Part shown: positions 1 to 22,257 of the stretch, in pieces | How the letters are laid out: each line of letters starts with the position of its first letter | How positions within the stretch are numbered: the first letter of the stretch is position 1 | Assembly (NCBI GenBank): GCA_964471745.1 | Contig: CAYYHI010000034.1 | Span: 1-22,257, forward strand | Source: an uncultured bacterium | GTDB taxonomy: Bacteria > Electryoneota > AABM5-125-24 > Hatepunaeales > Hatepunaeaceae | Length of the DNA: 22,257 nt | Reading direction: 5' to 3' | Notes under the pieces: generated by a model | Database searches by the model: none | What the model was told of the DNA's origin: nothing | What the model saw: only the letters and a program-made list of their open reading frames with translations | Position numbers and translations under genes: made by a program

Positions 1-157
1 CCCTGTCAATATAGATCCATACATCTTTAGCATCGGCATCCCAAGAGTTTGATATTGCTTCACCTAAAACAGTCATGAAGCTTCTGTACAGATTCCTCCC
101 AAGGTGATTTAAAACGCTGAGAGAGATGGCAAATGTAAATTTTTCATTGTTAGACAT
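1..157 (-). CDS. Hypothetical protein, 5' portion only; the gene runs off the left edge. The visible N-terminus is MSNNEKFTFAISLSVLNHLGRNLYRSFMTVLGEAISNSWDADAKDVWIYIDR. It may be a restriction-endonuclease partner of the upstream C5-methyltransferase.
   Basis: An open frame on the minus strand starts at ATG 157..155. That ATG overlaps the last codons and stop of the upstream methyltransferase gene (ATGTCTAA overlap), which implies translational coupling. It is absent from the ORF track because no stop lies in the window. No recognisable motif is present in the 52 visible residues. Confidence 0.4.
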   Translation of the reverse strand, partial: MSNNEKFTFAISLSVLNHLGRNLYRSFMTVLGEAISNSWDADAKDVWIYIDR

Positions 158-1244
158 TGTATTCCCTCACATGATTTTTTATACTTCTTGCAATTACTTT
201 TCCAAGTTTGACTGGAACTGCATTTCCAATTAACTTTCCTATTCGTTCAGTGGATATCTGTTTGCCCGATTCTATAAAGTCGTATTCAATTGGAAACGTC
301 TGTAAAAGTGCTCCTTCTCTCAAGGAAATAGCTCGATCCTGTTCAGGATGTCCGAAACGACCATTTCCAAAACCAAAGAATTGAGTGGTGATCGTGGGTG
401 CAGGTTTATCCCACTCCATACGACCATAAACGCTTACGTAAGTCCTGCAGGTAGGTTTCTTGTGGCAATCGGCTATGAGATCCTCCGACCATTGTCTCCA
501 AGTCCCTCCGGGTTTGGACTGCCGAATTCGTCGTAAGTTTTTATCAGAAAGGTTTCGCGATCTATGCAACGGATCAATACTTGATATTTCTCCTGCAGAT
601 AATGGTTCTAAATCCTTTATCCAGTCACGAACCGTCGTATATTCGGTGGGTTTATGAGTGGGTTCTATTAAATCTAATGAGCCGAAAAGGGATGCGAAGA
701 GAACTAATCTTCTACGCGTTTGAGGTATTCCATATTCTCGACAATCAACGATAAAAGTCGTTACGTGATAACCTTCTTTAATTAGTCCTTCAATGAAATC
801 TTCATACACCTGGTGTTTGGTTAGAAGAGACACGTTCTCCATACTGACAATTTCAGGTTTAAGCTCACTAATTATACGAGAGAACGAATATAAAAGCCCC
901 CATTTAGCATCGTTTCTGTTTTCGTATCCTTGTGTATAAGCTGAAAACGGCTGGCATGGAGCACAACCTACTAAAATTTTCAGGTCGTTTTTGGTATAGA
1001 GACCTGCGATATCATCTCCAGATAATTCGGAAACATCTTTAAGCAGAAACTCGCATTTGTTGTTTTGTTCATAAGAATAACGACAATCGGGATCTATATC
1101 TATACCGGCATTAACTGCGATTCCCTCTTGTTGAAATCCGTATGTTAGACCACCGACTCCACAAAATAGGTCAACTGCAGAGGCATTTACAACGAATGGT
1201 CGATCCGAGTAATTATTACTCATAGTTAACAACATCTTATTCAA
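150..1244 (-). CDS. dcm: DNA (cytosine-5)-methyltransferase (Dcm-like C5-MTase)
   Basis: C5-MTase motifs are present: I DLFCGVGG, IV GCAPCQPFS (catalytic PCQ), VI ENV, VIII QTRRR, X GNAVPV. Its length (~360 aa) is typical. The ORF-track start at 1244 is a TTG. The first ATG is at 1235, 1 nt after the vsr stop. Confidence 0.9.
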   Translation of the reverse strand: MNKMLLTMSNNYSDRPFVVNASAVDLFCGVGGLTYGFQQEGIAVNAGIDIDPDCRYSYEQNNKCEFLLKDVSELSGDDIAGLYTKNDLKILVGCAPCQPFSAYTQGYENRNDAKWGLLYSFSRIISELKPEIVSMENVSLLTKHQVYEDFIEGLIKEGYHVTTFIVDCREYGIPQTRRRLVLFASLFGSLDLIEPTHKPTEYTTVRDWIKDLEPLSAGEISSIDPLHRSRNLSDKNLRRIRQSKPGGTWRQWSEDLIADCHKKPTCRTYVSVYGRMEWDKPAPTITTQFFGFGNGRFGHPEQDRAISLREGALLQTFPIEYDFIESGKQISTERIGKLIGNAVPVKLGKVIARSIKNHVREYNV

Positions 1245-1650
1245 CTGTCAAGCTCTTAAGTTTCTTGAGCTTTTCATTTACCAACCCTTTTTTAATCTCA
1301 CATTCCCATATCCTTATCACTTGCCAGCCTTTAGATATTAATACAGTGTCAACTTTACAGTCCCGCTCCTTATTACGCTTAATTTTCTTTTCCCAGAACT
1401 CGTGATTTGTTGCAGGCTTCGTGTTCCGACAATCATGACCATGCCAAAAACAACCGTCAGCGAATACCGCTATCTTGGCTCTTAGAAAAACAAAATCTGG
1501 ACTACCTGGTGCAGAATAGTTACGTCGCCACCCCTTTATTCTGTGTTCCCTGAACAAATCGATAAGTTTCATTTCTGTTGATTTATTTCGCTTCCCTCGA
1601 TTTGCTCTCATAATCTGTGAGCGTTTTTCCTGTGAAAAGGAGTCTGTCAT
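1237..1650 (-). CDS. vsr: Very-short-patch repair endonuclease Vsr
   Basis: Carries the Vsr signature FADGCFWHGHDC, in a ~137 aa protein with a basic N-terminus. It is tightly linked or overlapping with the C5-MTase gene, the classical dcm/vsr association. Here vsr sits upstream. Confidence 0.88.
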   Translation of the reverse strand: MTDSFSQEKRSQIMRANRGKRNKSTEMKLIDLFREHRIKGWRRNYSAPGSPDFVFLRAKIAVFADGCFWHGHDCRNTKPATNHEFWEKKIKRNKERDCKVDTVLISKGWQVIRIWECEIKKGLVNEKLKKLKSLTVE

Positions 1651-1714
1651 GTTCTTATTGGTAAGTTACAAGTTGCAAGTCCCGAATTGGACTCATTCAA
1701 GTAGTCCACGCTGC

Positions 1715-2082
1715 CTTATTCATAACCGCAATATAATCAAATTAATTGCAAAGACAAACAAAACGATCCGCTGAGATTCAACTTACATCTCCGGATGCTC
1801 TCTATAATACAAGCAGTAGCCGGTTAAAGATTCGTGGGGGAGTAGCCTTGTGATTTACCTCTTACGGAGTGCGCTTTGGTTGCTTGTCCTGTTTGTTTTT
1901 TGTCTTCTGATCCTGTTTGCTTTTCTTCTGTTTCTGACTCTTGATTTTATCCTTTTTCCCGCCTTTGTCACCCATCGTGTGACCCCTTTTTAGTTTTTAA
2001 TTTGTAATCTCACCGTGAGGGATGCTGTCTTATTTATAATCTCAATATAATCAAAGAAGTTGCAAAGTCAAGCAAAACAAGA
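1715..2082. repeat. Pair of ~50-bp direct repeats (1715-1766 and 2029-2082, roughly 85% identical). They flank ~260 bp of T-rich non-coding sequence between vsr and the tRNA.
   Basis: Read directly from the sequence: cttatt(c/t)ataa..caatataatcaaa....ttgcaaag.caa.caaaaca.ga occurs twice. Confidence 0.6.
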
Positions 2083-2269
2083 CAATATTGTTCCATTGTT
2101 TCATTGTTGGATTCCGGATCCCCCTCGTCCGCGAGAGCAGGCTTGTCCGGAATGTCGAATTAAGGAAGAGATTGCTTCGTCACTTCGTTCCTCGCAATGA
2201 CAAATGGATTCCAAATCAAGTTTGGAATGATGAGGAATTGCTGTCGACTGCGGCGAGTCGACAGCGTAG

Positions 2270-2341
2270 TAGCCCGTAGGGGAATCGAACCCCTGTTACC
2301 GGCGTGAGAGGCCGGCGTCCTAACCGCTGAACGAACGGGCC
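2270..2341 (-). tRNA. tRNA-Glu (anticodon CUC)
   Basis: The reverse complement folds as a cloverleaf. Acceptor GGCCCGT/ACGGGCT, D-stem GTTC/GGAC, anticodon stem CCGGC/GCCGG with loop CUCUCAC (U33, CUC, A37), T-arm AGGGG-TTCGATT-CCCCT, discriminator A. No CCA is encoded. Confidence 0.8.
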
Positions 2342-2368
2342 TATTGTATTCCCTGGTGTAAGTGAGAT

Positions 2369-3895
2369 TTATTCAAAACCGAGCTCACCGACCGTGTCTT
2401 CAGTTACTTTTACAATAGAGCCATCCCGAACCATAGCCACTATCTTTTCGATATCGGGATAGAGAACCCGGTCATTCTCCAGGAAGGCAACCTGCTCCCG
2501 GATCTTATGATAGGCGATGCGTGTTCCTTTGCCTGGTTGGAGTGGCTTGCGGTAGTCAAACGCCTGAGCGGCTGACATCATCTCTATCGCCAGTACCGCG
2601 CCGACATTGCGCAGGATTTCACCGCACTTGCGCACTGCGATCGGCGTCATAGCCACGTGATCCTCCTGATCGGCGGAAACACTGATAGAATCGACGCACG
2701 CCGGATGAGACAGCACCTTGTTCTCGCTGACCAGCGCCGCCGCAGTGTACTGCGCTACCATAAGTCCCGAATTGAGACCATTACCCTCTACGAGGAAATC
2801 AGGCAGCCCGGATAGATTCTTATTCAGAAGACGGTTGGTATGCCGTTCGGACAGGTTGGCGATTTCGGACATCGCCATTGCCAGGAAGTCCATCCCCAGC
2901 GCGATGTTCTGACTGTGGAAGTTGCCGCCCGCCAGGTAAGCTTCGCCCTCCGTAAAGAACAGCGGATTATCCGCCGATGAGTTCATCTCCGTTTCAACCT
3001 GCTTGCGTACGTACAGCCATGCATCGACCGTCGGACCGTAAACCTGCGGTGTGCAGCGCATCGAATAGCCGTCCTGGACCTTGCCTGAACCGTCGGCGAT
3101 GACTTCGCTGTCAGCCATCAACATCCGCAGATGTTTCGCCACCAGGTTCTGGCCGTGGAACGGGCGCGCTGCGTGCAACCGGGCGTCGTAAGCCGATTGG
3201 ACTCCCTTCAGTGCGTCGATGGTCATAGCTGACGCAATGAACGCGTTTTTAATCAGATTGCGGGCGTCGACCAACTCCAGCGCTGCGCCACCGACGCACA
3301 TCTGACTGCCGTTGATCAGCCCCAAACCTTCCTTGTAGCCGAGGTCGATGATCTTGATGCCGGCTTGCTCCATCGCCTGACCGCCCGGCATCCGCTCGCC
3401 CTTATAGTAAGCTTCGCCTTCGCCTAAGCATACTAAAGCCAACTGCGACATCGGGGACAGATCGCCGGAAACGCCCAAAGAGCCTTTTTCGCAAACTACC
3501 GATGTAACGCCCTTGTTCAGCATATCCACTAAAACCTGCGGAATCTGCAGCCTGACGCCGGAATTGCCGCGGCAAAGCGTGTTCGCGCGCAACAACATCG
3601 CTGCTCGCACATTCTCCTCAGGAAACGGATCACCAGTACCGGCGGCGTGGCTGTAAATAATACGCCGCTGTAGTTCGGAACTCATTTCAGGTGACACGCG
3701 CAAACGTGCCAGTTCGCCAATGCCGGTAGTCACACCATAAATGGCTGTACCCTTGTCAACTAACTTTTGAATCAGCGCAGCAGAAGCGTTGATCCGTTCG
3801 ATTGCTTCCGGTGCGAGTTCAACTTCGGCGCCGTTTCGAGCAACCTGAGCAACCTGGTCTATATTAAGGTTGTTTCCGTTTATTTGTATTTTCAT
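2369..3895 (-). CDS. hutH: Histidine ammonia-lyase (MIO-dependent aromatic amino acid lyase family)
   Basis: Matches HAL across its 508 aa. It has the SGDL active-site region (GSLGVSGDL) and the conserved FHSQNIALGMDFLAMAMSE..SERHTNRLLN..LSGLPDFL block. The ATG is at 3895 and is preceded by an AGGAG RBS. Confidence 0.88.
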   Translation of the reverse strand: MKIQINGNNLNIDQVAQVARNGAEVELAPEAIERINASAALIQKLVDKGTAIYGVTTGIGELARLRVSPEMSSELQRRIIYSHAAGTGDPFPEENVRAAMLLRANTLCRGNSGVRLQIPQVLVDMLNKGVTSVVCEKGSLGVSGDLSPMSQLALVCLGEGEAYYKGERMPGGQAMEQAGIKIIDLGYKEGLGLINGSQMCVGGAALELVDARNLIKNAFIASAMTIDALKGVQSAYDARLHAARPFHGQNLVAKHLRMLMADSEVIADGSGKVQDGYSMRCTPQVYGPTVDAWLYVRKQVETEMNSSADNPLFFTEGEAYLAGGNFHSQNIALGMDFLAMAMSEIANLSERHTNRLLNKNLSGLPDFLVEGNGLNSGLMVAQYTAAALVSENKVLSHPACVDSISVSADQEDHVAMTPIAVRKCGEILRNVGAVLAIEMMSAAQAFDYRKPLQPGKGTRIAYHKIREQVAFLENDRVLYPDIEKIVAMVRDGSIVKVTEDTVGELGFE

Positions 3896-4020
3896 GTTTT
3901 ATGTACTCCTGAGATGCAGTATAGTATAATTTTTATTAGGTTCCCGCCAGATTACGACCGTAACAATACTTTGAAATCCACAAGCCAGGAATCCATCGGT
4001 CTTGAAATCTGGCGGTAACT
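3896..4020 (-). promoter_or_regulatory. hutH 5' leader/promoter region (copy U1). It has a conserved structured element (outer stem CCGCCAGATT...AATCTGGCGG, inner GACCG/CGGTC) and an AGGAG RBS.
   Basis: Inverted repeats lie immediately upstream of the hutH ATG. The whole segment recurs, ~85% identical, at 7467-7600. Confidence 0.4.
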
Positions 4021-4041
4021 AAATAATTGTCTTCCTTTCAT

Positions 4042-4090
4042 AGATTGCTTCACTGACCGCCAGGGTCATTGCGAACGAAGTGAAGCAATC
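4042..4090. terminator. Hairpin (13-bp stem AGATTGCTTCACT/AGTGAAGCAATCT, ~23-nt loop) downstream of MTase-nuclease gene A. Probably a terminator or REP-like element.
   Basis: Inverted repeat read from the sequence. It shares the GAACGAAGTGAAG..AATC core with the 27-bp-stem hairpin at 19222-19306. Confidence 0.45.
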
Positions 4091-4136
4091 TTTAGAGACG
4101 GGTACGGAGCCCAGTCCTCCTGAAGTTGACAGTCCA

Positions 4137-5726
4137 TTAGTCAAATATCTTCTCTTGGTTATCTGATTTATTTACGAATTTGGGAGCTCCCAATAGTCCT
4201 CCTCCAGGAGGAATCTTAAAGCAATCCGGATCACTTAGCAGTTGCGGGATTGTTAAAATCTGCATCCGAGGATAATCCCGGTTCATAACCTCCGAATGAT
4301 AAAATCCGGCTGAGGACGCTTCCGAAATCATCCCCGCAGTTGGCGGTTCGAGAGTTATGAATGCGCTCATTTCAGCCTTTTCCCTCTCCATTACGCCCTT
4401 GAGGTCGCGTATCTGGGATGGGTTCACGGTCCCGGATTTCACTTGAATGATGCATTTGGCGTACGTTCGCCGAGGACCGTGTATAAAACTCCTGTAGCCA
4501 TCGATACCCCGGTCAGCGCCCTTTTTCTTTTCACCCCACGGTCGAGCGTTGATTAACCCCAATGCCCAATATTGGAACTGGTATCGGTTCTCCCTTGCCA
4601 AAGCTCTCGCCTCTTCCACGGTTGTCGGTTCACCGATTACATCGTAGGACTGGCGATCCATACCGAACCTGGAGTATAGCCGGAATTTAATCAGGTCGAT
4701 CGCCAAGTGAGTTACATCGATCCCGATCCATTGACGCGGTGGAAGCTCCGGATTCTCTTTATTAAGAGTCTCAACTGCATCGATTGTTGTGCCGCAGCCG
4801 CAGAAGGGATCGAGGATTATATCACCTGATTTGGATGCCGAATTAACTACCCTGTGTAAGAGCTCCAACGGTTTTTGTGTTTGGTAACCGAGTCTTTCCT
4901 TAGCCTGTGAATTAATAAAATCGATCTCCCAAACGTCGGGCGCAGTAGTTAATCGGGTTTCTGCTTCGACGATCCTTGCATAATCTTTGAGATTTATCCT
5001 TCCCCGCGCTACGGCTTCTTCAACCTTCCCTTTATCATAGATGATTAACTGTGGCTTTCTCACGCCATCAATTGGTACTGTATTTCGATCCCAGCCTCTT
5101 TCGTGCTTCTTAATTTGTCCGGATGTTGGTTTAATATAAGTCCTGTTGATTTGATGTTGCATATCCTTCGCATAAAACAGGATATTATCATGCATCCTTT
5201 GGAAGTGCTTCGATTTTGCAGTCCACCGCCTGTAATACCATATTATATCATTTCGGAATAGCTTCGGTCCAAATATCGCATCCAAGACAAGCTTGAGGTA
5301 ATGACTGGCGGTCGGATCGCAATGCAGATATAACGAACCGGTCGGCTTCAATATCCGGTGCAATTCAACCAGTCTGACAGCCATCTGGACTAAATACGCA
5401 TACATGGGCGAATGACAGAGGAAGCTCTCCAGCATATTTAACAGAGCAACCAACGGCTGTGGTGTATAGTCAATTACGCTGTTTATCTCATATAAAGCCT
5501 TCGCGGCGTTCTCATCCCACCTCCATGTATCCTCAAACGCCTTGATCTGAGCCGATGAGGGTGTTCCTTCCTCGTCCTTAAACAGAACGTTGTAGCTCTG
5601 ATTGGAGTTAAATGGCGGATCAAGGTAGATCAGGTCGACCGATTCCGATGGAAAGAAATCCCTGTCTCTGAGGAATTTGAGGTTATCACCGAAATATAAA
5701 CGATTGGTGGGGATCATACAACACAT
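4137..5726 (-). CDS. Beta-class DNA amino-methyltransferase (N6-A/N4-C; DPPF...FCGCG) fused to a C-terminal Mrr-type PD-(D/E)XK restriction-endonuclease-like domain (paralog A)
   Basis: Motif IV DLIYLDPPF comes before motif I ILDPFCGCGTT, the beta permutation. PTGSLYLHCDP is also present. The C-terminus has YWALGLINARPWG..RGIDGY..CIIQVKSG..IRDLKGVM..AFITLEPPT, matching the Mrr catalytic-domain hallmarks (GIDG, QxK, FxTt). The likely real start is the conserved MIPTNRLYF at 5717. Confidence 0.8.
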   Translation of the reverse strand: MCCMIPTNRLYFGDNLKFLRDRDFFPSESVDLIYLDPPFNSNQSYNVLFKDEEGTPSSAQIKAFEDTWRWDENAAKALYEINSVIDYTPQPLVALLNMLESFLCHSPMYAYLVQMAVRLVELHRILKPTGSLYLHCDPTASHYLKLVLDAIFGPKLFRNDIIWYYRRWTAKSKHFQRMHDNILFYAKDMQHQINRTYIKPTSGQIKKHERGWDRNTVPIDGVRKPQLIIYDKGKVEEAVARGRINLKDYARIVEAETRLTTAPDVWEIDFINSQAKERLGYQTQKPLELLHRVVNSASKSGDIILDPFCGCGTTIDAVETLNKENPELPPRQWIGIDVTHLAIDLIKFRLYSRFGMDRQSYDVIGEPTTVEEARALARENRYQFQYWALGLINARPWGEKKKGADRGIDGYRSFIHGPRRTYAKCIIQVKSGTVNPSQIRDLKGVMEREKAEMSAFITLEPPTAGMISEASSAGFYHSEVMNRDYPRMQILTIPQLLSDPDCFKIPPGGGLLGAPKFVNKSDNQEKIFD

Positions 5727-5744
5727 CCAATTGGACTCAGCATT

Positions 5745-5815
5745 TCAAACCTTTAGCGCCGTACTGAGCAACCTGGTCTATATTAAGATTGTTATCGTTT
5801 ATTTGTGTTTTCAAT
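5745..5815 (-). repeat. Degenerate copy of the hutH 5' coding end (the ATG has decayed to ATTG). It forms a short uORF-like leader directly upstream of MTase-nuclease A.
   Basis: The reverse complement reads (L)KTQINDNNLNIDQVAQ..., versus hutH MKIQINGNNLNIDQVAQVA. The conserved junction CCAATTGGACT(C/T)AGCATTTCAAACCTT(T/C)AGCGCCGT precedes both MTase genes. Confidence 0.7.
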
Positions 5816-5841
5816 GAATATCTCCAGAGAAACTAATTATT

Positions 5842-7380
5842 TCAATCAAACATCTTATTTTGAGAATCATCCCGCTTCTTAAATTTTGGTGCCGAGGCTA
5901 ATTGTCCACCTGGAGGAATCTTAAAAATATCCGGATCCTTAAATAATTCTTTGATTGTTAGTATCTGCAAACGCGGATAATCCTTGTTCATCACCTCGGA
6001 ATGATAAAACCCAGTTGCAGCAGACTCCGTTATCATCTCTTTAGTTGGCTTCTCAAGAGTAATGAAAACACCAAGTTTTGCATTTACTCTTTCCATAGTC
6101 CCTTTTAAATCCCTTATCATACTGGGATTAACTTTACCAGATTTTACCTGAACTATACATTTTTCGTATTTTCGCTTGGCACCGTGTAGGAAGTATCTAT
6201 ATCCATCTATTCCTCTATCGGGTTTTCCCCACGGACGTGCCCCAATTAAACCGAGAGCCCAATATTCGAATTGTTTACGATTCTCAAGCGCCAAGGCTTT
6301 AGCTTCCTCTAAGGTAGTTGGTTCCCCTATAACATCATAATAGTTTCTATCGATACCGAATCGTGTCATAAGACGGTTCTTCATAAGATCAATCGCCAGA
6401 TGTGTGATGTCGATGCCGATCCACTTGCGAGGCGGTTTGTCGGGAGTTTCCTGATTTAATGTCTCTACAGCGTCAATTGTCGTTCCGCATCCGCAGAAGG
6501 GATCAAGGATCATATCGCCGGGATTTGAGCCGATAGTTATTATCCTTCTTAGAAGTCGAACAGGTTTTTGGGTATCATAACCCAATGATTCTTTTTCACC
6601 ACTGGTGAGTTTTTCAATATTGAATAAATCATCCAACGGACGCCCGTATGCCATTGCGTCTTCAATATAGCGTTTGATTCTCTTTCCCTTTCCAGCATCG
6701 GAAAGAACGTATTCCCTTCCATCTTTATCTACATGGATTTTTTGCTTCCTAACTTTTATATATTCCTCCTTTGATTCCCATTCGGCTGTCGGGTAGTTAA
6801 AGGTAAATCTCAATTTCTTTCTATATAGAAATATAGTATCATGTCGGGATTCAATCCTGGATTTCAGCTTTTTATTCCATCCTGAATAATGCCAAACTAT
6901 ATCATTTCTGAAATTCTTCGGTCCGAAAATGCCATCTAATAATAATTTTAAATAGTGACTCGCCGTCGGATCGCAGTGCAGGAATAGCGAGCCAGTAGGC
7001 TTCAGAATCCTATGCATCTCGACCAATCTCACCCCCATCTGCACCAGGTAAGCATACATCGGTGAATGTTTCAGGAATTCTTCCAGCATATTGATCAAAG
7101 CGACAAGCGGTTGGGGAGTGTAGTCAATAACCGTATTCATTTCATGCAGCGCTTTTGCAGCAGATTCATCCCAGCGCCACGTGTCCTCGAAAGCCTTAAC
7201 CTGTGCCGTTGAGGGCGTCCCCTCAGCTTCTTTGTACAGAACGTTATAGCTCTGATTGGAATTGAACGGCGGATCAAGGTAGATCAGGTCGACCGATTCC
7301 GATGGGAAGAAATCCCTGTCCCTGAGGAATTTAAGGTTGTCACCGAAATATAGGCGGTTGGTGGGGATCATATACAACAT
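5842..7380 (-). CDS. Beta-class DNA amino-methyltransferase fused to a C-terminal Mrr-type nuclease domain (paralog B; the central target-recognition region differs from A)
   Basis: Has the same motifs as paralog A (DLIYLDPPF, ILDPFCGCGTT, DRGIDGY, CIVQVKSG, VFITLEKPT). The N-terminal ~160 aa and the C-terminal nuclease domain are highly similar to A. The region between motif IV and motif I is strongly diverged. Confidence 0.8.
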   Translation of the reverse strand: MLYMIPTNRLYFGDNLKFLRDRDFFPSESVDLIYLDPPFNSNQSYNVLYKEAEGTPSTAQVKAFEDTWRWDESAAKALHEMNTVIDYTPQPLVALINMLEEFLKHSPMYAYLVQMGVRLVEMHRILKPTGSLFLHCDPTASHYLKLLLDGIFGPKNFRNDIVWHYSGWNKKLKSRIESRHDTIFLYRKKLRFTFNYPTAEWESKEEYIKVRKQKIHVDKDGREYVLSDAGKGKRIKRYIEDAMAYGRPLDDLFNIEKLTSGEKESLGYDTQKPVRLLRRIITIGSNPGDMILDPFCGCGTTIDAVETLNQETPDKPPRKWIGIDITHLAIDLMKNRLMTRFGIDRNYYDVIGEPTTLEEAKALALENRKQFEYWALGLIGARPWGKPDRGIDGYRYFLHGAKRKYEKCIVQVKSGKVNPSMIRDLKGTMERVNAKLGVFITLEKPTKEMITESAATGFYHSEVMNKDYPRLQILTIKELFKDPDIFKIPPGGQLASAPKFKKRDDSQNKMFD

Positions 7381-7399
7381 CCAATTGGACTTAGCATTT

Positions 7400-7600
7400 C
7401 AAACCTTCAGCGCCGTGCAGGCAACTTGGTCTATGTTAAGGTTGTTTCCGTTTATTTGTGTTTTCATGTTTTATATACTTCTTAGATGCAGTATAACATA
7501 TTTTTTATTAGGTTCCCGCCAGATTACGACCGCGCTAATACTTTGAAATCCACAAGCCAGAAATCCATCGGTCTTGAAATCTGGCGGGAACTAAAAATGT
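7400..7600 (-). repeat. Second copy of the hutH 5' coding end (7400-7466; intact uORF MKTQINGNNLNIDQVACTALKV*) plus the hutH leader/promoter (U2, 7467-7600), upstream of MTase-nuclease B.
   Basis: Direct comparison with 3815-4020 gives ~85-90% identity. The uORF stops 19 nt before the MTase B ATG. Confidence 0.75.
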
Positions 7601-7610
7601 ACAGGACCTC

Positions 7611-7690
7611 ATCATTCCATCGAAAGATGGAATCCAGTAACGTACGTAATATCAGCAACTTCTCTGGATTCCAACTTCCGTTGGAATGAT
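7611..7690. terminator. Paired related hairpins (ATTCCATC-GAAA-GATGGAAT and ATTCCAAC-TTCC-GTTGGAAT) with an alternative central pairing (GGAATCCAG...CTGGATTCC). This is the likely terminator region after the aminotransferase-fusion gene.
   Basis: Inverted repeats read from the sequence. The region lies between the fusion-gene stop (7747) and U2. Confidence 0.4.
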
Positions 7691-7746
7691 GAATCCCGAG
7701 ACGATTAGGTATTTTCGGACACACTGTTTCGCGGGAATGACAGTGG

Positions 7747-10086
7747 TTACTTATTTATTATCTCCCAGATCCTTTCCTTCGCTTCAGCGAGCTCCATACT
7801 CTCGGTGTTGACGATATAAAGCGGAACAGCATCCAGCAGTCTATTCCACTGGCGGCGCAGCAGATCCATGCGCGCGGCGTCGCTAACCAGGAGATACGGA
7901 TTGTAGAACGGAACCGAGAACCACCGTCCGTGCGACATCGAATAACCGCCCTCTTCGATTATGCGCAGCGCGGCGTCAGTTGACGGTTTGTCTACCTTCG
8001 GCGCCATGGTGTCCCTCTTCAGCAGGATTATGGAGCTTAGCAGCGTCCGCTTGATATGCCTGGCTGAACCGCCGATCCAGTATGGGTCGAGTATGGCGAA
8101 TGAATTGCGCGATCCCTCATAGCAGCAGGCTGCGCCCTGTTCGAGTGGGCATTCGCTGCTGACCAGATGCTTTTCTGCCTGGCAATCGTCCGACTTCGTG
8201 ACGACGTTCTCCAGCTTGGATCGGTCGAATAAGGGCATCAACTCCGGAAGCTTTCCTGCCAGGTTGGTATGTATCAGGAACTTACGCTCAACCGAATCGG
8301 CGATCGGCGAACCTCCAGCCTGACGGACGAAGAACCCGTCGTAGCTGTGCAATCGGGCTTCCTGACGGCGCATCAGACCGGCGAAATGAGTCGAACCACC
8401 TGTCCCCGGCGGCGCAATCAGGGCAACGCCCCGACCGTTGACATCAAAGCACGAGCCGACAACAAGGTGCATGTCGAACGTGCGCGAGGCGATGTCATCG
8501 ACAATACCCAACGTCATGGCACGCAACTGCGGATAGAAGGCGGTGTTGAACGTCAAACCGGTACGTGTCTGAGAGTTATAGAAAACGCGCGCTTCCCGTC
8601 CCGGCGCATCCTTGACACCGTACAGCAAACCGTGAGGTTCGAGATCCGACTCGATTGGCGATGGATACCAGTTCTCCGTCCAGAAGTCGATGAGATGCGG
8701 TGAGTTCGTCATCATCTTCACTACAACACCGCCGATGTTGGCGCACCATTCGTGATAGCGGTCGTATGTCATTGCTGCTTCAGCCTCAGAAACGAGCGCG
8801 TCGCGCATCTCTATTTCGATAGCTGTTTCCAGTTCGGAATAATCCTTGATCTTGGTCACTGTGTTGTTTAACGCCCGCCGCTTGGCTTTGGTAGTCGGTT
8901 TCAGCCATGCCAGCGCCTCGGTTACCCTGTCCAGCGCAATAGCCAGATTCTCCTGCGATGTCGCATACGAGAAGCGGATGAAATTGTCCGCACCGAACGC
9001 ATCACCGGGTACGAGCGCTACGTGGGCGTGCTTCAGAAGGTAGTATGCCAGTCCGCTGGAATTGCGTATCGGTACGCCTTCGAACTGCTTGTCGTAGTAC
9101 CACGAGAAATTCGGGAAGGCATAGAACGCGCCCTCAGGCTTGTTGCAGGATACGTGCGGCATGCCGTTCAGCTTATAGATCACGAAGTTACGCCGTGCTT
9201 CGAACTCCTGGCGCATCCGAACGATTTCGTGCTGCGGTCCGGTCAGCGCTTCCACGCCCGCCCACTGCGCGACCGAATTGGGATTGGAGGTGGCGTGCGA
9301 CTGTACCTTGGACATGCCCTGAATCAGTTCCAGAGGTCCCACTGCATAGCCGAGTCGCCAGCCGGTCATCGCGTAGGATTTCGAGAAGCCGCAGACAATG
9401 ATCGACTTGCTTCTGACCTTCTCGCCAAATGCAGCGACCGATTTCATCTCGAATCCGTCGTAAACGAGCTTTTCGTAAATCTCATCGGCGATGATAAACA
9501 AGCCTTCATCCATACAGACGTCGATAAGCTTCAGCAACTGATCCGGGTTATAGGCAGCGCCGGTGGGGTTGCACGGGTTGTTGAGGATAATGGCTTTGGT
9601 TCGGGCAGATAAGGCACGTCCCAGGTCTTCGGTTGTCAGCCGGAAACCGTTTTCCTCGCGTGTATTGACGTAGATCGGCACTCCCTTGGCGAGGTTCACC
9701 ATGTGCGGATATGACACCCAGTATGGCACCGGCACAATGACCTCGTCGCCCTTGTTCAGCAACGCGGTGCAGGCGTTGAACAGGCACTGCTTGCCACCCG
9801 TAGAGACGATCACCTCGCCCGGTTTGTAATCTGCACTGCATTCATCGCTGTACTTGCGGGCGATGGCTTCGCGCAGCTCCAGAATGCCGGTGTTGTCGGT
9901 GTATTTCGTATAGTTCTTGTCGAGAGCCGCTTTCGCCGCGTTCTTAATGTTCTCCGGCGTGGGAAAATCAGGCTCACCGACGGAAAGGTTTATGACATCG
10001 ATCCCTTCGCGCCGCATCTGCTGCGCCTTGGAGCTGATGCGCAAGGTCGACGAAAAGCCTATGCGTTGTACTCGGTCTGATAACAT
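7747..10086 (-). CDS. Fusion protein: N-terminal aspartate/aromatic aminotransferase (PLP fold type I), joined to a C-terminal ~380-aa extension containing an HprK-C/PEPCK-like domain with a degenerate P-loop.
   Basis: AspAT hallmarks are present in the first ~400 aa: SVGEPDF, NNPCNPTG, the PLP-lysine block FSKSYAMTGWRLGY, and RFSYA. The C-terminal part has GRGVALIAPPGTGGSTHFAGLMRRQEARLHSYDGFFV. This resembles the HPr-kinase C-domain G-x-GVLI-G-SG-GKSE..L...G..LV-DD but lacks the Walker-A Lys. It is one uninterrupted 779-codon frame. Confidence 0.7.
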   Translation of the reverse strand: MLSDRVQRIGFSSTLRISSKAQQMRREGIDVINLSVGEPDFPTPENIKNAAKAALDKNYTKYTDNTGILELREAIARKYSDECSADYKPGEVIVSTGGKQCLFNACTALLNKGDEVIVPVPYWVSYPHMVNLAKGVPIYVNTREENGFRLTTEDLGRALSARTKAIILNNPCNPTGAAYNPDQLLKLIDVCMDEGLFIIADEIYEKLVYDGFEMKSVAAFGEKVRSKSIIVCGFSKSYAMTGWRLGYAVGPLELIQGMSKVQSHATSNPNSVAQWAGVEALTGPQHEIVRMRQEFEARRNFVIYKLNGMPHVSCNKPEGAFYAFPNFSWYYDKQFEGVPIRNSSGLAYYLLKHAHVALVPGDAFGADNFIRFSYATSQENLAIALDRVTEALAWLKPTTKAKRRALNNTVTKIKDYSELETAIEIEMRDALVSEAEAAMTYDRYHEWCANIGGVVVKMMTNSPHLIDFWTENWYPSPIESDLEPHGLLYGVKDAPGREARVFYNSQTRTGLTFNTAFYPQLRAMTLGIVDDIASRTFDMHLVVGSCFDVNGRGVALIAPPGTGGSTHFAGLMRRQEARLHSYDGFFVRQAGGSPIADSVERKFLIHTNLAGKLPELMPLFDRSKLENVVTKSDDCQAEKHLVSSECPLEQGAACCYEGSRNSFAILDPYWIGGSARHIKRTLLSSIILLKRDTMAPKVDKPSTDAALRIIEEGGYSMSHGRWFSVPFYNPYLLVSDAARMDLLRRQWNRLLDAVPLYIVNTESMELAEAKERIWEIINK

Positions 10087-10183
10087 GTTATTTAAATTTC
10101 ACTTTGAAAGGATTTTTCAATTGTCTCATTATTTCATTGTTGTATTGTTATATTGTTGTATTGTTAGAGATTATAGTTTAGTT

Positions 10184-10345
10184 TTAATGGTTGATTTTAT
10201 TAGAATTAAACATCAAATCAATATCACTCTCAAATTCCTCCTCCCCCCGAGCCACCGAACCGAACAGAGCCAGGCGTTTGACCTTGAGCTCTTTTAACTT
10301 GTTACGGTGCTCAATGAGAAGGTTGAGTATATTGGAGCGAATCAT
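10184..10345 (-). pseudogene. Truncated MntA-like nucleotidyltransferase (53 aa N-terminal fragment: [53 protein letters not shown])
   Basis: Contains the GSxxRG and DxD minimal-NTase motifs but stops after ~53 aa. It lies 7 nt downstream of hepT. Confidence 0.55.
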
Positions 10346-10352
10346 AGGTGTT

Positions 10353-10733
10353 TCAATCCATCCAATATTCGGTGACTATCTTATCCAACTTTTCGCGCAG
10401 TAAGGGAACATCATCGGTAATGGTTGTCCAGACCCGGTTCAAATCAATCCTGTAGTAGGCATGTATCAGGCGGTTGCGCATCCCGATGATGTCCTCCCAT
10501 GGAATGTCGGAGAATTCACGCCGGACTTCGGGCGAGACCTTGGAAGCTGCCTCACCGATCAACTCAATGGCTTTCACAACCCCAAGCTCCAACAGGCGAT
10601 CTTTATCCAAATCCCGGCGCGTCTTGCTTTGAGTGAACTGTTCCACATCCCTCGCGGCATCCAGCATGTGCCGCAGCCGGATGAAGTCATCCTTGTGCAT
10701 ACTGCACCTGCGCCGATGAAATAACATCATCAC
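10353..10733 (-). CDS. hepT: HepT-family HEPN toxin (DUF86) of a MntA/HepT type VII toxin-antitoxin pair
   Basis: Carries the R-x4-HxY motif (MRNRLIHAY). The likely start is the internal Met at 10700, which gives a 14-nt overlap with mntA. Confidence 0.8.
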
Positions 10734-10986
10734 GGAAATATGGACTTAGGTCGTCCGGTGTCCGAAGGTCAACCTTGCGCCCAAGTATCGCCGACAGTTC
10801 CCGCTCCATTGCCGCCATCCGGAGAAGTCCCACTACCGCTTCGGGTTCAAACTCCACCAGCACGTCAATATCGGAGTCCGGGTGGAATTCCTCCCGAAGC
10901 ACCGACCCGAAGAGTGCCAGTCGTCGGATGCGATGCTTGACGCAGAAGGACTTGATCGCGCGTTTGTCTATGTTGAGCTTGCCCAT
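10687..10986 (-). CDS. mntA: MntA-family minimal nucleotidyltransferase antitoxin
   Basis: Contains [24 protein letters not shown] (GS..R...x..SDxD). It is ~99 aa and sits immediately upstream of hepT. Confidence 0.8.
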
Positions 10987-11003
10987 TTTACTTTATGTTT
11001 GTA

Positions 11004-11130
11004 TCACAACTTCTCGCGCGACGCCGAGTCTAAGAGCGCCAGGCGTTTGACCTTGAGCTCTTTTAACTTGTCGTGGTTTTTGGTTAGAAGTTGTAAAATA
11101 TCTTCACGAGTCAAAACATTTCTCCCTAAA
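11004..11130 (-). pseudogene. Second MntA-like N-terminal remnant (...LTREDILQLLTKNHDKLKELKVKRLALLDSASREKL*)
   Basis: Shares an exact 34-nt stretch (GCCAGGCGTTTGACCTTGAGCTCTTTTAACTTGT, encoding KLKELKVKRLAL) with the fragment at 10184-10345. The GS motif is lost and a stop follows. Its start is unclear. Confidence 0.4.
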
Positions 11131-11132
11131 AG

Positions 11133-11714
11133 TTAATAGACAATATCTTCAAAATTTATTCCATCTCCTCTAAATTTTTCAATTATTTTGTCATAGGAAA
11201 ATTTCAGGCTTCCAGGCCATAACAAAGGAGCATTTACACTCCCTATTGGTCCCCAGCTCCAACCTCCAGAAGTAAACCCCCCTTGTAAGTAAAGAAATTC
11301 GTGAATTAGATCTCCATCAAAAACGTTATCTTTATCGTTAAAGGATTTCTTAAAACTATCAGCGTCCTCTAGACTTAAATCTACATAAAGGGTTCTAAGA
11401 GATAACATAATCGGTGTCCATCCAGGCCTGGAGTCGCCCCAGACATCCTCTATGCGATAGAGGGAAACGTTCCTTTCCACTTTAGGTTTTAAGTCAACAA
11501 TTAGAGCACTATTTTCTACTGATTGTCCAAGTATCAATAAAATATTTTGCTCGGATAAGTGCCATTTTATACCAGAATCTTTAGGTGCTAGTCCCAAACT
11601 TTGAACATAAGTTGCTATAGGACCTTTTCTGCCAGCAAGTGAGACTTTTTTCAAATAGCTGTAGGTTGATAATTCGCCAGCTTTTTGTTTAACATTGTAA
11701 ATTATGAAAGGCAT
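11133..11714 (-). CDS. Hypothetical protein (193 aa), in an AT-rich segment
   Basis: A long ORF on the same strand as the toxin-antitoxin array, with a plausible SD (AGGAGGTAAAC) upstream of the ATG. There are no recognisable motifs. GC is markedly lower than in flanking genes. Confidence 0.5.
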   Translation of the reverse strand: MPFIIYNVKQKAGELSTYSYLKKVSLAGRKGPIATYVQSLGLAPKDSGIKWHLSEQNILLILGQSVENSALIVDLKPKVERNVSLYRIEDVWGDSRPGWTPIMLSLRTLYVDLSLEDADSFKKSFNDKDNVFDGDLIHEFLYLQGGFTSGGWSWGPIGSVNAPLLWPGSLKFSYDKIIEKFRGDGINFEDIVY

Positions 11715-11764
11715 GTTTACCTCCTCTTAATTGGCATTTGGTAAATTATGCGTTTATTTATAGT

Positions 11765-11826
11765 ACCCTCACCCCATTCTTGACCACCCATCCCGCGAAG
11801 CTGGCGGGGCTGGGGTTGTGGGGGGC
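11765..11826. repeat. Imperfect-palindromic C/G-rich REP-like element (copy 1)
   Basis: ACCCTCACCCCATTCTTGACCACCCATCCCGCGAAGCTGGCGGGGCTGGGGTTGTGGGGGG. It is closely related to 12432-12486. Confidence 0.6.
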
Positions 11827-11875
11827 TCATAGAAGGGTACAGTGCCACGCCCTCATTCCTTAACCCAACTATTCC

Positions 11876-12100
11876 TCATGCAGTAGCTATTCTTTCCAAC
11901 GTAACTTCCTCAAACGCCTGAATAATCAGTTGGCGTATGTCGGTTTTTTCAGATGCGTCAAGAATTTCGATTGCAACCACATTACCATCATGGTCATAAT
12001 CGACGATCATGTCCTGGTTGATTTCGTCTGAGTTGCCGATCTCGGTCTCCCTCAAACGAATATACAGCGCATCCGCTTCTTTCGAATAACGAATTCTCAT
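11876..12100 (-). CDS. DUF2283-family protein (putative antitoxin partner of DUF4258)
   Basis: YSKEADALYIRL signature (YDxEaDaLYI). 74 aa. Lies 2 nt downstream of the DUF4258 gene. Confidence 0.65.
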   Translation of the reverse strand: MRIRYSKEADALYIRLRETEIGNSDEINQDMIVDYDHDGNVVAIEILDASEKTDIRQLIIQAFEEVTLERIATA

Positions 12101-12102
12101 TT

Positions 12103-12348
12103 TTATTTTCCTTTCAAGTACTTCCAGATCCTATTAGTGGGATAGACAGTGATCAGTTTCTTATTTTCTGTGACTAAGCGTATCAATTTATTACCAATCA
12201 GTTTCTGGTAAATGAGGCGGTTCCTTTTACCGATTACAATATCATCGGGATTCACAAGAACATCATGAATTAACTCACGTGGTATCTTTCTCTCTTTCAA
12301 TTGTTGAACAATATGATCCGTCCAAATCCATTCTTTCAGCTTTTTCAT
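12103..12348 (-). CDS. DUF4258-family protein (putative toxin)
   Basis: TDHIVQQLKERKIPRELIHDVL and ...KLITVY match the DUF4258 pattern. 81 aa. Confidence 0.6.
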   Translation of the reverse strand: MKKLKEWIWTDHIVQQLKERKIPRELIHDVLVNPDDIVIGKRNRLIYQKLIGNKLIRLVTENKKLITVYPTNRIWKYLKGK

Positions 12349-12424
12349 TTAAGATCCAACGAAAATTGCCTGAAGAAGCCAATTTATATGAAATTAGACA
12401 GATACGGAGCCCCGTCCTCCTGTT

Positions 12425-12748
12425 TTAAGCAACCCTCACCCCATTCCTCACCACCCATCCGGCAAAACATGCGGGGCTGGGATTGGGCAGTTCAGCAGCG
12501 TCAAAGAAGTGGAGGTCAATGTCGTCGCCCTCTGCTTCCTTAACCCGGCAGCTTGTTTTCACCTGTTTCATCAGCGTCCATTTACTGAAGTTATCTACAA
12601 AAAGAGCGATGTCCAGATCGCTGTATTCGTCTGAACTACCATCCACTTGCGACCCGAAAATATAAACGGCATTGATATTGGTCTTGCTGCCAAGTAGTTT
12701 AATTACTTGGTTTACCCGCAATGTCAGTAAAGATTTGTCAACAACCAT
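12425..12748 (-). CDS. Minimal nucleotidyltransferase (MNT) of a HEPN/MNT pair
   Basis: YIFGSQVDGSSDEYSDLDIALFV. The 3' end of the ORF runs into REP-like repeat copy 2. Confidence 0.75.
   Translation of the reverse strand: MVVDKSLLTLRVNQVIKLLGSKTNINAVYIFGSQVDGSSDEYSDLDIALFVDNFSKWTLMKQVKTSCRVKEAEGDDIDLHFFDAAELPNPSPACFAGWVVRNGVRVA
12432..12486. repeat. REP-like palindromic element (copy 2)
   Basis: ACCCTCACCCCATTCCTCACCACCCATCCGGCAAAACATGCGGGGCTGGGATTGG. It is preceded by TACGGAGCCCCGTCCTCCTG, which also occurs at 4103-4122. Confidence 0.6.
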
Positions 12749-12832
12749 CCGTATAACTCCTTGGTTGCTTTCAAGTATTTTTCAGTGGTTTGTCTGGTCA
12801 GCTTCAAATCAATCTGAAGCGGATACCTGGTT

Positions 12833-13114
12833 CTAACATAGATAATCGGATAGTTCCCGCAGGAGGGAGACCTGAGTAGCTTCCAAGTCAAGCCCAGCTT
12901 TCTCGATTAATGTCACGAGATTGTGAATACGTGGCGCAAGCTCCCCACTATCCTTTATAATTAAGGCTTTAATGAGTTTCTCCAGTGCCTGTTGACAGCA
13001 GAACAAGACATAGAGGTAGCGTCTTGCAACTTGCATAGCTTCTGCAGTCTTCAAGTCATATTCGGCTTTCTCAAGCCATCGTTTGACTTCCTTACTGTCC
13101 AATCCTGCCTGCAT
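12833..13114 (-). CDS. HEPN-domain protein (partner of the downstream MNT)
   Basis: QQALEKLIKALIIK...RIHNLVTL, the HEPN QAvEKalKA / HdL pattern. The start is chosen at the Met at 13114, 2 nt after the stop of the upstream OMP-like gene. Confidence 0.75.
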   Translation of the reverse strand: MQAGLDSKEVKRWLEKAEYDLKTAEAMQVARRYLYVLFCCQQALEKLIKALIIKDSGELAPRIHNLVTLIEKAGLDLEATQVSLLRELSDYLC

Positions 13115-13116
13115 TC

Positions 13117-13722
13117 TTAAAACCTCACACCAACGATGAGTGGCACCGTGATGGGCATCGTGGCTGACCCGAAAGGCGAAACACGCCAATTAATCTCCGC
13201 GAAAAACGCCAGATTGTCGCTGATTTCCAGATCGGCGCCGAAACCCATTCCAAATGAGGCACCATTCGGTACGCCAATCCCACAAAAGAACTTAAATACG
13301 GGCATGAAGGGTGTCCTTCGAAGTCCACCGTAGTCGCTGAAGCGCAAGGTGACATCGAGCCCTGCTTCATGATAGTAAACGTCAGGCTCAGATTTGTAAC
13401 CGACCATGCACGGCACAACATAAGGAGGGCAGGGATTAGCTTCACGGTTGTTTAGTCTGTATCCATCGGGCACAATGACCAGACGAGGCTCCACTGCCAG
13501 AGCTAAGGTATTCTTTATTACACTACCAAAACCAGCCGAGAACAGGTAACCTTTGGTTGCATAATCATCGTCACCATCACGGGAATGTGGATAAACAACC
13601 ACACCGCTGTTTACCATCCGGAATGACTGGGCTTCCGTAAGTTCAGGGATCGTGGATAATAGACATACCAGTAGCAATAACTTGAGCGATTGAAACAATC
13701 GAAATCTCATATTGCGAGACAT
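13117..13722 (-). CDS. Putative small outer-membrane beta-barrel protein (signal peptide, alternating amphipathic strands, C-terminal ...VRF)
   Basis: N-terminal signal (LKLLLLVCLLSTIPELTEA). Ends in an aromatic residue (F), as typical for OMPs. No specific family was recognised. Confidence 0.4.
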   Translation of the reverse strand: MSRNMRFRLFQSLKLLLLVCLLSTIPELTEAQSFRMVNSGVVVYPHSRDGDDDYATKGYLFSAGFGSVIKNTLALAVEPRLVIVPDGYRLNNREANPCPPYVVPCMVGYKSEPDVYYHEAGLDVTLRFSDYGGLRRTPFMPVFKFFCGIGVPNGASFGMGFGADLEISDNLAFFAEINWRVSPFGSATMPITVPLIVGVRF

Positions 13723-13729
13723 CAGAAAG

Positions 13730-13942
13730 TTATTTCACTGAATCCCACTCAGTTTCTGAAATTCCAGCTACTTTTAGGATTCGCTTAAGTAAACCTATAG
13801 AAATATCCTTGCTGTGCGGATTTGTGATGCTGATATAGAGTTCGCCTCTTCTCATATGAGGATGCTTTCCACCTGGTCTTGGTCCTTCAAATCCCAAAGC
13901 CCTTAAACGTCTTATCAGTTCCCGTCTCGAAACAGGCTTCAC
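13730..13942 (-). CDS. hicA: HicA mRNA-interferase toxin
   Basis: RELIRRLRALGF...GGKHPHM...NPHSKDISIGLLKRILKVAGI matches HicA (YcfA-like). 70 aa. Confidence 0.8.
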   Translation of the reverse strand: MKPVSRRELIRRLRALGFEGPRPGGKHPHMRRGELYISITNPHSKDISIGLLKRILKVAGISETEWDSVK

Positions 13943-14202
13943 TTAAAATCAGCAACAGTTTTGGGATTTTCTGCAACCGTTATACCATCGATTTCAGGCA
14001 CGGGAACATTGTCACGAATGTGAGCCCATATCCAGTCTTCGATGACTTCTGCGAGCGTACCCCGACACTCTTCCAAAGTCCTTCCCTCCGACCACACACC
14101 TTTGAGCCCCGGGACTGAACCAAAATAAAGGTCATCCTCGTCGATAAACTCATAATGTGCTTTACGCAGTGCGGCTTGAATATATTCTATGATCATCAGC
14201 AA
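13939..14202 (-). CDS. hicB: HicB antitoxin
   Basis: YFGSVPGLKGVWSEGRTLEEC (UPF0150/HicB N-domain pattern). 4-nt overlap with hicA. Confidence 0.72.
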   Translation of the reverse strand: MLMIIEYIQAALRKAHYEFIDEDDLYFGSVPGLKGVWSEGRTLEECRGTLAEVIEDWIWAHIRDNVPVPEIDGITVAENPKTVADFK

Positions 14203-14310
14203 TCCACAGTTGAAATTGTTCCGTTATCACATAGTTATCATGGTTCTTCATTTCTACCGTTCGCGAAGAAGAGCCACAAGGTGATAGAACATAAAATCCG
14301 AAGTTTAGAC

Positions 14311-15765
14311 CTATTCGTCCTTTAGCCCGGTCTCTTTGCTCTCATCTTTGTTGAGGGCTTTACTGGCAAACTTCTTCAAATCAATCCCTGACAACGCCTG
14401 AACGACTTCCGGCAGTTGAGCCAGTATCTCTGCGACCTGTCGTGTCAGGTGCGTCGCGCCGGATTTACCGTCGCCGCCGTCGATGACCACCATTTTGTCG
14501 ATGCGGGACATCGGCTCGGAAATCGCCTTTGCCAGTTCGGGCAGCTTGTCCATAATCATCTGGTATACAGCCGCCTCGTTATATGACTTGAAAGCGTCCG
14601 CTTTGGCTGCCATCGCATCCGCTTCAGACTCACCCATCTTTCGAGTGTATTCGATGTGGCTGATACCGGCGGCTTTCTTGACCTCGACATCGGCTAATCC
14701 CTCAGACTTCTGTGCTGAGGCGCGTCCCTCGGCTTCGGAAGCCAGCCGGAACTTCTCTGCAGTGGCTTCGGTCTCAACCTGGAACTTGCGCGCTTCAGCC
14801 GGGCGCTTCACGGACGATTCGAGCTCCAACTCACGCCGCTTGATCTCCTGCTCTTCGACCTTGATAGCTGCTTCCTTTTCGACAAAACGCGTCTGATACT
14901 CAGCCTTCTTCAGACTGGCAGCCTGTTTGTGACGTTCGAGTTCGTAGGCAGCATCTGACTGGGCCTTGCGGGTGTTGGTATCGATCTGGAAGCCTGTTTT
15001 CTTCAGTTCGAAATCGTGACCGGCTTTGGCAATTTCAGTCTCAACCTGGAAGCGGACAATGTCGCCCTCCTTGCGTGCTTCTGCAGACTTGATAATCGTA
15101 TCTTTATCGGTTTCAGCTTCAGCAACTGCTGCATCCCGCTTGACTTGAGAAATGCGCGGTTGTCCCAGTGCGTTGAGGTAGCCCTGAGTGTCGGATATAT
15201 CACCGAGATTGAAGGACAACAGTTCCAGACCCATCCGTTCGAAGTCTTCCTGGGCGTTCTTTCTGACATCTTCAGCGAAATCATCACGGTTCTGGAAAAT
15301 CTCCTCAGGTGTCATTGAGCCGATTGTCGAACGTGCATAGCCTTCCAGGATATGTCCGGCGACTTCTTTGATACCGGTTGAACCCCGACCGAGGAATTGC
15401 TCGGCTGCCCGGCGGATAGCACCTTGATTCGAAGCTACCTTGACCTGTGCCAATGCCTCGGCGATTATTTGTACACCTTGTTTTGTAAGTACTTCAGGGA
15501 TTCTAATCTGAATGGTGTAGGTTTCAAGAGGCAAAACCTGCGCCGTTTCACGAAACGGCATGACGAAGGCGCCGCCGCCGATAACCATCCGGTAACCGAC
15601 CTTGATACGTTGACCTTCCTCTTCGATGATTCGCTTGCGCCCGCCGGATATGATCAGTACTTCGTTGGGTCCGACCTTCCGGTATTGCTTTGCCTGGGCA
15701 AGGATTAACAGACCAATAACTACAACTACAACGCCGATTATGATGAGCAGTGTTACCGTACTCAT
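14311..15765 (-). CDS. Flotillin-like SPFH/band-7 domain membrane protein
   Basis: N-terminal TM helix, SPFH core, and a long EA-rich coiled-coil with a C-terminal flotillin-like region. The start is set at the Met at 15765, which has an AAGAGGG SD. The ORF track extends to 15816. Confidence 0.75.
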   Translation of the reverse strand: MSTVTLLIIIGVVVVVIGLLILAQAKQYRKVGPNEVLIISGGRKRIIEEEGQRIKVGYRMVIGGGAFVMPFRETAQVLPLETYTIQIRIPEVLTKQGVQIIAEALAQVKVASNQGAIRRAAEQFLGRGSTGIKEVAGHILEGYARSTIGSMTPEEIFQNRDDFAEDVRKNAQEDFERMGLELLSFNLGDISDTQGYLNALGQPRISQVKRDAAVAEAETDKDTIIKSAEARKEGDIVRFQVETEIAKAGHDFELKKTGFQIDTNTRKAQSDAAYELERHKQAASLKKAEYQTRFVEKEAAIKVEEQEIKRRELELESSVKRPAEARKFQVETEATAEKFRLASEAEGRASAQKSEGLADVEVKKAAGISHIEYTRKMGESEADAMAAKADAFKSYNEAAVYQMIMDKLPELAKAISEPMSRIDKMVVIDGGDGKSGATHLTRQVAEILAQLPEVVQALSGIDLKKFASKALNKDESKETGLKDE

Positions 15766-15844
15766 ATTAGCCCTCTTAAATATCTTTGAATGAAAAATTC
15801 TGTAGTATTGATGCACAGATAATTAATGCAGCAGATAAATATAT

Positions 15845-15863
15845 CATTCTCGTTATGAGAATG
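15845..15863. promoter_or_regulatory. Candidate operator palindrome CATTCTC-N5-GAGAATG in the divergent flotillin/pckA-like intergenic region
   Basis: Perfect 7-bp inverted repeat with a 5-bp spacer in an AT-rich promoter region. Confidence 0.3.
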
Positions 15864-15991
15864 CAAATATTTTCACAACTGCGCTATCCGGTTTCTCAAA
15901 CTTGGTCATTTATAAGCTTGCGGCAGGTATTTAAAATTTGTATATTTTCATTTACTCTCGGCTTTTCCTATAAATCAATTCGGAAATAAAT

Positions 15992-17857
15992 ATGAGCAGT
16001 ATATATGATGAAGCGGCATACCGTCAGTTCGCCCAGAACCTGCCGCATGCACTATCAGGTAAGAATATCAAGCATATAAAGCTTGATAAGTTACGTAAAC
16101 CGTCAATAGAGACCGGCACGCCAACCAAGTTTGGTTCCTGGGGATGGCGGTCGGCAGTTTCGAGTCGCATAGGTCCCAAGACTGTTTACCTTGGATCTGA
16201 ACCAGTGCTTCTCCCAAAACCAACTGACTTGCATAAGAGCATTATCGCCGTCGCTCCGGACGAGTTGCACAAGGTTCTTCAGCTTTGCCGCACGCTGCCG
16301 ATGGTGCATATACGCCGCCGCATGGGGGAGAATAGCGAATACAATCCGATCTGTAATCTGTACATATCCGTCGCTGATCATAAGAACTACCGCCTGGCTT
16401 ACATGTGGGGGAGCACGATGGGCGATCCGGATAAAGGCTTGCCCGGACCGGAGTTCACCATGATACACATTCCGGAAGAACACGTCCTGCGCCAGCAGGT
16501 GCTTCACCTTCCCGAATACCATATCAACATCGCCCTTGGTACGGATTATATGGGTGAGAATAAAAAGGGCTTTCTTCGTCAGTCGATGTGGTACGCGGAC
16601 GAACACGGCATGCTCGGGCTTCATGCCGGTACGAAGATGGTGACGGTTCGAGATACCAATGACAGCAAACTGAAGAAGTACGGCGTGCTTCTCTTCGGAT
16701 TGTCAGCCACCGGTAAATCCACCTGGTCATGCCACCAACTCGGCTTGAACGAAAAAGATGGCGAGAAAACCGAAACCATTCAGGATGATATTGTATTTCT
16801 TAAGAGTGACGGCTCGGCGCTCGGTTCGGAACAGAACTTCTTCGTTAAGACCGATGTCGACGCCAAACTCCAGGAAGCGATGTTCTGGTCGCTGACCGAT
16901 AAAACGGCGCTGTACGAAAACGTGATGATCGACTCCGACGGTAATCCGGATTTCCTGGATGAGAGCCTCTGTGCCAACGGACGTGCCGTCATTCGCAAAG
17001 ATAAATTGCGCGTAAGGCGCGGCAGGAAGCTGGTCAGAATAGATTACGACGGTCTGAACCTGCCGACTCTTGATAAGCTGGACGGTTTATGCTTTGCGTT
17101 CATAACCCGGCGCAACACAATGATGACTTTCGCGCAGGAGTTAACCCCTGAGCAGGCAGTTCTTGCCTATCTATGGGGGGAATCATCGCACAGCTTTGCC
17201 TCGGAGCCGGCAAAGGCGGGTGAGTCGGTAAGGACAGTCGGCACCGATCCCTTTATCGTCGGTTCACGGGCGCGCAAGGTCAACCGTTTCCGCGATATCA
17301 TCATGGGATTGTGTGAACGCTACCCGGGCAAGGTTCGATTTTTCCAGTACAACACCGGCGGCATCGGTGAGATCATTGAAATTAAGGAAACACCTGAAGG
17401 CAGGAAGAAAAACATGGTGCGTAAGGTCAAACGGGTGCCTATCCCACTGATGGCGGCTATCCAAAAGGGTGACCTGCGTATGACGAACAGATACGAGAAG
17501 GGCAGACTGGGAACGAAGGAGATCGTAGCGGTGGAGGGGTCAGATCTTAGTGAATATGACCCGAAAAAGTACTATGACGAGGCACAGATAAACTCCTATA
17601 TCGAAGAGATCGTTGACGGCAGGCGGAAATTTACTGAGATGATCAGTTCGGAAGGGCTTGACCGCGAGATCATCAAGTGGGCTGAGAAGTCTTATGAGAT
17701 ATCGAGAGCGGCTGAGAAAGAAGTCTGGCAGGTTGGAGTTCCGAAAGAACCGGAGAAAGCTGAGAAGCTCGATCTTATGATGCCTGTCGGGGTTGGCAGC
17801 AACGACGGGGAATCGATCTACCGACCGCCGCGTTCGCTCGGCTGGAGGATTAAGTAG
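15992..17857 (+). CDS. ATP-dependent phosphoenolpyruvate carboxykinase-like protein (atypical, 621 aa)
   Basis: Blocks match the PckA family. GTDYMGENKKGFL ~ GGTWYGGEMKKGMFS. Kinase-1a LLFGLSATGKST ~ FFGLSGTGKTT. IQDDIVFLKSDG ~ IGDDEHGWDDDG. NGRAVI ~ NTRVSYP. The N- and C-terminal regions are divergent or extended. Confidence 0.7.
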   Translation: MSSIYDEAAYRQFAQNLPHALSGKNIKHIKLDKLRKPSIETGTPTKFGSWGWRSAVSSRIGPKTVYLGSEPVLLPKPTDLHKSIIAVAPDELHKVLQLCRTLPMVHIRRRMGENSEYNPICNLYISVADHKNYRLAYMWGSTMGDPDKGLPGPEFTMIHIPEEHVLRQQVLHLPEYHINIALGTDYMGENKKGFLRQSMWYADEHGMLGLHAGTKMVTVRDTNDSKLKKYGVLLFGLSATGKSTWSCHQLGLNEKDGEKTETIQDDIVFLKSDGSALGSEQNFFVKTDVDAKLQEAMFWSLTDKTALYENVMIDSDGNPDFLDESLCANGRAVIRKDKLRVRRGRKLVRIDYDGLNLPTLDKLDGLCFAFITRRNTMMTFAQELTPEQAVLAYLWGESSHSFASEPAKAGESVRTVGTDPFIVGSRARKVNRFRDIIMGLCERYPGKVRFFQYNTGGIGEIIEIKETPEGRKKNMVRKVKRVPIPLMAAIQKGDLRMTNRYEKGRLGTKEIVAVEGSDLSEYDPKKYYDEAQINSYIEEIVDGRRKFTEMISSEGLDREIIKWAEKSYEISRAAEKEVWQVGVPKEPEKAEKLDLMMPVGVGSNDGESIYRPPRSLGWRIK

Positions 17858-17878
17858 GTTACATTAAAGGAACTTTCG

Positions 17879-18220
17879 ATGGAAACACTGATCGGTATAT
17901 GCGGTATTAAGTGCGGAGAGTGCGAGGCTTACATTGCCACGCAGAACAACGATGACAGATTACGTTCTGAAACCGCTGACAAATGGTCAAAGATGTTCAA
18001 CCCGAACATCAAGGCATCAGATATCAATTGCGACGGCTGCACCTCCGACAGCGACAGGCATTTCAGTTACTGTAACGTCTGTGAAATCAGAGCATGCGGC
18101 ATCGAACGCAAAGTTGCCAACTGCGCTTATTGTGACGATTACGTCTGTGAGAAGCTGGAGGAGTTCTTTAAGATGGTTCCCGAAAACAAGGTGACACTGG
18201 ACGCTATCAGGGAAGCTTGA
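17879..18220 (+). CDS. Small cysteine-rich protein (multiple CxxC pairs; DUF3795-like)
   Basis: CGIKCGECEAY, CDGC, CNVCEIRAC, CAYCDDYVC. It sits 22 nt downstream of the pckA-like gene with an AAGGA RBS. Confidence 0.45.
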   Translation: METLIGICGIKCGECEAYIATQNNDDRLRSETADKWSKMFNPNIKASDINCDGCTSDSDRHFSYCNVCEIRACGIERKVANCAYCDDYVCEKLEEFFKMVPENKVTLDAIREA

Positions 18221-18278
18221 CGAAATCGTGGTTTGACCGTTGCCACATTCCTGTCAGAAACGGGAATAAGGAGAATCA

Positions 18279-19118
18279 ATGTTACGTAGAATACTGATCC
18301 CGCTCGACCCGTCGCCTTTTTCACAGGCGGCGTTGAGCTGGGGTATTTACGCTGCGAAGATTACCGGTGCTGAGCTGACCGGACTTGCGGTGCTTGATCT
18401 GCCGGGGATAGAAAAATCAATCGGATCGGTACCCTTAGGCGGTATTCATTACGCGCAGCATCTCGTCGAGAAAAAGGAAAAGAAAGCCCTCGAACATATA
18501 GAAGCGCTTCTGAAAAGCTTTAAGGAAAGGTGCAAGTCCGAGGGTGTTCCTTATCGCTTAGCCAAGCGACAGGGAAATCCCAGCGATCAGATCATCAAGG
18601 ATTCGATGTATTACGACCTGGTGGTGCTCGGTCTGCAAACATGCTTTCATTACGATTGTGAATCTGCACAGGGCAAATCGGTTGCTGAGGTATTGGACCA
18701 TTCGGTAACGCCCATTCTTGCGGTACCAGATCATTTCGAAATACCGAAAGACAGGGTTAACGTGTTAGTTACCTTTGACGCCAGTTTGCAATCAGCCCGG
18801 GCGGTTCATCGCTTTGCCCAGCTTGTCCGAACAGCGGAATTCAATATTACGATAATCATGTCGCATCAGGACATGGAATATGCCAATGACTGTTTGGACC
18901 AAACCGAGGATTTCCTGCGTGCGCACAATTTTAAGAATATCAAGAAGGTCTGGACACCGCAAAATATTATCGAGGAAATCAGGAACAACCATCTCGAAGA
19001 GACCAACATGGTCGTGCTTGGCGCACATTCCAAGAAAGGATTGGTGGATTTCATGGTCGGCAGCCTCAGCAGGGCTTTGATGCGGGAGGAGAACAAGTAT
19101 CTGCTGATCGGGCAGTAG
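18279..19118 (+). CDS. Universal stress protein (tandem Usp domains)
   Basis: Two Usp-like halves are present, with the C-terminal VVLGAHSKKGLVDFMVGSLS motif (G-x2-G-x9-GS). 279 aa. Confidence 0.7.
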   Translation: MLRRILIPLDPSPFSQAALSWGIYAAKITGAELTGLAVLDLPGIEKSIGSVPLGGIHYAQHLVEKKEKKALEHIEALLKSFKERCKSEGVPYRLAKRQGNPSDQIIKDSMYYDLVVLGLQTCFHYDCESAQGKSVAEVLDHSVTPILAVPDHFEIPKDRVNVLVTFDASLQSARAVHRFAQLVRTAEFNITIIMSHQDMEYANDCLDQTEDFLRAHNFKNIKKVWTPQNIIEEIRNNHLEETNMVVLGAHSKKGLVDFMVGSLSRALMREENKYLLIGQ

Positions 19119-19221
19119 GAAAGCGATCTCGTCAGCGGTCGGTGAAGTAATGACAATTAGTTAAGTTGACAGTCCACAAGATAACCATAGATATTTTGAG
19201 AGCATTAACAAAATACTGATT

Positions 19222-19306
19222 CCAATACGTTGTCATTCTGAACGAAGTGAAGAATCTCGTTTTCATTCCCCCGCTGTTTGAGATTCTTCACTTCGTTCAG
19301 AATGAC
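19222..19306. terminator. Long perfect hairpin (27-bp stem GTCATTCTGAACGAAGTGAAGAATCTC, 31-nt loop) between the convergent usp and peptidase genes. It is a bidirectional terminator or REP/MITE-like element.
   Basis: Inverted repeat read from the sequence. It is related to the 4042-4090 hairpin. GTTGACAGTCCA (19165-19176) nearby also occurs at 4125-4136. Confidence 0.6.
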
Positions 19307-19412
19307 GAAATGTGAACTTGCTCACGACATCAGTAATCAGTTAAGACTCTCGATATTTTTAATCCTGTTATAACATTTCATTGCCATCTAATATTCACCA
19401 CCCTGATCAAAT

Positions 19413-20957
19413 TCAAAACACCACCTCCACCCTGTAGAAAGCCATATTGATCGGTGGATCATGGTCAACGTAGCGGGTTCCTTCGACGAATGCCAGACGT
19501 TCACCTGAGTTATTCTCCCTGAAAGGACTGGCGCTACGATAGACAATATAACCCTCCGGGATGGCTTCACCGTCACGCAAGCCTTCATTTCCTCCCCAGA
19601 CCAGAACGATGTTATTCGCCTCGAAGATCAGATCAAACGACTCAACCATGCGATATGGCGGCTGCCAGGCTTCGAGTGAATCGTTAATCTGCTGAGCGAT
19701 CTCGTTCTGAAATGCTTCAAGGCGGTCGTAACTGAAGCGGGGAGACGCCAGAAAGCGGTCGACCCTGTCGAAGATGTAATTCTCAAGCGGCAGGCTGAAA
19801 TCCAAGAAACCGTTTCCCTGCCGGTTGGCCAGCCTCCAAGTATCGACCTTGTCGATCCAGTCAGTCTCAACGTAGATCCAGTCGCTGATTTCCTCGGCGC
19901 GTTCACTGATTGAGCTTGTCTGGTCGCCATCGTACTCGACCGGTACAGAACCGGCGCGAACCCATAGTGGGGTGGCAATGCCGGAGAGTGGCGATCCGAG
20001 CATCGCCCAGATTACCGCGTCATCGGGTCGTTCGCCTGACCTGACGCCCTGAGCTATCATCACTGAACGGGTTGACGACCGGCAGATGGACAAGTCGTTG
20101 GGCAGACAGCCGTAGGGACAGTCTTCATAATACCCGTCGAACGGCAGCGGGTATGGGTCGAAGCCGGGCGAGCTGAGGTCGCGGACCACTTCACGGTAGA
20201 TGTATTGCGGCGTCAGGTTGTTGTCGTCCACCGCATTCTTCCAGAGTGTGTGAGCGCGTCGATAGCGGTGCAGACCGATGTAGTCGTCGATTAAATCCTC
20301 TTCACCGCTGAAGGCGAAGTTTGACCGGACTATGAAGCCGTCGTCGGTTTGGTCTGCGTCGAGGCGGGTGTAGCTCCAGCGACCGGTTTCGAACATCACT
20401 GCGCCGCCGAAGGCATCGATAATGCCGTAGTTGGAGCAGTAGAGTCGCCCCGGGTCGTTGGTTGAATCGAGGATAGCCTGGAACTGGTCGACCGTTCGGC
20501 AGGTCGCCAGCGCCAGCTTCATTCGAGCGCCTTCGTCGTTCCCTCCCTGGGGATCCATATTATGAACTGAAGCGTTCTCGATCCCGAATCCGGCGGCGTT
20601 GATGCCTGCGAAGTACCTGTCGGTGATGCCGGCGTAGGTCAGTCCGATGAAGGGTATGCGCCCGTCGTCGACGAAGTGGTATTCCTGTTCGGGATTACCG
20701 ACGTCGCGGTTCTTCCACAGAAGCGGTCTACCGTCGGGAGTGGTCGCTCCGGATGCCACGCCGGTTGTGCATTCGTTGATGTTTTCAAGGTGCCTGGTTT
20801 CAGATTCGATTCCGACGAGAGGTAGCTTGGAGGTTCTGATATTCAAACCAGAAGCAAGAGACAGGCAGAGCAGAACAACGCAAGTCGTGATGATGGAATA
20901 TCTGTGAATCGAACCGGACGGCATAACCTTGCTCCATGCGGGTAATGGATAAACCAA
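19413..20957 (-). CDS. Secreted Ntn-hydrolase peptidase, probably C69 (dipeptidase A)-like
   Basis: A signal-peptide-like N-terminus is followed by ECTTGVASGATTPDGRPLLWKNRD. This resembles the C69 N-terminal nucleophile block CTT....G..DGS.L.ARNxD. The likely start is the Met at 20924. Confidence 0.5.
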   Translation of the reverse strand: MVYPLPAWSKVMPSGSIHRYSIITTCVVLLCLSLASGLNIRTSKLPLVGIESETRHLENINECTTGVASGATTPDGRPLLWKNRDVGNPEQEYHFVDDGRIPFIGLTYAGITDRYFAGINAAGFGIENASVHNMDPQGGNDEGARMKLALATCRTVDQFQAILDSTNDPGRLYCSNYGIIDAFGGAVMFETGRWSYTRLDADQTDDGFIVRSNFAFSGEEDLIDDYIGLHRYRRAHTLWKNAVDDNNLTPQYIYREVVRDLSSPGFDPYPLPFDGYYEDCPYGCLPNDLSICRSSTRSVMIAQGVRSGERPDDAVIWAMLGSPLSGIATPLWVRAGSVPVEYDGDQTSSISERAEEISDWIYVETDWIDKVDTWRLANRQGNGFLDFSLPLENYIFDRVDRFLASPRFSYDRLEAFQNEIAQQINDSLEAWQPPYRMVESFDLIFEANNIVLVWGGNEGLRDGEAIPEGYIVYRSASPFRENNSGERLAFVEGTRYVDHDPPINMAFYRVEVVF

Positions 20958-21371
20958 ATGATATGTAATTTACGAAGATATATGGAAATATGCAATGTTC
21001 ATTAAGGAAATAGATTAGTAATGGTGGTGTAGTTGGAGTGTACAAGGGGGATTTATGTCTGGTTTTTTTGCATGAAGCTCCATTGAGATCGGTCAGATAA
21101 TCAGTCTATCATCTCAATGTATATGACAGCATTTTTATCTCTGCAAAACATTCTCAATTCTCATTAACATTGATATAGTCGAAGGCGTGTGTTAAGTTTT
21201 AATCCTAATCCGGCGATAAGCGTGCTGCCATGTGTCCTCACGTGGCAGAGTGATGTTTCAAGCGTCAGGTGGGGACACCTGACGCCACGATAAATCCAAC
21301 TTAAGCTGTTAACAAGATTTAATAACTGAATTCAAAAGGCTGTTCTCAACATTAGATTTACGGAGGAACTT

Positions 21372-22257
21372 ATGGATGGATTTAAGATTCTATTCAAGAT
21401 AATCGCATTGTTGTTAACCGGATTTATAGTACTGACCTGCACCCAAGACCAGACCCCAACCGAACCACTTATCGATTACATTTCACCTTTAGTTGAATGG
21501 CTTTACCCTCACGGCGGCAATGAGTTGTCGGGCGTGGTCGAGCTGCGTTTCAGCGTTTATGACGAGGTTGGGATCGACAGCGCCTGTGTGTACATCAATG
21601 GCTCCCTGTTCGGGGAGGGTAGACACTCCTGTCTGCCACCAAACGGGGAGGGTAGACACTCCTGTATGCCATCTGATAACAAGTGGGACGGACATTCCTG
21701 TCTGTCAGTGAATTGTGGTCAGACTGCATCAGCCGACACCATCTTCAGTTTATCCTGGAACACCCTTGACTTCGACGACGGCGTCTACATCCTCGAAGCC
21801 CGCGCCTGGGACGATAGCGGCAACTTGGGGATAAGTCCTTCGCTGGTGGTGAACGTCCGTAACGGTGACCAGCCTCCGCCGGAAGACCGGATGCCGCCGG
21901 ACGTCTGGTGGACAGCGCCGGATCCCGGCAGCACGGTCGAAGGCGATGTTCTACTGCAGATAGGCATATACGACGAGAATGATGTTGATTCGGTGCGACT
22001 GATAAAAAACGGAGAGGTTGTGTATGAGTATCATCCTGGCACCCCCCCTTCAATTCCCCCCCGGAAACCGGTGGGGAGAGAGCCCGTTACATCTGCACGC
22101 CAAGCTGGTGGAATTAAGGTTGTGTATGAGTATCATCCTGGCACCCCCCCTTCAATTCCCCCCCGGAAACCGGTGGGGAGAGAGCCCGTTACATCTGCAC
22201 GCCAAGCTGGTGGAATTAAGGATAGAAACAATTCATTCTCTCCCCCCCGCTCCGCGG
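21372..22257 (+). CDS. Lipoprotein (3' end outside the window) with repeated Ig-like modules, in-frame tandem repeats and C7 homopolymer tracts
   Basis: GGAGG RBS. Signal peptide ILFKIIALLLTGFIVLTC with a lipobox LTC. The frame is open for 295 codons to the window edge, so the ORF track does not list it. Two related modules (WLYPHGGNELSGVVELRFSVYDEVGIDS / VWWTAPDPGSTVEGDVLLQIGIYDENDVDS) are present. Confidence 0.6.
   Translation, partial: MDGFKILFKIIALLLTGFIVLTCTQDQTPTEPLIDYISPLVEWLYPHGGNELSGVVELRFSVYDEVGIDSACVYINGSLFGEGRHSCLPPNGEGRHSCMPSDNKWDGHSCLSVNCGQTASADTIFSLSWNTLDFDDGVYILEARAWDDSGNLGISPSLVVNVRNGDQPPPEDRMPPDVWWTAPDPGSTVEGDVLLQIGIYDENDVDSVRLIKNGEVVYEYHPGTPPSIPPRKPVGREPVTSARQAGGIKVVYEYHPGTPPSIPPRKPVGREPVTSARQAGGIKDRNNSFSPPRSA
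21608..21673 (+). repeat. 33-bp in-frame tandem repeat ×2 (GEGRHSCLPPN / GEGRHSCMPSD), plus a degenerate third unit (WDGHSCLS), inside the lipoprotein gene
   Basis: CGGGGAGGGTAGACACTCCTGT(C/A)TGCCA occurs twice in tandem. Confidence 0.7.
22017..22220 (+). repeat. Perfect 102-bp tandem duplication ×2 (34-aa unit VVYEYHPGTPPSIPPRKPVGREPVTSARQAGGIK) containing two C7 tracts per unit
   Basis: Exact repeat 22017-22118 and 22119-22220, read from the sequence. A third C7 tract follows at 22243-22249. Confidence 0.8.

Follow-up and report, generated by a model that had tools for sequence, protein, structure and literature searches.

Direct repeats of the hutH start around two methylase-nuclease genes in an uncultured Hatepunaeaceae bacterium

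Two diverged genes, each encoding a fusion of a DNA methylase with a putative nuclease, stand in tandem between an aminotransferase gene and hutH in an uncultured bacterium of the Hatepunaeaceae, and a copy of the hutH start precedes each of them. The window, meaning the whole stretch of DNA analysed, is the 22,257-nt contig CAYYHI010000034.1 (assembly GCA_964471745.1) from a lineage that, among named groups, is nearest to Ca. Hatepunaea and Calditrichota-like MAGs. All genes concerned lie on its minus strand (Table 1). The probable origin of this arrangement is the insertion of R-M genes with long target duplication, followed by repeat-mediated amplification and shuffling through homologous recombination, at an old hot spot. 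The architecture as such is already known for R-M genes; the uncultured lineage and the different build of the enzyme are the extension.

Table 1. Features of the hutH locus in the window.
Feature	Position	Strand	Remarks
Aminotransferase gene, left flank	7747..10086	-	779 aa; Pfam Aminotran_1_2
Hairpin-rich spacer, downstream of aminotransferase gene	7600..7746	-	Long hairpin 7609-7692
U2, upstream copy of hutH leader block	7468..7595	-	116/128 identical to U1
stubB, copy of hutH +1 to ~+80	7390..7467	-	ATG start; 22-codon uORF at 7467-7399
Junction J_B, stub to methylase-B start codon	7372..7414	-	94.7% identical to J_A over 38 nt
Methylase-B	5842..7371	-	N6_N4 DNA methylase + Mrr-like nuclease fusion (Pfam)
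Spacer with relative-type hutH ribosome-binding site	5815..5841	-	GGAG, 7 nt, TTG
stubA, copy of hutH +1 to ~+80	5737..5814	-	TTG start; 25-codon uORF
Junction J_A	5718..5760	-	Counterpart of J_B
Methylase-A	4137..5717	-	N6_N4 methylase + Mrr-like nuclease fusion (Pfam)
Spacer with repeat-family hairpin	4030..4136	-	Hairpin 4042-4090
U1, leader block before intact hutH	3896..4023	-	
hutH (histidine ammonia-lyase), intact	2369..3895	-	Pfam Lyase_aromatic, E = 3e-179

Repeats of the hutH start and their surroundings

As the initial annotation had described, the hutH start occurs three times in the window (hutH at 3895, stubA at 5814, stubB at 7467), and the leader block recurs as well. More specifically, a repeat search of the window found a 175-nt direct repeat (3849-4023 versus 7421-7595, 91% identity; blastn E-value of U1 versus U2, 3.6e-42), which consists of the leader U and 47 nt of hutH. 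This repeat brackets the whole two-methylase block, with ~3.4 kb between its outer copies, and hutH stays intact because the repeat spans its start codon. A 50-nt family has three copies, at 3845-3894, 5764-5813 (92%) and 7417-7466 (86%). Exact identities amount to 44/47 for stubB versus hutH, 46/50 for stubA versus hutH and 41/50 for stubA versus stubB. On alignment, the source of the stubs is the first ~80 nt of the intact hutH.

The hutH homology of the stubs reaches ~+80 and is interrupted by the loss of one CAGGTTGCT unit (9 nt). Both share this derived deletion and the GGTTTGAAATGC junction, and are therefore copies of one ancestral stub, not the separate captures that had been supposed. 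The copy before methylase-A had been described as degraded; it is actually 92% identical to hutH, versus 86% for the copy before methylase-B. It begins with TTG, the start codon of hutH itself in the relatives L001 and L083, and holds an ORF that is also open in the relative L082. The stubB uORF is intact, as reported: it encodes MKTQINGNNLNIDQVACTALKV followed by a stop codon, which lies 18 nt before an ATG at 7380 and 27 nt before the conserved methylase-B start at 7371. The corresponding positions of methylase-A are an upstream ATG at 5726 and a conserved start at 5717. In annotation, such short hutH-like ORFs should be read as insertion relics, not as genes.

The ribosome-binding site preceding stubA was identified by comparison with the aligned sequences upstream of hutH in L086, L168 and L001, and the arrangement in L082 is identical. 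As its TTG and 5' UTR match the type before hutH in relatives, stubA probably represents the start that hutH originally had in this lineage. The 5' UTR of U1 and U2 is of an odd type that differs from that of the relatives. The polarity first proposed, with U2 and stubB as the ancestral promoter and stub, is thereby reversed.

A common junction does precede both methylase genes (E = 6.5e-13), and together with the methylase 5' end it forms a longer similarity, 5575-5763 versus 7229-7417, with 169/189 positions identical. Two candidate sources for these ~35 nt were not supported, namely the compact aminotransferase-methylase spacer predicted by a tandem duplication (no significant similarity, p = 0.93) and a continuation of hutH beyond +80 (p = 0.35). 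This result counts against the reading favoured here. As a separate observation, the 31-nt compact spacer of relatives matches hutH +97 to +110 at 12/14 positions (p about 0.01).

The long hairpin beside the aminotransferase gene (inverted repeat I1, 29-nt arms) has a folding energy of -57.3 kcal/mol (z = -6.4), and U2 also holds a long hairpin (z = -4.4). Rfam, at gathering and E-value thresholds, returned no family for U or the hairpins; weak miRNA-model matches of the long hairpin are meaningless. A scan for sigma-70 consensus promoters found nothing in U, and the total matches of the sigma-70 promoter and intrinsic terminator scan lay below shuffle expectation. The hairpin at 4042-4090, formerly taken for the end of an operon, has no T-run and gave no intrinsic terminator call; it is a member of a hairpin repeat family that also occurs at 2170-2200 and 19237-19305. 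A search of 81 related loci (L001-L081) for U, the hairpin spacers and the junction gave only chance-level matches; U2 had no copy in any of these loci, so that U cannot be called native or mobile.

Methylase-nuclease genes and the locus in relatives

According to Pfam, each methylase gene encodes an N6_N4_Mtase and an Mrr_cat domain. The predicted enzyme has an N-terminal beta-class methylase, with DPPF (motif IV) before FCGCGT (motif I), and a C-terminal Mrr-like nuclease. The best solved relatives are Type III Mod, CcrM and MboIIA, and the motif residues D..D-G and V-K-S-G of the putative nuclease are invariant in 22 homologues. At 17% identity, the recognition domain of A is unrelated to that of B, and the three types A, B and L001 share 17-29% in this domain. 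The identity between A and B is mosaic: it is 83-93% from the stub through the junction into the first ~145 nt of the gene, falls to 63-78% after that and is lowest, at 30-45%, where the recognition domain is encoded. All clade genes share 89-97% of their first 144 nt, whereas A and B share 70% over the 366 nt that follow.

The base composition of the methylase genes is foreign, with GC3 of 0.43-0.51 versus 0.64-0.70 in the flanking genes; methylase-B, at 0.43, lies below methylase-A. The nearest relatives of methylase-B by gene body stand in other genomic contexts, and its recognition domain groups with genes from other contexts. Methylase-A shares 91% amino-acid identity with the single gene of L083, 80% with L168 and 77% with L001, all at the same locus, and on these identities is the resident type of the fusion here.

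The aminotransferase gene, whose product carries a fused C-terminal domain of unknown function, is a neighbour of hutH throughout the clade and also in distant relatives. An empty site, as postulated by the initial annotation, was found in distant relatives, where the aminotransferase gene is directly followed by hutH (L094-L096, L098, L011-L013, L017, L019 and others). In these, hutH has 70-73% amino-acid identity, the spacers are not alignable with U, and the hutH part of the 175-nt repeat is single-copy. None was found among the close relatives examined, which carry the methylase gene without duplication. A single methylase gene in a compact arrangement without stub is present in L001, L083, L085 and L171, a methylase gene with other cargo in L086 and L168, and a 31-nt spacer takes the place of the window's hairpin spacer in L001, L082, L083 and L171. 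By parsimony, the compact stub-less arrangement looks ancestral for the clade. The closest relative, L082 (94% identical to the window), has the tandem B-stubA-A, with methylase-B directly after the aminotransferase gene and neither U2 nor stubB, which likewise speaks against an ancestral U2 and stubB. The outer U2/stubB repeat was seen only in the window contig, which, like the ancestral look of the compact arrangement and the lack of empty sites in close relatives, weighs against the reading favoured below.

Among 126 hutH loci searched, hutH-start stubs were found elsewhere only in L087, which is from another species. There, a different R+M pair (a 217-aa ORF and a 296-aa N6_N4 methylase) is bracketed by a 56-nt repeat of that genome's own hutH start (95% identity). 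This second case bears out the proposal that the locus is a recurrent landing place at which the hutH start is duplicated, and the aminotransferase-hutH interval is a long-lived variable island, or old insertion hot spot, in this clade. The next 17 nt of the L087 stub agree in register with the window-type hutH allele at 13/17 positions, versus 6/17 with L087's own; this stretch may be the footprint of a crossover inside the stub, a reading based on only 17 nt for which an unanchored shuffle test is not significant (p = 0.17). Beyond the hutH-derived part, the junctions of the window and L087 have no significant similarity (p about 0.14), and the right-hand boundaries of the two inserts are unrelated.

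Explanations of the arrangement

In an insertion with long target duplication, the incoming DNA would have carried a methylase gene and a hutH 5' fragment and undergone ordinary homologous recombination with the resident hutH start, through one crossover if it was circular or through two if it was a linear fragment. Because of this proposed recombination, the hutH start would be duplicated and hutH left intact. The data agree with the earlier suggestion that U1 and a replacement 5' end of hutH arrived on the incoming DNA; the divergence of U1 and U2, once raised as an argument against recombination, would follow from a donor-strain origin of one of the two copies. The repeated modules (the stub; the junction with the first 144 nt of the methylase gene; U) would then allow unequal recombination and gene conversion, by which units could be added, lost and re-sorted. 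Units that had recently been amplified in tandem should be near-identical; A and B are only 64% identical in protein, with unrelated recognition domains, and therefore do not reflect recent self-amplification, one unit having presumably been replaced or imported. Furthermore, the stub would retain the hutH ribosome-binding site and start codon, with translation stopping 9-27 nt short of the start codon of the cargo, whose expression may profit.

A purely intragenomic origin, in which unequal or illegitimate crossover duplicated the compact aminotransferase-methylase-hutH operon and the copies slowly diverged with no horizontal input, appears unlikely. It accords with the wide distribution of the compact operon in relatives, with the spacing of the units (1653-1654 nt) and with the order of methylase-B, short spacer and TTG stubA, as between the methylase gene and hutH in L001. 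However, this origin predicts that the sequence joining stubA to methylase-A resembles the 31-nt compact spacer, which it does not, and the unrelated recognition domains, the outside affinities of B, its lower GC3 and a 5' UTR type of U1 and U2 that differs from that of relatives all argue against descent within one genome.

We consider it quite unlikely that the hutH 5' stub is a portable homology arm, that is, a recombinase-free "attachment site" travelling with R-M cargo. Cassettes of this kind would loop out, move between species, re-integrate at hutH via RecA-type recombination and build integron-like arrays. If so, the hutH-derived uORF would tie cargo translation to host histidine-utilisation signals.

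The site-specific, serial cassette capture originally proposed, with a recombinase encoded elsewhere acting once per cassette at a fixed site near hutH +80, is very unlikely. The stubs before two different cargos (the methylase-nuclease genes of the window and L082; the R+M pair of L087) do end at ~+75 to +85 of hutH, and both window cassettes have the same junction. In agreement with the initial annotation, scanning the larger window ORFs against Pfam revealed no integrase or transposase; nor was a site-specific recombinase found beside the array in the 22-kb contig or around the locus in L001, L083 and L087, and no conserved recombination core was found at the boundaries of the different cargos (window versus L087). 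Moreover, the junctions of the two loci lack significant common sequence, stubA and stubB, with their common derived deletion, are copies of one stub, repeat lengths vary widely (175, about 105 and 56 nt), and L001, L083 and L171 hold the same methylase gene at the locus with no stub.

A metagenome assembly chimera, joining haplotypes of co-existing strains through the repeats, has only a very slight probability. In its favour, the window comes from a MAG, no other contig showed the U2/stubB arrangement, and an independent Logan contig that matches window 10298-7713 at 100% identity stops at 7713, where the hairpin repeats lie. Against it, the longest exact repeats measure only 24-38 nt, below usual assembly k-mer sizes, which makes an artefact unlikely, an independent ENA assembly confirms the inner B-stubA-A tandem, and U2 and stubB carry substitutions of their own and so were present in the reads.

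Comparison with known systems

Insertion of R-M genes with long target duplication was described by Nobusato et al. (2000, Gene 259:99) and Furuta et al. (2010, NAR 38:2428, PMC2853133). Published repeats measure 46 to 423 bp with about 93-100% identity; they often span start codons and permit amplification, and cases so far come mainly from Helicobacter, Haemophilus and Neisseria (Nobusato et al. 2000; Furuta et al. 2010). Furuta et al. (2010) look for R and M homologues in the insert, an insert of <20 kb without a linked mobility gene and direct repeats of >30 bp, as well as a related genome in which the site is empty and the repeat sequence single-copy. By its domains, and hence as predicted activity, the window insert holds both homologues; it measures ~3.4 kb without a linked mobility gene in Pfam scans, and the repeats of 175 nt (window) and 56 nt (L087) exceed 30 bp. 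Long direct target repeats (91% and 95% identity) that bracket R-M genes, a repeat across the neighbouring gene's start codon, foreign base composition and allelic recognition-domain diversity at one locus are thus shared with the published cases. The window differs in that its array has a third repeat inside it, between two single-chain genes that have diverged, and in that the close relatives yielded no empty site and hold the same gene in the same place without any duplication; its host is an uncultured FCB-group lineage.

Experimental work cited by Furuta et al. (2010, their reference 84) deals with R-M units that are amplified by way of long direct repeats on either side. The tandem units of the window, separated by one repeat copy each and present as 0, 1 or 2 genes among strains, resemble such amplification, whereas their 64% protein identity and unrelated recognition domains set them apart. 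Integron cassette arrays likewise have serial promoterless cassettes downstream of a fixed point, with a recurring short element before each; in contrast, the window has no integrase or attC-type imperfect inverted repeat, and the element that recurs comes from the adjacent host gene.

Recognition-domain swapping is known from the TRD diversity among alleles of a Type IIG gene (Furuta et al. 2010) and from domain movement (PMC3077401, PMC3467074), and here too the alleles of one locus have unrelated recognition domains set between conserved N- and C-terminal parts. Assignment to the Type IIG single-chain R-M enzymes (N-terminal nuclease, then gamma-class methylase) was rejected, since the order is reversed and the methylase beta-class; from its domain order, the window enzyme is a fusion of a different build. 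These findings extend a little-studied route of R-M movement, without a mobility gene, to an uncultured phylum-level lineage and another enzyme build, and the natural series of haplotypes, with gene numbers from 0 to 2, three recognition domains and, in L087, a different cargo inserted at this very locus, could help to work out the mechanism of long target duplication.

The triplicated hutH start

The interval between the aminotransferase-fusion gene and hutH is occupied by methylase-A and methylase-B, two genes that fuse a methylase to an Mrr-like nuclease (table). The initial annotation had described a triplicated hutH start with a copy before each of these genes, a duplicated leader block and a common junction, and this observation is confirmed. 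A repeat search of the window returned three copies of a 50-nt hutH-start segment (86-92% identity) and a 175-nt direct repeat (3849-4023 versus 7421-7595, 91% identity). Exact counts are 116/128 for the leader block (U1, before the intact hutH, against its copy U2), 44/47 for stubB and 46/50 for stubA, the hutH-start copies upstream of methylase-B and methylase-A, each compared with hutH. The 35-nt junction from stub to methylase start, taken with roughly the first 145 nt of the gene, is identical between A and B at 169 of 189 positions. The island repeats are real and far above chance. Because the longest exact repeats measure 24-38 nt, misassembly through them is unlikely, and the inner tandem of methylase-B, stubA and methylase-A is confirmed by its presence in L082, a related locus from an independent assembly. 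A stretch identical to part of the window also occurs in the Logan run SRR9705735.

Features of the hutH island and its flank, in order of transcription
Feature	Position	Strand	Remark
Aminotransferase-fusion gene	10086-7747	minus	first in transcription order
Hairpin-rich spacer	7746-7600	minus	between aminotransferase gene and U2
U2	7595-7468	minus	leader-block copy
stubB	7467 to about 7390	minus	hutH-start copy; junction next, then methylase-B
methylase-B	7371-5842	minus	N6_N4_Mtase + Mrr_cat nuclease domain (Pfam)
Spacer, 27 nt		minus	between methylase-B and stubA
stubA	5814-5737	minus	hutH-start copy; junction next, then methylase-A
methylase-A	5717-4137	minus	N6_N4_Mtase + Mrr_cat nuclease domain (Pfam)
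Spacer with hairpin	hairpin 4090-4042	minus	between methylase-A and U1
U1	4023-3896	minus	leader directly before intact hutH
hutH	3895-2369	minus	Lyase_aromatic (Pfam)
tRNA-Glu	2341-2269	minus	past hutH; Vsr + C5 methylase gene beyond

The hairpin between methylase-A and U1, initially taken for an operon terminator, has no T-run and received no call in a terminator scan. It belongs to a hairpin repeat family with further copies at 2170-2200 and 19237-19305. This set of intergenic repeats (2170-2240, 4042-4090, 7600-7746 and 19228-19310; also 12403-12422 and 19163-19176) can form hairpins around a GTCATTGCGAACGAAGTGAAGCAATC-like core, and short motifs, TACGGAGCCC.GTCCTCCT and AAGTTGACAGTCCA, recur as well. 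The repeats are similar to REP elements and occupy several intergenic regions, among them both island spacers.

Descent of the copies and haplotypes in relatives

StubA, stubB and the L082 stub have in common a 9-nt deletion of one CAGGTTGCT unit and, where hutH homology ends at about +80, the sequence GGTTTGAAATGC; both features occur in no hutH allele. The stubs are therefore copies of one ancestral stub and not independent captures. The serial site-specific capture that had been proposed for the hutH start has only partial support: the hutH-start repeats stand, this common descent argues against the series, and Pfam scans of the window found neither an integrase, as stated initially, nor a transposase. 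The 5' UTR of stubA (GGAG, 7 nt, TTG) resembles the hutH 5' UTR of the related loci L086, L168 and L001, and that of U1 and U2 differs from it. On this comparison, stubA is probably the original hutH start of the lineage and the U1-type hutH 5' end its replacement, reversing the assumed polarity in which U2 and its hutH stub were ancestral.

The A and B units resemble each other unevenly, in a mosaic. From the stub through the junction and about 145 nt into the gene they are 83-93% identical; identity then drops to 63-78%, is lowest in the middle (30-45%) and comes to 55-70% in the 3' portion. Across every A- and B-type gene of the clade the initial 144 nt show 89-97% identity, against only 70% between A and B over the 366 nt that follow. 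This pattern points to the 5' modules as sites of repeated homologous exchange or gene conversion.

In a wide range of genomes, hutH lies next to the aminotransferase gene; the nearest named relatives by hutH are Ca. Hatepunaea meridiana and a Calditrichaeota AABM5.125.24 MAG. Empty sites, with only 25-220 nt between the two genes, do exist, but in distant relatives only (hutH 70-73% amino-acid identity). Three loci have a compact one-gene form: L001 and L083, which share 88-90% and 76-85% nt identity with the window respectively, and L171. In these the aminotransferase gene is followed by a 31-nt spacer and one A-type methylase gene, and U and stub are absent. A TTG-start hutH follows the methylase gene after a short spacer in L001 (33 nt) and L083, and the L171 sequence ends inside the methylase gene. 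The Ca. Hatepunaea locus L085 is likewise compact, its methylase gene abutting hutH; L086 and L168 carry a methylase gene plus toxin-antitoxin or small-molecule methyltransferase genes. In L082, 94% identical to the window, the 31-nt spacer separates the aminotransferase gene from methylase-B; stubA, the junction and methylase-A come next, and U2 and stubB are lacking. Between haplotypes, methylase-gene homology starts 0-3 nt before the ATG; in L001 and L083, whose sequences include the 3' end, it extends to the stop codon and no further. By parsimony, the compact stub-less form looks ancestral in the clade. Its 31-nt spacer (L001 1328-1358, L082 76-106, L083 4051-4081) contains ATCGAATGGATAAA, which matches ATCGAACGGATCAA of window hutH (+97 to +110, 3786-3799) at 12/14 positions (p about 0.01) and could be the remnant of an earlier stub or a chance match.

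A second case was found in L087 (MAG bin.11), from another species with 82% hutH amino-acid identity. Its interval contains, in order, a HicB-like gene, a UDG-family gene, a hutH-start stub, a 217-aa ORF without assigned family, a 296-aa N6_N4 methylase gene and, 22 nt further, hutH. The ORF and methylase gene, and nothing else, lie between the two copies of a 56-nt direct repeat (8300-8355 / 10001-10056, 95% identical). The next 17 nt of the stub, in register, match the window-type hutH allele at 13/17 positions versus 6/17 for the locus's own hutH, and the stub looks like one with an internal crossover. It may have arrived with the cargo from a donor having a different hutH allele, but this evidence is no more than suggestive, because so short a stretch gave no significant result in an unanchored shuffle test. 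A search of 126 hutH loci yielded no hutH-start stubs beyond L087. The cargo region of this locus also has a perfect 28-nt direct repeat (7048-7075 and 7381-7408), near the point where the UDG-family gene begins.

Each of the four stubs retains, behind a ribosome-binding sequence, the start codon of hutH and an open frame, which ends 9-27 nt before the cargo start codon. The upstream ORF of stubB is intact as first reported, reading MKTQINGNNLNIDQVACTALKV up to its stop. StubA, by contrast with its earlier description as degraded with a decayed ATG, starts with TTG, the start codon of hutH itself in L001 and L083, and has a 25-codon ORF that is open in a related strain too. Translational coupling from stub to cargo is possible but unsupported, since the peptides are not conserved (five amino-acid changes between the two stubA copies, a frameshift in stubB) and chance alone would be expected to place a stop within about 25 codons.

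The methylase-nuclease genes and their neighborhood

In beta-class methylases, the target-recognition domain sits between motif IV and motif I. The A and B proteins are 64% identical overall and only 17% identical between motif IV (DPPF) and motif I (FCGCGT), and they probably have two different predicted specificities. The L001 methylase has a third, unrelated recognition-domain type (24-29% identity) between A-like ends, clear evidence that a recognition domain has been replaced at a single locus; the ends of this gene (1359-2873) are 90% and 82% identical in nt to those at 4137-5717 of the window. The recognition domain of B groups with genes from other genomic contexts. B and A have GC3 values of 0.43 and 0.51, compared with 0.64-0.70 for hutH and the aminotransferase gene. 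Among methylases of solved structure, Type III Mod subunits, CcrM and MboIIA are the closest, within a large family (at least 8000 candidates scored, all significant); the nuclease motif residues do not vary among 22 homologues with identities as low as 47%. The most fitting description of A and B is as putative single-chain R-M enzymes of non-Type-IIG build.

The aminotransferase gene (7747-10086) has a C-terminal domain of about 390 aa without a Pfam match. Across widely differing MAGs (Zixibacteria, Calditrichota-like and others; L017, L019, L035, L093-L098) the fused gene stays beside hutH, often only 25-60 nt away, which suggests an operon with a role in histidine or amino-acid catabolism. 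In Zixibacteria MAGs the interval instead holds an AAA_16/ATPase_2 gene of about 400 aa (L093 8440-9624, L092 534-1736), so it is variable in other phyla too. Upstream, toxin-antitoxin-like modules are densely packed at 10353-14202 (HepT-like, DUF4258/DUF2283, HEPN with Pol-beta nucleotidyltransferase, HicA/HicB); a HEPN/nucleotidyltransferase pair also precedes the aminotransferase gene in L083. Beyond tRNA-Glu, Vsr (1237-1650) and the C5 cytosine methylase gene (150-1244) are both low in GC (about 40%), and the L001 match reaches only 2088, with other genes beyond. Next to the tRNA gene there thus seems to be another variable island with R-M-related genes. It reaches the edge of the contig, an NCBI record of 22,257 nt that the window covers completely and that ends at position 1.

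Proposed mode of insertion and comparison with known R-M mobility

We prefer a reading in which methylase DNA carrying a hutH 5' fragment integrated at the resident hutH start by ordinary homologous recombination. That integration would duplicate the hutH start, and the repeated modules would then drive unequal recombination and gene conversion, which would account for haplotypes with 0, 1 or 2 genes, for the mosaic identity and for the divergence of the repeats, which would represent donor and recipient copies.

Such events have a precedent in the "insertion with long target duplication" of R-M genes, defined by R and M homologues in an insert of <20 kb, no linked mobility genes, flanking direct repeats of >30 bp and a related genome with an empty site (Furuta et al. 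2010, PMC2853133). The repeats there range from 46 to 423 bp and often span the start or stop of a neighbor gene, which thus stays intact, and the authors propose that they permit amplification and release (Furuta et al. 2010, PMC2853133). The window architecture matches this class in three of the four features; as to the fourth, empty sites occur only in distant relatives. The island belongs to a known kind of R-M gene mobility, for which it provides a useful, naturally occurring series of haplotypes from an uncultured lineage.

Follow-up and report, generated by a model that had tools for sequence, protein, structure and literature searches.

Two open reading frames, called A and B here, lie in tandem on the minus strand between an aminotransferase gene and hutH in the window, the whole 22,257-nucleotide stretch of DNA that was analysed (Table 1). 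A first-pass annotation had described both as a beta-class methyltransferase fused to a C-terminal Mrr-type nuclease domain, and translation recovered the two frames at the coordinates it gave, with the quoted motifs present and their positions checked. One motif is corrected: for '(D/P)RGIDGY' both proteins read DRGIDGY, and the preceding residue is A in gene A or P in gene B. Both proteins had been placed above 510 residues, which is right for the open reading frames (529 and 512 aa) but not for B with its likely start (526 aa for A and 509 aa for B). The shorter lengths are preferred because the homologues and the database protein P0001, of 509 aa and identical to B, begin at the fourth codon (MIPTN...). 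P0270 shares at least 90% identity with B, and P0006, from the same locus in the relative L087, shares 90.7% with A. The closest named relatives are from MAGs of Calditrichota, Electryoneaceae and Bacteroidota.

The base composition of A and B is foreign. The GC content differs between A, B and hutH (0.465, 0.421 and 0.55), as had been noted, and the GC3 is 0.51 in A and 0.43 in B versus 0.58-0.70 for those metabolic genes that were measured. A Megablast search of complete E. coli genomes with the region gave no match. The methylation and defence neighbourhood first described around the genes was confirmed for Dcm and Vsr, and several toxin-antitoxin pairs were added to it. No further candidate open reading frame, such as a separate endonuclease, was found between the aminotransferase gene and hutH, and the window contains no Res helicase-nuclease partner.

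The 5' end of hutH is present in three copies that bracket A and B. The copies at 7421-7595 and 3849-4023 form a 175-nt direct repeat pair (family D2) with 91% identity, and a three-copy family (D3) occupies 3845-3894, 5764-5813 and 7417-7466. Tandem duplication with later allele replacement, or a cassette inserted repeatedly, may have produced the three copies. A conserved leader of ~95 nt upstream of both genes was considered as a regulatory RNA and rejected, since it is the hutH 5'-end copy; Rfam searches of the leaders gave nothing above threshold, and their folding z-scores were +0.09 and -0.46.

Table 1. Features of the locus, in order of position in the window
Feature	Position	Strand	Remarks
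Dcm	150-1244
Vsr	1237-1650
hutH real start and upstream region	3849..4023	minus	ATG at 3895; third repeat copy
Gene A, open reading frame	4137-5726	minus	529 aa, extended to ATG at 5726
Gene A, likely form	4137..5717	minus	526-aa methyltransferase-Mrr fusion, ATG at 5717
A, Mrr-type PD-(D/E)XK domain (predicted)	4230..4592	minus	Mrr_cat 30.7 bits
A, nuclease motif III QVK	4437-4445	minus	checked by translation
A, nuclease motif II DRGID	4500-4514	minus	checked by translation
A, nuclease motif I F-Q	4572-4577	minus	checked by translation
A, beta-class N6/N4 methyltransferase domain	4689..5639	minus	PF01555, E 3.9e-39, aa 30-346
A, motif I FCGCG	4791-4805	minus	checked by translation
A, variable, presumed target-recognition segment (A-type)	4902..5234	minus	28-30% identity to B
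A, motif IV DPPF	5610-5621	minus	checked by translation
Second hutH 5'-end copy, between B and A	5764..5813		repeat search and alignment
Gene B, open reading frame	5842-7380	minus	512 aa, extended to 7380
Gene B, likely form	5842..7371	minus	509-aa methyltransferase-Mrr fusion, ATG at 7371
B, Mrr-type PD-(D/E)XK domain (predicted)	5935..6285	minus	Mrr_cat 27.3 bits
B, nuclease motif III QVK	6142-6150	minus	checked by translation
B, nuclease motif II DRGID	6205-6219	minus	checked by translation
B, nuclease motif I F-E	6265-6270	minus
B, beta-class N6/N4 methyltransferase domain	6382..7293	minus
B, motif I FCGCG	6484-6498	minus	checked by translation
B, variable, presumed target-recognition segment (B-type)	6595..6888	minus	68-73% identity to P0002, P0003, P0004
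B, motif IV DPPF	7264-7275	minus	checked by translation
hutH upstream-region copy and first 47 nt of hutH, upstream of B	7421..7595		repeat search and alignment

Domain folds and catalytic residues

The N-terminal parts of A and B match the Pfam family N6_N4_Mtase with 135.3 and 141.4 bits (cut-off 26.7). DPPF (aa 36-39) is located N-terminal to FCGCG (aa 308-312 in A and 295-299 in B), the order of beta-class enzymes, and a variable segment at about aa 165-265 sits between the two motifs in both proteins. The fold of the PF01555 part is consistent with this class, and its best structural and sequence matches are Type III Mod subunits (EcoP15I Mod, 4zcf; 6k0w; Mbo45V, 7dsu). All 207 of the family members compared retain DPPF and about 206 of them FxGxG, indicating a probably active AdoMet-dependent methyltransferase. 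The adenine methyltransferase models of NCBIfam matched A and B only below threshold; together with DPPF these matches suggest m6A as the predicted product, and N4-cytosine may be the methylated base instead.

The C-terminal domains of A and B match Mrr_cat (PF04471) above its cut-off of 21 bits, and 21 of 21 diverse C-terminal domains of the family match it as well. [quoted passage not shown] The fold was assigned from predicted structures because a profile of the domain gave no match against all PDB sequences, even at E = 10. Pfam matches and structure comparison thus bear out the domain composition first read from the motifs.

Mutational analysis of LlaGI showed that D74, D78 and K94 are essential, and the E38A and Q92A mutants keep partial activity (PMC2790908). 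Conservation was followed in about 205 aligned family members, down to 38% identity, with residues in B numbering. Residues equivalent to the essential ones occur in 204 of 205 (D388), 205 of 205 (D392) and 205 of 205 members (K413), and D392 and K413 correspond to D409 and K430 of A; D388 is the extra Asp of the Mrr motif II D-x-G-x-D, four residues ahead of the catalytic Asp D392. Among the LlaGI-equivalent catalytic positions, only the two tolerant ones vary. Position 372 in motif I is Q or E, with Q in 151 of 206 members (73%), and A has F-Q and B has F-E. Position 411 in motif III is Q or S, with S replacing Q in 65 of 205 members, and both A and B keep Q. D424 lies in the helix that follows motif III; 181 members have Asp or Glu there, and E231 of Mrr is at a comparable position. 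Loss of the nuclease motifs is nearly absent (1/205).

The C-terminal domains also score against NA-iREase1 (PF22722, NACHT-associated inactive REase) at 25.9 bits in A and 27.3 bits in B (cut-off 27), about equal to their Mrr_cat scores. Membership in this family was rejected, as A and B have no NACHT domain and keep the D, D and K residues. PADLOC gave a weak PDC-S02 match to the C-terminal domain and otherwise only generic methyltransferase models.

Recognition segments and family distribution

Comparison of A and B showed ~30% identity in the variable segment, the part in which beta-class enzymes carry the recognition domain, versus 71-88% elsewhere. The strong difference reported earlier for this presumed target-recognition region therefore stands, whereas 'nearly identical' overstates the likeness of the remainder, with 88% identity in the N-terminal 155 aa and 71% in the nuclease domain. 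The recognition segment of A has 94% identity to that of P0006 and 76-82% to those of P0009, P0011 and the A-type copy of L088 (P0012). The recognition segment of B has only 27-36% identity to those of A-type and C-type proteins. Synonymous sites of A and B are near saturation except in a block of ~245 nt at the 5' end. Because of this saturation, and of recognition segments held in common with proteins of other genomes, A and B are, as judged from their sequences, mosaics and not simple diverged tandem duplicates.

The pattern expected for diversification of specificity recurs as alleles at the same locus and in four other genomes. P0006 and P0007, encoded at the same locus in relatives, differ by replacement of the recognition segment and are otherwise 97% identical. 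The within-genome pairs of L022, L088, L042 and L030 have recognition segments that are 31-49% identical; all the constant modules are 86-97% identical in the L022 and L088 pairs, one module reaches 94% in the L042 pair, and the L030 pair has 56-71%. The pairs differ in composition, with A-type and B-type here and A-type and C-type in L088. Close relatives have only one fusion gene at the A/B locus.

The methyltransferase-Mrr architecture is found in at least 8000 protein clusters, and relatives are encoded in at least 571 species genomes of many phyla, on plasmids and in temperate phages. The family is very common and its architecture is not rare in itself, so that the first-pass view of an unusual arrangement does not hold; the public database label is plain 'DNA methyltransferase'. 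A profile search with the C-terminal domain returned 4623 representatives, in which stand-alone domains are mixed with truncated metagenomic genes. The fusion gene is single-copy within 8 kb in 79 of 82 loci, and the plasmid copies are likewise solitary. No conserved neighbouring gene family was found across the 82 loci, nor is any helicase family conserved among the neighbours. The commonest neighbour is a CoA-transferase-like protein in eight loci, most of which are titled Dehalococcoidia, and its recurrence is probably a matter of lineage synteny. The fusion gene adjoins a CI repressor or integrase gene in three unrelated temperate phages. Among relatives without the nuclease domain, the nearest are Mod genes with a DEAD-box helicase gene, presumably Res, after them. 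Full-text literature searches found no experimental characterisation of any family member. Two Haloferax papers deal with N-terminal nuclease fragments of Type IIG enzymes and were set aside as not relevant, as was a Shedu preprint, in which Mrr_cat and N6_N4_Mtase are each fused separately to Shedu rather than to each other.

Comparison with known systems and interpretation

A and B each carry nuclease and methyltransferase domains in one chain, as Type IIC enzymes do. In most classical Type IIG/IIC enzymes the nuclease is N-terminal and the methyltransferase belongs to the gamma class (PMC4081073), and the domain order of A and B is reversed, as had been pointed out. The reversed order has a characterised precedent in BtgZI (Type IIC/IIS, GCGATG 10/14), an active Type IIC enzyme whose methyltransferase is N-terminal and whose C-terminal part is a PD-(D/E)XK variant with Q for E, a single chain with an Mrr-type QxK nuclease as in A and B (PMC4081073). 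However, the comparison is by description only, and the BtgZI methyltransferase is alpha-class whereas that of A and B is beta-class and Type III Mod-like. The classical Type IIG/IIL enzymes MmeI, BpuSI and Eco57I resemble A and B in combining nuclease, methyltransferase and specificity in a single chain, and some enzymes of this kind work without a separate methyltransferase (PMC4081073). In comparison with their N-terminal PD-ExK nuclease and gamma-class NPPY/F/W motif, A and B have the reversed order, beta-class DPPF and the Mrr signature D-x-G-x-D...QxK; classical Type IIG membership was rejected because of the order and the methyltransferase class. Classical Type IIG/IIL proteins have ~900-1000 residues, compared with ~510 in A and B.

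The beta-class motif order and the central swappable recognition domain are shared with Type III Mod. In Type III systems, however, the nuclease belongs to a Res helicase-nuclease partner, whereas in A and B it is fused straight to the methyltransferase, and Type III membership was rejected since no Res gene lies beside them. The Type ISP enzymes LlaGI and LlaBIII, of ~1500 aa, couple an N-terminal nuclease to a gamma-class methyltransferase and a helicase-like ATPase motor, and A and B have no ATPase. A Type IIS-style M1/M2 pair with a separate REase was rejected, as the locus has no separate endonuclease gene.

A and B may be self-contained single-chain R-M enzymes of different specificities, each joining a nuclease to a methyltransferase that resembles Type III Mod, with no helicase, a reading to which we give an even chance. 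It is favoured because the essential Mrr residues are kept, the gene is solitary, the recognition segment is swapped, the GC3 is low and the temperate phage copies lie next to CI repressor or integrase genes, and BtgZI counts toward it as a precedent for the order of methyltransferase then nuclease. From sequences and models we infer nuclease activity in A and B, restriction of unmodified DNA and the position of the cut. Each protein would be Type IIC-like with the BtgZI domain order. The methyltransferase and its recognition module would locate a short DNA sequence and maintain methylation on host sites; where incoming DNA carries the site unmethylated, the tethered nuclease, itself non-specific, would cut nearby. 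For double-strand cutting, two nuclease domains would probably have to pair transiently, as for FokI and other Type IIC enzymes. As the recognition segments are unrelated, A and B are proposed to provide two independent specificities in one cell.

The near absence of motif loss allows a different reading, since the nucleases of true R-M fusions are often decayed, and the domain could instead serve methylation. A and B would then be orphan methyltransferases, methylating only, for epigenetic marking or phage self-protection, with the Mrr-fold domain as a non-restricting accessory for DNA binding, clamping or dimerisation, comparable in role to the C-terminal DNA-binding domain of CcrM. If the sole activity of the protein could not do without the domain, nuclease motifs kept as strictly as DPPF would be expected. 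The almost always solitary genes annotated as methyltransferases, an 'inactive REase' match as strong as Mrr_cat, the replacement of Glu by Q in motif I and of Q by S in motif III, and the usually protective role of phage-borne methyltransferases all fit this reading. However, DNA binding alone leaves the invariant two Asp and Lys in the Mrr catalytic arrangement unexplained, and swapping of the recognition segment among close strains and among paralogues is unlike known orphan regulators, which to our knowledge keep one specificity. We regard orphan methyltransferases as somewhat unlikely.

The recurrence of pairs with unlike recognition segments, in the window and in L088, L022, L030 and L042, could also mean that A and B act together on one asymmetric target, with one strand each as in Type IIS M1/M2 or as a nuclease heterodimer like the BspD6I large and small subunits. 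This is improbable given the predominance of single-copy loci and the close relatives with one gene only; moreover, the differing partner types argue against a fixed pairing. Least probable, with only a slight chance, is the modification-dependent enzyme raised in the first-pass annotation, whose methyltransferase-like part would recognise methylated bases instead of making them. The closest nucleases by fold and Pfam, of the Mrr and MspJI families, are indeed modification-dependent, and the Type IV enzymes Mrr, MspJI and AspBHI share the catalytic-domain family and fold of A and B. However, their nuclease is joined to a modified-base reader and that of A and B to an apparently active methyltransferase, whose catalytic motifs do not vary within the family, and writing a mark and then cutting the marked DNA would be suicidal.

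If the single-chain R-M reading is correct, the family may, more tentatively, be a new class of minimal R-M enzymes, with a Mod-like methyltransferase, a swappable recognition segment and its own Mrr-type cutter and with no helicase or partner, and the window would hold two of them with different targets, brought together at a single insertion hotspot where hutH starts. Should the domain not be a restriction nuclease, it would have to be explained why methyltransferases of many phyla preserve an almost perfect Mrr catalytic signature. With an active nuclease, abundant proteins labelled 'DNA methyltransferase' would be complete one-gene defence systems, and surveys counting such genes as orphan methyltransferases would undercount R-M systems. 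With ~510 aa and a modular recognition segment, the family would then be a new source of enzymes that cut away from their site.

Domain architecture and nuclease active site

The two intact minus-strand open reading frames (ORFs) described in the first-pass annotation are present as reported, and all the motifs quoted there occur at their reported places. The likely genes A and B are shorter than the ORFs, since the homologues and P0001, the database copy of B (509 aa), start at the fourth codon (MIPTN...). Pfam searches matched N6_N4_Mtase in both proteins (E 3.9e-39 in A and 5.2e-41 in B) and Mrr_cat at both C-termini (30.7 bits in A and 27.3 bits in B, cut-off 21). The assignment of a methyltransferase with a C-terminal Mrr-type domain is well supported. 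NA-iREase1 gave a near-threshold Pfam match over the same C-terminal residues, and NCBIfam gave sub-threshold matches alone, to adenine methyltransferase families. A sequence-profile search of the PDB with the C-terminal domain matched nothing; thus, the fold assignment rests on Pfam and predicted structures. The AlphaFold2 model of B (27-sequence alignment) has a mean pLDDT of 81, and the C-terminal 174 aa predicted alone have a pLDDT of 84.

In the study of LlaGI, the Mrr motifs were defined as F-E (I), D-x-G-x-D (II) and Q-x-K (III), the first Asp of motif II being a family-specific marker; alanine at D74, D78 or K94 abolished cleavage, and E38A and Q92A left partial activity (PMC2790908). 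The corresponding motifs are F-E, DRGID and QVK in B and F-Q, DRGID and QVK in A. Conservation was assessed in an alignment of 207 proteins with identities as low as 38% (A, B, 120 database matches and the proteins from 82 fetched loci, 80 genomic and 2 plasmid-borne). The counterparts of the essential LlaGI residues D74, D78 and K94 (D388, D392 and K413 in B numbering) are kept in 204, 205 and 205 of 205 proteins, respectively. Position 372, equivalent to E38, is Q in 151 proteins and E in 55 with no other residue, and position 411, equivalent to Q92, is Q in 140 and S in 65. In the helix that follows motif III, D424 (cf. Mrr E231) is D in 173 and E in 8. The DPPF of methyltransferase motif IV, which has no LlaGI equivalent, is present in all 207.

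Coordinates of the genes, repeats and related loci
Feature	Position	Strand	Remark
C5 cytosine methyltransferase (Dcm-type)	150-1244		beyond hutH
Vsr	1237-1650		beyond hutH
hutH, histidine ammonia-lyase-type	2369-3895		flanks A/B
hutH 5'-end copy	3845-3894		real hutH start
hutH 5'-end copy	5764-5813		just upstream of A
hutH 5'-end copy	7417-7466		upstream of B
14-nt inverted-repeat pair	3940-4019		one mismatch
14-nt inverted-repeat pair	7512-7591		perfect
ORF A	4137-5726	minus	intact
Likely gene A	4137-5717	minus	526 aa
ORF B	5842-7380	minus	intact
Likely gene B	5842-7371	minus	509 aa
A/B common block	5560-5813 and 7214-7466		about -95 to +150 of each start codon
Aminotransferase	7747-10086		779 aa, flanks A/B
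HepT	10353-10733		toxin-antitoxin-type cluster
MNT nucleotidyltransferase	10687-10986		paired with HepT
DUF4258	12103-12348		toxin-antitoxin-type cluster
Nucleotidyltransferase	12425-12748		paired with HEPN
HEPN	12833-13189		paired with nucleotidyltransferase 12425-12748
HicB-like/UPF0150 gene	13939-14202		toxin-antitoxin-type cluster
Side-by-side methyltransferase-Mrr genes	L022 5038-8257		directly tandem; module identities as for L088
Side-by-side methyltransferase-Mrr genes	L088 3445-7590		N-/C-terminal modules 93-96%, recognition segments 36-49%; HicA toxin gene between the copies
Marinitoga phage MPV1 homologue	L084 2716-4272		directly after CI-like repressor
Mycobacteriophage Dori homologue	L085 3489-5126		between LysB and integrase
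Streptomyces phage Werner homologue	L086 3471-5114		adjoins serine integrase

Exchange of the recognition segments

Overall, A and B share 64% identity. They agree at 88% of positions in the N-terminal 155 aa, at 28-30% in the middle segment that separates the catalytic half from the AdoMet-binding half, and at 71% in the remainder. The target-recognition domain of beta-class methyltransferases sits in that middle segment. Proteins of other genomes share the recognition segment of A (P0006, 94%; P0009, P0011 and P0012) or that of B (P0002, P0003 and P0004, 68-73%). The metagenomic relatives L087 and L089 have the same gene order, aminotransferase-methyltransferase-hutH, with one methyltransferase gene each. 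The L087 gene is A-type (90.7% identity to A). The L089 gene is 97% identical to A at the N-terminus and 88% at the C-terminus, with 52% in the recognition segment, which represents a third type, C.

Four other genomes have two copies close together (L022, L088, L030 and L042), and the recognition segments are diverged in every pair (31-49% identity). The constant modules are 86-97% identical within the pairs of L022 and L088; one constant module of the L042 pair is at 94%, and those of the L030 pair are at 56-71%. The recognition segments are therefore swapped as cassettes within a conserved frame, which supports the specificity diversification proposed earlier. The same segment swapping is seen in the mod alleles of Type III systems and the specificity genes of Type I systems.

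Gene neighbourhood and repeats around hutH

GC3 is 0.51 in A and 0.43 in B compared with 0.58-0.70 in the adjacent metabolic genes, and this base composition suggests a horizontal origin of A and B. The lowest GC3 values of the window (0.32 and 0.39) belong to the Dcm-type methyltransferase and Vsr genes, which share an 8-nt overlap. Both are absent downstream of hutH in L087 and L089 and thus are probably another strain-specific insertion. The Pfam match of the aminotransferase is confined to residues 30-388, the C-terminal 390 aa having none; its length is kept in L087 (780 aa). Upstream of it, a low-GC stretch (10353-14202) carries the toxin-antitoxin-type gene cluster and two ORFs (11133-11714 and 13117-13722) with no match in Pfam. 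A 621-aa ORF (15992-17857) with a weak, partial PEPCK_ATP match (E 1e-21, residues 104-340) may encode a divergent PEP carboxykinase-like protein.

The window has three direct-repeat copies of roughly the first 50-63 nt of hutH, and a 175-nt repeat of 91% identity (3849-4023 and 7421-7595) comprises the hutH upstream region and the first 47 nt of hutH. Both copies of the upstream repeat contain a 14-nt inverted-repeat pair, GTTCCCGCCAGATT ... AATCTGGCGGGAAC, 52 nt apart (four matches vs. 0.19 expected by chance), which could serve as an operator or represent a small palindromic element. The stretch from the aminotransferase stop codon to the repeat contains a long hairpin (7609-7692; 29-nt arms, 90% complementary, 26-nt loop), possibly a terminator or repeat element, which gave sub-threshold, miRNA-like Rfam matches.

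Around their start codons, A and B have a common block of ~245 nt with about 90% nucleotide identity, which has no Rfam match and folds no better than shuffled sequence. Within the first 45 codons, identity at third-codon positions is 77%. Past about codon 60, nucleotides are mostly 60-73% and third positions mostly 23-50% identical, the latter reaching about 60% towards the 3' end. The common block suggests local gene conversion, or that a foreign allele took the place of one copy's body. The single-gene loci L087 and L089 have one hutH 5' end, with spacers of 31-35 nt, whereas three copies of this end are found here. The repeats thus point to the hutH 5' end as the site of a segmental duplication or of repeated insertion, after which a foreign allele would have replaced most of one copy. 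Insertion of restriction-modification genes with long target duplication has reportedly been described in Helicobacter.

Distribution of the family and functional reading

A protein search with the fusion returned at least 8000 candidates. Of the best 120, nearly all about 500-580 aa long, 116 have both PF01555 and a Mrr-clan domain (PF04471 and/or PF22722); their sources name them 'DNA methyltransferase', 'site-specific DNA-methyltransferase' and at times 'restriction endonuclease'. At least 571 stretches with a relative emerged when one genome per species was scanned; the phyla represented include Chloroflexota, Planctomycetota, Acidobacteriota, Verrucomicrobiota, Desulfobacterota, Bacteroidota and Aquificota. 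Thus, the architecture is common and not exceptional. The C-terminal domain profile alone matched 4623 cluster representatives at 50% identity, and almost all of the 150 listed have the domain at or close to the C-terminus. Full-length homologues are also plasmid-borne, including on Mesorhizobium pMLa and a Microbacterium plasmid, and 28 phage records match over at least 80% of the query. Three unrelated temperate phages carry a full-length homologue within the lysogeny/integration region; positions beside the repressor or integrase are typical for prophage-expressed genes defending the lysogen.

The gene is a single copy within 8 kb at 79 of 82 loci, and no conserved neighbouring gene family was found across the 82. 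Where the nuclease domain is missing, the closest relatives are ordinary Type III Mod genes, and a DEAD-box helicase gene comes next. Given these solitary loci and Mod-type kin, the family looks like a Mod-type methyltransferase whose helicase-nuclease partner was replaced by a directly fused cutter. It differs from the definition of Type III in having no Res partner, and from that of classical Type IIG in domain order and methyltransferase class. In most Type IIC enzymes an N-terminal PD-(D/E)XK nuclease precedes a gamma-class methyltransferase; BtgZI departs from this, with an alpha-class methyltransferase at the N-terminus and, at the C-terminus, a PD-(D/E)XK variant with Q for E (PMC4081073). 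BtgZI thus has the same domain order as the present family, whose methyltransferase is however beta-class and Mod-like. Each Type IIC enzyme has a single catalytic site and presumably dimerises transiently to cleave both strands (PMC4081073). In searches of full-text literature, no study of the methyltransferase-Mrr architecture turned up.

The conservation of the nuclease residues is as predicted for a working Mrr-type active site, short of proof of activity. The main rival explanation, an orphan methyltransferase with the nuclease-fold domain in a non-restriction role, is less likely; DNA binding alone would hardly explain the conserved active-site pattern. A modification-dependent enzyme, as also proposed earlier, is unlikely since the methyltransferase motifs are invariant. 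The best-supported explanation, inferred with moderate confidence, is that A and B are two self-contained single-chain restriction-modification enzymes with different specificities. The exchange of their recognition segments argues for diversifying selection as in defence genes.

Follow-up and report, generated by a model that had tools for sequence, protein, structure and literature searches.

Why should an aspartate aminotransferase (AspAT) carry, in the same polypeptide, a second domain that resembles HPr kinase/phosphorylase (HprK) and phosphoenolpyruvate carboxykinase (PEPCK)? The question is raised by a gene of an uncultured bacterium of the Electryoneota, found within the stretch of 22,257 nucleotides that we analysed as a whole (the window). 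The open reading frame listing gives it as a single uninterrupted, ATG-initiated frame on the minus strand (7747..10086; the first-pass annotation had left the strand unstated), encoding 779 amino acids and followed by the stop codon. The first-pass annotation had read this frame as a complete aspartate-type aminotransferase joined to a domain with a P-loop that belongs to the HprK/PEPCK superfamily, a reading that our analysis bears out, the frame being continuous. The explanation that we prefer, with a probability of about 0.45, is that the second domain, a reduced PEPCK fold that we call mini-PEPCK, is a non-catalytic adaptor for a partner PEPCK and couples the conversion of aspartate via oxaloacetate to PEP.

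A real and widely conserved fusion

The simplest explanation would be an artefact, by loss of a stop codon (the null explanation offered by the first-pass annotation), by a frameshift or by chimeric assembly. Comparison of orthologous loci for a split or fused state refutes it: the aminotransferase (residues 1–395) and the mini domain lie within one ORF in 75 of the 80 species-representative loci compared, which come from at least 10 phyla, with full-length homologues spanning 777–823 residues, and the junction is split in none of the 80. The remaining five loci comprise four truncations at contig starts and one frame break near residue 63. Truncated or split forms of the homologues were considered and rejected, as the apparent 'partial' proteins are explained by N-run scaffold gaps or contig ends. 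The C-terminal 379 residues alone have 69 database relatives (best E 1e-197) and a relative is encoded in 314 species-representative genomes, which puts the continuous frame far beyond chance. The two halves also co-evolve, their identities co-varying with r of 0.90, and within the window clade both have a low dN/dS (0.076 for the mini domain and 0.081 for the aminotransferase). The connector between them (residues 396–439; 8770..8901, minus strand) is conserved, with L406, N408, T411, R428, L431 and E434 standing out, and structured: in the domain model it forms short strands and a helix packing on mini-PEPCK, with pLDDT of 89–97, and standalone relatives of the domain start with this very segment. 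Only a hinge at residues 400–404 has low pLDDT in the full-length model. With continuous ORFs in so many independent species-level assemblies, an artefact has a negligible probability, and the gene is a real, widely conserved AspAT::mini-PEPCK fusion. The architecture had been called unusual; it is not rare, given the 314 genomes, but it is undescribed, as no description of the fusion, the domain or the gene cluster was found in searches of the literature available without subscription.

The N-terminal half (residues 1–395; 8902..10086, minus strand) is a class-Ib aspartate aminotransferase domain. Pfam PF00155 matches residues 30–388 (E 1.4e-76, 258.5 bits against a cut-off of 19.7) over the whole domain, i.e. 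profile positions 2–361 of 361, and the best NCBIfam matches are aspartate aminotransferase models (E 2e-123), with scores that miss the equivalog cut-offs (411.8 bits against 550 for NF041091 and 395 bits against 617 for NF004769). AspAT A of PDB 6f77_A is matched over residues 2–388 with E 6.4e-109. The PLP lysine, Lys236, is part of SKSYAMTGWRLGY (residues 235–247; 9346..9384, minus strand), identified from homologue conservation and the 6f77 alignment and kept in all homologues that cover this region; SKSYAMTGW of the window protein aligns with SKAYAMTGW of 6f77_A, where the motif reads SKAYAMTGWRIGY. The family is clear, and from sequence we infer the exact substrate range to be that of a class-Ib AspAT, with the predicted reaction Asp + 2-oxoglutarate <-> oxaloacetate + Glu. 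Nothing was found in support of the suggestion that this is a PLP enzyme working on a phosphorylated substrate. A substrate-phosphorylation logic, as in CobD/PduX or HisC, was rejected because the aminotransferase clearly resembles Ib AspATs and has a PEPCK as its conserved neighbour.

A reduced PEPCK fold with a degenerate P-loop

Residues 440–779 (7750..8769, minus strand) form the mini-PEPCK domain, which has the two-lobe PEP-carboxykinase fold in reduced form and contains the structural core of the HprK kinase domain. It includes the string HLVVGSCFDVNGRGVALIAPPGTGGSTHFAGLMRRQEARLHSYDGFFV (residues 540–587; 8326–8469) singled out by the first-pass annotation. At the sequence level the similarity to PEPCK is seen in profile-profile comparison only. 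The C-terminal 379 residues have no Pfam match, PF01293 included, and no PEPCK NCBIfam match, and BLASTP of the domain against the neighbouring PEPCK returned nothing (E 18), so that the relationship had to be sought by comparing profiles and structures. The window protein likewise has no Pfam Hpr_kinase_C match at the gathering score of 33.3 bits, and TIGR04352 gives E 0.081. The mini-PEPCK family, defined by the trimmed alignment A3, its core residues and a length of ~340 residues, is undescribed and without an above-threshold Pfam or NCBIfam model; the A3 profile retrieves 317 cluster representatives at E ≤ 1e-3. All core residues are present in the window protein: W447, N461, Y489, T509, Y518, R/K522, G551, E600, R601, D667-P668, N729-P730 and N760. 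Three architectures contain the domain, which is found standalone, fused to PEPCK or fused to AspAT, and in each of them E600 and R601 vary little or not at all. These two residues belong to the VERKF motif (8278..8292, minus strand), recognised by column conservation and by alignment to PEPCK, where it takes the position of PEPCK FEGGCYAK and HprK EIRG; its K602 is invariant in the AspAT-fused group and the commonest residue in the PEPCK-fused group. Other features are peculiar to AspAT-fused copies. The acidic set E446/E479/D481/E483/D597 is conserved only there, and the cluster C635-x4-H640-x5-C646-x8-C655 (8122..8184, minus strand; from column statistics), which is Cys4 in most relatives, is specific to the AspAT-fused subgroup and occurs in neither the PEPCK-fused nor the standalone group. 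It is a probable Zn site.

The P-loop of the window protein, APPGTGGST (residues 558–566; 8389..8415, minus strand), is degenerate, with Gly564 in the place of PEPCK Lys254. The replacement of the Walker lysine (GTGGST) had been noted in the first pass and stands, but it is peculiar to the small clade of the window: counted by alignment columns, ~66 of 76 full-length relatives have Lys at position 564, Gly being confined to the window clade, and the P-loop of most relatives is GxxGTGK[ST] or GPKGTKKT. Purifying selection on the mini domain of this clade continues despite the lost lysine (dN/dS 0.076). As for the remaining catalytic residues of PEPCK, D269 corresponds to D583, kept in the window protein and nearly invariant in the family, H232 to H540, where only 28 of 59 members have His, and R333 to Phe663, where 28 of 64 have Arg. 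K213 does not correspond to a Lys, at a place where hhalign does not map the N-lobe reliably; the same holds for the equivalents of Y207, K212 and R65, the last of which is ambiguous. For Y207, hhalign indicates Y503, while Y518 is favoured by secondary structure and by the standalone motif NTDYYGQCKSWALG. The window copy thus has neither the PEPCK P-loop GxxGxGK[ST] (K254/T255) nor the complete set of Mn2+ ligands and substrate arginines (K213/H232/D269 and R65/R333), and without the lysine it does not have the HprK Walker A, GxSGxGKS, either.

Could the protein nevertheless be a true bifunctional AspAT/PEPCK, in which the C-terminal domain turns oxaloacetate into PEP or decarboxylates it? 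The whole PEPCK fold is retained and the window protein has equivalents of Y207, D269 and possibly H232. However, with K254 replaced by Gly and R333 by Phe, no lysine at the K213 position, an inconstant H232 equivalent, ~120 N-lobe residues missing and a complete, catalytically intact PEPCK encoded alongside, we consider this very improbable. Judging from its residues, the mini-PEPCK copy in the fusion is probably non-catalytic.

A more serious alternative is that mini-PEPCK is an active nucleotide-dependent enzyme, likeliest an HprK/P- or PDRP-like regulatory kinase/phosphorylase of PEPCK, AspAT or another protein, or, in a variant, a small-molecule kinase, with activity lost secondarily in the window clade. 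Canonical Walker A sequences in most AspAT-fused relatives, and in 6/6 of the standalone relatives examined (together with LHSDDW and a conserved His), argue for the importance of nucleotide binding or catalysis in a large part of the family, to which the window clade may be the exception, and this counts against a non-catalytic adaptor. The near-invariance of D583 and the sub-threshold Pfam Hpr_kinase_C matches in 18 of 65 members (best E 2.7e-6) point the same way, and so does an intein found directly after the P-loop in one relative, since inteins typically sit at functionally critical motifs. Against an active enzyme, the window clade lacks the lysine and yet its mini domain is under strong constraint, and in the archaeal PEPCK-fused group the P-loop has degenerated strongly, with the lysine poorly kept (K 35, R 27 and I 22 of 94). 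The HprK signature motif, an above-threshold Pfam or NCBIfam match and a substrate candidate are all lacking. On balance we regard an active enzyme as unlikely. As for phosphorylation of HPr at Ser46, the activity of HprK itself, neither the window nor the conserved neighbourhood contains HPr or PTS genes.

Gene cluster and fusion partners

The first-pass annotation had stressed that the gene lies beside a methyltransferase cassette. The location is correct, but the methyltransferase cassettes are secondary insertions, and it is two other neighbours, a flotillin and a true PEPCK, that are informative: they belong to a conserved cluster, flotillin – AspAT::mini-PEPCK – catalytically intact PEPCK. 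The flotillin of the window (14311..15816, minus strand), a FloT-like SPFH protein with Band_7 and Flot domains (NF058507, E 2e-117), is the conserved upstream operon partner, here displaced 4.2 kb from the fusion gene by insertions; in 69 of 80 loci it precedes the fusion gene in the same orientation, at a distance within 300 bp in 65 of these. The PEPCK (15992..17857, plus strand; 621 residues) is full-length and belongs to a divergent ATP-type lineage (PF01293, E 1e-21; NF006821, E 5e-81). Equivalents of Y207, K212, K213, H232, K254, S/T255, D268, D269, K288 and R333 are kept in 52/52 cluster PEPCKs, the sole tested catalytic residue not kept being R65, whose alignment position is unreliable. 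A PEPCK lies within the flanks of 50/80 loci: in 32 it follows the fusion gene within 300 bp downstream, in 12 it is upstream and divergent, and in 6 it is upstream with the same orientation as the fusion gene. It was not found in the fetched flanks of the other 30, many of which are short, and this counts against the adaptor reading. The PEPCK of the window ends in a basic tail, YRPPRSLGWRIK (17819..17854, plus strand), a candidate docking or membrane-binding peptide. Such RPxR-type tails, with a net charge of +4.7, are found in 50/52 cluster PEPCKs and are absent from mini::PEPCK fusions and from 545-residue PEPCKs.

The PEPCK-fused architecture links the domain directly to this enzyme. In at least 95 clusters, from many Archaea and a few Bacteria, mini-PEPCK sits at the N-terminus of a PEPCK of the same lineage as the window neighbour, giving proteins of 879–913 residues, which is a Rosetta-stone link. 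Hosts of the domain include hundreds of uncultured species, among them Asgard archaea, Bathyarchaeia, Aminicenantes, Zixibacteria, Calditrichota, KSB1 and Latescibacterota, and current annotations as 'aminotransferase' or 'PEPCK' hide the extra domain. Near the mini::PEPCK fusions, neither AspAT nor flotillin was found in the four contexts considered (two archaeal, two bacterial), which also counts against the adaptor reading; these contexts, like three of standalone copies, were otherwise uninformative.

These observations are consistent with the channelling or regulatory role proposed for the fusion in the first pass, and the cluster suggests an undescribed physical coupling of oxaloacetate-making and oxaloacetate-consuming enzymes. 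We propose that mini-PEPCK is not a second carboxykinase but a partner module of one PEPCK lineage, attached to the N-terminus of PEPCK itself in many Archaea and a few Bacteria, and to the C-terminus of AspAT in the bacterial lineages of the window, where PEPCK is encoded in the same cluster with flotillin. The module would hold AspAT and PEPCK together as an adaptor, so that labile oxaloacetate derived from aspartate could be handed directly to PEPCK and converted to PEP, feeding gluconeogenesis from amino acids. The docking element may be the basic C-terminal tail, which is found only on unfused PEPCKs, although the tail could equally bind the membrane or flotillin. The module may also sense ligands common to AspAT and PEPCK. 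A purely cis-acting version of such sensing, in which the remnant active-site cleft binds a nucleotide, PEP or oxaloacetate to tune AspAT and no PEPCK is bound, would account for the conservation of cleft residues in all three architectures (Y518 ~ Y207, R/K522 ~ K212, E600, R601 and D667-P668), for purifying selection that persists without the catalytic lysine and for the structured connector. We find it improbable, as it leaves unexplained both the archaeal fusion of the domain to PEPCK and the special tail of the unfused cluster PEPCKs, and as the full-length AF2 model (pTM 0.53), with its flexible hinge, gives no confident inter-domain arrangement, no fixed geometry and no confident interface between the aminotransferase and the mini domain. 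The missing fixed geometry tells against the adaptor reading as well.

The adaptor reading can be extended further: a major PEPCK lineage would have in the pseudo-PEPCK an ancient and so far overlooked subunit, an adaptor or a regulator, attached to PEPCK in Asgard and other Archaea and, in at least 10 bacterial phyla, to AspAT, forming there with a flotillin scaffold a membrane-associated Asp->oxaloacetate->PEP metabolon. For this more ambitious picture we would put the odds clearly on the unfavourable side. Cells switch between catabolism and gluconeogenesis mainly at the PEP-pyruvate-oxaloacetate node, and our results point to an overlooked PEPCK-fold domain family that is wired to this node. 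If the adaptor or metabolon exists, it would explain how amino-acid-fermenting sediment bacteria convert aspartate to PEP without loss of unstable oxaloacetate, provide a clean natural case of a pseudo-enzyme paralogue used as a docking module and tie a bacterial flotillin to central metabolism; the metabolon would represent a new organising principle for this node in uncultured protein-degrading bacteria. The adaptor reading leads to directly testable predictions about what the P-loop does, about the binding of Zn and about an interaction between the tail and a patch.

Comparison with known systems

The N-terminal 395 residues resemble class-Ib AspATs (Sinorhizobium AatA 6f77, Thermus AspAT 1bkg and Arabidopsis PAT 5wmh) from end to end, PLP-lysine motif included, with E of 6e-109 to 3e-90. 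Unlike the fusion, known class-Ib AspATs and aspartate-prephenate aminotransferases are stand-alone dimers of ~385–410 residues without a C-terminal domain. ATP-dependent PEPCK (PckA; PF01293; PDB 1ii2, 1aq2) has ~540 residues as compared with ~340–384 in mini-PEPCK, and the window copy differs from it in lacking the Walker lysine, the R333 equivalent, a K213-type Mn ligand and a PF01293 match, while the mini domain has an invariant set of its own (ERK, DPxW and acidic N-lobe motifs) and the inserted Cys cluster. With the C-terminal domain of HprK (PF07475) only ~135 of 384 mini residues correspond; the mini domain has neither the HprK signature loop nor the MurE-like N-domain and scores below the Pfam gathering score, and in the window protein the Walker lysine is missing as well.

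The closest relatives by domain are the mini::PEPCK fusions (~880–910 residues, annotated 'phosphoenolpyruvate carboxykinase'), which belong to the same mini family (best E 1e-55 with the A3 profile), share W447, N461, Y489, T509, Y518, R522, G551, E600, R601, D667, P668 and N760, and contain the PEPCK lineage of the neighbouring gene. They differ from the window protein in that the domain is carried by PEPCK and not AspAT, forms a separate clade with a still more degenerate P-loop, has no Cys cluster or AspAT-group acidic residues and has no flotillin or AspAT nearby. Assemblies that channel oxaloacetate exist, for example the mitochondrial metabolon of AspAT, malate dehydrogenase and citrate synthase. 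By analogy, the logic would be alike, with the producer and the consumer of unstable oxaloacetate co-localised; that metabolon, however, is non-covalent and built of unrelated folds, whereas the adaptor proposed here would be a pseudo-paralogue of the consumer enzyme.

An aspartate aminotransferase joined to a reduced PEPCK-fold domain

The gene at 7747..10086 (minus strand) appears in the ORF listing as one uninterrupted frame of 779 aa with an ATG start, which confirms the single ORF that the first-pass annotation had described, and both the PLP-lysine motif SKSYAMTGWRLGY (aa 235–247) and the cited string (aa 540–587) with its P-loop-like APPGTGGST (aa 558–566; window 8389–8415) were located in it. 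In the window protein PF00155 spans aa 30–388 (E 1.4e-76), the top NCBIfam matches are aspartate aminotransferase (AspAT) models (E 2e-123, equivalog cut-offs not reached) and solved class-Ib AspATs, for example 6f77_A (E 6.4e-109), can be aligned over the whole length of the domain. The N-terminal half is an intact Ib AspAT.

The C-terminal half had no Pfam match and only a marginal NCBIfam one, to TIGR04352 ‘HprK-related kinase A’ (E 0.081). The AlphaFold2 model of aa 396–779, built from a 65-sequence alignment, is very confident (pLDDT 93.3, pTM 0.90), and PEPCKs make up all of the top 50 Foldseek matches in the PDB (E 1.8e-17, TM 0.74). Profile comparison by hhalign gave Prob 95% and E 1e-8 against a profile of the cluster PEPCK, and Prob 89% and E 2e-6 against a profile headed by E. 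coli PckA (the sequence used is identical to 1aq2_A). Since Pfam Hpr_kinase_C also matches 18/65 relatives, always below threshold, the original HprK-C-like assignment was right at the level of the superfamily, but the domain as modelled is a complete two-lobed PEPCK fold, reduced from about 540 to about 340–384 residues, which we call mini-PEPCK. The full-length model (pLDDT 83.9, pTM 0.53) places a hinge at 400–404 and speaks neither for nor against a fixed geometry. An intact Ib AspAT is joined to a reduced PEPCK-fold domain, and we refer to the fusion as AT::mini.

The null explanation raised at first, a lost stop codon joining two genes, has to be weighed against the relatives. Searched against the protein collection, the C-terminal 379 aa retrieve 69 relatives (E down to 1e-197), many with an N-terminal PF00155, and in the full-length alignment the frame is continuous across the junction in all homologues that reach it. 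Where a homologue looked cut short or split, an N-run scaffold gap or the end of a contig accounted for it in every case. When species were scanned at one genome each, 314 genomes had a relative, and of 80 loci fetched, 75 carry the whole aminotransferase (query residues 1–395) and the C-terminal domain in a single frame of 711–823 codons, while four are truncated by the contig start. The remaining one, JBHIER010000055.1, is the sole interior locus with a broken frame; the break is in the aminotransferase near aa 63, away from the junction, and may be a frameshift or an assembly error. Pairwise identity in one half tracks that in the other (r 0.90). The lost-stop explanation is therefore refuted and an assembly artefact very unlikely; AT::mini is an ancient fusion passed on by vertical descent. 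The closest relatives of the window protein are 86% (L005) and 74% (L006) identical. The hosts, all uncultured, are Zixibacteria, Calditrichota, KSB1, Latescibacterota, Aminicenantes/Acidobacteriota, Planctomycetota, Gemmatimonadota, Eisenbacteria, TA06, Ignavibacteria, Zhuqueibacterota and Hatepunaea. One 2.85-Mb Zixibacteria chromosome (CP070796.1) has two AT::mini paralogues, P0051 and P0054; at the P0051 locus NDK lies directly downstream and N-run gaps on either side.

Catalytic residues and selection

Aligned to E. coli PckA, H232 corresponds to window H540 (His in only 28/59 of the family), K254 to G564 (mostly Lys), T255 to S565 (mostly Thr or Ser), D268 to Y582, D269 to D583 and E282 to E600 (both nearly invariant), K288 to H606 and R333 to F663 (Arg in 28/64). 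The equivalents of Y207/K212 are Y503/R508 according to hhalign, or alternatively Y518/R522, a pair favoured both by the secondary-structure prediction and by a motif of the standalone relatives, NTDYYGQCKSWALG, set against GTWYGGEMKKG. No lysine is found at the K213 position. The catalytic set of PEPCK is not kept, and mini-PEPCK is therefore not a canonical carboxykinase; a role as a second catalytic PEPCK is very unlikely. It has a strongly conserved set of its own: Y444, E446, W447, T460, N461, H464, E471, N472, Y474, P475, E479, D481, E483, P484, H485, Y489, G496, R497, T509, Y518, R522, D583, R588, D597, E600, R601, K602, S623, E626, N627, D667, P668, W670, R680, N729, P730 and N760, together with a Cys cluster (C635/C640/C646/C655) that is Cys3His in the window.

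The P-loop was first described as degenerate. This holds for the window, where Gly replaces the Walker lysine, but not for most relatives: of 76 full-length ones, about 66 have Lys at the position and a few have Arg, while Gly is confined to the window and its two closest relatives. The main rival to the reading we favour below sees in the family an active nucleotide-dependent enzyme, either a regulatory kinase (HprK/P-like or PDRP-like) or one of another kind, whose activity was lost in this clade. The clade departs from the family consensus at 14/97 strongly conserved mini-domain positions and at 9/152 aminotransferase positions, the latter mostly conservatively. Compared with L005, the window has a dN/dS of 0.076 in the mini domain and 0.081 in the aminotransferase (dS 0.77–1.0); the domain without its lysine is thus under strong purifying selection. 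Its function in this clade is independent of the catalytic lysine, and the Walker lysine is dispensable there.

The flotillin and PEPCK neighbourhood

AT::mini belongs to a conserved flotillin–AspAT::mini–PEPCK cluster. In the window a FloT-like flotillin (14311–15816, minus) is divergent to a 621-aa PEPCK (15992–17857, plus). In 69/80 loci a same-strand flotillin precedes AT::mini, within 300 bp in 65 and sometimes overlapping it. The PEPCK is downstream on the same strand within 300 bp in 32/80, upstream and divergent in 12/80, and upstream in the same orientation in 6/80. The catalytic set Y207, K212, K213, H232, K254, S/T255, D268, D269, K288 and R333 is kept in 52/52 cluster PEPCKs, so this is a real enzyme. 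The link of a membrane-scaffold protein to a central-metabolism operon is conserved. NDK is interleaved in some lineages, within or after the fusion/PEPCK pair (L004, 2764–3189; L001, 11587–12015; also L038, L043 and L067; Zixibacteria-like, Calditrichaceae and Ignavibacteriales loci), which hints at nucleotide supply for PEPCK.

The flotillin and AT::mini are 4.2 kb apart in the window because a HepT/MntA toxin–antitoxin pair with 92-nt direct repeats and small ORFs has been inserted. The repeats (10241–10332 and 11010–11101, 73% identity) bracket 10353–10986, within which the type VII pair lies between AT::mini and its usual flotillin partner. Downstream of AT::mini are repeat-bounded cassettes, hutH (2369–3895, minus) and two paralogous N6/N4 methyltransferase+Mrr_cat genes (4137–5726 and 5842–7380, minus). 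A repeat of 50–175 nt with 86–92% identity (3845–4023, 5764–5813, 7417–7595) lies at the upstream, minus-strand 5' edge of each of the three genes, and its copies look like repeated cassette junctions or promoters. Elsewhere in the window, a C5 cytosine methyltransferase gene (150–1244) overlaps that of a Vsr very-short-patch repair endonuclease (1237–1650), a classic Dcm/Vsr pair, and a 102-nt unit is perfectly duplicated in tandem at the window end (22015–22218).

Other architectures and a proposed role of the mini domain

An exhaustive search with the mini-domain profile gave 317 cluster representatives at E<=1e-3. Some are complete standalone proteins of 355–410 aa whose P-loop is the canonical APTGTGKST and which also carry LHSDDW and IHSIHG. 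Another, of 899 aa, has the mini domain followed by a full PEPCK of the window neighbour’s lineage, an architecture that recurs in at least 95 clusters of 879–913 aa, mainly from Hod-, Hel-, Loki-, Frey- and Promethearchaeota, Bathyarchaeia and Altiarchaeota, with a few from Bacteria. The mini domain is therefore also fused elsewhere to the cluster PEPCK’s lineage, which is Rosetta-stone evidence. In these fusions the Walker position is K in 35, R in 27 and I in 22 among 94. AT-fused, PEPCK-fused and standalone domains separate cleanly into three groups in a distance tree and share W447, N461, Y489, T509, Y518, R/K522, G551, E600, R601, D667, P668, N729, P730 and N760; the acidic E446/E479/D481/E483/D597, R497, R588, R680 and the Cys cluster are found only in the AT-fused group. 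A distant relative, P0145 (754 aa), carries an intein (PF14890, E 1.5e-16; residues 216–393) directly after the P-loop region.

The PEPCKs beside AT::mini have a C-terminal extension, a Pro/Glu-rich linker followed by a conserved basic tail such as SKSRPRRERFWRSR; that of the window is YRPPRSLGWRIK (17819–17854, plus). An RPxR-type tail (RPRRxxFWRSR-like, net charge +4.7) is present in 50/52. Comparison of C-termini found no such tail in the mini-domain–PEPCK fusions or in same-lineage 545-aa PEPCKs, and it is confined to PEPCKs that co-occur with AT::mini. This is what would be expected of a peptide that lets a PEPCK lacking a covalent link to the mini domain dock on it in trans; such docking is possible, and the membrane or flotillin could equally be the partner.

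We infer that the mini domain partners PEPCK or serves as its adaptor, without catalysis of its own, and would thereby couple the making of oxaloacetate by AspAT to the use of it by PEPCK. It may in addition sense shared ligands itself. Among the rivals, a cis-allosteric sensor comes next after the active kinase or nucleotide-dependent enzyme.

Pfam and NCBIfam models all fall below threshold on the mini domain, and in the source records these proteins are annotated as ‘aminotransferase’ or ‘phosphoenolpyruvate carboxykinase’. In full-text searches of literature open without subscription, neither the fusion nor the domain nor the cluster was found described. Both folds are known; what is new is a domain family of the PEPCK superfamily in new architectures, with a conserved link to flotillin.

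Follow-up and report, generated by a model that had tools for sequence, protein, structure and literature searches.

Toxin-antitoxin cassettes are typical of the superintegrons of Vibrio, attC sites are about 55 nt or more in length, and tandem accretion at the ends of genes is known from att-flanked cis-mobilisable elements and from SXT at the 5' end of prfC. Toxin-antitoxin genes have also been described in "islands" composed of different families (Makarova et al. 2009, PMC2701414) and, as modules, in small spots between core genes, where turnover is high, toxins become pseudogenes, and remnants of DNA persist (Belot et al. 2026, PMC13617665). The locus described here, a patch of about 4.2 kb of toxin-antitoxin genes and broken remnants between two housekeeping genes, resembles these islands and spots in holding several pairs of different families within a few kb of a small interval between core genes, in its high turnover between relatives, and in having toxins that are pseudogenised first while remnants stay. 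It differs from them in its host, which is not a proteobacterium but belongs to an uncultured lineage (one relative bears the label Calditrichaeota), in the lack of any transposase or integrase on the contig, in its unusually tight spacing (2-18 nt), and in the partial duplicates of antitoxin-gene ends that bracket its modules. We put at roughly 0.8 the probability that the region is a toxin-antitoxin-rich genomic spot of fast turnover, situated between conserved, co-oriented core genes, which is eroding and is not an integron.

The window (the whole stretch of DNA analysed) is an entire 22-kb contig of 22,257 nt and, like all the sequences compared here, comes from a metagenome assembly of uncultured bacteria. 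The features of the locus, from upstream to downstream, are as follows.

14311..15816, minus strand: flotillin/SPFH gene (Pfam Band_7), the conserved upstream boundary of the interval
13939..14202, minus strand: hicB-type antitoxin gene, UPF0150-like, 87 aa (Pfam PF21748, 94.9 bits)
13730..13942, minus strand: hicA toxin gene, 70 aa, GTG start (Pfam PF07927, 46.6 bits; cut-off 27)
13117..13722, minus strand: gene for a 201-aa protein that ends in Phe and whose hydrophobic N-terminus resembles a signal peptide
12724..13114, minus strand: HEPN toxin pseudogene (Pfam HEPN, 59.7 bits on ORF 12833-13114)
12425..12748, minus strand: MNT nucleotidyltransferase antitoxin gene, 107 aa (Pfam Polbeta/NTP_transf_2)
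12396..12422, minus strand: conserved hairpin just 3' of the MNT stop codon (spacer fold z = -3.7)
12103..12348, minus strand: DUF4258 gene, 81 aa (Pfam PF14076, 31.7 bits; cut-off 25)
11876..12100, minus strand: DUF2283 gene, 74 aa (Pfam PF10049, 65.1 bits)
11758..11826, minus strand: 3'-end remnant of a second MNT gene, about 20 codons and a stop (repeat copy 1)
11133..11714, minus strand: 193-aa protein gene, G+C 0.37; its family is widespread but has no annotation
11004..11114, minus strand: MntA N-terminal fragment B, 36 codons, with a degenerate GS motif (similarity to fragment A)
10687..10986, minus strand: mntA (mntA2) antitoxin gene, 99 aa (Pfam NTP_transf_2, 60.9 bits)
10353..10700, minus strand: hepT (hepT2) gene for a putative RNase toxin (Pfam HepT-like, 89.8 bits)
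10184..10345, minus strand: MntA N-terminal fragment A, 53 codons (Pfam NTP_transf_2, E = 5.6e-8)
7747..10086, minus strand: 779-aa aminotransferase-fusion gene (Pfam Aminotran_1_2), the conserved downstream boundary of the interval

The sequence-only reading had described a dense array of toxin-antitoxin genes on one strand, mostly no more than 10 nt apart, and this was borne out: every array gene in 10184-14202 of the window lies on the minus strand, and seven of the 11 junctions overlap or measure at most 10 nt (the rest are 17, 18, 76, and 161 nt). Pfam searches of the ORFs likewise upheld the gene content that it had listed, two proteins and one MntA fragment with no Pfam match aside. At least three distinct toxin-antitoxin families are present within 4 kb, and G+C content per array gene forms a mosaic (0.35-0.56, versus 0.53-0.56 in the flanking genes); with the hypervariability of the interval, these features support the toxin-antitoxin island that had been offered as one interpretation. 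Promoter-like sites are not enriched in the array, and the island found no match in plasmid and phage collections. Two Logan contigs, L001 and L054, match the window at 100% identity, and the assembly is thus reproducible.

The aminotransferase-fusion gene was found at 45 related loci, and flotillin orthologues border the interval in relatives too. The two genes lie 30-260 nt apart in nine distant relatives (L018, L019, L023, L026, L027, L028, L034, L041, and L042) whose aminotransferases are 49-55% identical. The interval is geneless and about 150 nt long in L022, holds a single DUF2784 gene in L008, and has DUF2784 with two hypothetical genes and no toxin-antitoxin module in L003. L050-L052 carry DUF2784, MNT (78% identity), a HicB-like gene (71% identity; in L050 a homologue of hicB), and a UvrD helicase gene; L053 has HEPN-MNT, mntA2 with an internally deleted hepT2, a chimeric MNT/HicB remnant, and a zeta toxin gene; L005 and L006 have an MntA fragment, a zeta-like gene, and mntA-hepT; and the 5.4-kb interval of L015 contains lipoprotein and OMP-like genes, a transposase-like gene, and MntA. 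Closer relatives thus carry differing mixes of these and other modules, and the identical gene content that the earlier reading would have taken as contrary evidence is not seen.

Individual modules are at different stages of decay. The resident mntA-hepT pair is intact in L005, L006, and L009, has lost hepT in L007, and survives in the window and L013 only as a 53-codon fragment. L053 retains an intact HEPN gene, or at least an intact C-terminal part of it; in the window the gene is frameshifted, and L050 lacks it. The hepT2 gene is intact in the window and internally deleted in L053; in L007 tblastn matches it as two separate segments, which would fit a frameshift. The composite junctions are also found in other metagenomes (L007, L013, and L056-L058). 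Since MNT, HicB, and mntA2 recur in the interval across relatives, the pattern may be due partly to differential loss from an ancestral array and not to repeated gain.

The mntA-hepT pair resembles type VII HepT/MntA (HEPN/MNT) systems: mntA precedes hepT with a 14-nt overlap, mntA (G+C 0.56) has the GSx10DxD motif and hepT the Rx4H motif (RNRLIH), and the Pfam scores exceed their cut-offs. Unlike in those systems, the NCBIfam equivalog scores (48.9 bits for MntA and 34.6 bits for HepT) fall under the cut-off of 60, the second module is ordered HEPN then MNT with HEPN frameshifted, and the array has three extra MNT-family gene fragments. The HEPN ORF (13114-12833) ends prematurely, its Pfam match covering only model positions 1-81 of 117, and the C-terminal 38 or so codons run on in another frame to 12724. 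This frameshift results from one extra nucleotide, inserted at 12844-12845 (GATTATC, versus GATATC in the intact L053 homologue), and the region is identical in the independent Logan assembly L001. The hicB gene lies upstream of hicA, overlapping it by 4 nt. DUF4258, which has a weak PBECR3 match besides its Pfam match, is a predicted RelE/barnase-like toxin with DUF2283 as its predicted antitoxin partner; our literature search found no paper containing both names. The MNT-DUF4258-DUF2283 composite is also present in L056, L057, and L058.

Fragment A is 53-60% identical to the intact MntA at the same position in L005, L006, L007, and L009-L011, and by this similarity is the eroded remnant of the mntA-hepT module that in relatives occupies the place immediately upstream of the aminotransferase gene. 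Fragment B, which has no Pfam match, shares with it the direct repeat D1 (73% identity over 92 nt, 10241-10332, with a 34-nt identical core), and the junction of fragment B with mntA2 is present likewise in L007.

Imperfect-palindromic repeats had been reported to follow two of the modules. The repeats are real and direct (11765-11818 and 12432-12485, 85% identity over 54 nt, with 0 such matches expected by chance), but neither is significantly structured when its fold is compared with shuffled sequence (z -0.08 to +1.2), and the second does not follow a module at all, lying inside the MNT ORF as its last 20 or so codons. The first is a leftover MNT 3' end: the remnant at 11758..11826 translates to NPSPASFAGWVVKNGVRVL and a stop codon in the same frame as copy 2, which makes it a third gene remnant, and the differences between the copies are mostly synonymous. 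The MNT C-terminus, ELPNPSPASFAGWVVRNGVRV, is kept in 7 of 7 family members, synonymous sites at the MNT 3' end are without extra constraint, and equivalent 3' remnants occur in L053, L057, and L058. The two repeats are the MNT 3' coding end and a displaced copy of it, not recombination hairpins.

We propose that the flotillin and aminotransferase-fusion genes were originally adjacent, and that hicBA, HEPN-MNT, DUF4258-DUF2283, and two generations of mntA-hepT would have been acquired repeatedly between them, all co-oriented with the flanking genes. New modules apparently entered by recombination within or beside resident MNT-family antitoxin genes, and each entry would leave partial duplicates of the antitoxin-gene end flanking the insert; while a toxin was active, probably only those events that regenerated an intact antitoxin were viable. 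Judged by family membership, the intact modules are presumably ordinary toxin-antitoxin pairs, the presumed toxins being the RNases HicA and HepT and the putative RelE/barnase-like DUF4258, each with its cognate antitoxin. The modules would now be eroding, toxins going first and antitoxins next, with gene-end fragments remaining.

The partial duplicates of antitoxin-gene ends that bracket modules have junctions clustered at the conserved GS motif, which hints at homology-guided insertion. A different account, which we consider unlikely, is that modules are inserted in a cassette-like manner at antitoxin-gene ends (mntA 5' and MNT 3'), independently of an integrase or mobilised in trans, by a site-specific or Campbell-type event in which the module brings its own copy of the gene end, regenerates the antitoxin, and leaves the displaced end as an att-like direct repeat. 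Consistent with this, the 54-nt repeat (D2) flanks DUF4258-DUF2283 and D1 flanks mntA2-hepT2, and a duplication of about 100 nt, from the MntA start to the GS motif, brackets varied cargo (a zeta-like gene in L006, where the repeat is 89% identical; a 215-nt spacer in L015; mntA2-hepT2 in L007), with all fragment end-points within about 12 nt, just past the GSVARG codons. In L053, the MNT 3' remnant comes after different cargo. Remnants have the codons ASFAG, as cargo-free MNT genes typically do, whereas MNT genes adjoining DUF4258 have ACFAG or ANFAG instead, and six of seven differences between the window and L057 remnants fall at third codon positions, the stop codon being retained. Tandem-accretion elements likewise regenerate their target and have on either side direct repeats that copy part of the target-gene end; unlike them, the inserts here are only 0.3-0.9 kb and have no integrase, and the repeats are diverged (73-89% identical) with imprecise boundaries. 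No recombinase is present, remnant boundaries in the window and L053 do not coincide (the left ones differ by 15 nt, the right ones by 8 nt), and the L058 remnant lies on the opposite side of the cargo. The MNT-DUF4258-DUF2283-remnant composite is, moreover, inherited (77-91% nucleotide identity), so that the pattern reflects only a small number of independent events. Junctions would also be expected to cluster at the GS motif if ordinary homeologous recombination took place there, in the most strongly conserved stretch, and deletion of neighbouring paralogous modules can produce identical scars.

Compared with a spot of eroding addiction modules, an anti-phage defence island, in which the pairs would not be selfish but would act in abortive infection with the restriction-modification genes beyond the aminotransferase gene, seems very improbable. 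Belot et al. (2026, PMC13617665) report that clustering of toxin-antitoxin with defence systems is rare. MntA does match the candidate defence family PDC-S09 of PADLOC (E = 3e-27), the region 0.4-10 kb downstream contains two MTase-Mrr fusion genes as well as a C5-MTase/Vsr pair, and L003 and L043 likewise have MTase genes downstream of the aminotransferase gene; PADLOC, however, matches no other island protein, and the pseudogenised toxin and the several modules reduced to remnants argue against strong selection for function.

The integron cassette array that the sequence-only reading had hypothesised, or an integrase-less attC cluster (CALIN), with modules taken up at attI by IntI and delimited by attC sites, is the least credible reading and largely refuted already: the modules are small, uniformly oriented, largely promoter-less, in series, variable between relatives, and of a kind typical of Vibrio superintegrons, and two repeats of about 54 nt exist, but these are MNT coding sequence that folds no better than shuffles, most boundaries (2-18 nt) are too short for attC with only two internal spacers long enough, and the array sits between two core genes that adjoin each other in relatives. 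That reading had itself seen no intI in the window and no clean cores in the repeats, and had named beforehand the joint absence of attC and integrase as decisive; we found no integrase Pfam match among contig ORFs of at least 100 aa, no tyrosine recombinase in any window ORF, no attI, no match, either in the window or adjacent to the interval, when IntI1 was compared by tblastn with the window and 57 related loci, and 0 RYYYAAC...GTTRRRY pairs in 10-14.4 kb with one mismatch allowed, versus 3.6 in shuffles.

Two of the 11 genes, those for the 201-aa and 193-aa proteins, have no known link to toxin-antitoxin biology. The 201-aa protein had been labelled OMP-like, a label that no database match backs (zero matches in Pfam, NCBIfam, PADLOC, PHROGs, and PDB sequences); L021 and L015 have other secreted or OMP-like genes in the same interval, with no detectable homology to it. 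The family of the 193-aa protein comprises 369 cluster representatives at E <= 1e-3, with no Pfam match in 42 members, and the protein's AlphaFold model (pLDDT 93.4) has no structural match in PDB or viral structures. The hairpin at 12396..12422, flagged as terminator-like, is one copy of a dispersed repeat of REP-like or terminator-like type; a second copy lies at 4095-4122 of the window, and more are found in L015, L053, and L056-L058.

Every open reading frame (ORF) translated from positions 10184-14202 lies on the minus strand, and four toxin-antitoxin pairs (HicBA, HEPN-MNT, DUF4258-DUF2283, and MntA-HepT) were recognized with Pfam inside these 4.0 kb, which bears out the sequence-only reading of a closely spaced array on one strand. 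The array fills the gap between a flotillin/SPFH gene (14311-15816) and a gene encoding a 779-aa aminotransferase fusion (7747-10086). Seven of its 11 gene junctions overlap or are separated by at most 10 nt, most gaps being 2-18 nt, and per-gene G+C ranges from 0.35 to 0.56, against 0.53-0.56 in the flanking genes.

Features of the array
13939-14202, minus strand: HicB/UPF0150 (Pfam PF21748, 94.9 bits)
13730-13942, minus strand: HicA (Pfam PF07927, 46.6 bits)
13117-13722, minus strand: 201-aa protein with a signal-peptide-like N-terminus, without family assignment
12833-13114, minus strand: HEPN (Pfam)
12425-12748, minus strand: MNT/Polbeta nucleotidyltransferase (Pfam)
12103-12348, minus strand: DUF4258 (Pfam, score over cut-off)
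11876-12100, minus strand: DUF2283 (Pfam, score over cut-off)
11133-11714, minus strand: 193-aa protein of low G+C, without family assignment
11004-11114, minus strand: second MntA fragment (fragment B), a repeat of fragment A, no Pfam match
10687-10986, minus strand: MntA (Pfam, 60.9 bits)
10353-10700, minus strand: HepT (Pfam, 89.8 bits)
10184-10345, minus strand: N-terminal MntA fragment (fragment A; Pfam)

A dsRBD-like HicA toxin and an adjacent HicB, the two components of a HicAB system, are both present, hicB preceding hicA with a 4-nt overlap; this HicB is a short one of 87 aa, with no DNA-binding domain detected. In type VII systems the antitoxin adenylylates the toxin, which is an RNase. 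HepT/MntA pairs of this type are recognized by a GSx10DxD motif in MntA, an Rx4-6H motif in HepT, and adjacency of the two genes; here both motifs are legible in the translations (RNRLIH in HepT) and the genes adjoin. Both proteins fall below the NCBIfam equivalog cut-offs, and mntA-hepT is therefore a predicted type VII HepT/MntA pair at the family level only. DUF4258 and DUF2283, a putative toxin-antitoxin pair, are kept together in three related loci (L056-L058), and a literature search returned no paper naming both. Neither the 201-aa nor the 193-aa protein had a match in NCBIfam, PADLOC, or PHROGs, and no homology was detected between the former and the OMP-like genes of relatives. Structure prediction for the 193-aa protein gave a pLDDT of 34 from the single sequence and a confident model when built from a 42-sequence alignment, for which no structural match was found in PDB or BFVD. 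Promoters and terminators in a scan were not enriched over shuffles.

The HEPN toxin gene is a pseudogene. Its ORF stops after 93 codons, the remaining ~38 codons lie in another frame, and alignment with the intact homologue in the related locus L053 places a 1-nt insertion at 12844-12845 (GATTATC versus GATATC). Logan contig L001, assembled independently from run SRR9705735, matches the window at 100% identity across the frameshift; the window is overlapped by just two short Logan contigs, both from that run.

Related loci were collected by one genome scan and one metagenome scan (48 loci), and nine more were added by exact-protein look-up. The flotillin-to-aminotransferase distance is 30-260 nt in nine distant relatives, and adjacency of these two genes is the ancestral state. 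Among closer relatives the interval is hypervariable, with all cargo co-oriented with the flanking genes; its size runs from ~30 nt to more than 5 kb and its contents differ in more than 10 related loci.

Contents of the interval in related loci
L022: empty
L008: one DUF2784 gene
L003: DUF2784 and two hypothetical genes
L050-L052: DUF2784, MNT, HicB-like, and UvrD helicase genes (the L050 MNT protein carries the label Calditrichaeota)
L053: HEPN-MNT, mntA2 with a deleted hepT2, remnants, and zeta toxin
L005/L006: MntA fragment, zeta-like gene, and mntA-hepT
L015: 5.4 kb with lipoprotein, OMP-like, and transposase-like genes plus MntA

Individual modules are found at different stages of decay across these loci. 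L005, L006, and L009 have an intact mntA-hepT pair beside the aminotransferase gene; in L007 this pair has lost its hepT, and in the window and L013 all that is left of it is the 53-codon fragment A. The HEPN gene can still be read in L053, carries the frameshift in the window, and is absent from L050. The window has an intact second hepT (hepT2), which tblastn aligns as two segments in L007 and which has an internal deletion in L053, and HicB accompanies HicA in the window, stands alone in L050, and survives as a C-terminal scrap in L053. Within the window itself, erosion is marked by the HEPN frameshift and three MNT-family fragments. L053 also carries a chimeric scar (950-1130) in which ~15 codons from the start of hepT2 run directly into ~8 from its end, followed by 12 MNT 3'-end codons fused in frame to ~30 HicB C-terminal codons.

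With four pairs of different families in 4.0 kb, a hypervariable core-gene interval, and erosion all present, the locus is a toxin-antitoxin island, as the sequence-only reading had proposed as one of its alternatives, and is ordinary as such, islands of this kind being already known. That reading was largely right overall; its entry for HEPN and its description of structured repeats needed correction. Toxin-antitoxin "islands" composed of different families have been described, with the suggestion that certain regions incorporate them preferentially (Makarova et al. 2009, PMC2701414). In Photorhabdus, toxin-antitoxin systems co-localize in small core-gene intervals with high turnover, toxins being pseudogenized first while DNA remnants persist (Belot et al. 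2026, PMC13617665). This locus adds a further example, from an uncultured lineage, and extends to that lineage the picture of toxin-antitoxin modules accumulating and eroding in small permissive core-gene intervals. What makes it valuable is the clean natural series it offers, in which the interval can be traced from empty, with the core genes adjacent, to a 4-5-kb array, each module being at a different stage of decay in different relatives.

The two repeats that had been taken for imperfect palindromes are direct repeats of an MNT coding end, 85% identical over 54 nt (chance expectation, none), and on both strands both copies fold no better than dinucleotide shuffles (z from -0.08 to +1.2). 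Copy 2 (12432-12485) is the final ~20 codons of the MNT gene, and its peptide, ELPNPSPASFAGWVVRNGVRV, is conserved in all seven members of the family found in a search of 5.8 billion proteins. Read in the same frame, copy 1 (11765-11818) gives NPSPASFAGWVVKNGVRVL and then a stop, and most of its differences from copy 2 are synonymous; it is therefore the 3' end of another MNT gene, a third gene remnant in the array. The MNT 3' end shows no sign of an embedded DNA or RNA element: synonymous-codon identity there is 0.67, and other parts of the gene range from 0.57 to 0.69.

When the remnant at 11758-11826 is compared with that of L057 (642-700), six of seven changes fall at third codon positions and the stop is kept at the same place, in genomes ~80% identical overall; neither remnant lies within a conserved ORF. 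Gene conversion from functional MNT genes, or an independent origin, is a possible source of this pattern.

Partial duplicates of antitoxin-gene ends bracket modules. DUF4258-DUF2283 is flanked by the MNT 3' end and the MNT remnant, and the intact mntA2-hepT2 pair by two MntA N-terminal fragments (fragment B matches fragment A at 73% identity over 92 nt, including a 34-nt identical core). In L006, L007, and L015, a ~100-nt segment that begins at the MntA start codon and ends shortly after the GSVARG codons occurs twice; upstream it forms a truncated fragment, and downstream it opens a full-length MntA gene. The cargo between the duplicated starts differs among the three loci, and in each the fragment ends within ~12 nt of a common point; in the window and L007 a near-identical tract beside the end-point is surrounded by diverged sequence. 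An MNT 3' remnant lies behind different cargo in L053. Remnants carry ASFAG codons, as do cargo-free MNT genes, and MNT genes beside DUF4258 cargo carry ACFAG or ANFAG.

Ordinary recombination and deletion among paralogous modules is the simpler account of these duplicated ends. Insertion that regenerates the antitoxin gene, whether Campbell-type, homology-facilitated, or att-like, could also produce them, and would fit the bracketing duplicates, clustered end-points, differing cargo, and ASFAG codons of the remnants. However, the remnant boundaries are imprecise, differing between the window and L053, the L058 remnant lies on the opposite side of the cargo, and the repeats are diverged; moreover, inheritance of the MNT-DUF4258-DUF2283-remnant composite, at 77-91% identity, leaves few independent events.

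We consider it unlikely, at roughly one chance in eight, that toxin-antitoxin arrays of this lineage grow by a cassette-like, integron-free route at resident MNT-family antitoxin genes. By such a route an incoming module would recombine with the resident gene where that gene is most conserved, either in the mntA start-to-GS-motif region or in the final ~20 MNT codons, and would bring or copy that gene end, regenerating an intact antitoxin, while the displaced end would persist as an att-like direct repeat. Addiction would serve as a filter, only "gene-restoring" insertions being survivable. If this were true, antitoxin genes would be self-propagating landing pads for further toxin-antitoxin modules, and the duplications, as marks of a real insertion mechanism, would explain array growth without integrases or transposases.

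The idea of an integron cassette array is wrong, and the array is unsupported as an integron in either complete or CALIN form. An attC site is an imperfect palindrome (R''/L''...L'/R') of 55-140 nt at the 3' end of a cassette, and a CALIN needs at least two. A rule-based scan of 10-14.4 kb for RYYYAAC...GTTRRRY pairs, with one mismatch allowed, found 0, versus 3.6 in shuffles. Of the internal spacers, only those of 76 and 161 nt are long enough to accommodate an attC site, and spacers fold no better than shuffles except for the 76-nt MNT-to-DUF4258 spacer, which has two small hairpins. The suggested search for intI covered the contig, all 22,257 nt of which are the window, and found none: ORFs of at least 100 aa have no Pfam match to Phage_integrase or another recombinase, and tblastn with IntI1 as query had no match in the window, nor next to the interval in any of the relatives; its sole match, a Xer-like gene in the distant locus L028, lies ~7 kb away. 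Rfam reported only one tRNA-Glu on the contig.

A plasmid or phage origin was rejected, blastn matches to the island being absent from both plasmid and phage collections. Nor are the repeats an assembly artefact: exact shared stretches are at most 34 nt, the independent assembly agrees with the window at 100% identity, and other metagenomes contain the same junctions.

A second variable spot, of restriction-modification type, lies on the other side of the aminotransferase gene. Tandem paralogues at 4137-5726 and 5842-7380 (both minus strand), near-identical at their N-termini, fuse an N6/N4 DNA methyltransferase to an Mrr-type endonuclease domain, and a homologue (71%) follows the aminotransferase gene in L043. 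Farther along, a gene for a C5 cytosine methyltransferase overlaps one for a Vsr very-short-patch repair endonuclease (150-1650, minus strand), and tRNA-Glu(CTC) is at 2269-2341. The ~390-aa C-terminal region fused to the aminotransferase (7747-10086, minus strand) has no Pfam match, and the fusion is conserved in 45 loci. Distant relatives share the trio of flotillin, aminotransferase-fusion, and PEPCK-like genes (14311-15816, minus strand; 7747-10086, minus strand; and 15992-17857, plus strand, in the window), which suggests a functional link not previously recognized.

In L002, the closest genome relative, ~six tandem copies of a 24-nt unit, CGCGGGGATGACGAAGGCTGGAAG, at 11560-11720 lie just 3' of the flotillin gene and are followed by a DUF2784-like gene. 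A ~26-nt hairpin, AGGAGGACGGGGCTCCGTACCCGTCC, occurs just past the stop codons of unrelated genes, with wobble or compensatory changes in its stem between loci.

Copies of the ~26-nt hairpin
Window 12396-12422, minus strand: after the MNT gene stop codon
Window 4095-4122, minus strand: after the methyltransferase-Mrr fusion gene
Relatives: L015 7976-8001 and 14425-14496; L053 605-624; L056 330-349; L057 45-64; L058 275-294

A degenerate copy follows DUF2283 (~11832-11853 in the window), and one L015 copy adjoins a RAYT-like (HUH, Y1) transposase ORF; the hairpin resembles a dispersed repeat of REP-like or terminator-like kind. The flotillin-aminotransferase interval also contains arrays of REP-type hairpins, GGACAGGCGGGGACGCCTATCC, spaced at 46 nt and adjoining a RAYT-like transposase gene; they lie at 7389-7506 in L015 and upstream of MntA in L009, L010, L011, and L024.

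Follow-up and report, generated by a model that had tools for sequence, protein, structure and literature searches.

A surface lipoprotein gene of an uncultured bacterium with an Ig-domain loop probably filled in frame by REP/RPE-like hairpin repeats and extended by a 102-nt tandem duplication

The window analysed here, a stretch of 22,257 nucleotides, ends in a gene located on the + strand, as are all features described below. This gene (21372..22257), which was assigned through its homologues, is represented by its 5' part of 295 codons; the frame is open from the ATG at 21372 and leaves the window at its end. Its product starts with a putative signal peptide (21372..21440), that is the sequence MDGFKILFKIIALLLTGFIVLTC, in which a hydrophobic core is followed by Cys23 (codon 21438-21440) within the lipobox-like motif VLTC. 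Judged by sequence and homologue alignment, this lipobox is non-canonical at position -1; a Cys is present at the corresponding place after the hydrophobic core in those homologues whose N-terminus is available. The homologues, which stem from uncultured Calditrichota-like sediment bacteria, are 33-65% identical to the window protein, and full-length relatives comprise 486-808 amino acids with Big_7 domains and a beta-helix. The family architecture consists of a signal peptide with the conserved Cys, two to five Big_7 Ig-like domains and the beta-helix, the latter being represented by a Beta_helix match in relatives L007 and L012 and by Beta_helix and NosD matches in P0005. At locus L002, the gene located downstream is a separate one that starts with a signal peptide of its own. 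Judged from its sequence, the region is predicted to be the 5' end of a real cell-surface lipoprotein gene, which would continue past position 22257 and in which the loop discussed below would be translated.

Two Ig-like domains can be discerned in the window protein. Domain 1 (Big_7 type; 21480..21866) was identified via the homologue alignment and AF2 strands and, according to a tabulation of loop lengths, carries an expanded loop between its NG and WNT strands. AF2 modelling yielded confident strands at residues 40-75 and 123-162 of this domain and values below pLDDT 50 for residues 82-119. Domain 2 is represented by its N-terminal half (21897..22041), which is supported by alignments, AF2 strands at residues 177-220 and a Big_7 (PF17957) match to residues 176-218 that scores 42 bits relative to a cut-off of 24.1 and covers profile positions 1-45 of 70 only. 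This half ends in the native sequence NGEVVYEY(HPG). As the match stops at position 45 of 70, domain 2 is interrupted exactly where a 102-nt repeat begins. In the AF2 model as a whole, the Ig strands are confident and the inserts remain below pLDDT 50.

Tandem Repeats Finder detected a perfect repeat of 2.0 copies with a period of 102 nt at 22015-22221 (100% matches, score 414), and a separate repeat search revealed 100% identity between 22015-22116 and 22117-22218. Given this length and identity, the duplication cannot have arisen by chance, and as 102 nt correspond to 34 codons, it is in frame. In copy 1 (22015..22116), ~27 nt belong to native coding sequence and ~35 nt are unique, the remainder being one hairpin element; copy 2 is listed together with a shared AGG (22117..22221), a 3-nt microhomology at the junctions of the copies. 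An exact two-copy 102-bp in-frame repeat within a lipoprotein-type gene with Ig-like modules had been proposed in the initial annotation; the repeat was recovered as described, and a lipoprotein-type gene with Ig-like (Big_7) modules is likewise supported. Five C7 tracts had been listed in addition. Their number is correct (22042-22048, 22056-22062, 22144-22150, 22158-22164 and 22242-22248), but the fifth lies one base to the left of 22243-22249, where it had been placed. C7 or G7 runs are absent from the rest of the 22,257-nt window, all five being confined to its last 220 nt. As a number, five is unexceptional (the shuffle mean is 2.6, and at least five were reached in 15 of 100 shuffles); rather than the number, it is the clustering of the runs in the last 220 nt that is striking. 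Among all loci compared, the 102-nt unit was seen in the window alone: blastn against the fetched loci of relatives returned no second locus for the unit as a whole, with only the 20-40-nt hairpin core being matched, and no database protein shared even three 5-residue words with its peptide.

Both copies contain the same C-run/G-run hairpin element (unit 1, 22042..22081; unit 2, 22144..22183), which has the composition C7-TTCAATT-C7GG-AAA-CCGGTGGGG-AGAGA and reads G7-AATTGAA-G7 on the minus strand. It represents the reverse complement of a hairpin in the loop of L010 (80% over 40 nt, L010 459-420), and the element recurs in both orientations in the loops of L001, L002, L009, L010, L012-L016 and L021 as well as in intergenic DNA (L012 3317-3351; L013 5920-5954 and 526-571). 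The comparison indicates that each of the four C7 tracts within the repeat forms an arm of a C-run/C-run/loop/G-run element. The fifth C7 run likewise appears to be the left arm of a further hairpin that starts close to the end of the window and is cut by it (22229..22257; TCTCT-C7-GCTCCGCGG), as deduced from homology to L010. This tail differs from the native hairpin in the L010 loop by four edits in 28 nt (L010 411-438) and forms inverted repeats (I2 and I3, 92%) with 22069-22081 and 22171-22183, to which it is complementary.

Three REP-like hairpins of the GTAG type, which are spaced by 33 and 36 nt and encode GEGRHSC, GEGRHSC and DGHSC, lie in tandem in domain 1 (21611..21707; repeat family D9; stems at about 21618-21637, 21651-21670 and 21687-21706). 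Both this second array, which occupies the equivalent loop of domain 1, and the interruption of an Ig domain by the duplication had escaped the initial annotation. Copies 1 and 2 contain the GTAG (GGGTAGACAC...), which is missing from the third (GGGACGGAC); the covariance model scores are 38.1, 34.0 and 34.9 bits, respectively. Analysis of 16 copies of the GTAG hairpin revealed an 8-bp stem with 97.7% of cells paired and compensatory changes in four of eight pairs, and none of 500 shuffles was as good while slid controls reached 20-49%, a statistic that is inflated as the copies were partly pre-selected for pairing. Hairpins of this type are also found between genes, namely three in L007 (9819-10032) and one in L021 (1283-1310), all of which begin with GTAG; four clear and two weak intergenic copies were counted in 137 kb. 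Searches with the covariance model and for runs found no further copies of the GTAG hairpin or the C-run/G-run element in the remaining 21 kb, and a scan of 20 window ORFs revealed neither a RAYT nor another transposase.

Several other types of element were considered for the repeat region and rejected. Structured RNA in the 102-nt unit was ruled out, as the folding energies of the repeat region are no better than those of shuffles (z = +0.5, -1.1 and -1.8). When the entire window was searched with Rfam (E<=1), tRNA-Glu and chance miRNA-like matches at intergenic hairpins were the only hits, none of them in 21372-22257, and a known ribozyme or riboswitch was rejected accordingly; there is also no tRNA or tmRNA within 21372-22257. 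The C7/G-run hairpin lacks a T tail and a terminator scan of the gene was empty, ruling out a terminator. A double insertion of a MITE with a 3-bp target duplication was dismissed because the unit starts in native coding sequence, that is GTTGTG encoding VV, which is common to L012. A CRISPR-like array was rejected because the entire 102-nt period is identical and contains no spacers, and a DGR or a shufflon/invertase system because no reverse transcriptase or recombinase is encoded among the 20 ORFs scanned.

Comparison of 19 relatives provides the context for both sets of hairpins. The loop between the 'xYxNG' and 'WxT' strands has a baseline length of 18-19 residues, and 27 of 44 domains have a loop of 16-21 residues. 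This same loop has been enlarged repeatedly by GC-rich hairpin repeats, up to a maximum of 141 residues, and at least three unrelated hairpin families were inserted into it in different domain copies. Expanded loops within intact ORFs are present in L012 (141 residues), L009 (106), L014 (95), L008 (84), L013 (79), L021 (67) and L017 (46). All complete copies of the inserts are in frame, and eight complete homologues with an expanded loop have kept an intact ORF through two to eight C/G tracts each. In the window, the domain 1 loop comprises 51 residues as compared to the baseline of 18-19, that is an insertion of 96 nt after which the native sequence resumes, and for this domain the host ORF is preserved. 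The differences between relatives amount to whole units (33 or 36 nt) and are always multiples of three: clean unit indels leave three units in the domain-1 loop of the window and L012, two in L014 and one in L013, L015, L016 and L001, and the domain-2 loop of L015 has one 36-nt unit more than those of L001 and L016. The loop of L012 is made of diverged tandem units, with a ~135-nt unit present ~2.5 times. The domain-1 arrays of the window and L012 are identical at 115 of 116 positions within an alignment that is 86% identical overall, and the hairpin cores of L012 and L013 are 97-98% identical in comparison to 87-92% for the flanking segments.

The C7 tracts had been interpreted in the initial annotation as sites of slipped-strand phase variation in a protein that may also vary in size. 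Such slippage at a contingency locus would toggle the lipoprotein on and off or shift the frame of the loop. The presence of five C7 tracts inside the ORF, with none elsewhere in the window, fits this idea, and so does the observation that the +1 frame is likewise open through the entire 102-nt repeat; as two of three frames are open there, a slip by one nucleotide in either direction would spare translation from immediate termination. Moreover, the tail matches L010 in the +1 frame, to which the ATG frame would be joined by loss of 1 nt in any upstream tract, and in the truncated gene of L002, the tracts read G6/G6 as opposed to G7-8/G7 in relatives. However, tract lengths, as read from consensus assemblies, which hide minority length variants, are identical (C7/C7/G7/G7) in L001, L015 and L016, that is in lineages that are 88-93% identical to each other and differ at 7-12% of flanking positions, and they are nearly constant (C7/G7-8/G7) in L012, L013, L014 and L021, whose ORFs are intact. 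The eight complete expanded-loop homologues are in frame across many tracts, and a length of seven falls in the lower part of the range in which homopolymers slip efficiently. Finally, the tracts are accounted for by a hairpin element that is present outside genes too, and are better explained as its arms, which recur in homologues and intergenic DNA. A phase-variable switch at this locus is therefore quite unlikely. Size variation, in turn, is supported, as the loops of relatives are longer or shorter by entire repeat units; together with the conserved tract lengths, these differences leave phase variation by homopolymers unsupported.

The end of the window calls for caution with respect to the reading frame. 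In the final 28 nt, homology to L010 is seen in a frame (LPPAPR) that is shifted by +1 from that of the ATG (SPPRSA), and consequently the gene may be out of frame here or may continue differently; were the sequence to proceed as in L010, the ATG frame would run into a TGA within about 30 nt. The frame cues provided by relatives (ATCATCC, PPSI and the tail homologies) are short and conflict with each other. The offset would suit a decayed remnant, that is a truncated or frameshifted pseudogene that has lost its 3' part as in L002 and whose open frame is fortuitous. At L002/L023, the same N-terminal gene is indeed cut in this loop, carries an internal deletion and is followed by an unrelated gene with a T9SS tail. 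According to a rough estimate, no more than 46 unique codons lie beyond the break in the window gene, which makes its open frame weak evidence. Against decay, the gene is intact in its closest relatives (L012, L013 and L014), domain 1 of the window and its in-frame REP array are intact as well, and the tail regains homology to the native loop. On balance, we consider it doubtful that the gene is a remnant.

The perfection of the repeat also raises the question of an assembly artefact, in which a loop in the de Bruijn graph or a chimeric end of the contig would have given rise to the two copies and possibly to the final 36 nt. The copies show 100% identity and are located 36 nt from the window end, where the sequence halts at the foot of a C7/G-run hairpin; the contigs of L001, L015 and L016 also stop inside or just after the loop, and the last ~50 nt of L001 diverge from near relatives. 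On the other hand, an assembler would presumably need reads across the junction between the end of one unit and the start of the next, and hence at least two tandem copies, or a variant bearing the junction, should have been present in the sample. In addition, the duplication is in frame, and genuine, diverged tandem units exist in the same loop of related genes, as exemplified by L012. An artefact is thus unlikely to account for the repeat.

Selection may alternatively have acted on the protein. In this case, the repeats rich in Pro, Gly and Cys (GGHSC, PPYYCRGG, TPPSIPP) would have been selected as peptides that form, for instance, disulfide or binding loops, and the hairpins in the DNA would be incidental. 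The in-frame placement of all repeats and the recurrent Cys of the GGHSC and PPYYC units would fit such a scenario. However, compensatory changes in the stems alter the peptide (R/G, L/P) and keep the base pair, genes differ in the frame in which a given element is read (GGDKGG in L009 vs GGQRGG in L012), and the element is found in both orientations as well as in non-coding DNA. These observations render selection of the peptides very improbable as the origin of the repeats.

Taken together, the data are probably best explained by a surface lipoprotein with an Ig loop that was filled in frame by REP/RPE-like hairpins and subsequently underwent the 102-nt duplication. In this scenario, one Ig loop would serve as a hotspot at which short, GC-rich DNA repeats that form hairpins and are of the REP/RPE type were inserted in frame. 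Both Ig domains of the window would have been hit: domain 1 by the three GTAG-type REP hairpins and domain 2 by the element consisting of C-run, spacer, C-run, loop and G-run. A stretch of 102 nt comprising the last native codons (VVYEYHPG), the element and ~35 nt would then have been duplicated head to tail, most likely through replication slippage or unequal exchange favoured by the hairpins. Variation of the locus would accordingly consist in gain or loss of whole repeat units in multiples of three, thereby changing the length of an exposed disordered loop. Thus, the locus is best regarded as a loop of variable length whose type is already known from intragenic REP or RPE-like repeats. Tentatively, and at a low probability, one may go further and regard the hairpin repeats, which are formally capable of forming G4 structures, as being kept at the DNA level as a built-in diversifier of one exposed Ig loop. 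The repeats would then promote slippage, gain and loss of units, inversion, and exchange between paralogues and lineages, and the surface loop would vary in length and sequence on a constant Ig scaffold. Hints in this direction are provided by the occurrence of at least three hairpin families in one loop, the in-frame copies, and the identity of arrays and cores, which exceeds that of the alignment as a whole and of the flanks, respectively.

Similarities to known variable loci exist at several levels. Phase-variable surface genes with poly-C/G tracts are known from Neisseria, Haemophilus, Campylobacter and Helicobacter, and the window gene resembles them in having C/G runs of at least seven inside the ORF of a surface protein. 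In contrast to these genes, tract lengths are conserved among relatives, no ON/OFF length polymorphism was observed in the consensus sequences of the relatives, and the tracts pair as hairpin arms of a dispersed element. Coding minisatellites (VNTRs) are known, for example, from the repeat regions in surface proteins of staphylococci, streptococci and mycoplasmas; here as there, the number of in-frame tandem units differs between related lineages and an exposed region changes in size. However, the present units derive from hairpin (REP-like) DNA and reside in the loop of a folded Ig domain, whereas VNTRs are found in linkers or stalks. The pilE G4 of Neisseria gonorrhoeae initiates pilin antigenic variation. 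The arrangement G7-N5-7-G7 likewise fits the canonical G4 pattern (four G3 tracts, loops of 1-7 nt) in a variable region of a surface protein, but neither silent donor cassettes nor recombination tracts were seen and the neighbouring complementary C runs favour a hairpin. The resemblance to pilE is purely formal.

The closest parallels are offered by palindromic repeats residing within genes. A study by Ogata and colleagues from 2000 is said to have dealt with Rickettsia palindromic elements (RPEs). RPEs are palindromic repeats of ~100-150 nt that lie in frame in genes at permissive, surface-exposed positions and preserve the ORF (PMC10969869). Palindromic in-frame insertion with preservation of the ORF at a structurally permissive position applies to domain 1 of the window protein as well. 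In contrast to RPEs, the window elements occur in another phylum, are unrelated in sequence, consist of smaller units (~30-40 nt) and are amplified locally in tandem arrays; the 102-nt unit, moreover, is a segmental duplication including host codons and not a transposed element. GTAG-tagged REPs are mostly intergenic, but some reside within genes and in frame, with clusters of them coding for tens of amino acids (Di Nocera et al. 2013, PMC3733652). The window hairpins share with these intragenic REPs (PMC3733652) the imperfect palindrome of 20-30 nt, the GTAG head, the covarying stem and the arrangement as single copies, in tandem or in inverted pairs. REPs feature a high genome-wide copy number and a RAYT; the counts obtained here are four clear intergenic copies in 137 kb and no RAYT among 20 window ORFs. 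The window hairpins deviate in that REPs are scattered over sites in unrelated genes, whereas insertions recur here in one specific Ig loop across paralogues and lineages.

As it stands, the finding is descriptive. It provides a clean case beyond Rickettsia and Proteobacteria of palindromic repeat DNA residing in frame within folded protein domains, and of its recurrence at one tolerant Ig-like loop in an uncultured sediment lineage. For annotators, it advises caution, in that a homopolymer tract within a surface gene need not be a switch for phase variation. Owing to the hairpin repeats in the loop, contigs of this lipoprotein family tend to break there. If the loop expansions are adaptive, REP-like DNA would have been recruited for varying a surface protein.

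The duplicated region at the 3' end of the window is an expanded Ig loop of a lipoprotein gene, whose reading frame starts at the ATG at 21372 and stays open through the window's final base. The product begins with MDGFKILFKIIALLLTGFIVLTC and yields a Pfam match to Big_7 (PF17957) at residues 176–218, which covers profile positions 1–45 of 70 only; in Ig domain 2, the match ends exactly where the repeat starts. Homologues were obtained from a protein search (n = 7), five MAG loci (Candidatus Hatepunaea, a Calditrichaeota bacterium and an unclassified bacterium) and 12 metagenome loci. Full-length homologues comprise 486–808 aa and possess a signal peptide whose hydrophobic core is followed by a Cys, as well as a right-handed beta-helix and between two and five Big_7 domains, in agreement with the initial annotation of a lipoprotein with Ig-like modules. 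The nearest relative, locus L012, carries an intact gene (727 aa) with 65% protein identity; at the nucleotide level it is 86% identical across 21339–21935, i.e. from 33 nt 5' of the ATG. Among 44 Big_7 domains in the family loop table, the distance from 'NG' to 'WxT' is 18–19 aa in most cases and lies within 16–21 aa in 27, and the larger values (22–141 aa) all represent expansions of one Ig loop. In L012, KNGAAVVTI is followed by a 141-aa loop, by VDYLWDTRTDSDGVYVWEARAWD and then by sequence on to the protein end, and loops of 46–106 aa are likewise read through in six further loci (L008, L009, L013, L014, L017 and L021). AlphaFold2 predicts confident Ig strands for the window protein, with pLDDT below 50 at residues 82–119 and 224–295, which are the two inserted regions.

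Tandem Repeats Finder reported the array at 22015–22221 (period 102, 2.0 copies, 100% identity, score 414) as the sole strong array in the window, and a second repeat search agreed. As 102 nt equal 34 codons, the duplication is in frame, confirming the perfect two-copy repeat described previously; the +1 frame is likewise open across the whole repeat and stops occur in the third frame. The unit begins within native coding sequence (GTTGTG, encoding VV, common to L012) and contains one hairpin element plus ~35 nt without a copy elsewhere in the protein database or the fetched loci. This start in native codons and the AGG common to the copy junctions point to segmental duplication and argue against transposition as its origin; we infer that the AGG is a signature of slippage or unequal exchange, by which the unit would have been duplicated in tandem. 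Since assembly requires reads with the unit-to-unit junction, the sample should hold two or more copies, or else a variant bearing the junction; if both k-mers and reads fell short of the repeat length, the exact copy number would be uncertain. Three relatives' contigs (L001, L015 and L016) likewise stop in or just past this Ig loop, and therefore the window end is probably an assembly break. Two contigs of one Calditrichaeota MAG (L010 1–100 and L011 1–100) start at the same base in domain 1 of paralogous genes and are near-identical for ~280 nt, a further indication that assemblies of this lipoprotein family are interrupted by paralogy and repeats.

All five previously reported C7 tracts are present (22042–22048, 22056–22062, 22144–22150, 22158–22164 and 22242–22248, the last shifted by one base), and the window (22,257 nt) has no other C7/G7 run. 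The loop of Ig domain 2, in which they lie, carries an element different from that of domain 1 and composed of a C-run, a 2–7-nt spacer, a second C-run, a mini-palindromic loop of ~10 nt, a G-run and, optionally, a spacer with a second G-run; the window copy at 22042–22081 reads C7-TTCAATT-C7GG-AAA-CCGGTGGGG-AGAGA. The element occurs in the same domain-2 loop of L001, L002, L010, L012–L016 and L021, in the domain-1 loop of L009, and in intergenic DNA, namely in the interval from a C25-peptidase gene to the lipoprotein ATG (L012 3317–3351; L013 5920–5954) and at L013 526–571. Its inner three stem bases, read directly, covary (TGC/GCA, TAC/GTA, TTC/GAA; CGG/CCG in the window). Moreover, 22042–22081 is the reverse complement of the L010 loop hairpin (80% over 40 nt), and the window's final 28 nt resemble the left arm of this hairpin in direct orientation (4 edits) and are complementary to 22069–22081 and 22171–22183. 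These matches argue that all five C7 tracts are arms of one C-run/G-run hairpin family. On the minus strand, G7-N7-G7 formally satisfies the pattern of a G-quadruplex, yet a hairpin is the simpler reading because complementary C runs adjoin it. The L012 loop folds better than shuffles (z = -3.9), whereas the window repeats do not. Another hairpin type, ATTCCCGC...GCGGGAAT, is found in the same Ig loop of L008 and L019.

The loop of Ig domain 1 contains, in frame, three tandem REP-like hairpin units at 21611–21707 (spacing 33 and 36 nt; core GAC-AYTCCT-GTC; GTAG head in two of three), an array not mentioned in the initial annotation. A gap-free alignment of 16 copies (window and relatives) has an 8-bp stem, in which 97.7% of cells are paired, among copies retained only when at least seven of eight stem positions paired, and compensatory double changes affect four of the pairs. 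None of 500 shuffles matched this pairing, and slid controls were 20–49% paired. Some compensatory changes swap the encoded residues (R/G, L/P), which argues that constraint acts on the nucleic acid rather than on the peptide. The GTAG hairpin is also intergenic in L021 and, with three copies in both orientations, in L007, and an inverted pair fills the same Ig loop in L017. The domain-1 array is identical at 115 of 116 positions between window and L012, within an alignment of 86% identity overall, and between L012 and L013 identity is 97–98% for hairpin cores as compared to 87–92% for flanking segments; these values point to DNA-level constraint or recent exchange.

Domain-1 unit number is three in the window and L012, two in L014 and one in L001, L013, L015 and L016, the differences being clean unit indels. 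L015 has one 36-nt hairpin unit more than L001 and L016 (lineages 88–93% identical), and each indel among relatives is a multiple of three. Of the phase- or size-variable surface protein proposed initially, the size variation is thus supported within the family, as judged from sequence comparison. Tract-length phase variation is not supported by the consensus sequences of relatives: C/G tract lengths are unchanged across L001, L015 and L016, and the ORF is intact through the tracts in eight complete genes with expanded loops, which speaks against a homopolymer contingency gene. The one exception, L002, has G6/G6 and a truncated gene, but this gene also carries an internal deletion and is followed by an unrelated one. 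Over the window's final 28 nt, homology to L010 (LPPAPRGG) lies in the frame +1 to that of the ATG, which reads SPPRSA. As assembled, the gene may be out of frame; alternatively, the frame may be regained in G-runs just past the window, or the gene may continue differently.

Upstream, homology of L012 3295–3397 and L013 5899–6000 to window 20958–21371 begins only ~33 nt 5' of the ATG. Both relatives have a T9SS-tailed C25 peptidase as the upstream neighbour, in place of the AAT-family gene on the opposite strand in the window, which has an A/T-armed sequence (CTTAAGCTGTTAACAAG) where L012 and L013 carry the intergenic C7/G7 hairpin. A conserved gene without Pfam match, with the internal repeat NDxNDDKIALHTKNSS..ARA..EG, lies 3' of the lipoprotein gene in every relative (L007 4458–5726, L008 12315–13394, L009 1796–3526, L010 1649–3067, L012 from 5603, L014 2243–3700), which suggests a two-gene cassette.

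Further repeats occur in the window. A perfect 27-nt inverted repeat (GTCATTCTGAACGAAGTGAAGAATCTC, 21-nt loop) at 19232–19306, between a Usp and the AAT-family gene, gave only chance miRNA-like matches in Rfam; one arm recurs at 4065–4085, so that it looks like another dispersed hairpin family. The REP-like family AGACGGGTACGGAGCCCnGTCCTCCTG has three copies (4096–4122, 11831–11857, 12396–12422) and relatives in intergenic DNA of L014 (3940–4090); therefore, these genomes contain several dispersed hairpin families. An 84-nt hairpin (29-nt arms, 90%) lies at 7609–7692, and a 175-nt block is repeated at 3849–4023 and 7421–7595 (91% identity). Three successive genes on the minus strand, one for histidine ammonia-lyase and two for paralogous N6/N4-methylase-Mrr fusions, share a 50-nt block (3845/5764/7417) in their 5' ends or upstream of them. 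Defence and toxin-antitoxin genes cluster at 150–1650, 4137–7380 and 10353–13189 (among them a C5 DNA methylase together with Vsr, a tandem pair of N6_N4 methylase-Mrr_cat fusions, HepT/MNT, HEPN/Pol-beta nucleotidyltransferase and DUF4258/DUF2283 pairs). The 8-nt tandem repeat ATTGTTGT (~3.8–6 copies, 10112–10170) directly precedes a 779-aa aminotransferase-fusion gene, and a similar run lies at 2087–2113, near a tRNA-Glu(CTC) gene (2269–2341).

The locus is a real feature and belongs to a known kind of repeat system. GTAG-tagged REPs are occasionally intragenic and in frame (PMC3733652), and the domain-1 hairpin fits this description in its palindrome, covariation and GTAG tag; genome-wide abundance and a cognate RAYT are the further marks by which membership in the REP class would be judged. 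In its local amplification, the locus resembles a coding minisatellite. In functional terms it behaves as REPs within genes or the palindromic elements of Rickettsia do, as palindromic repeat DNA that a permissive surface loop tolerates in frame (PMC3733652; PMC10969869).
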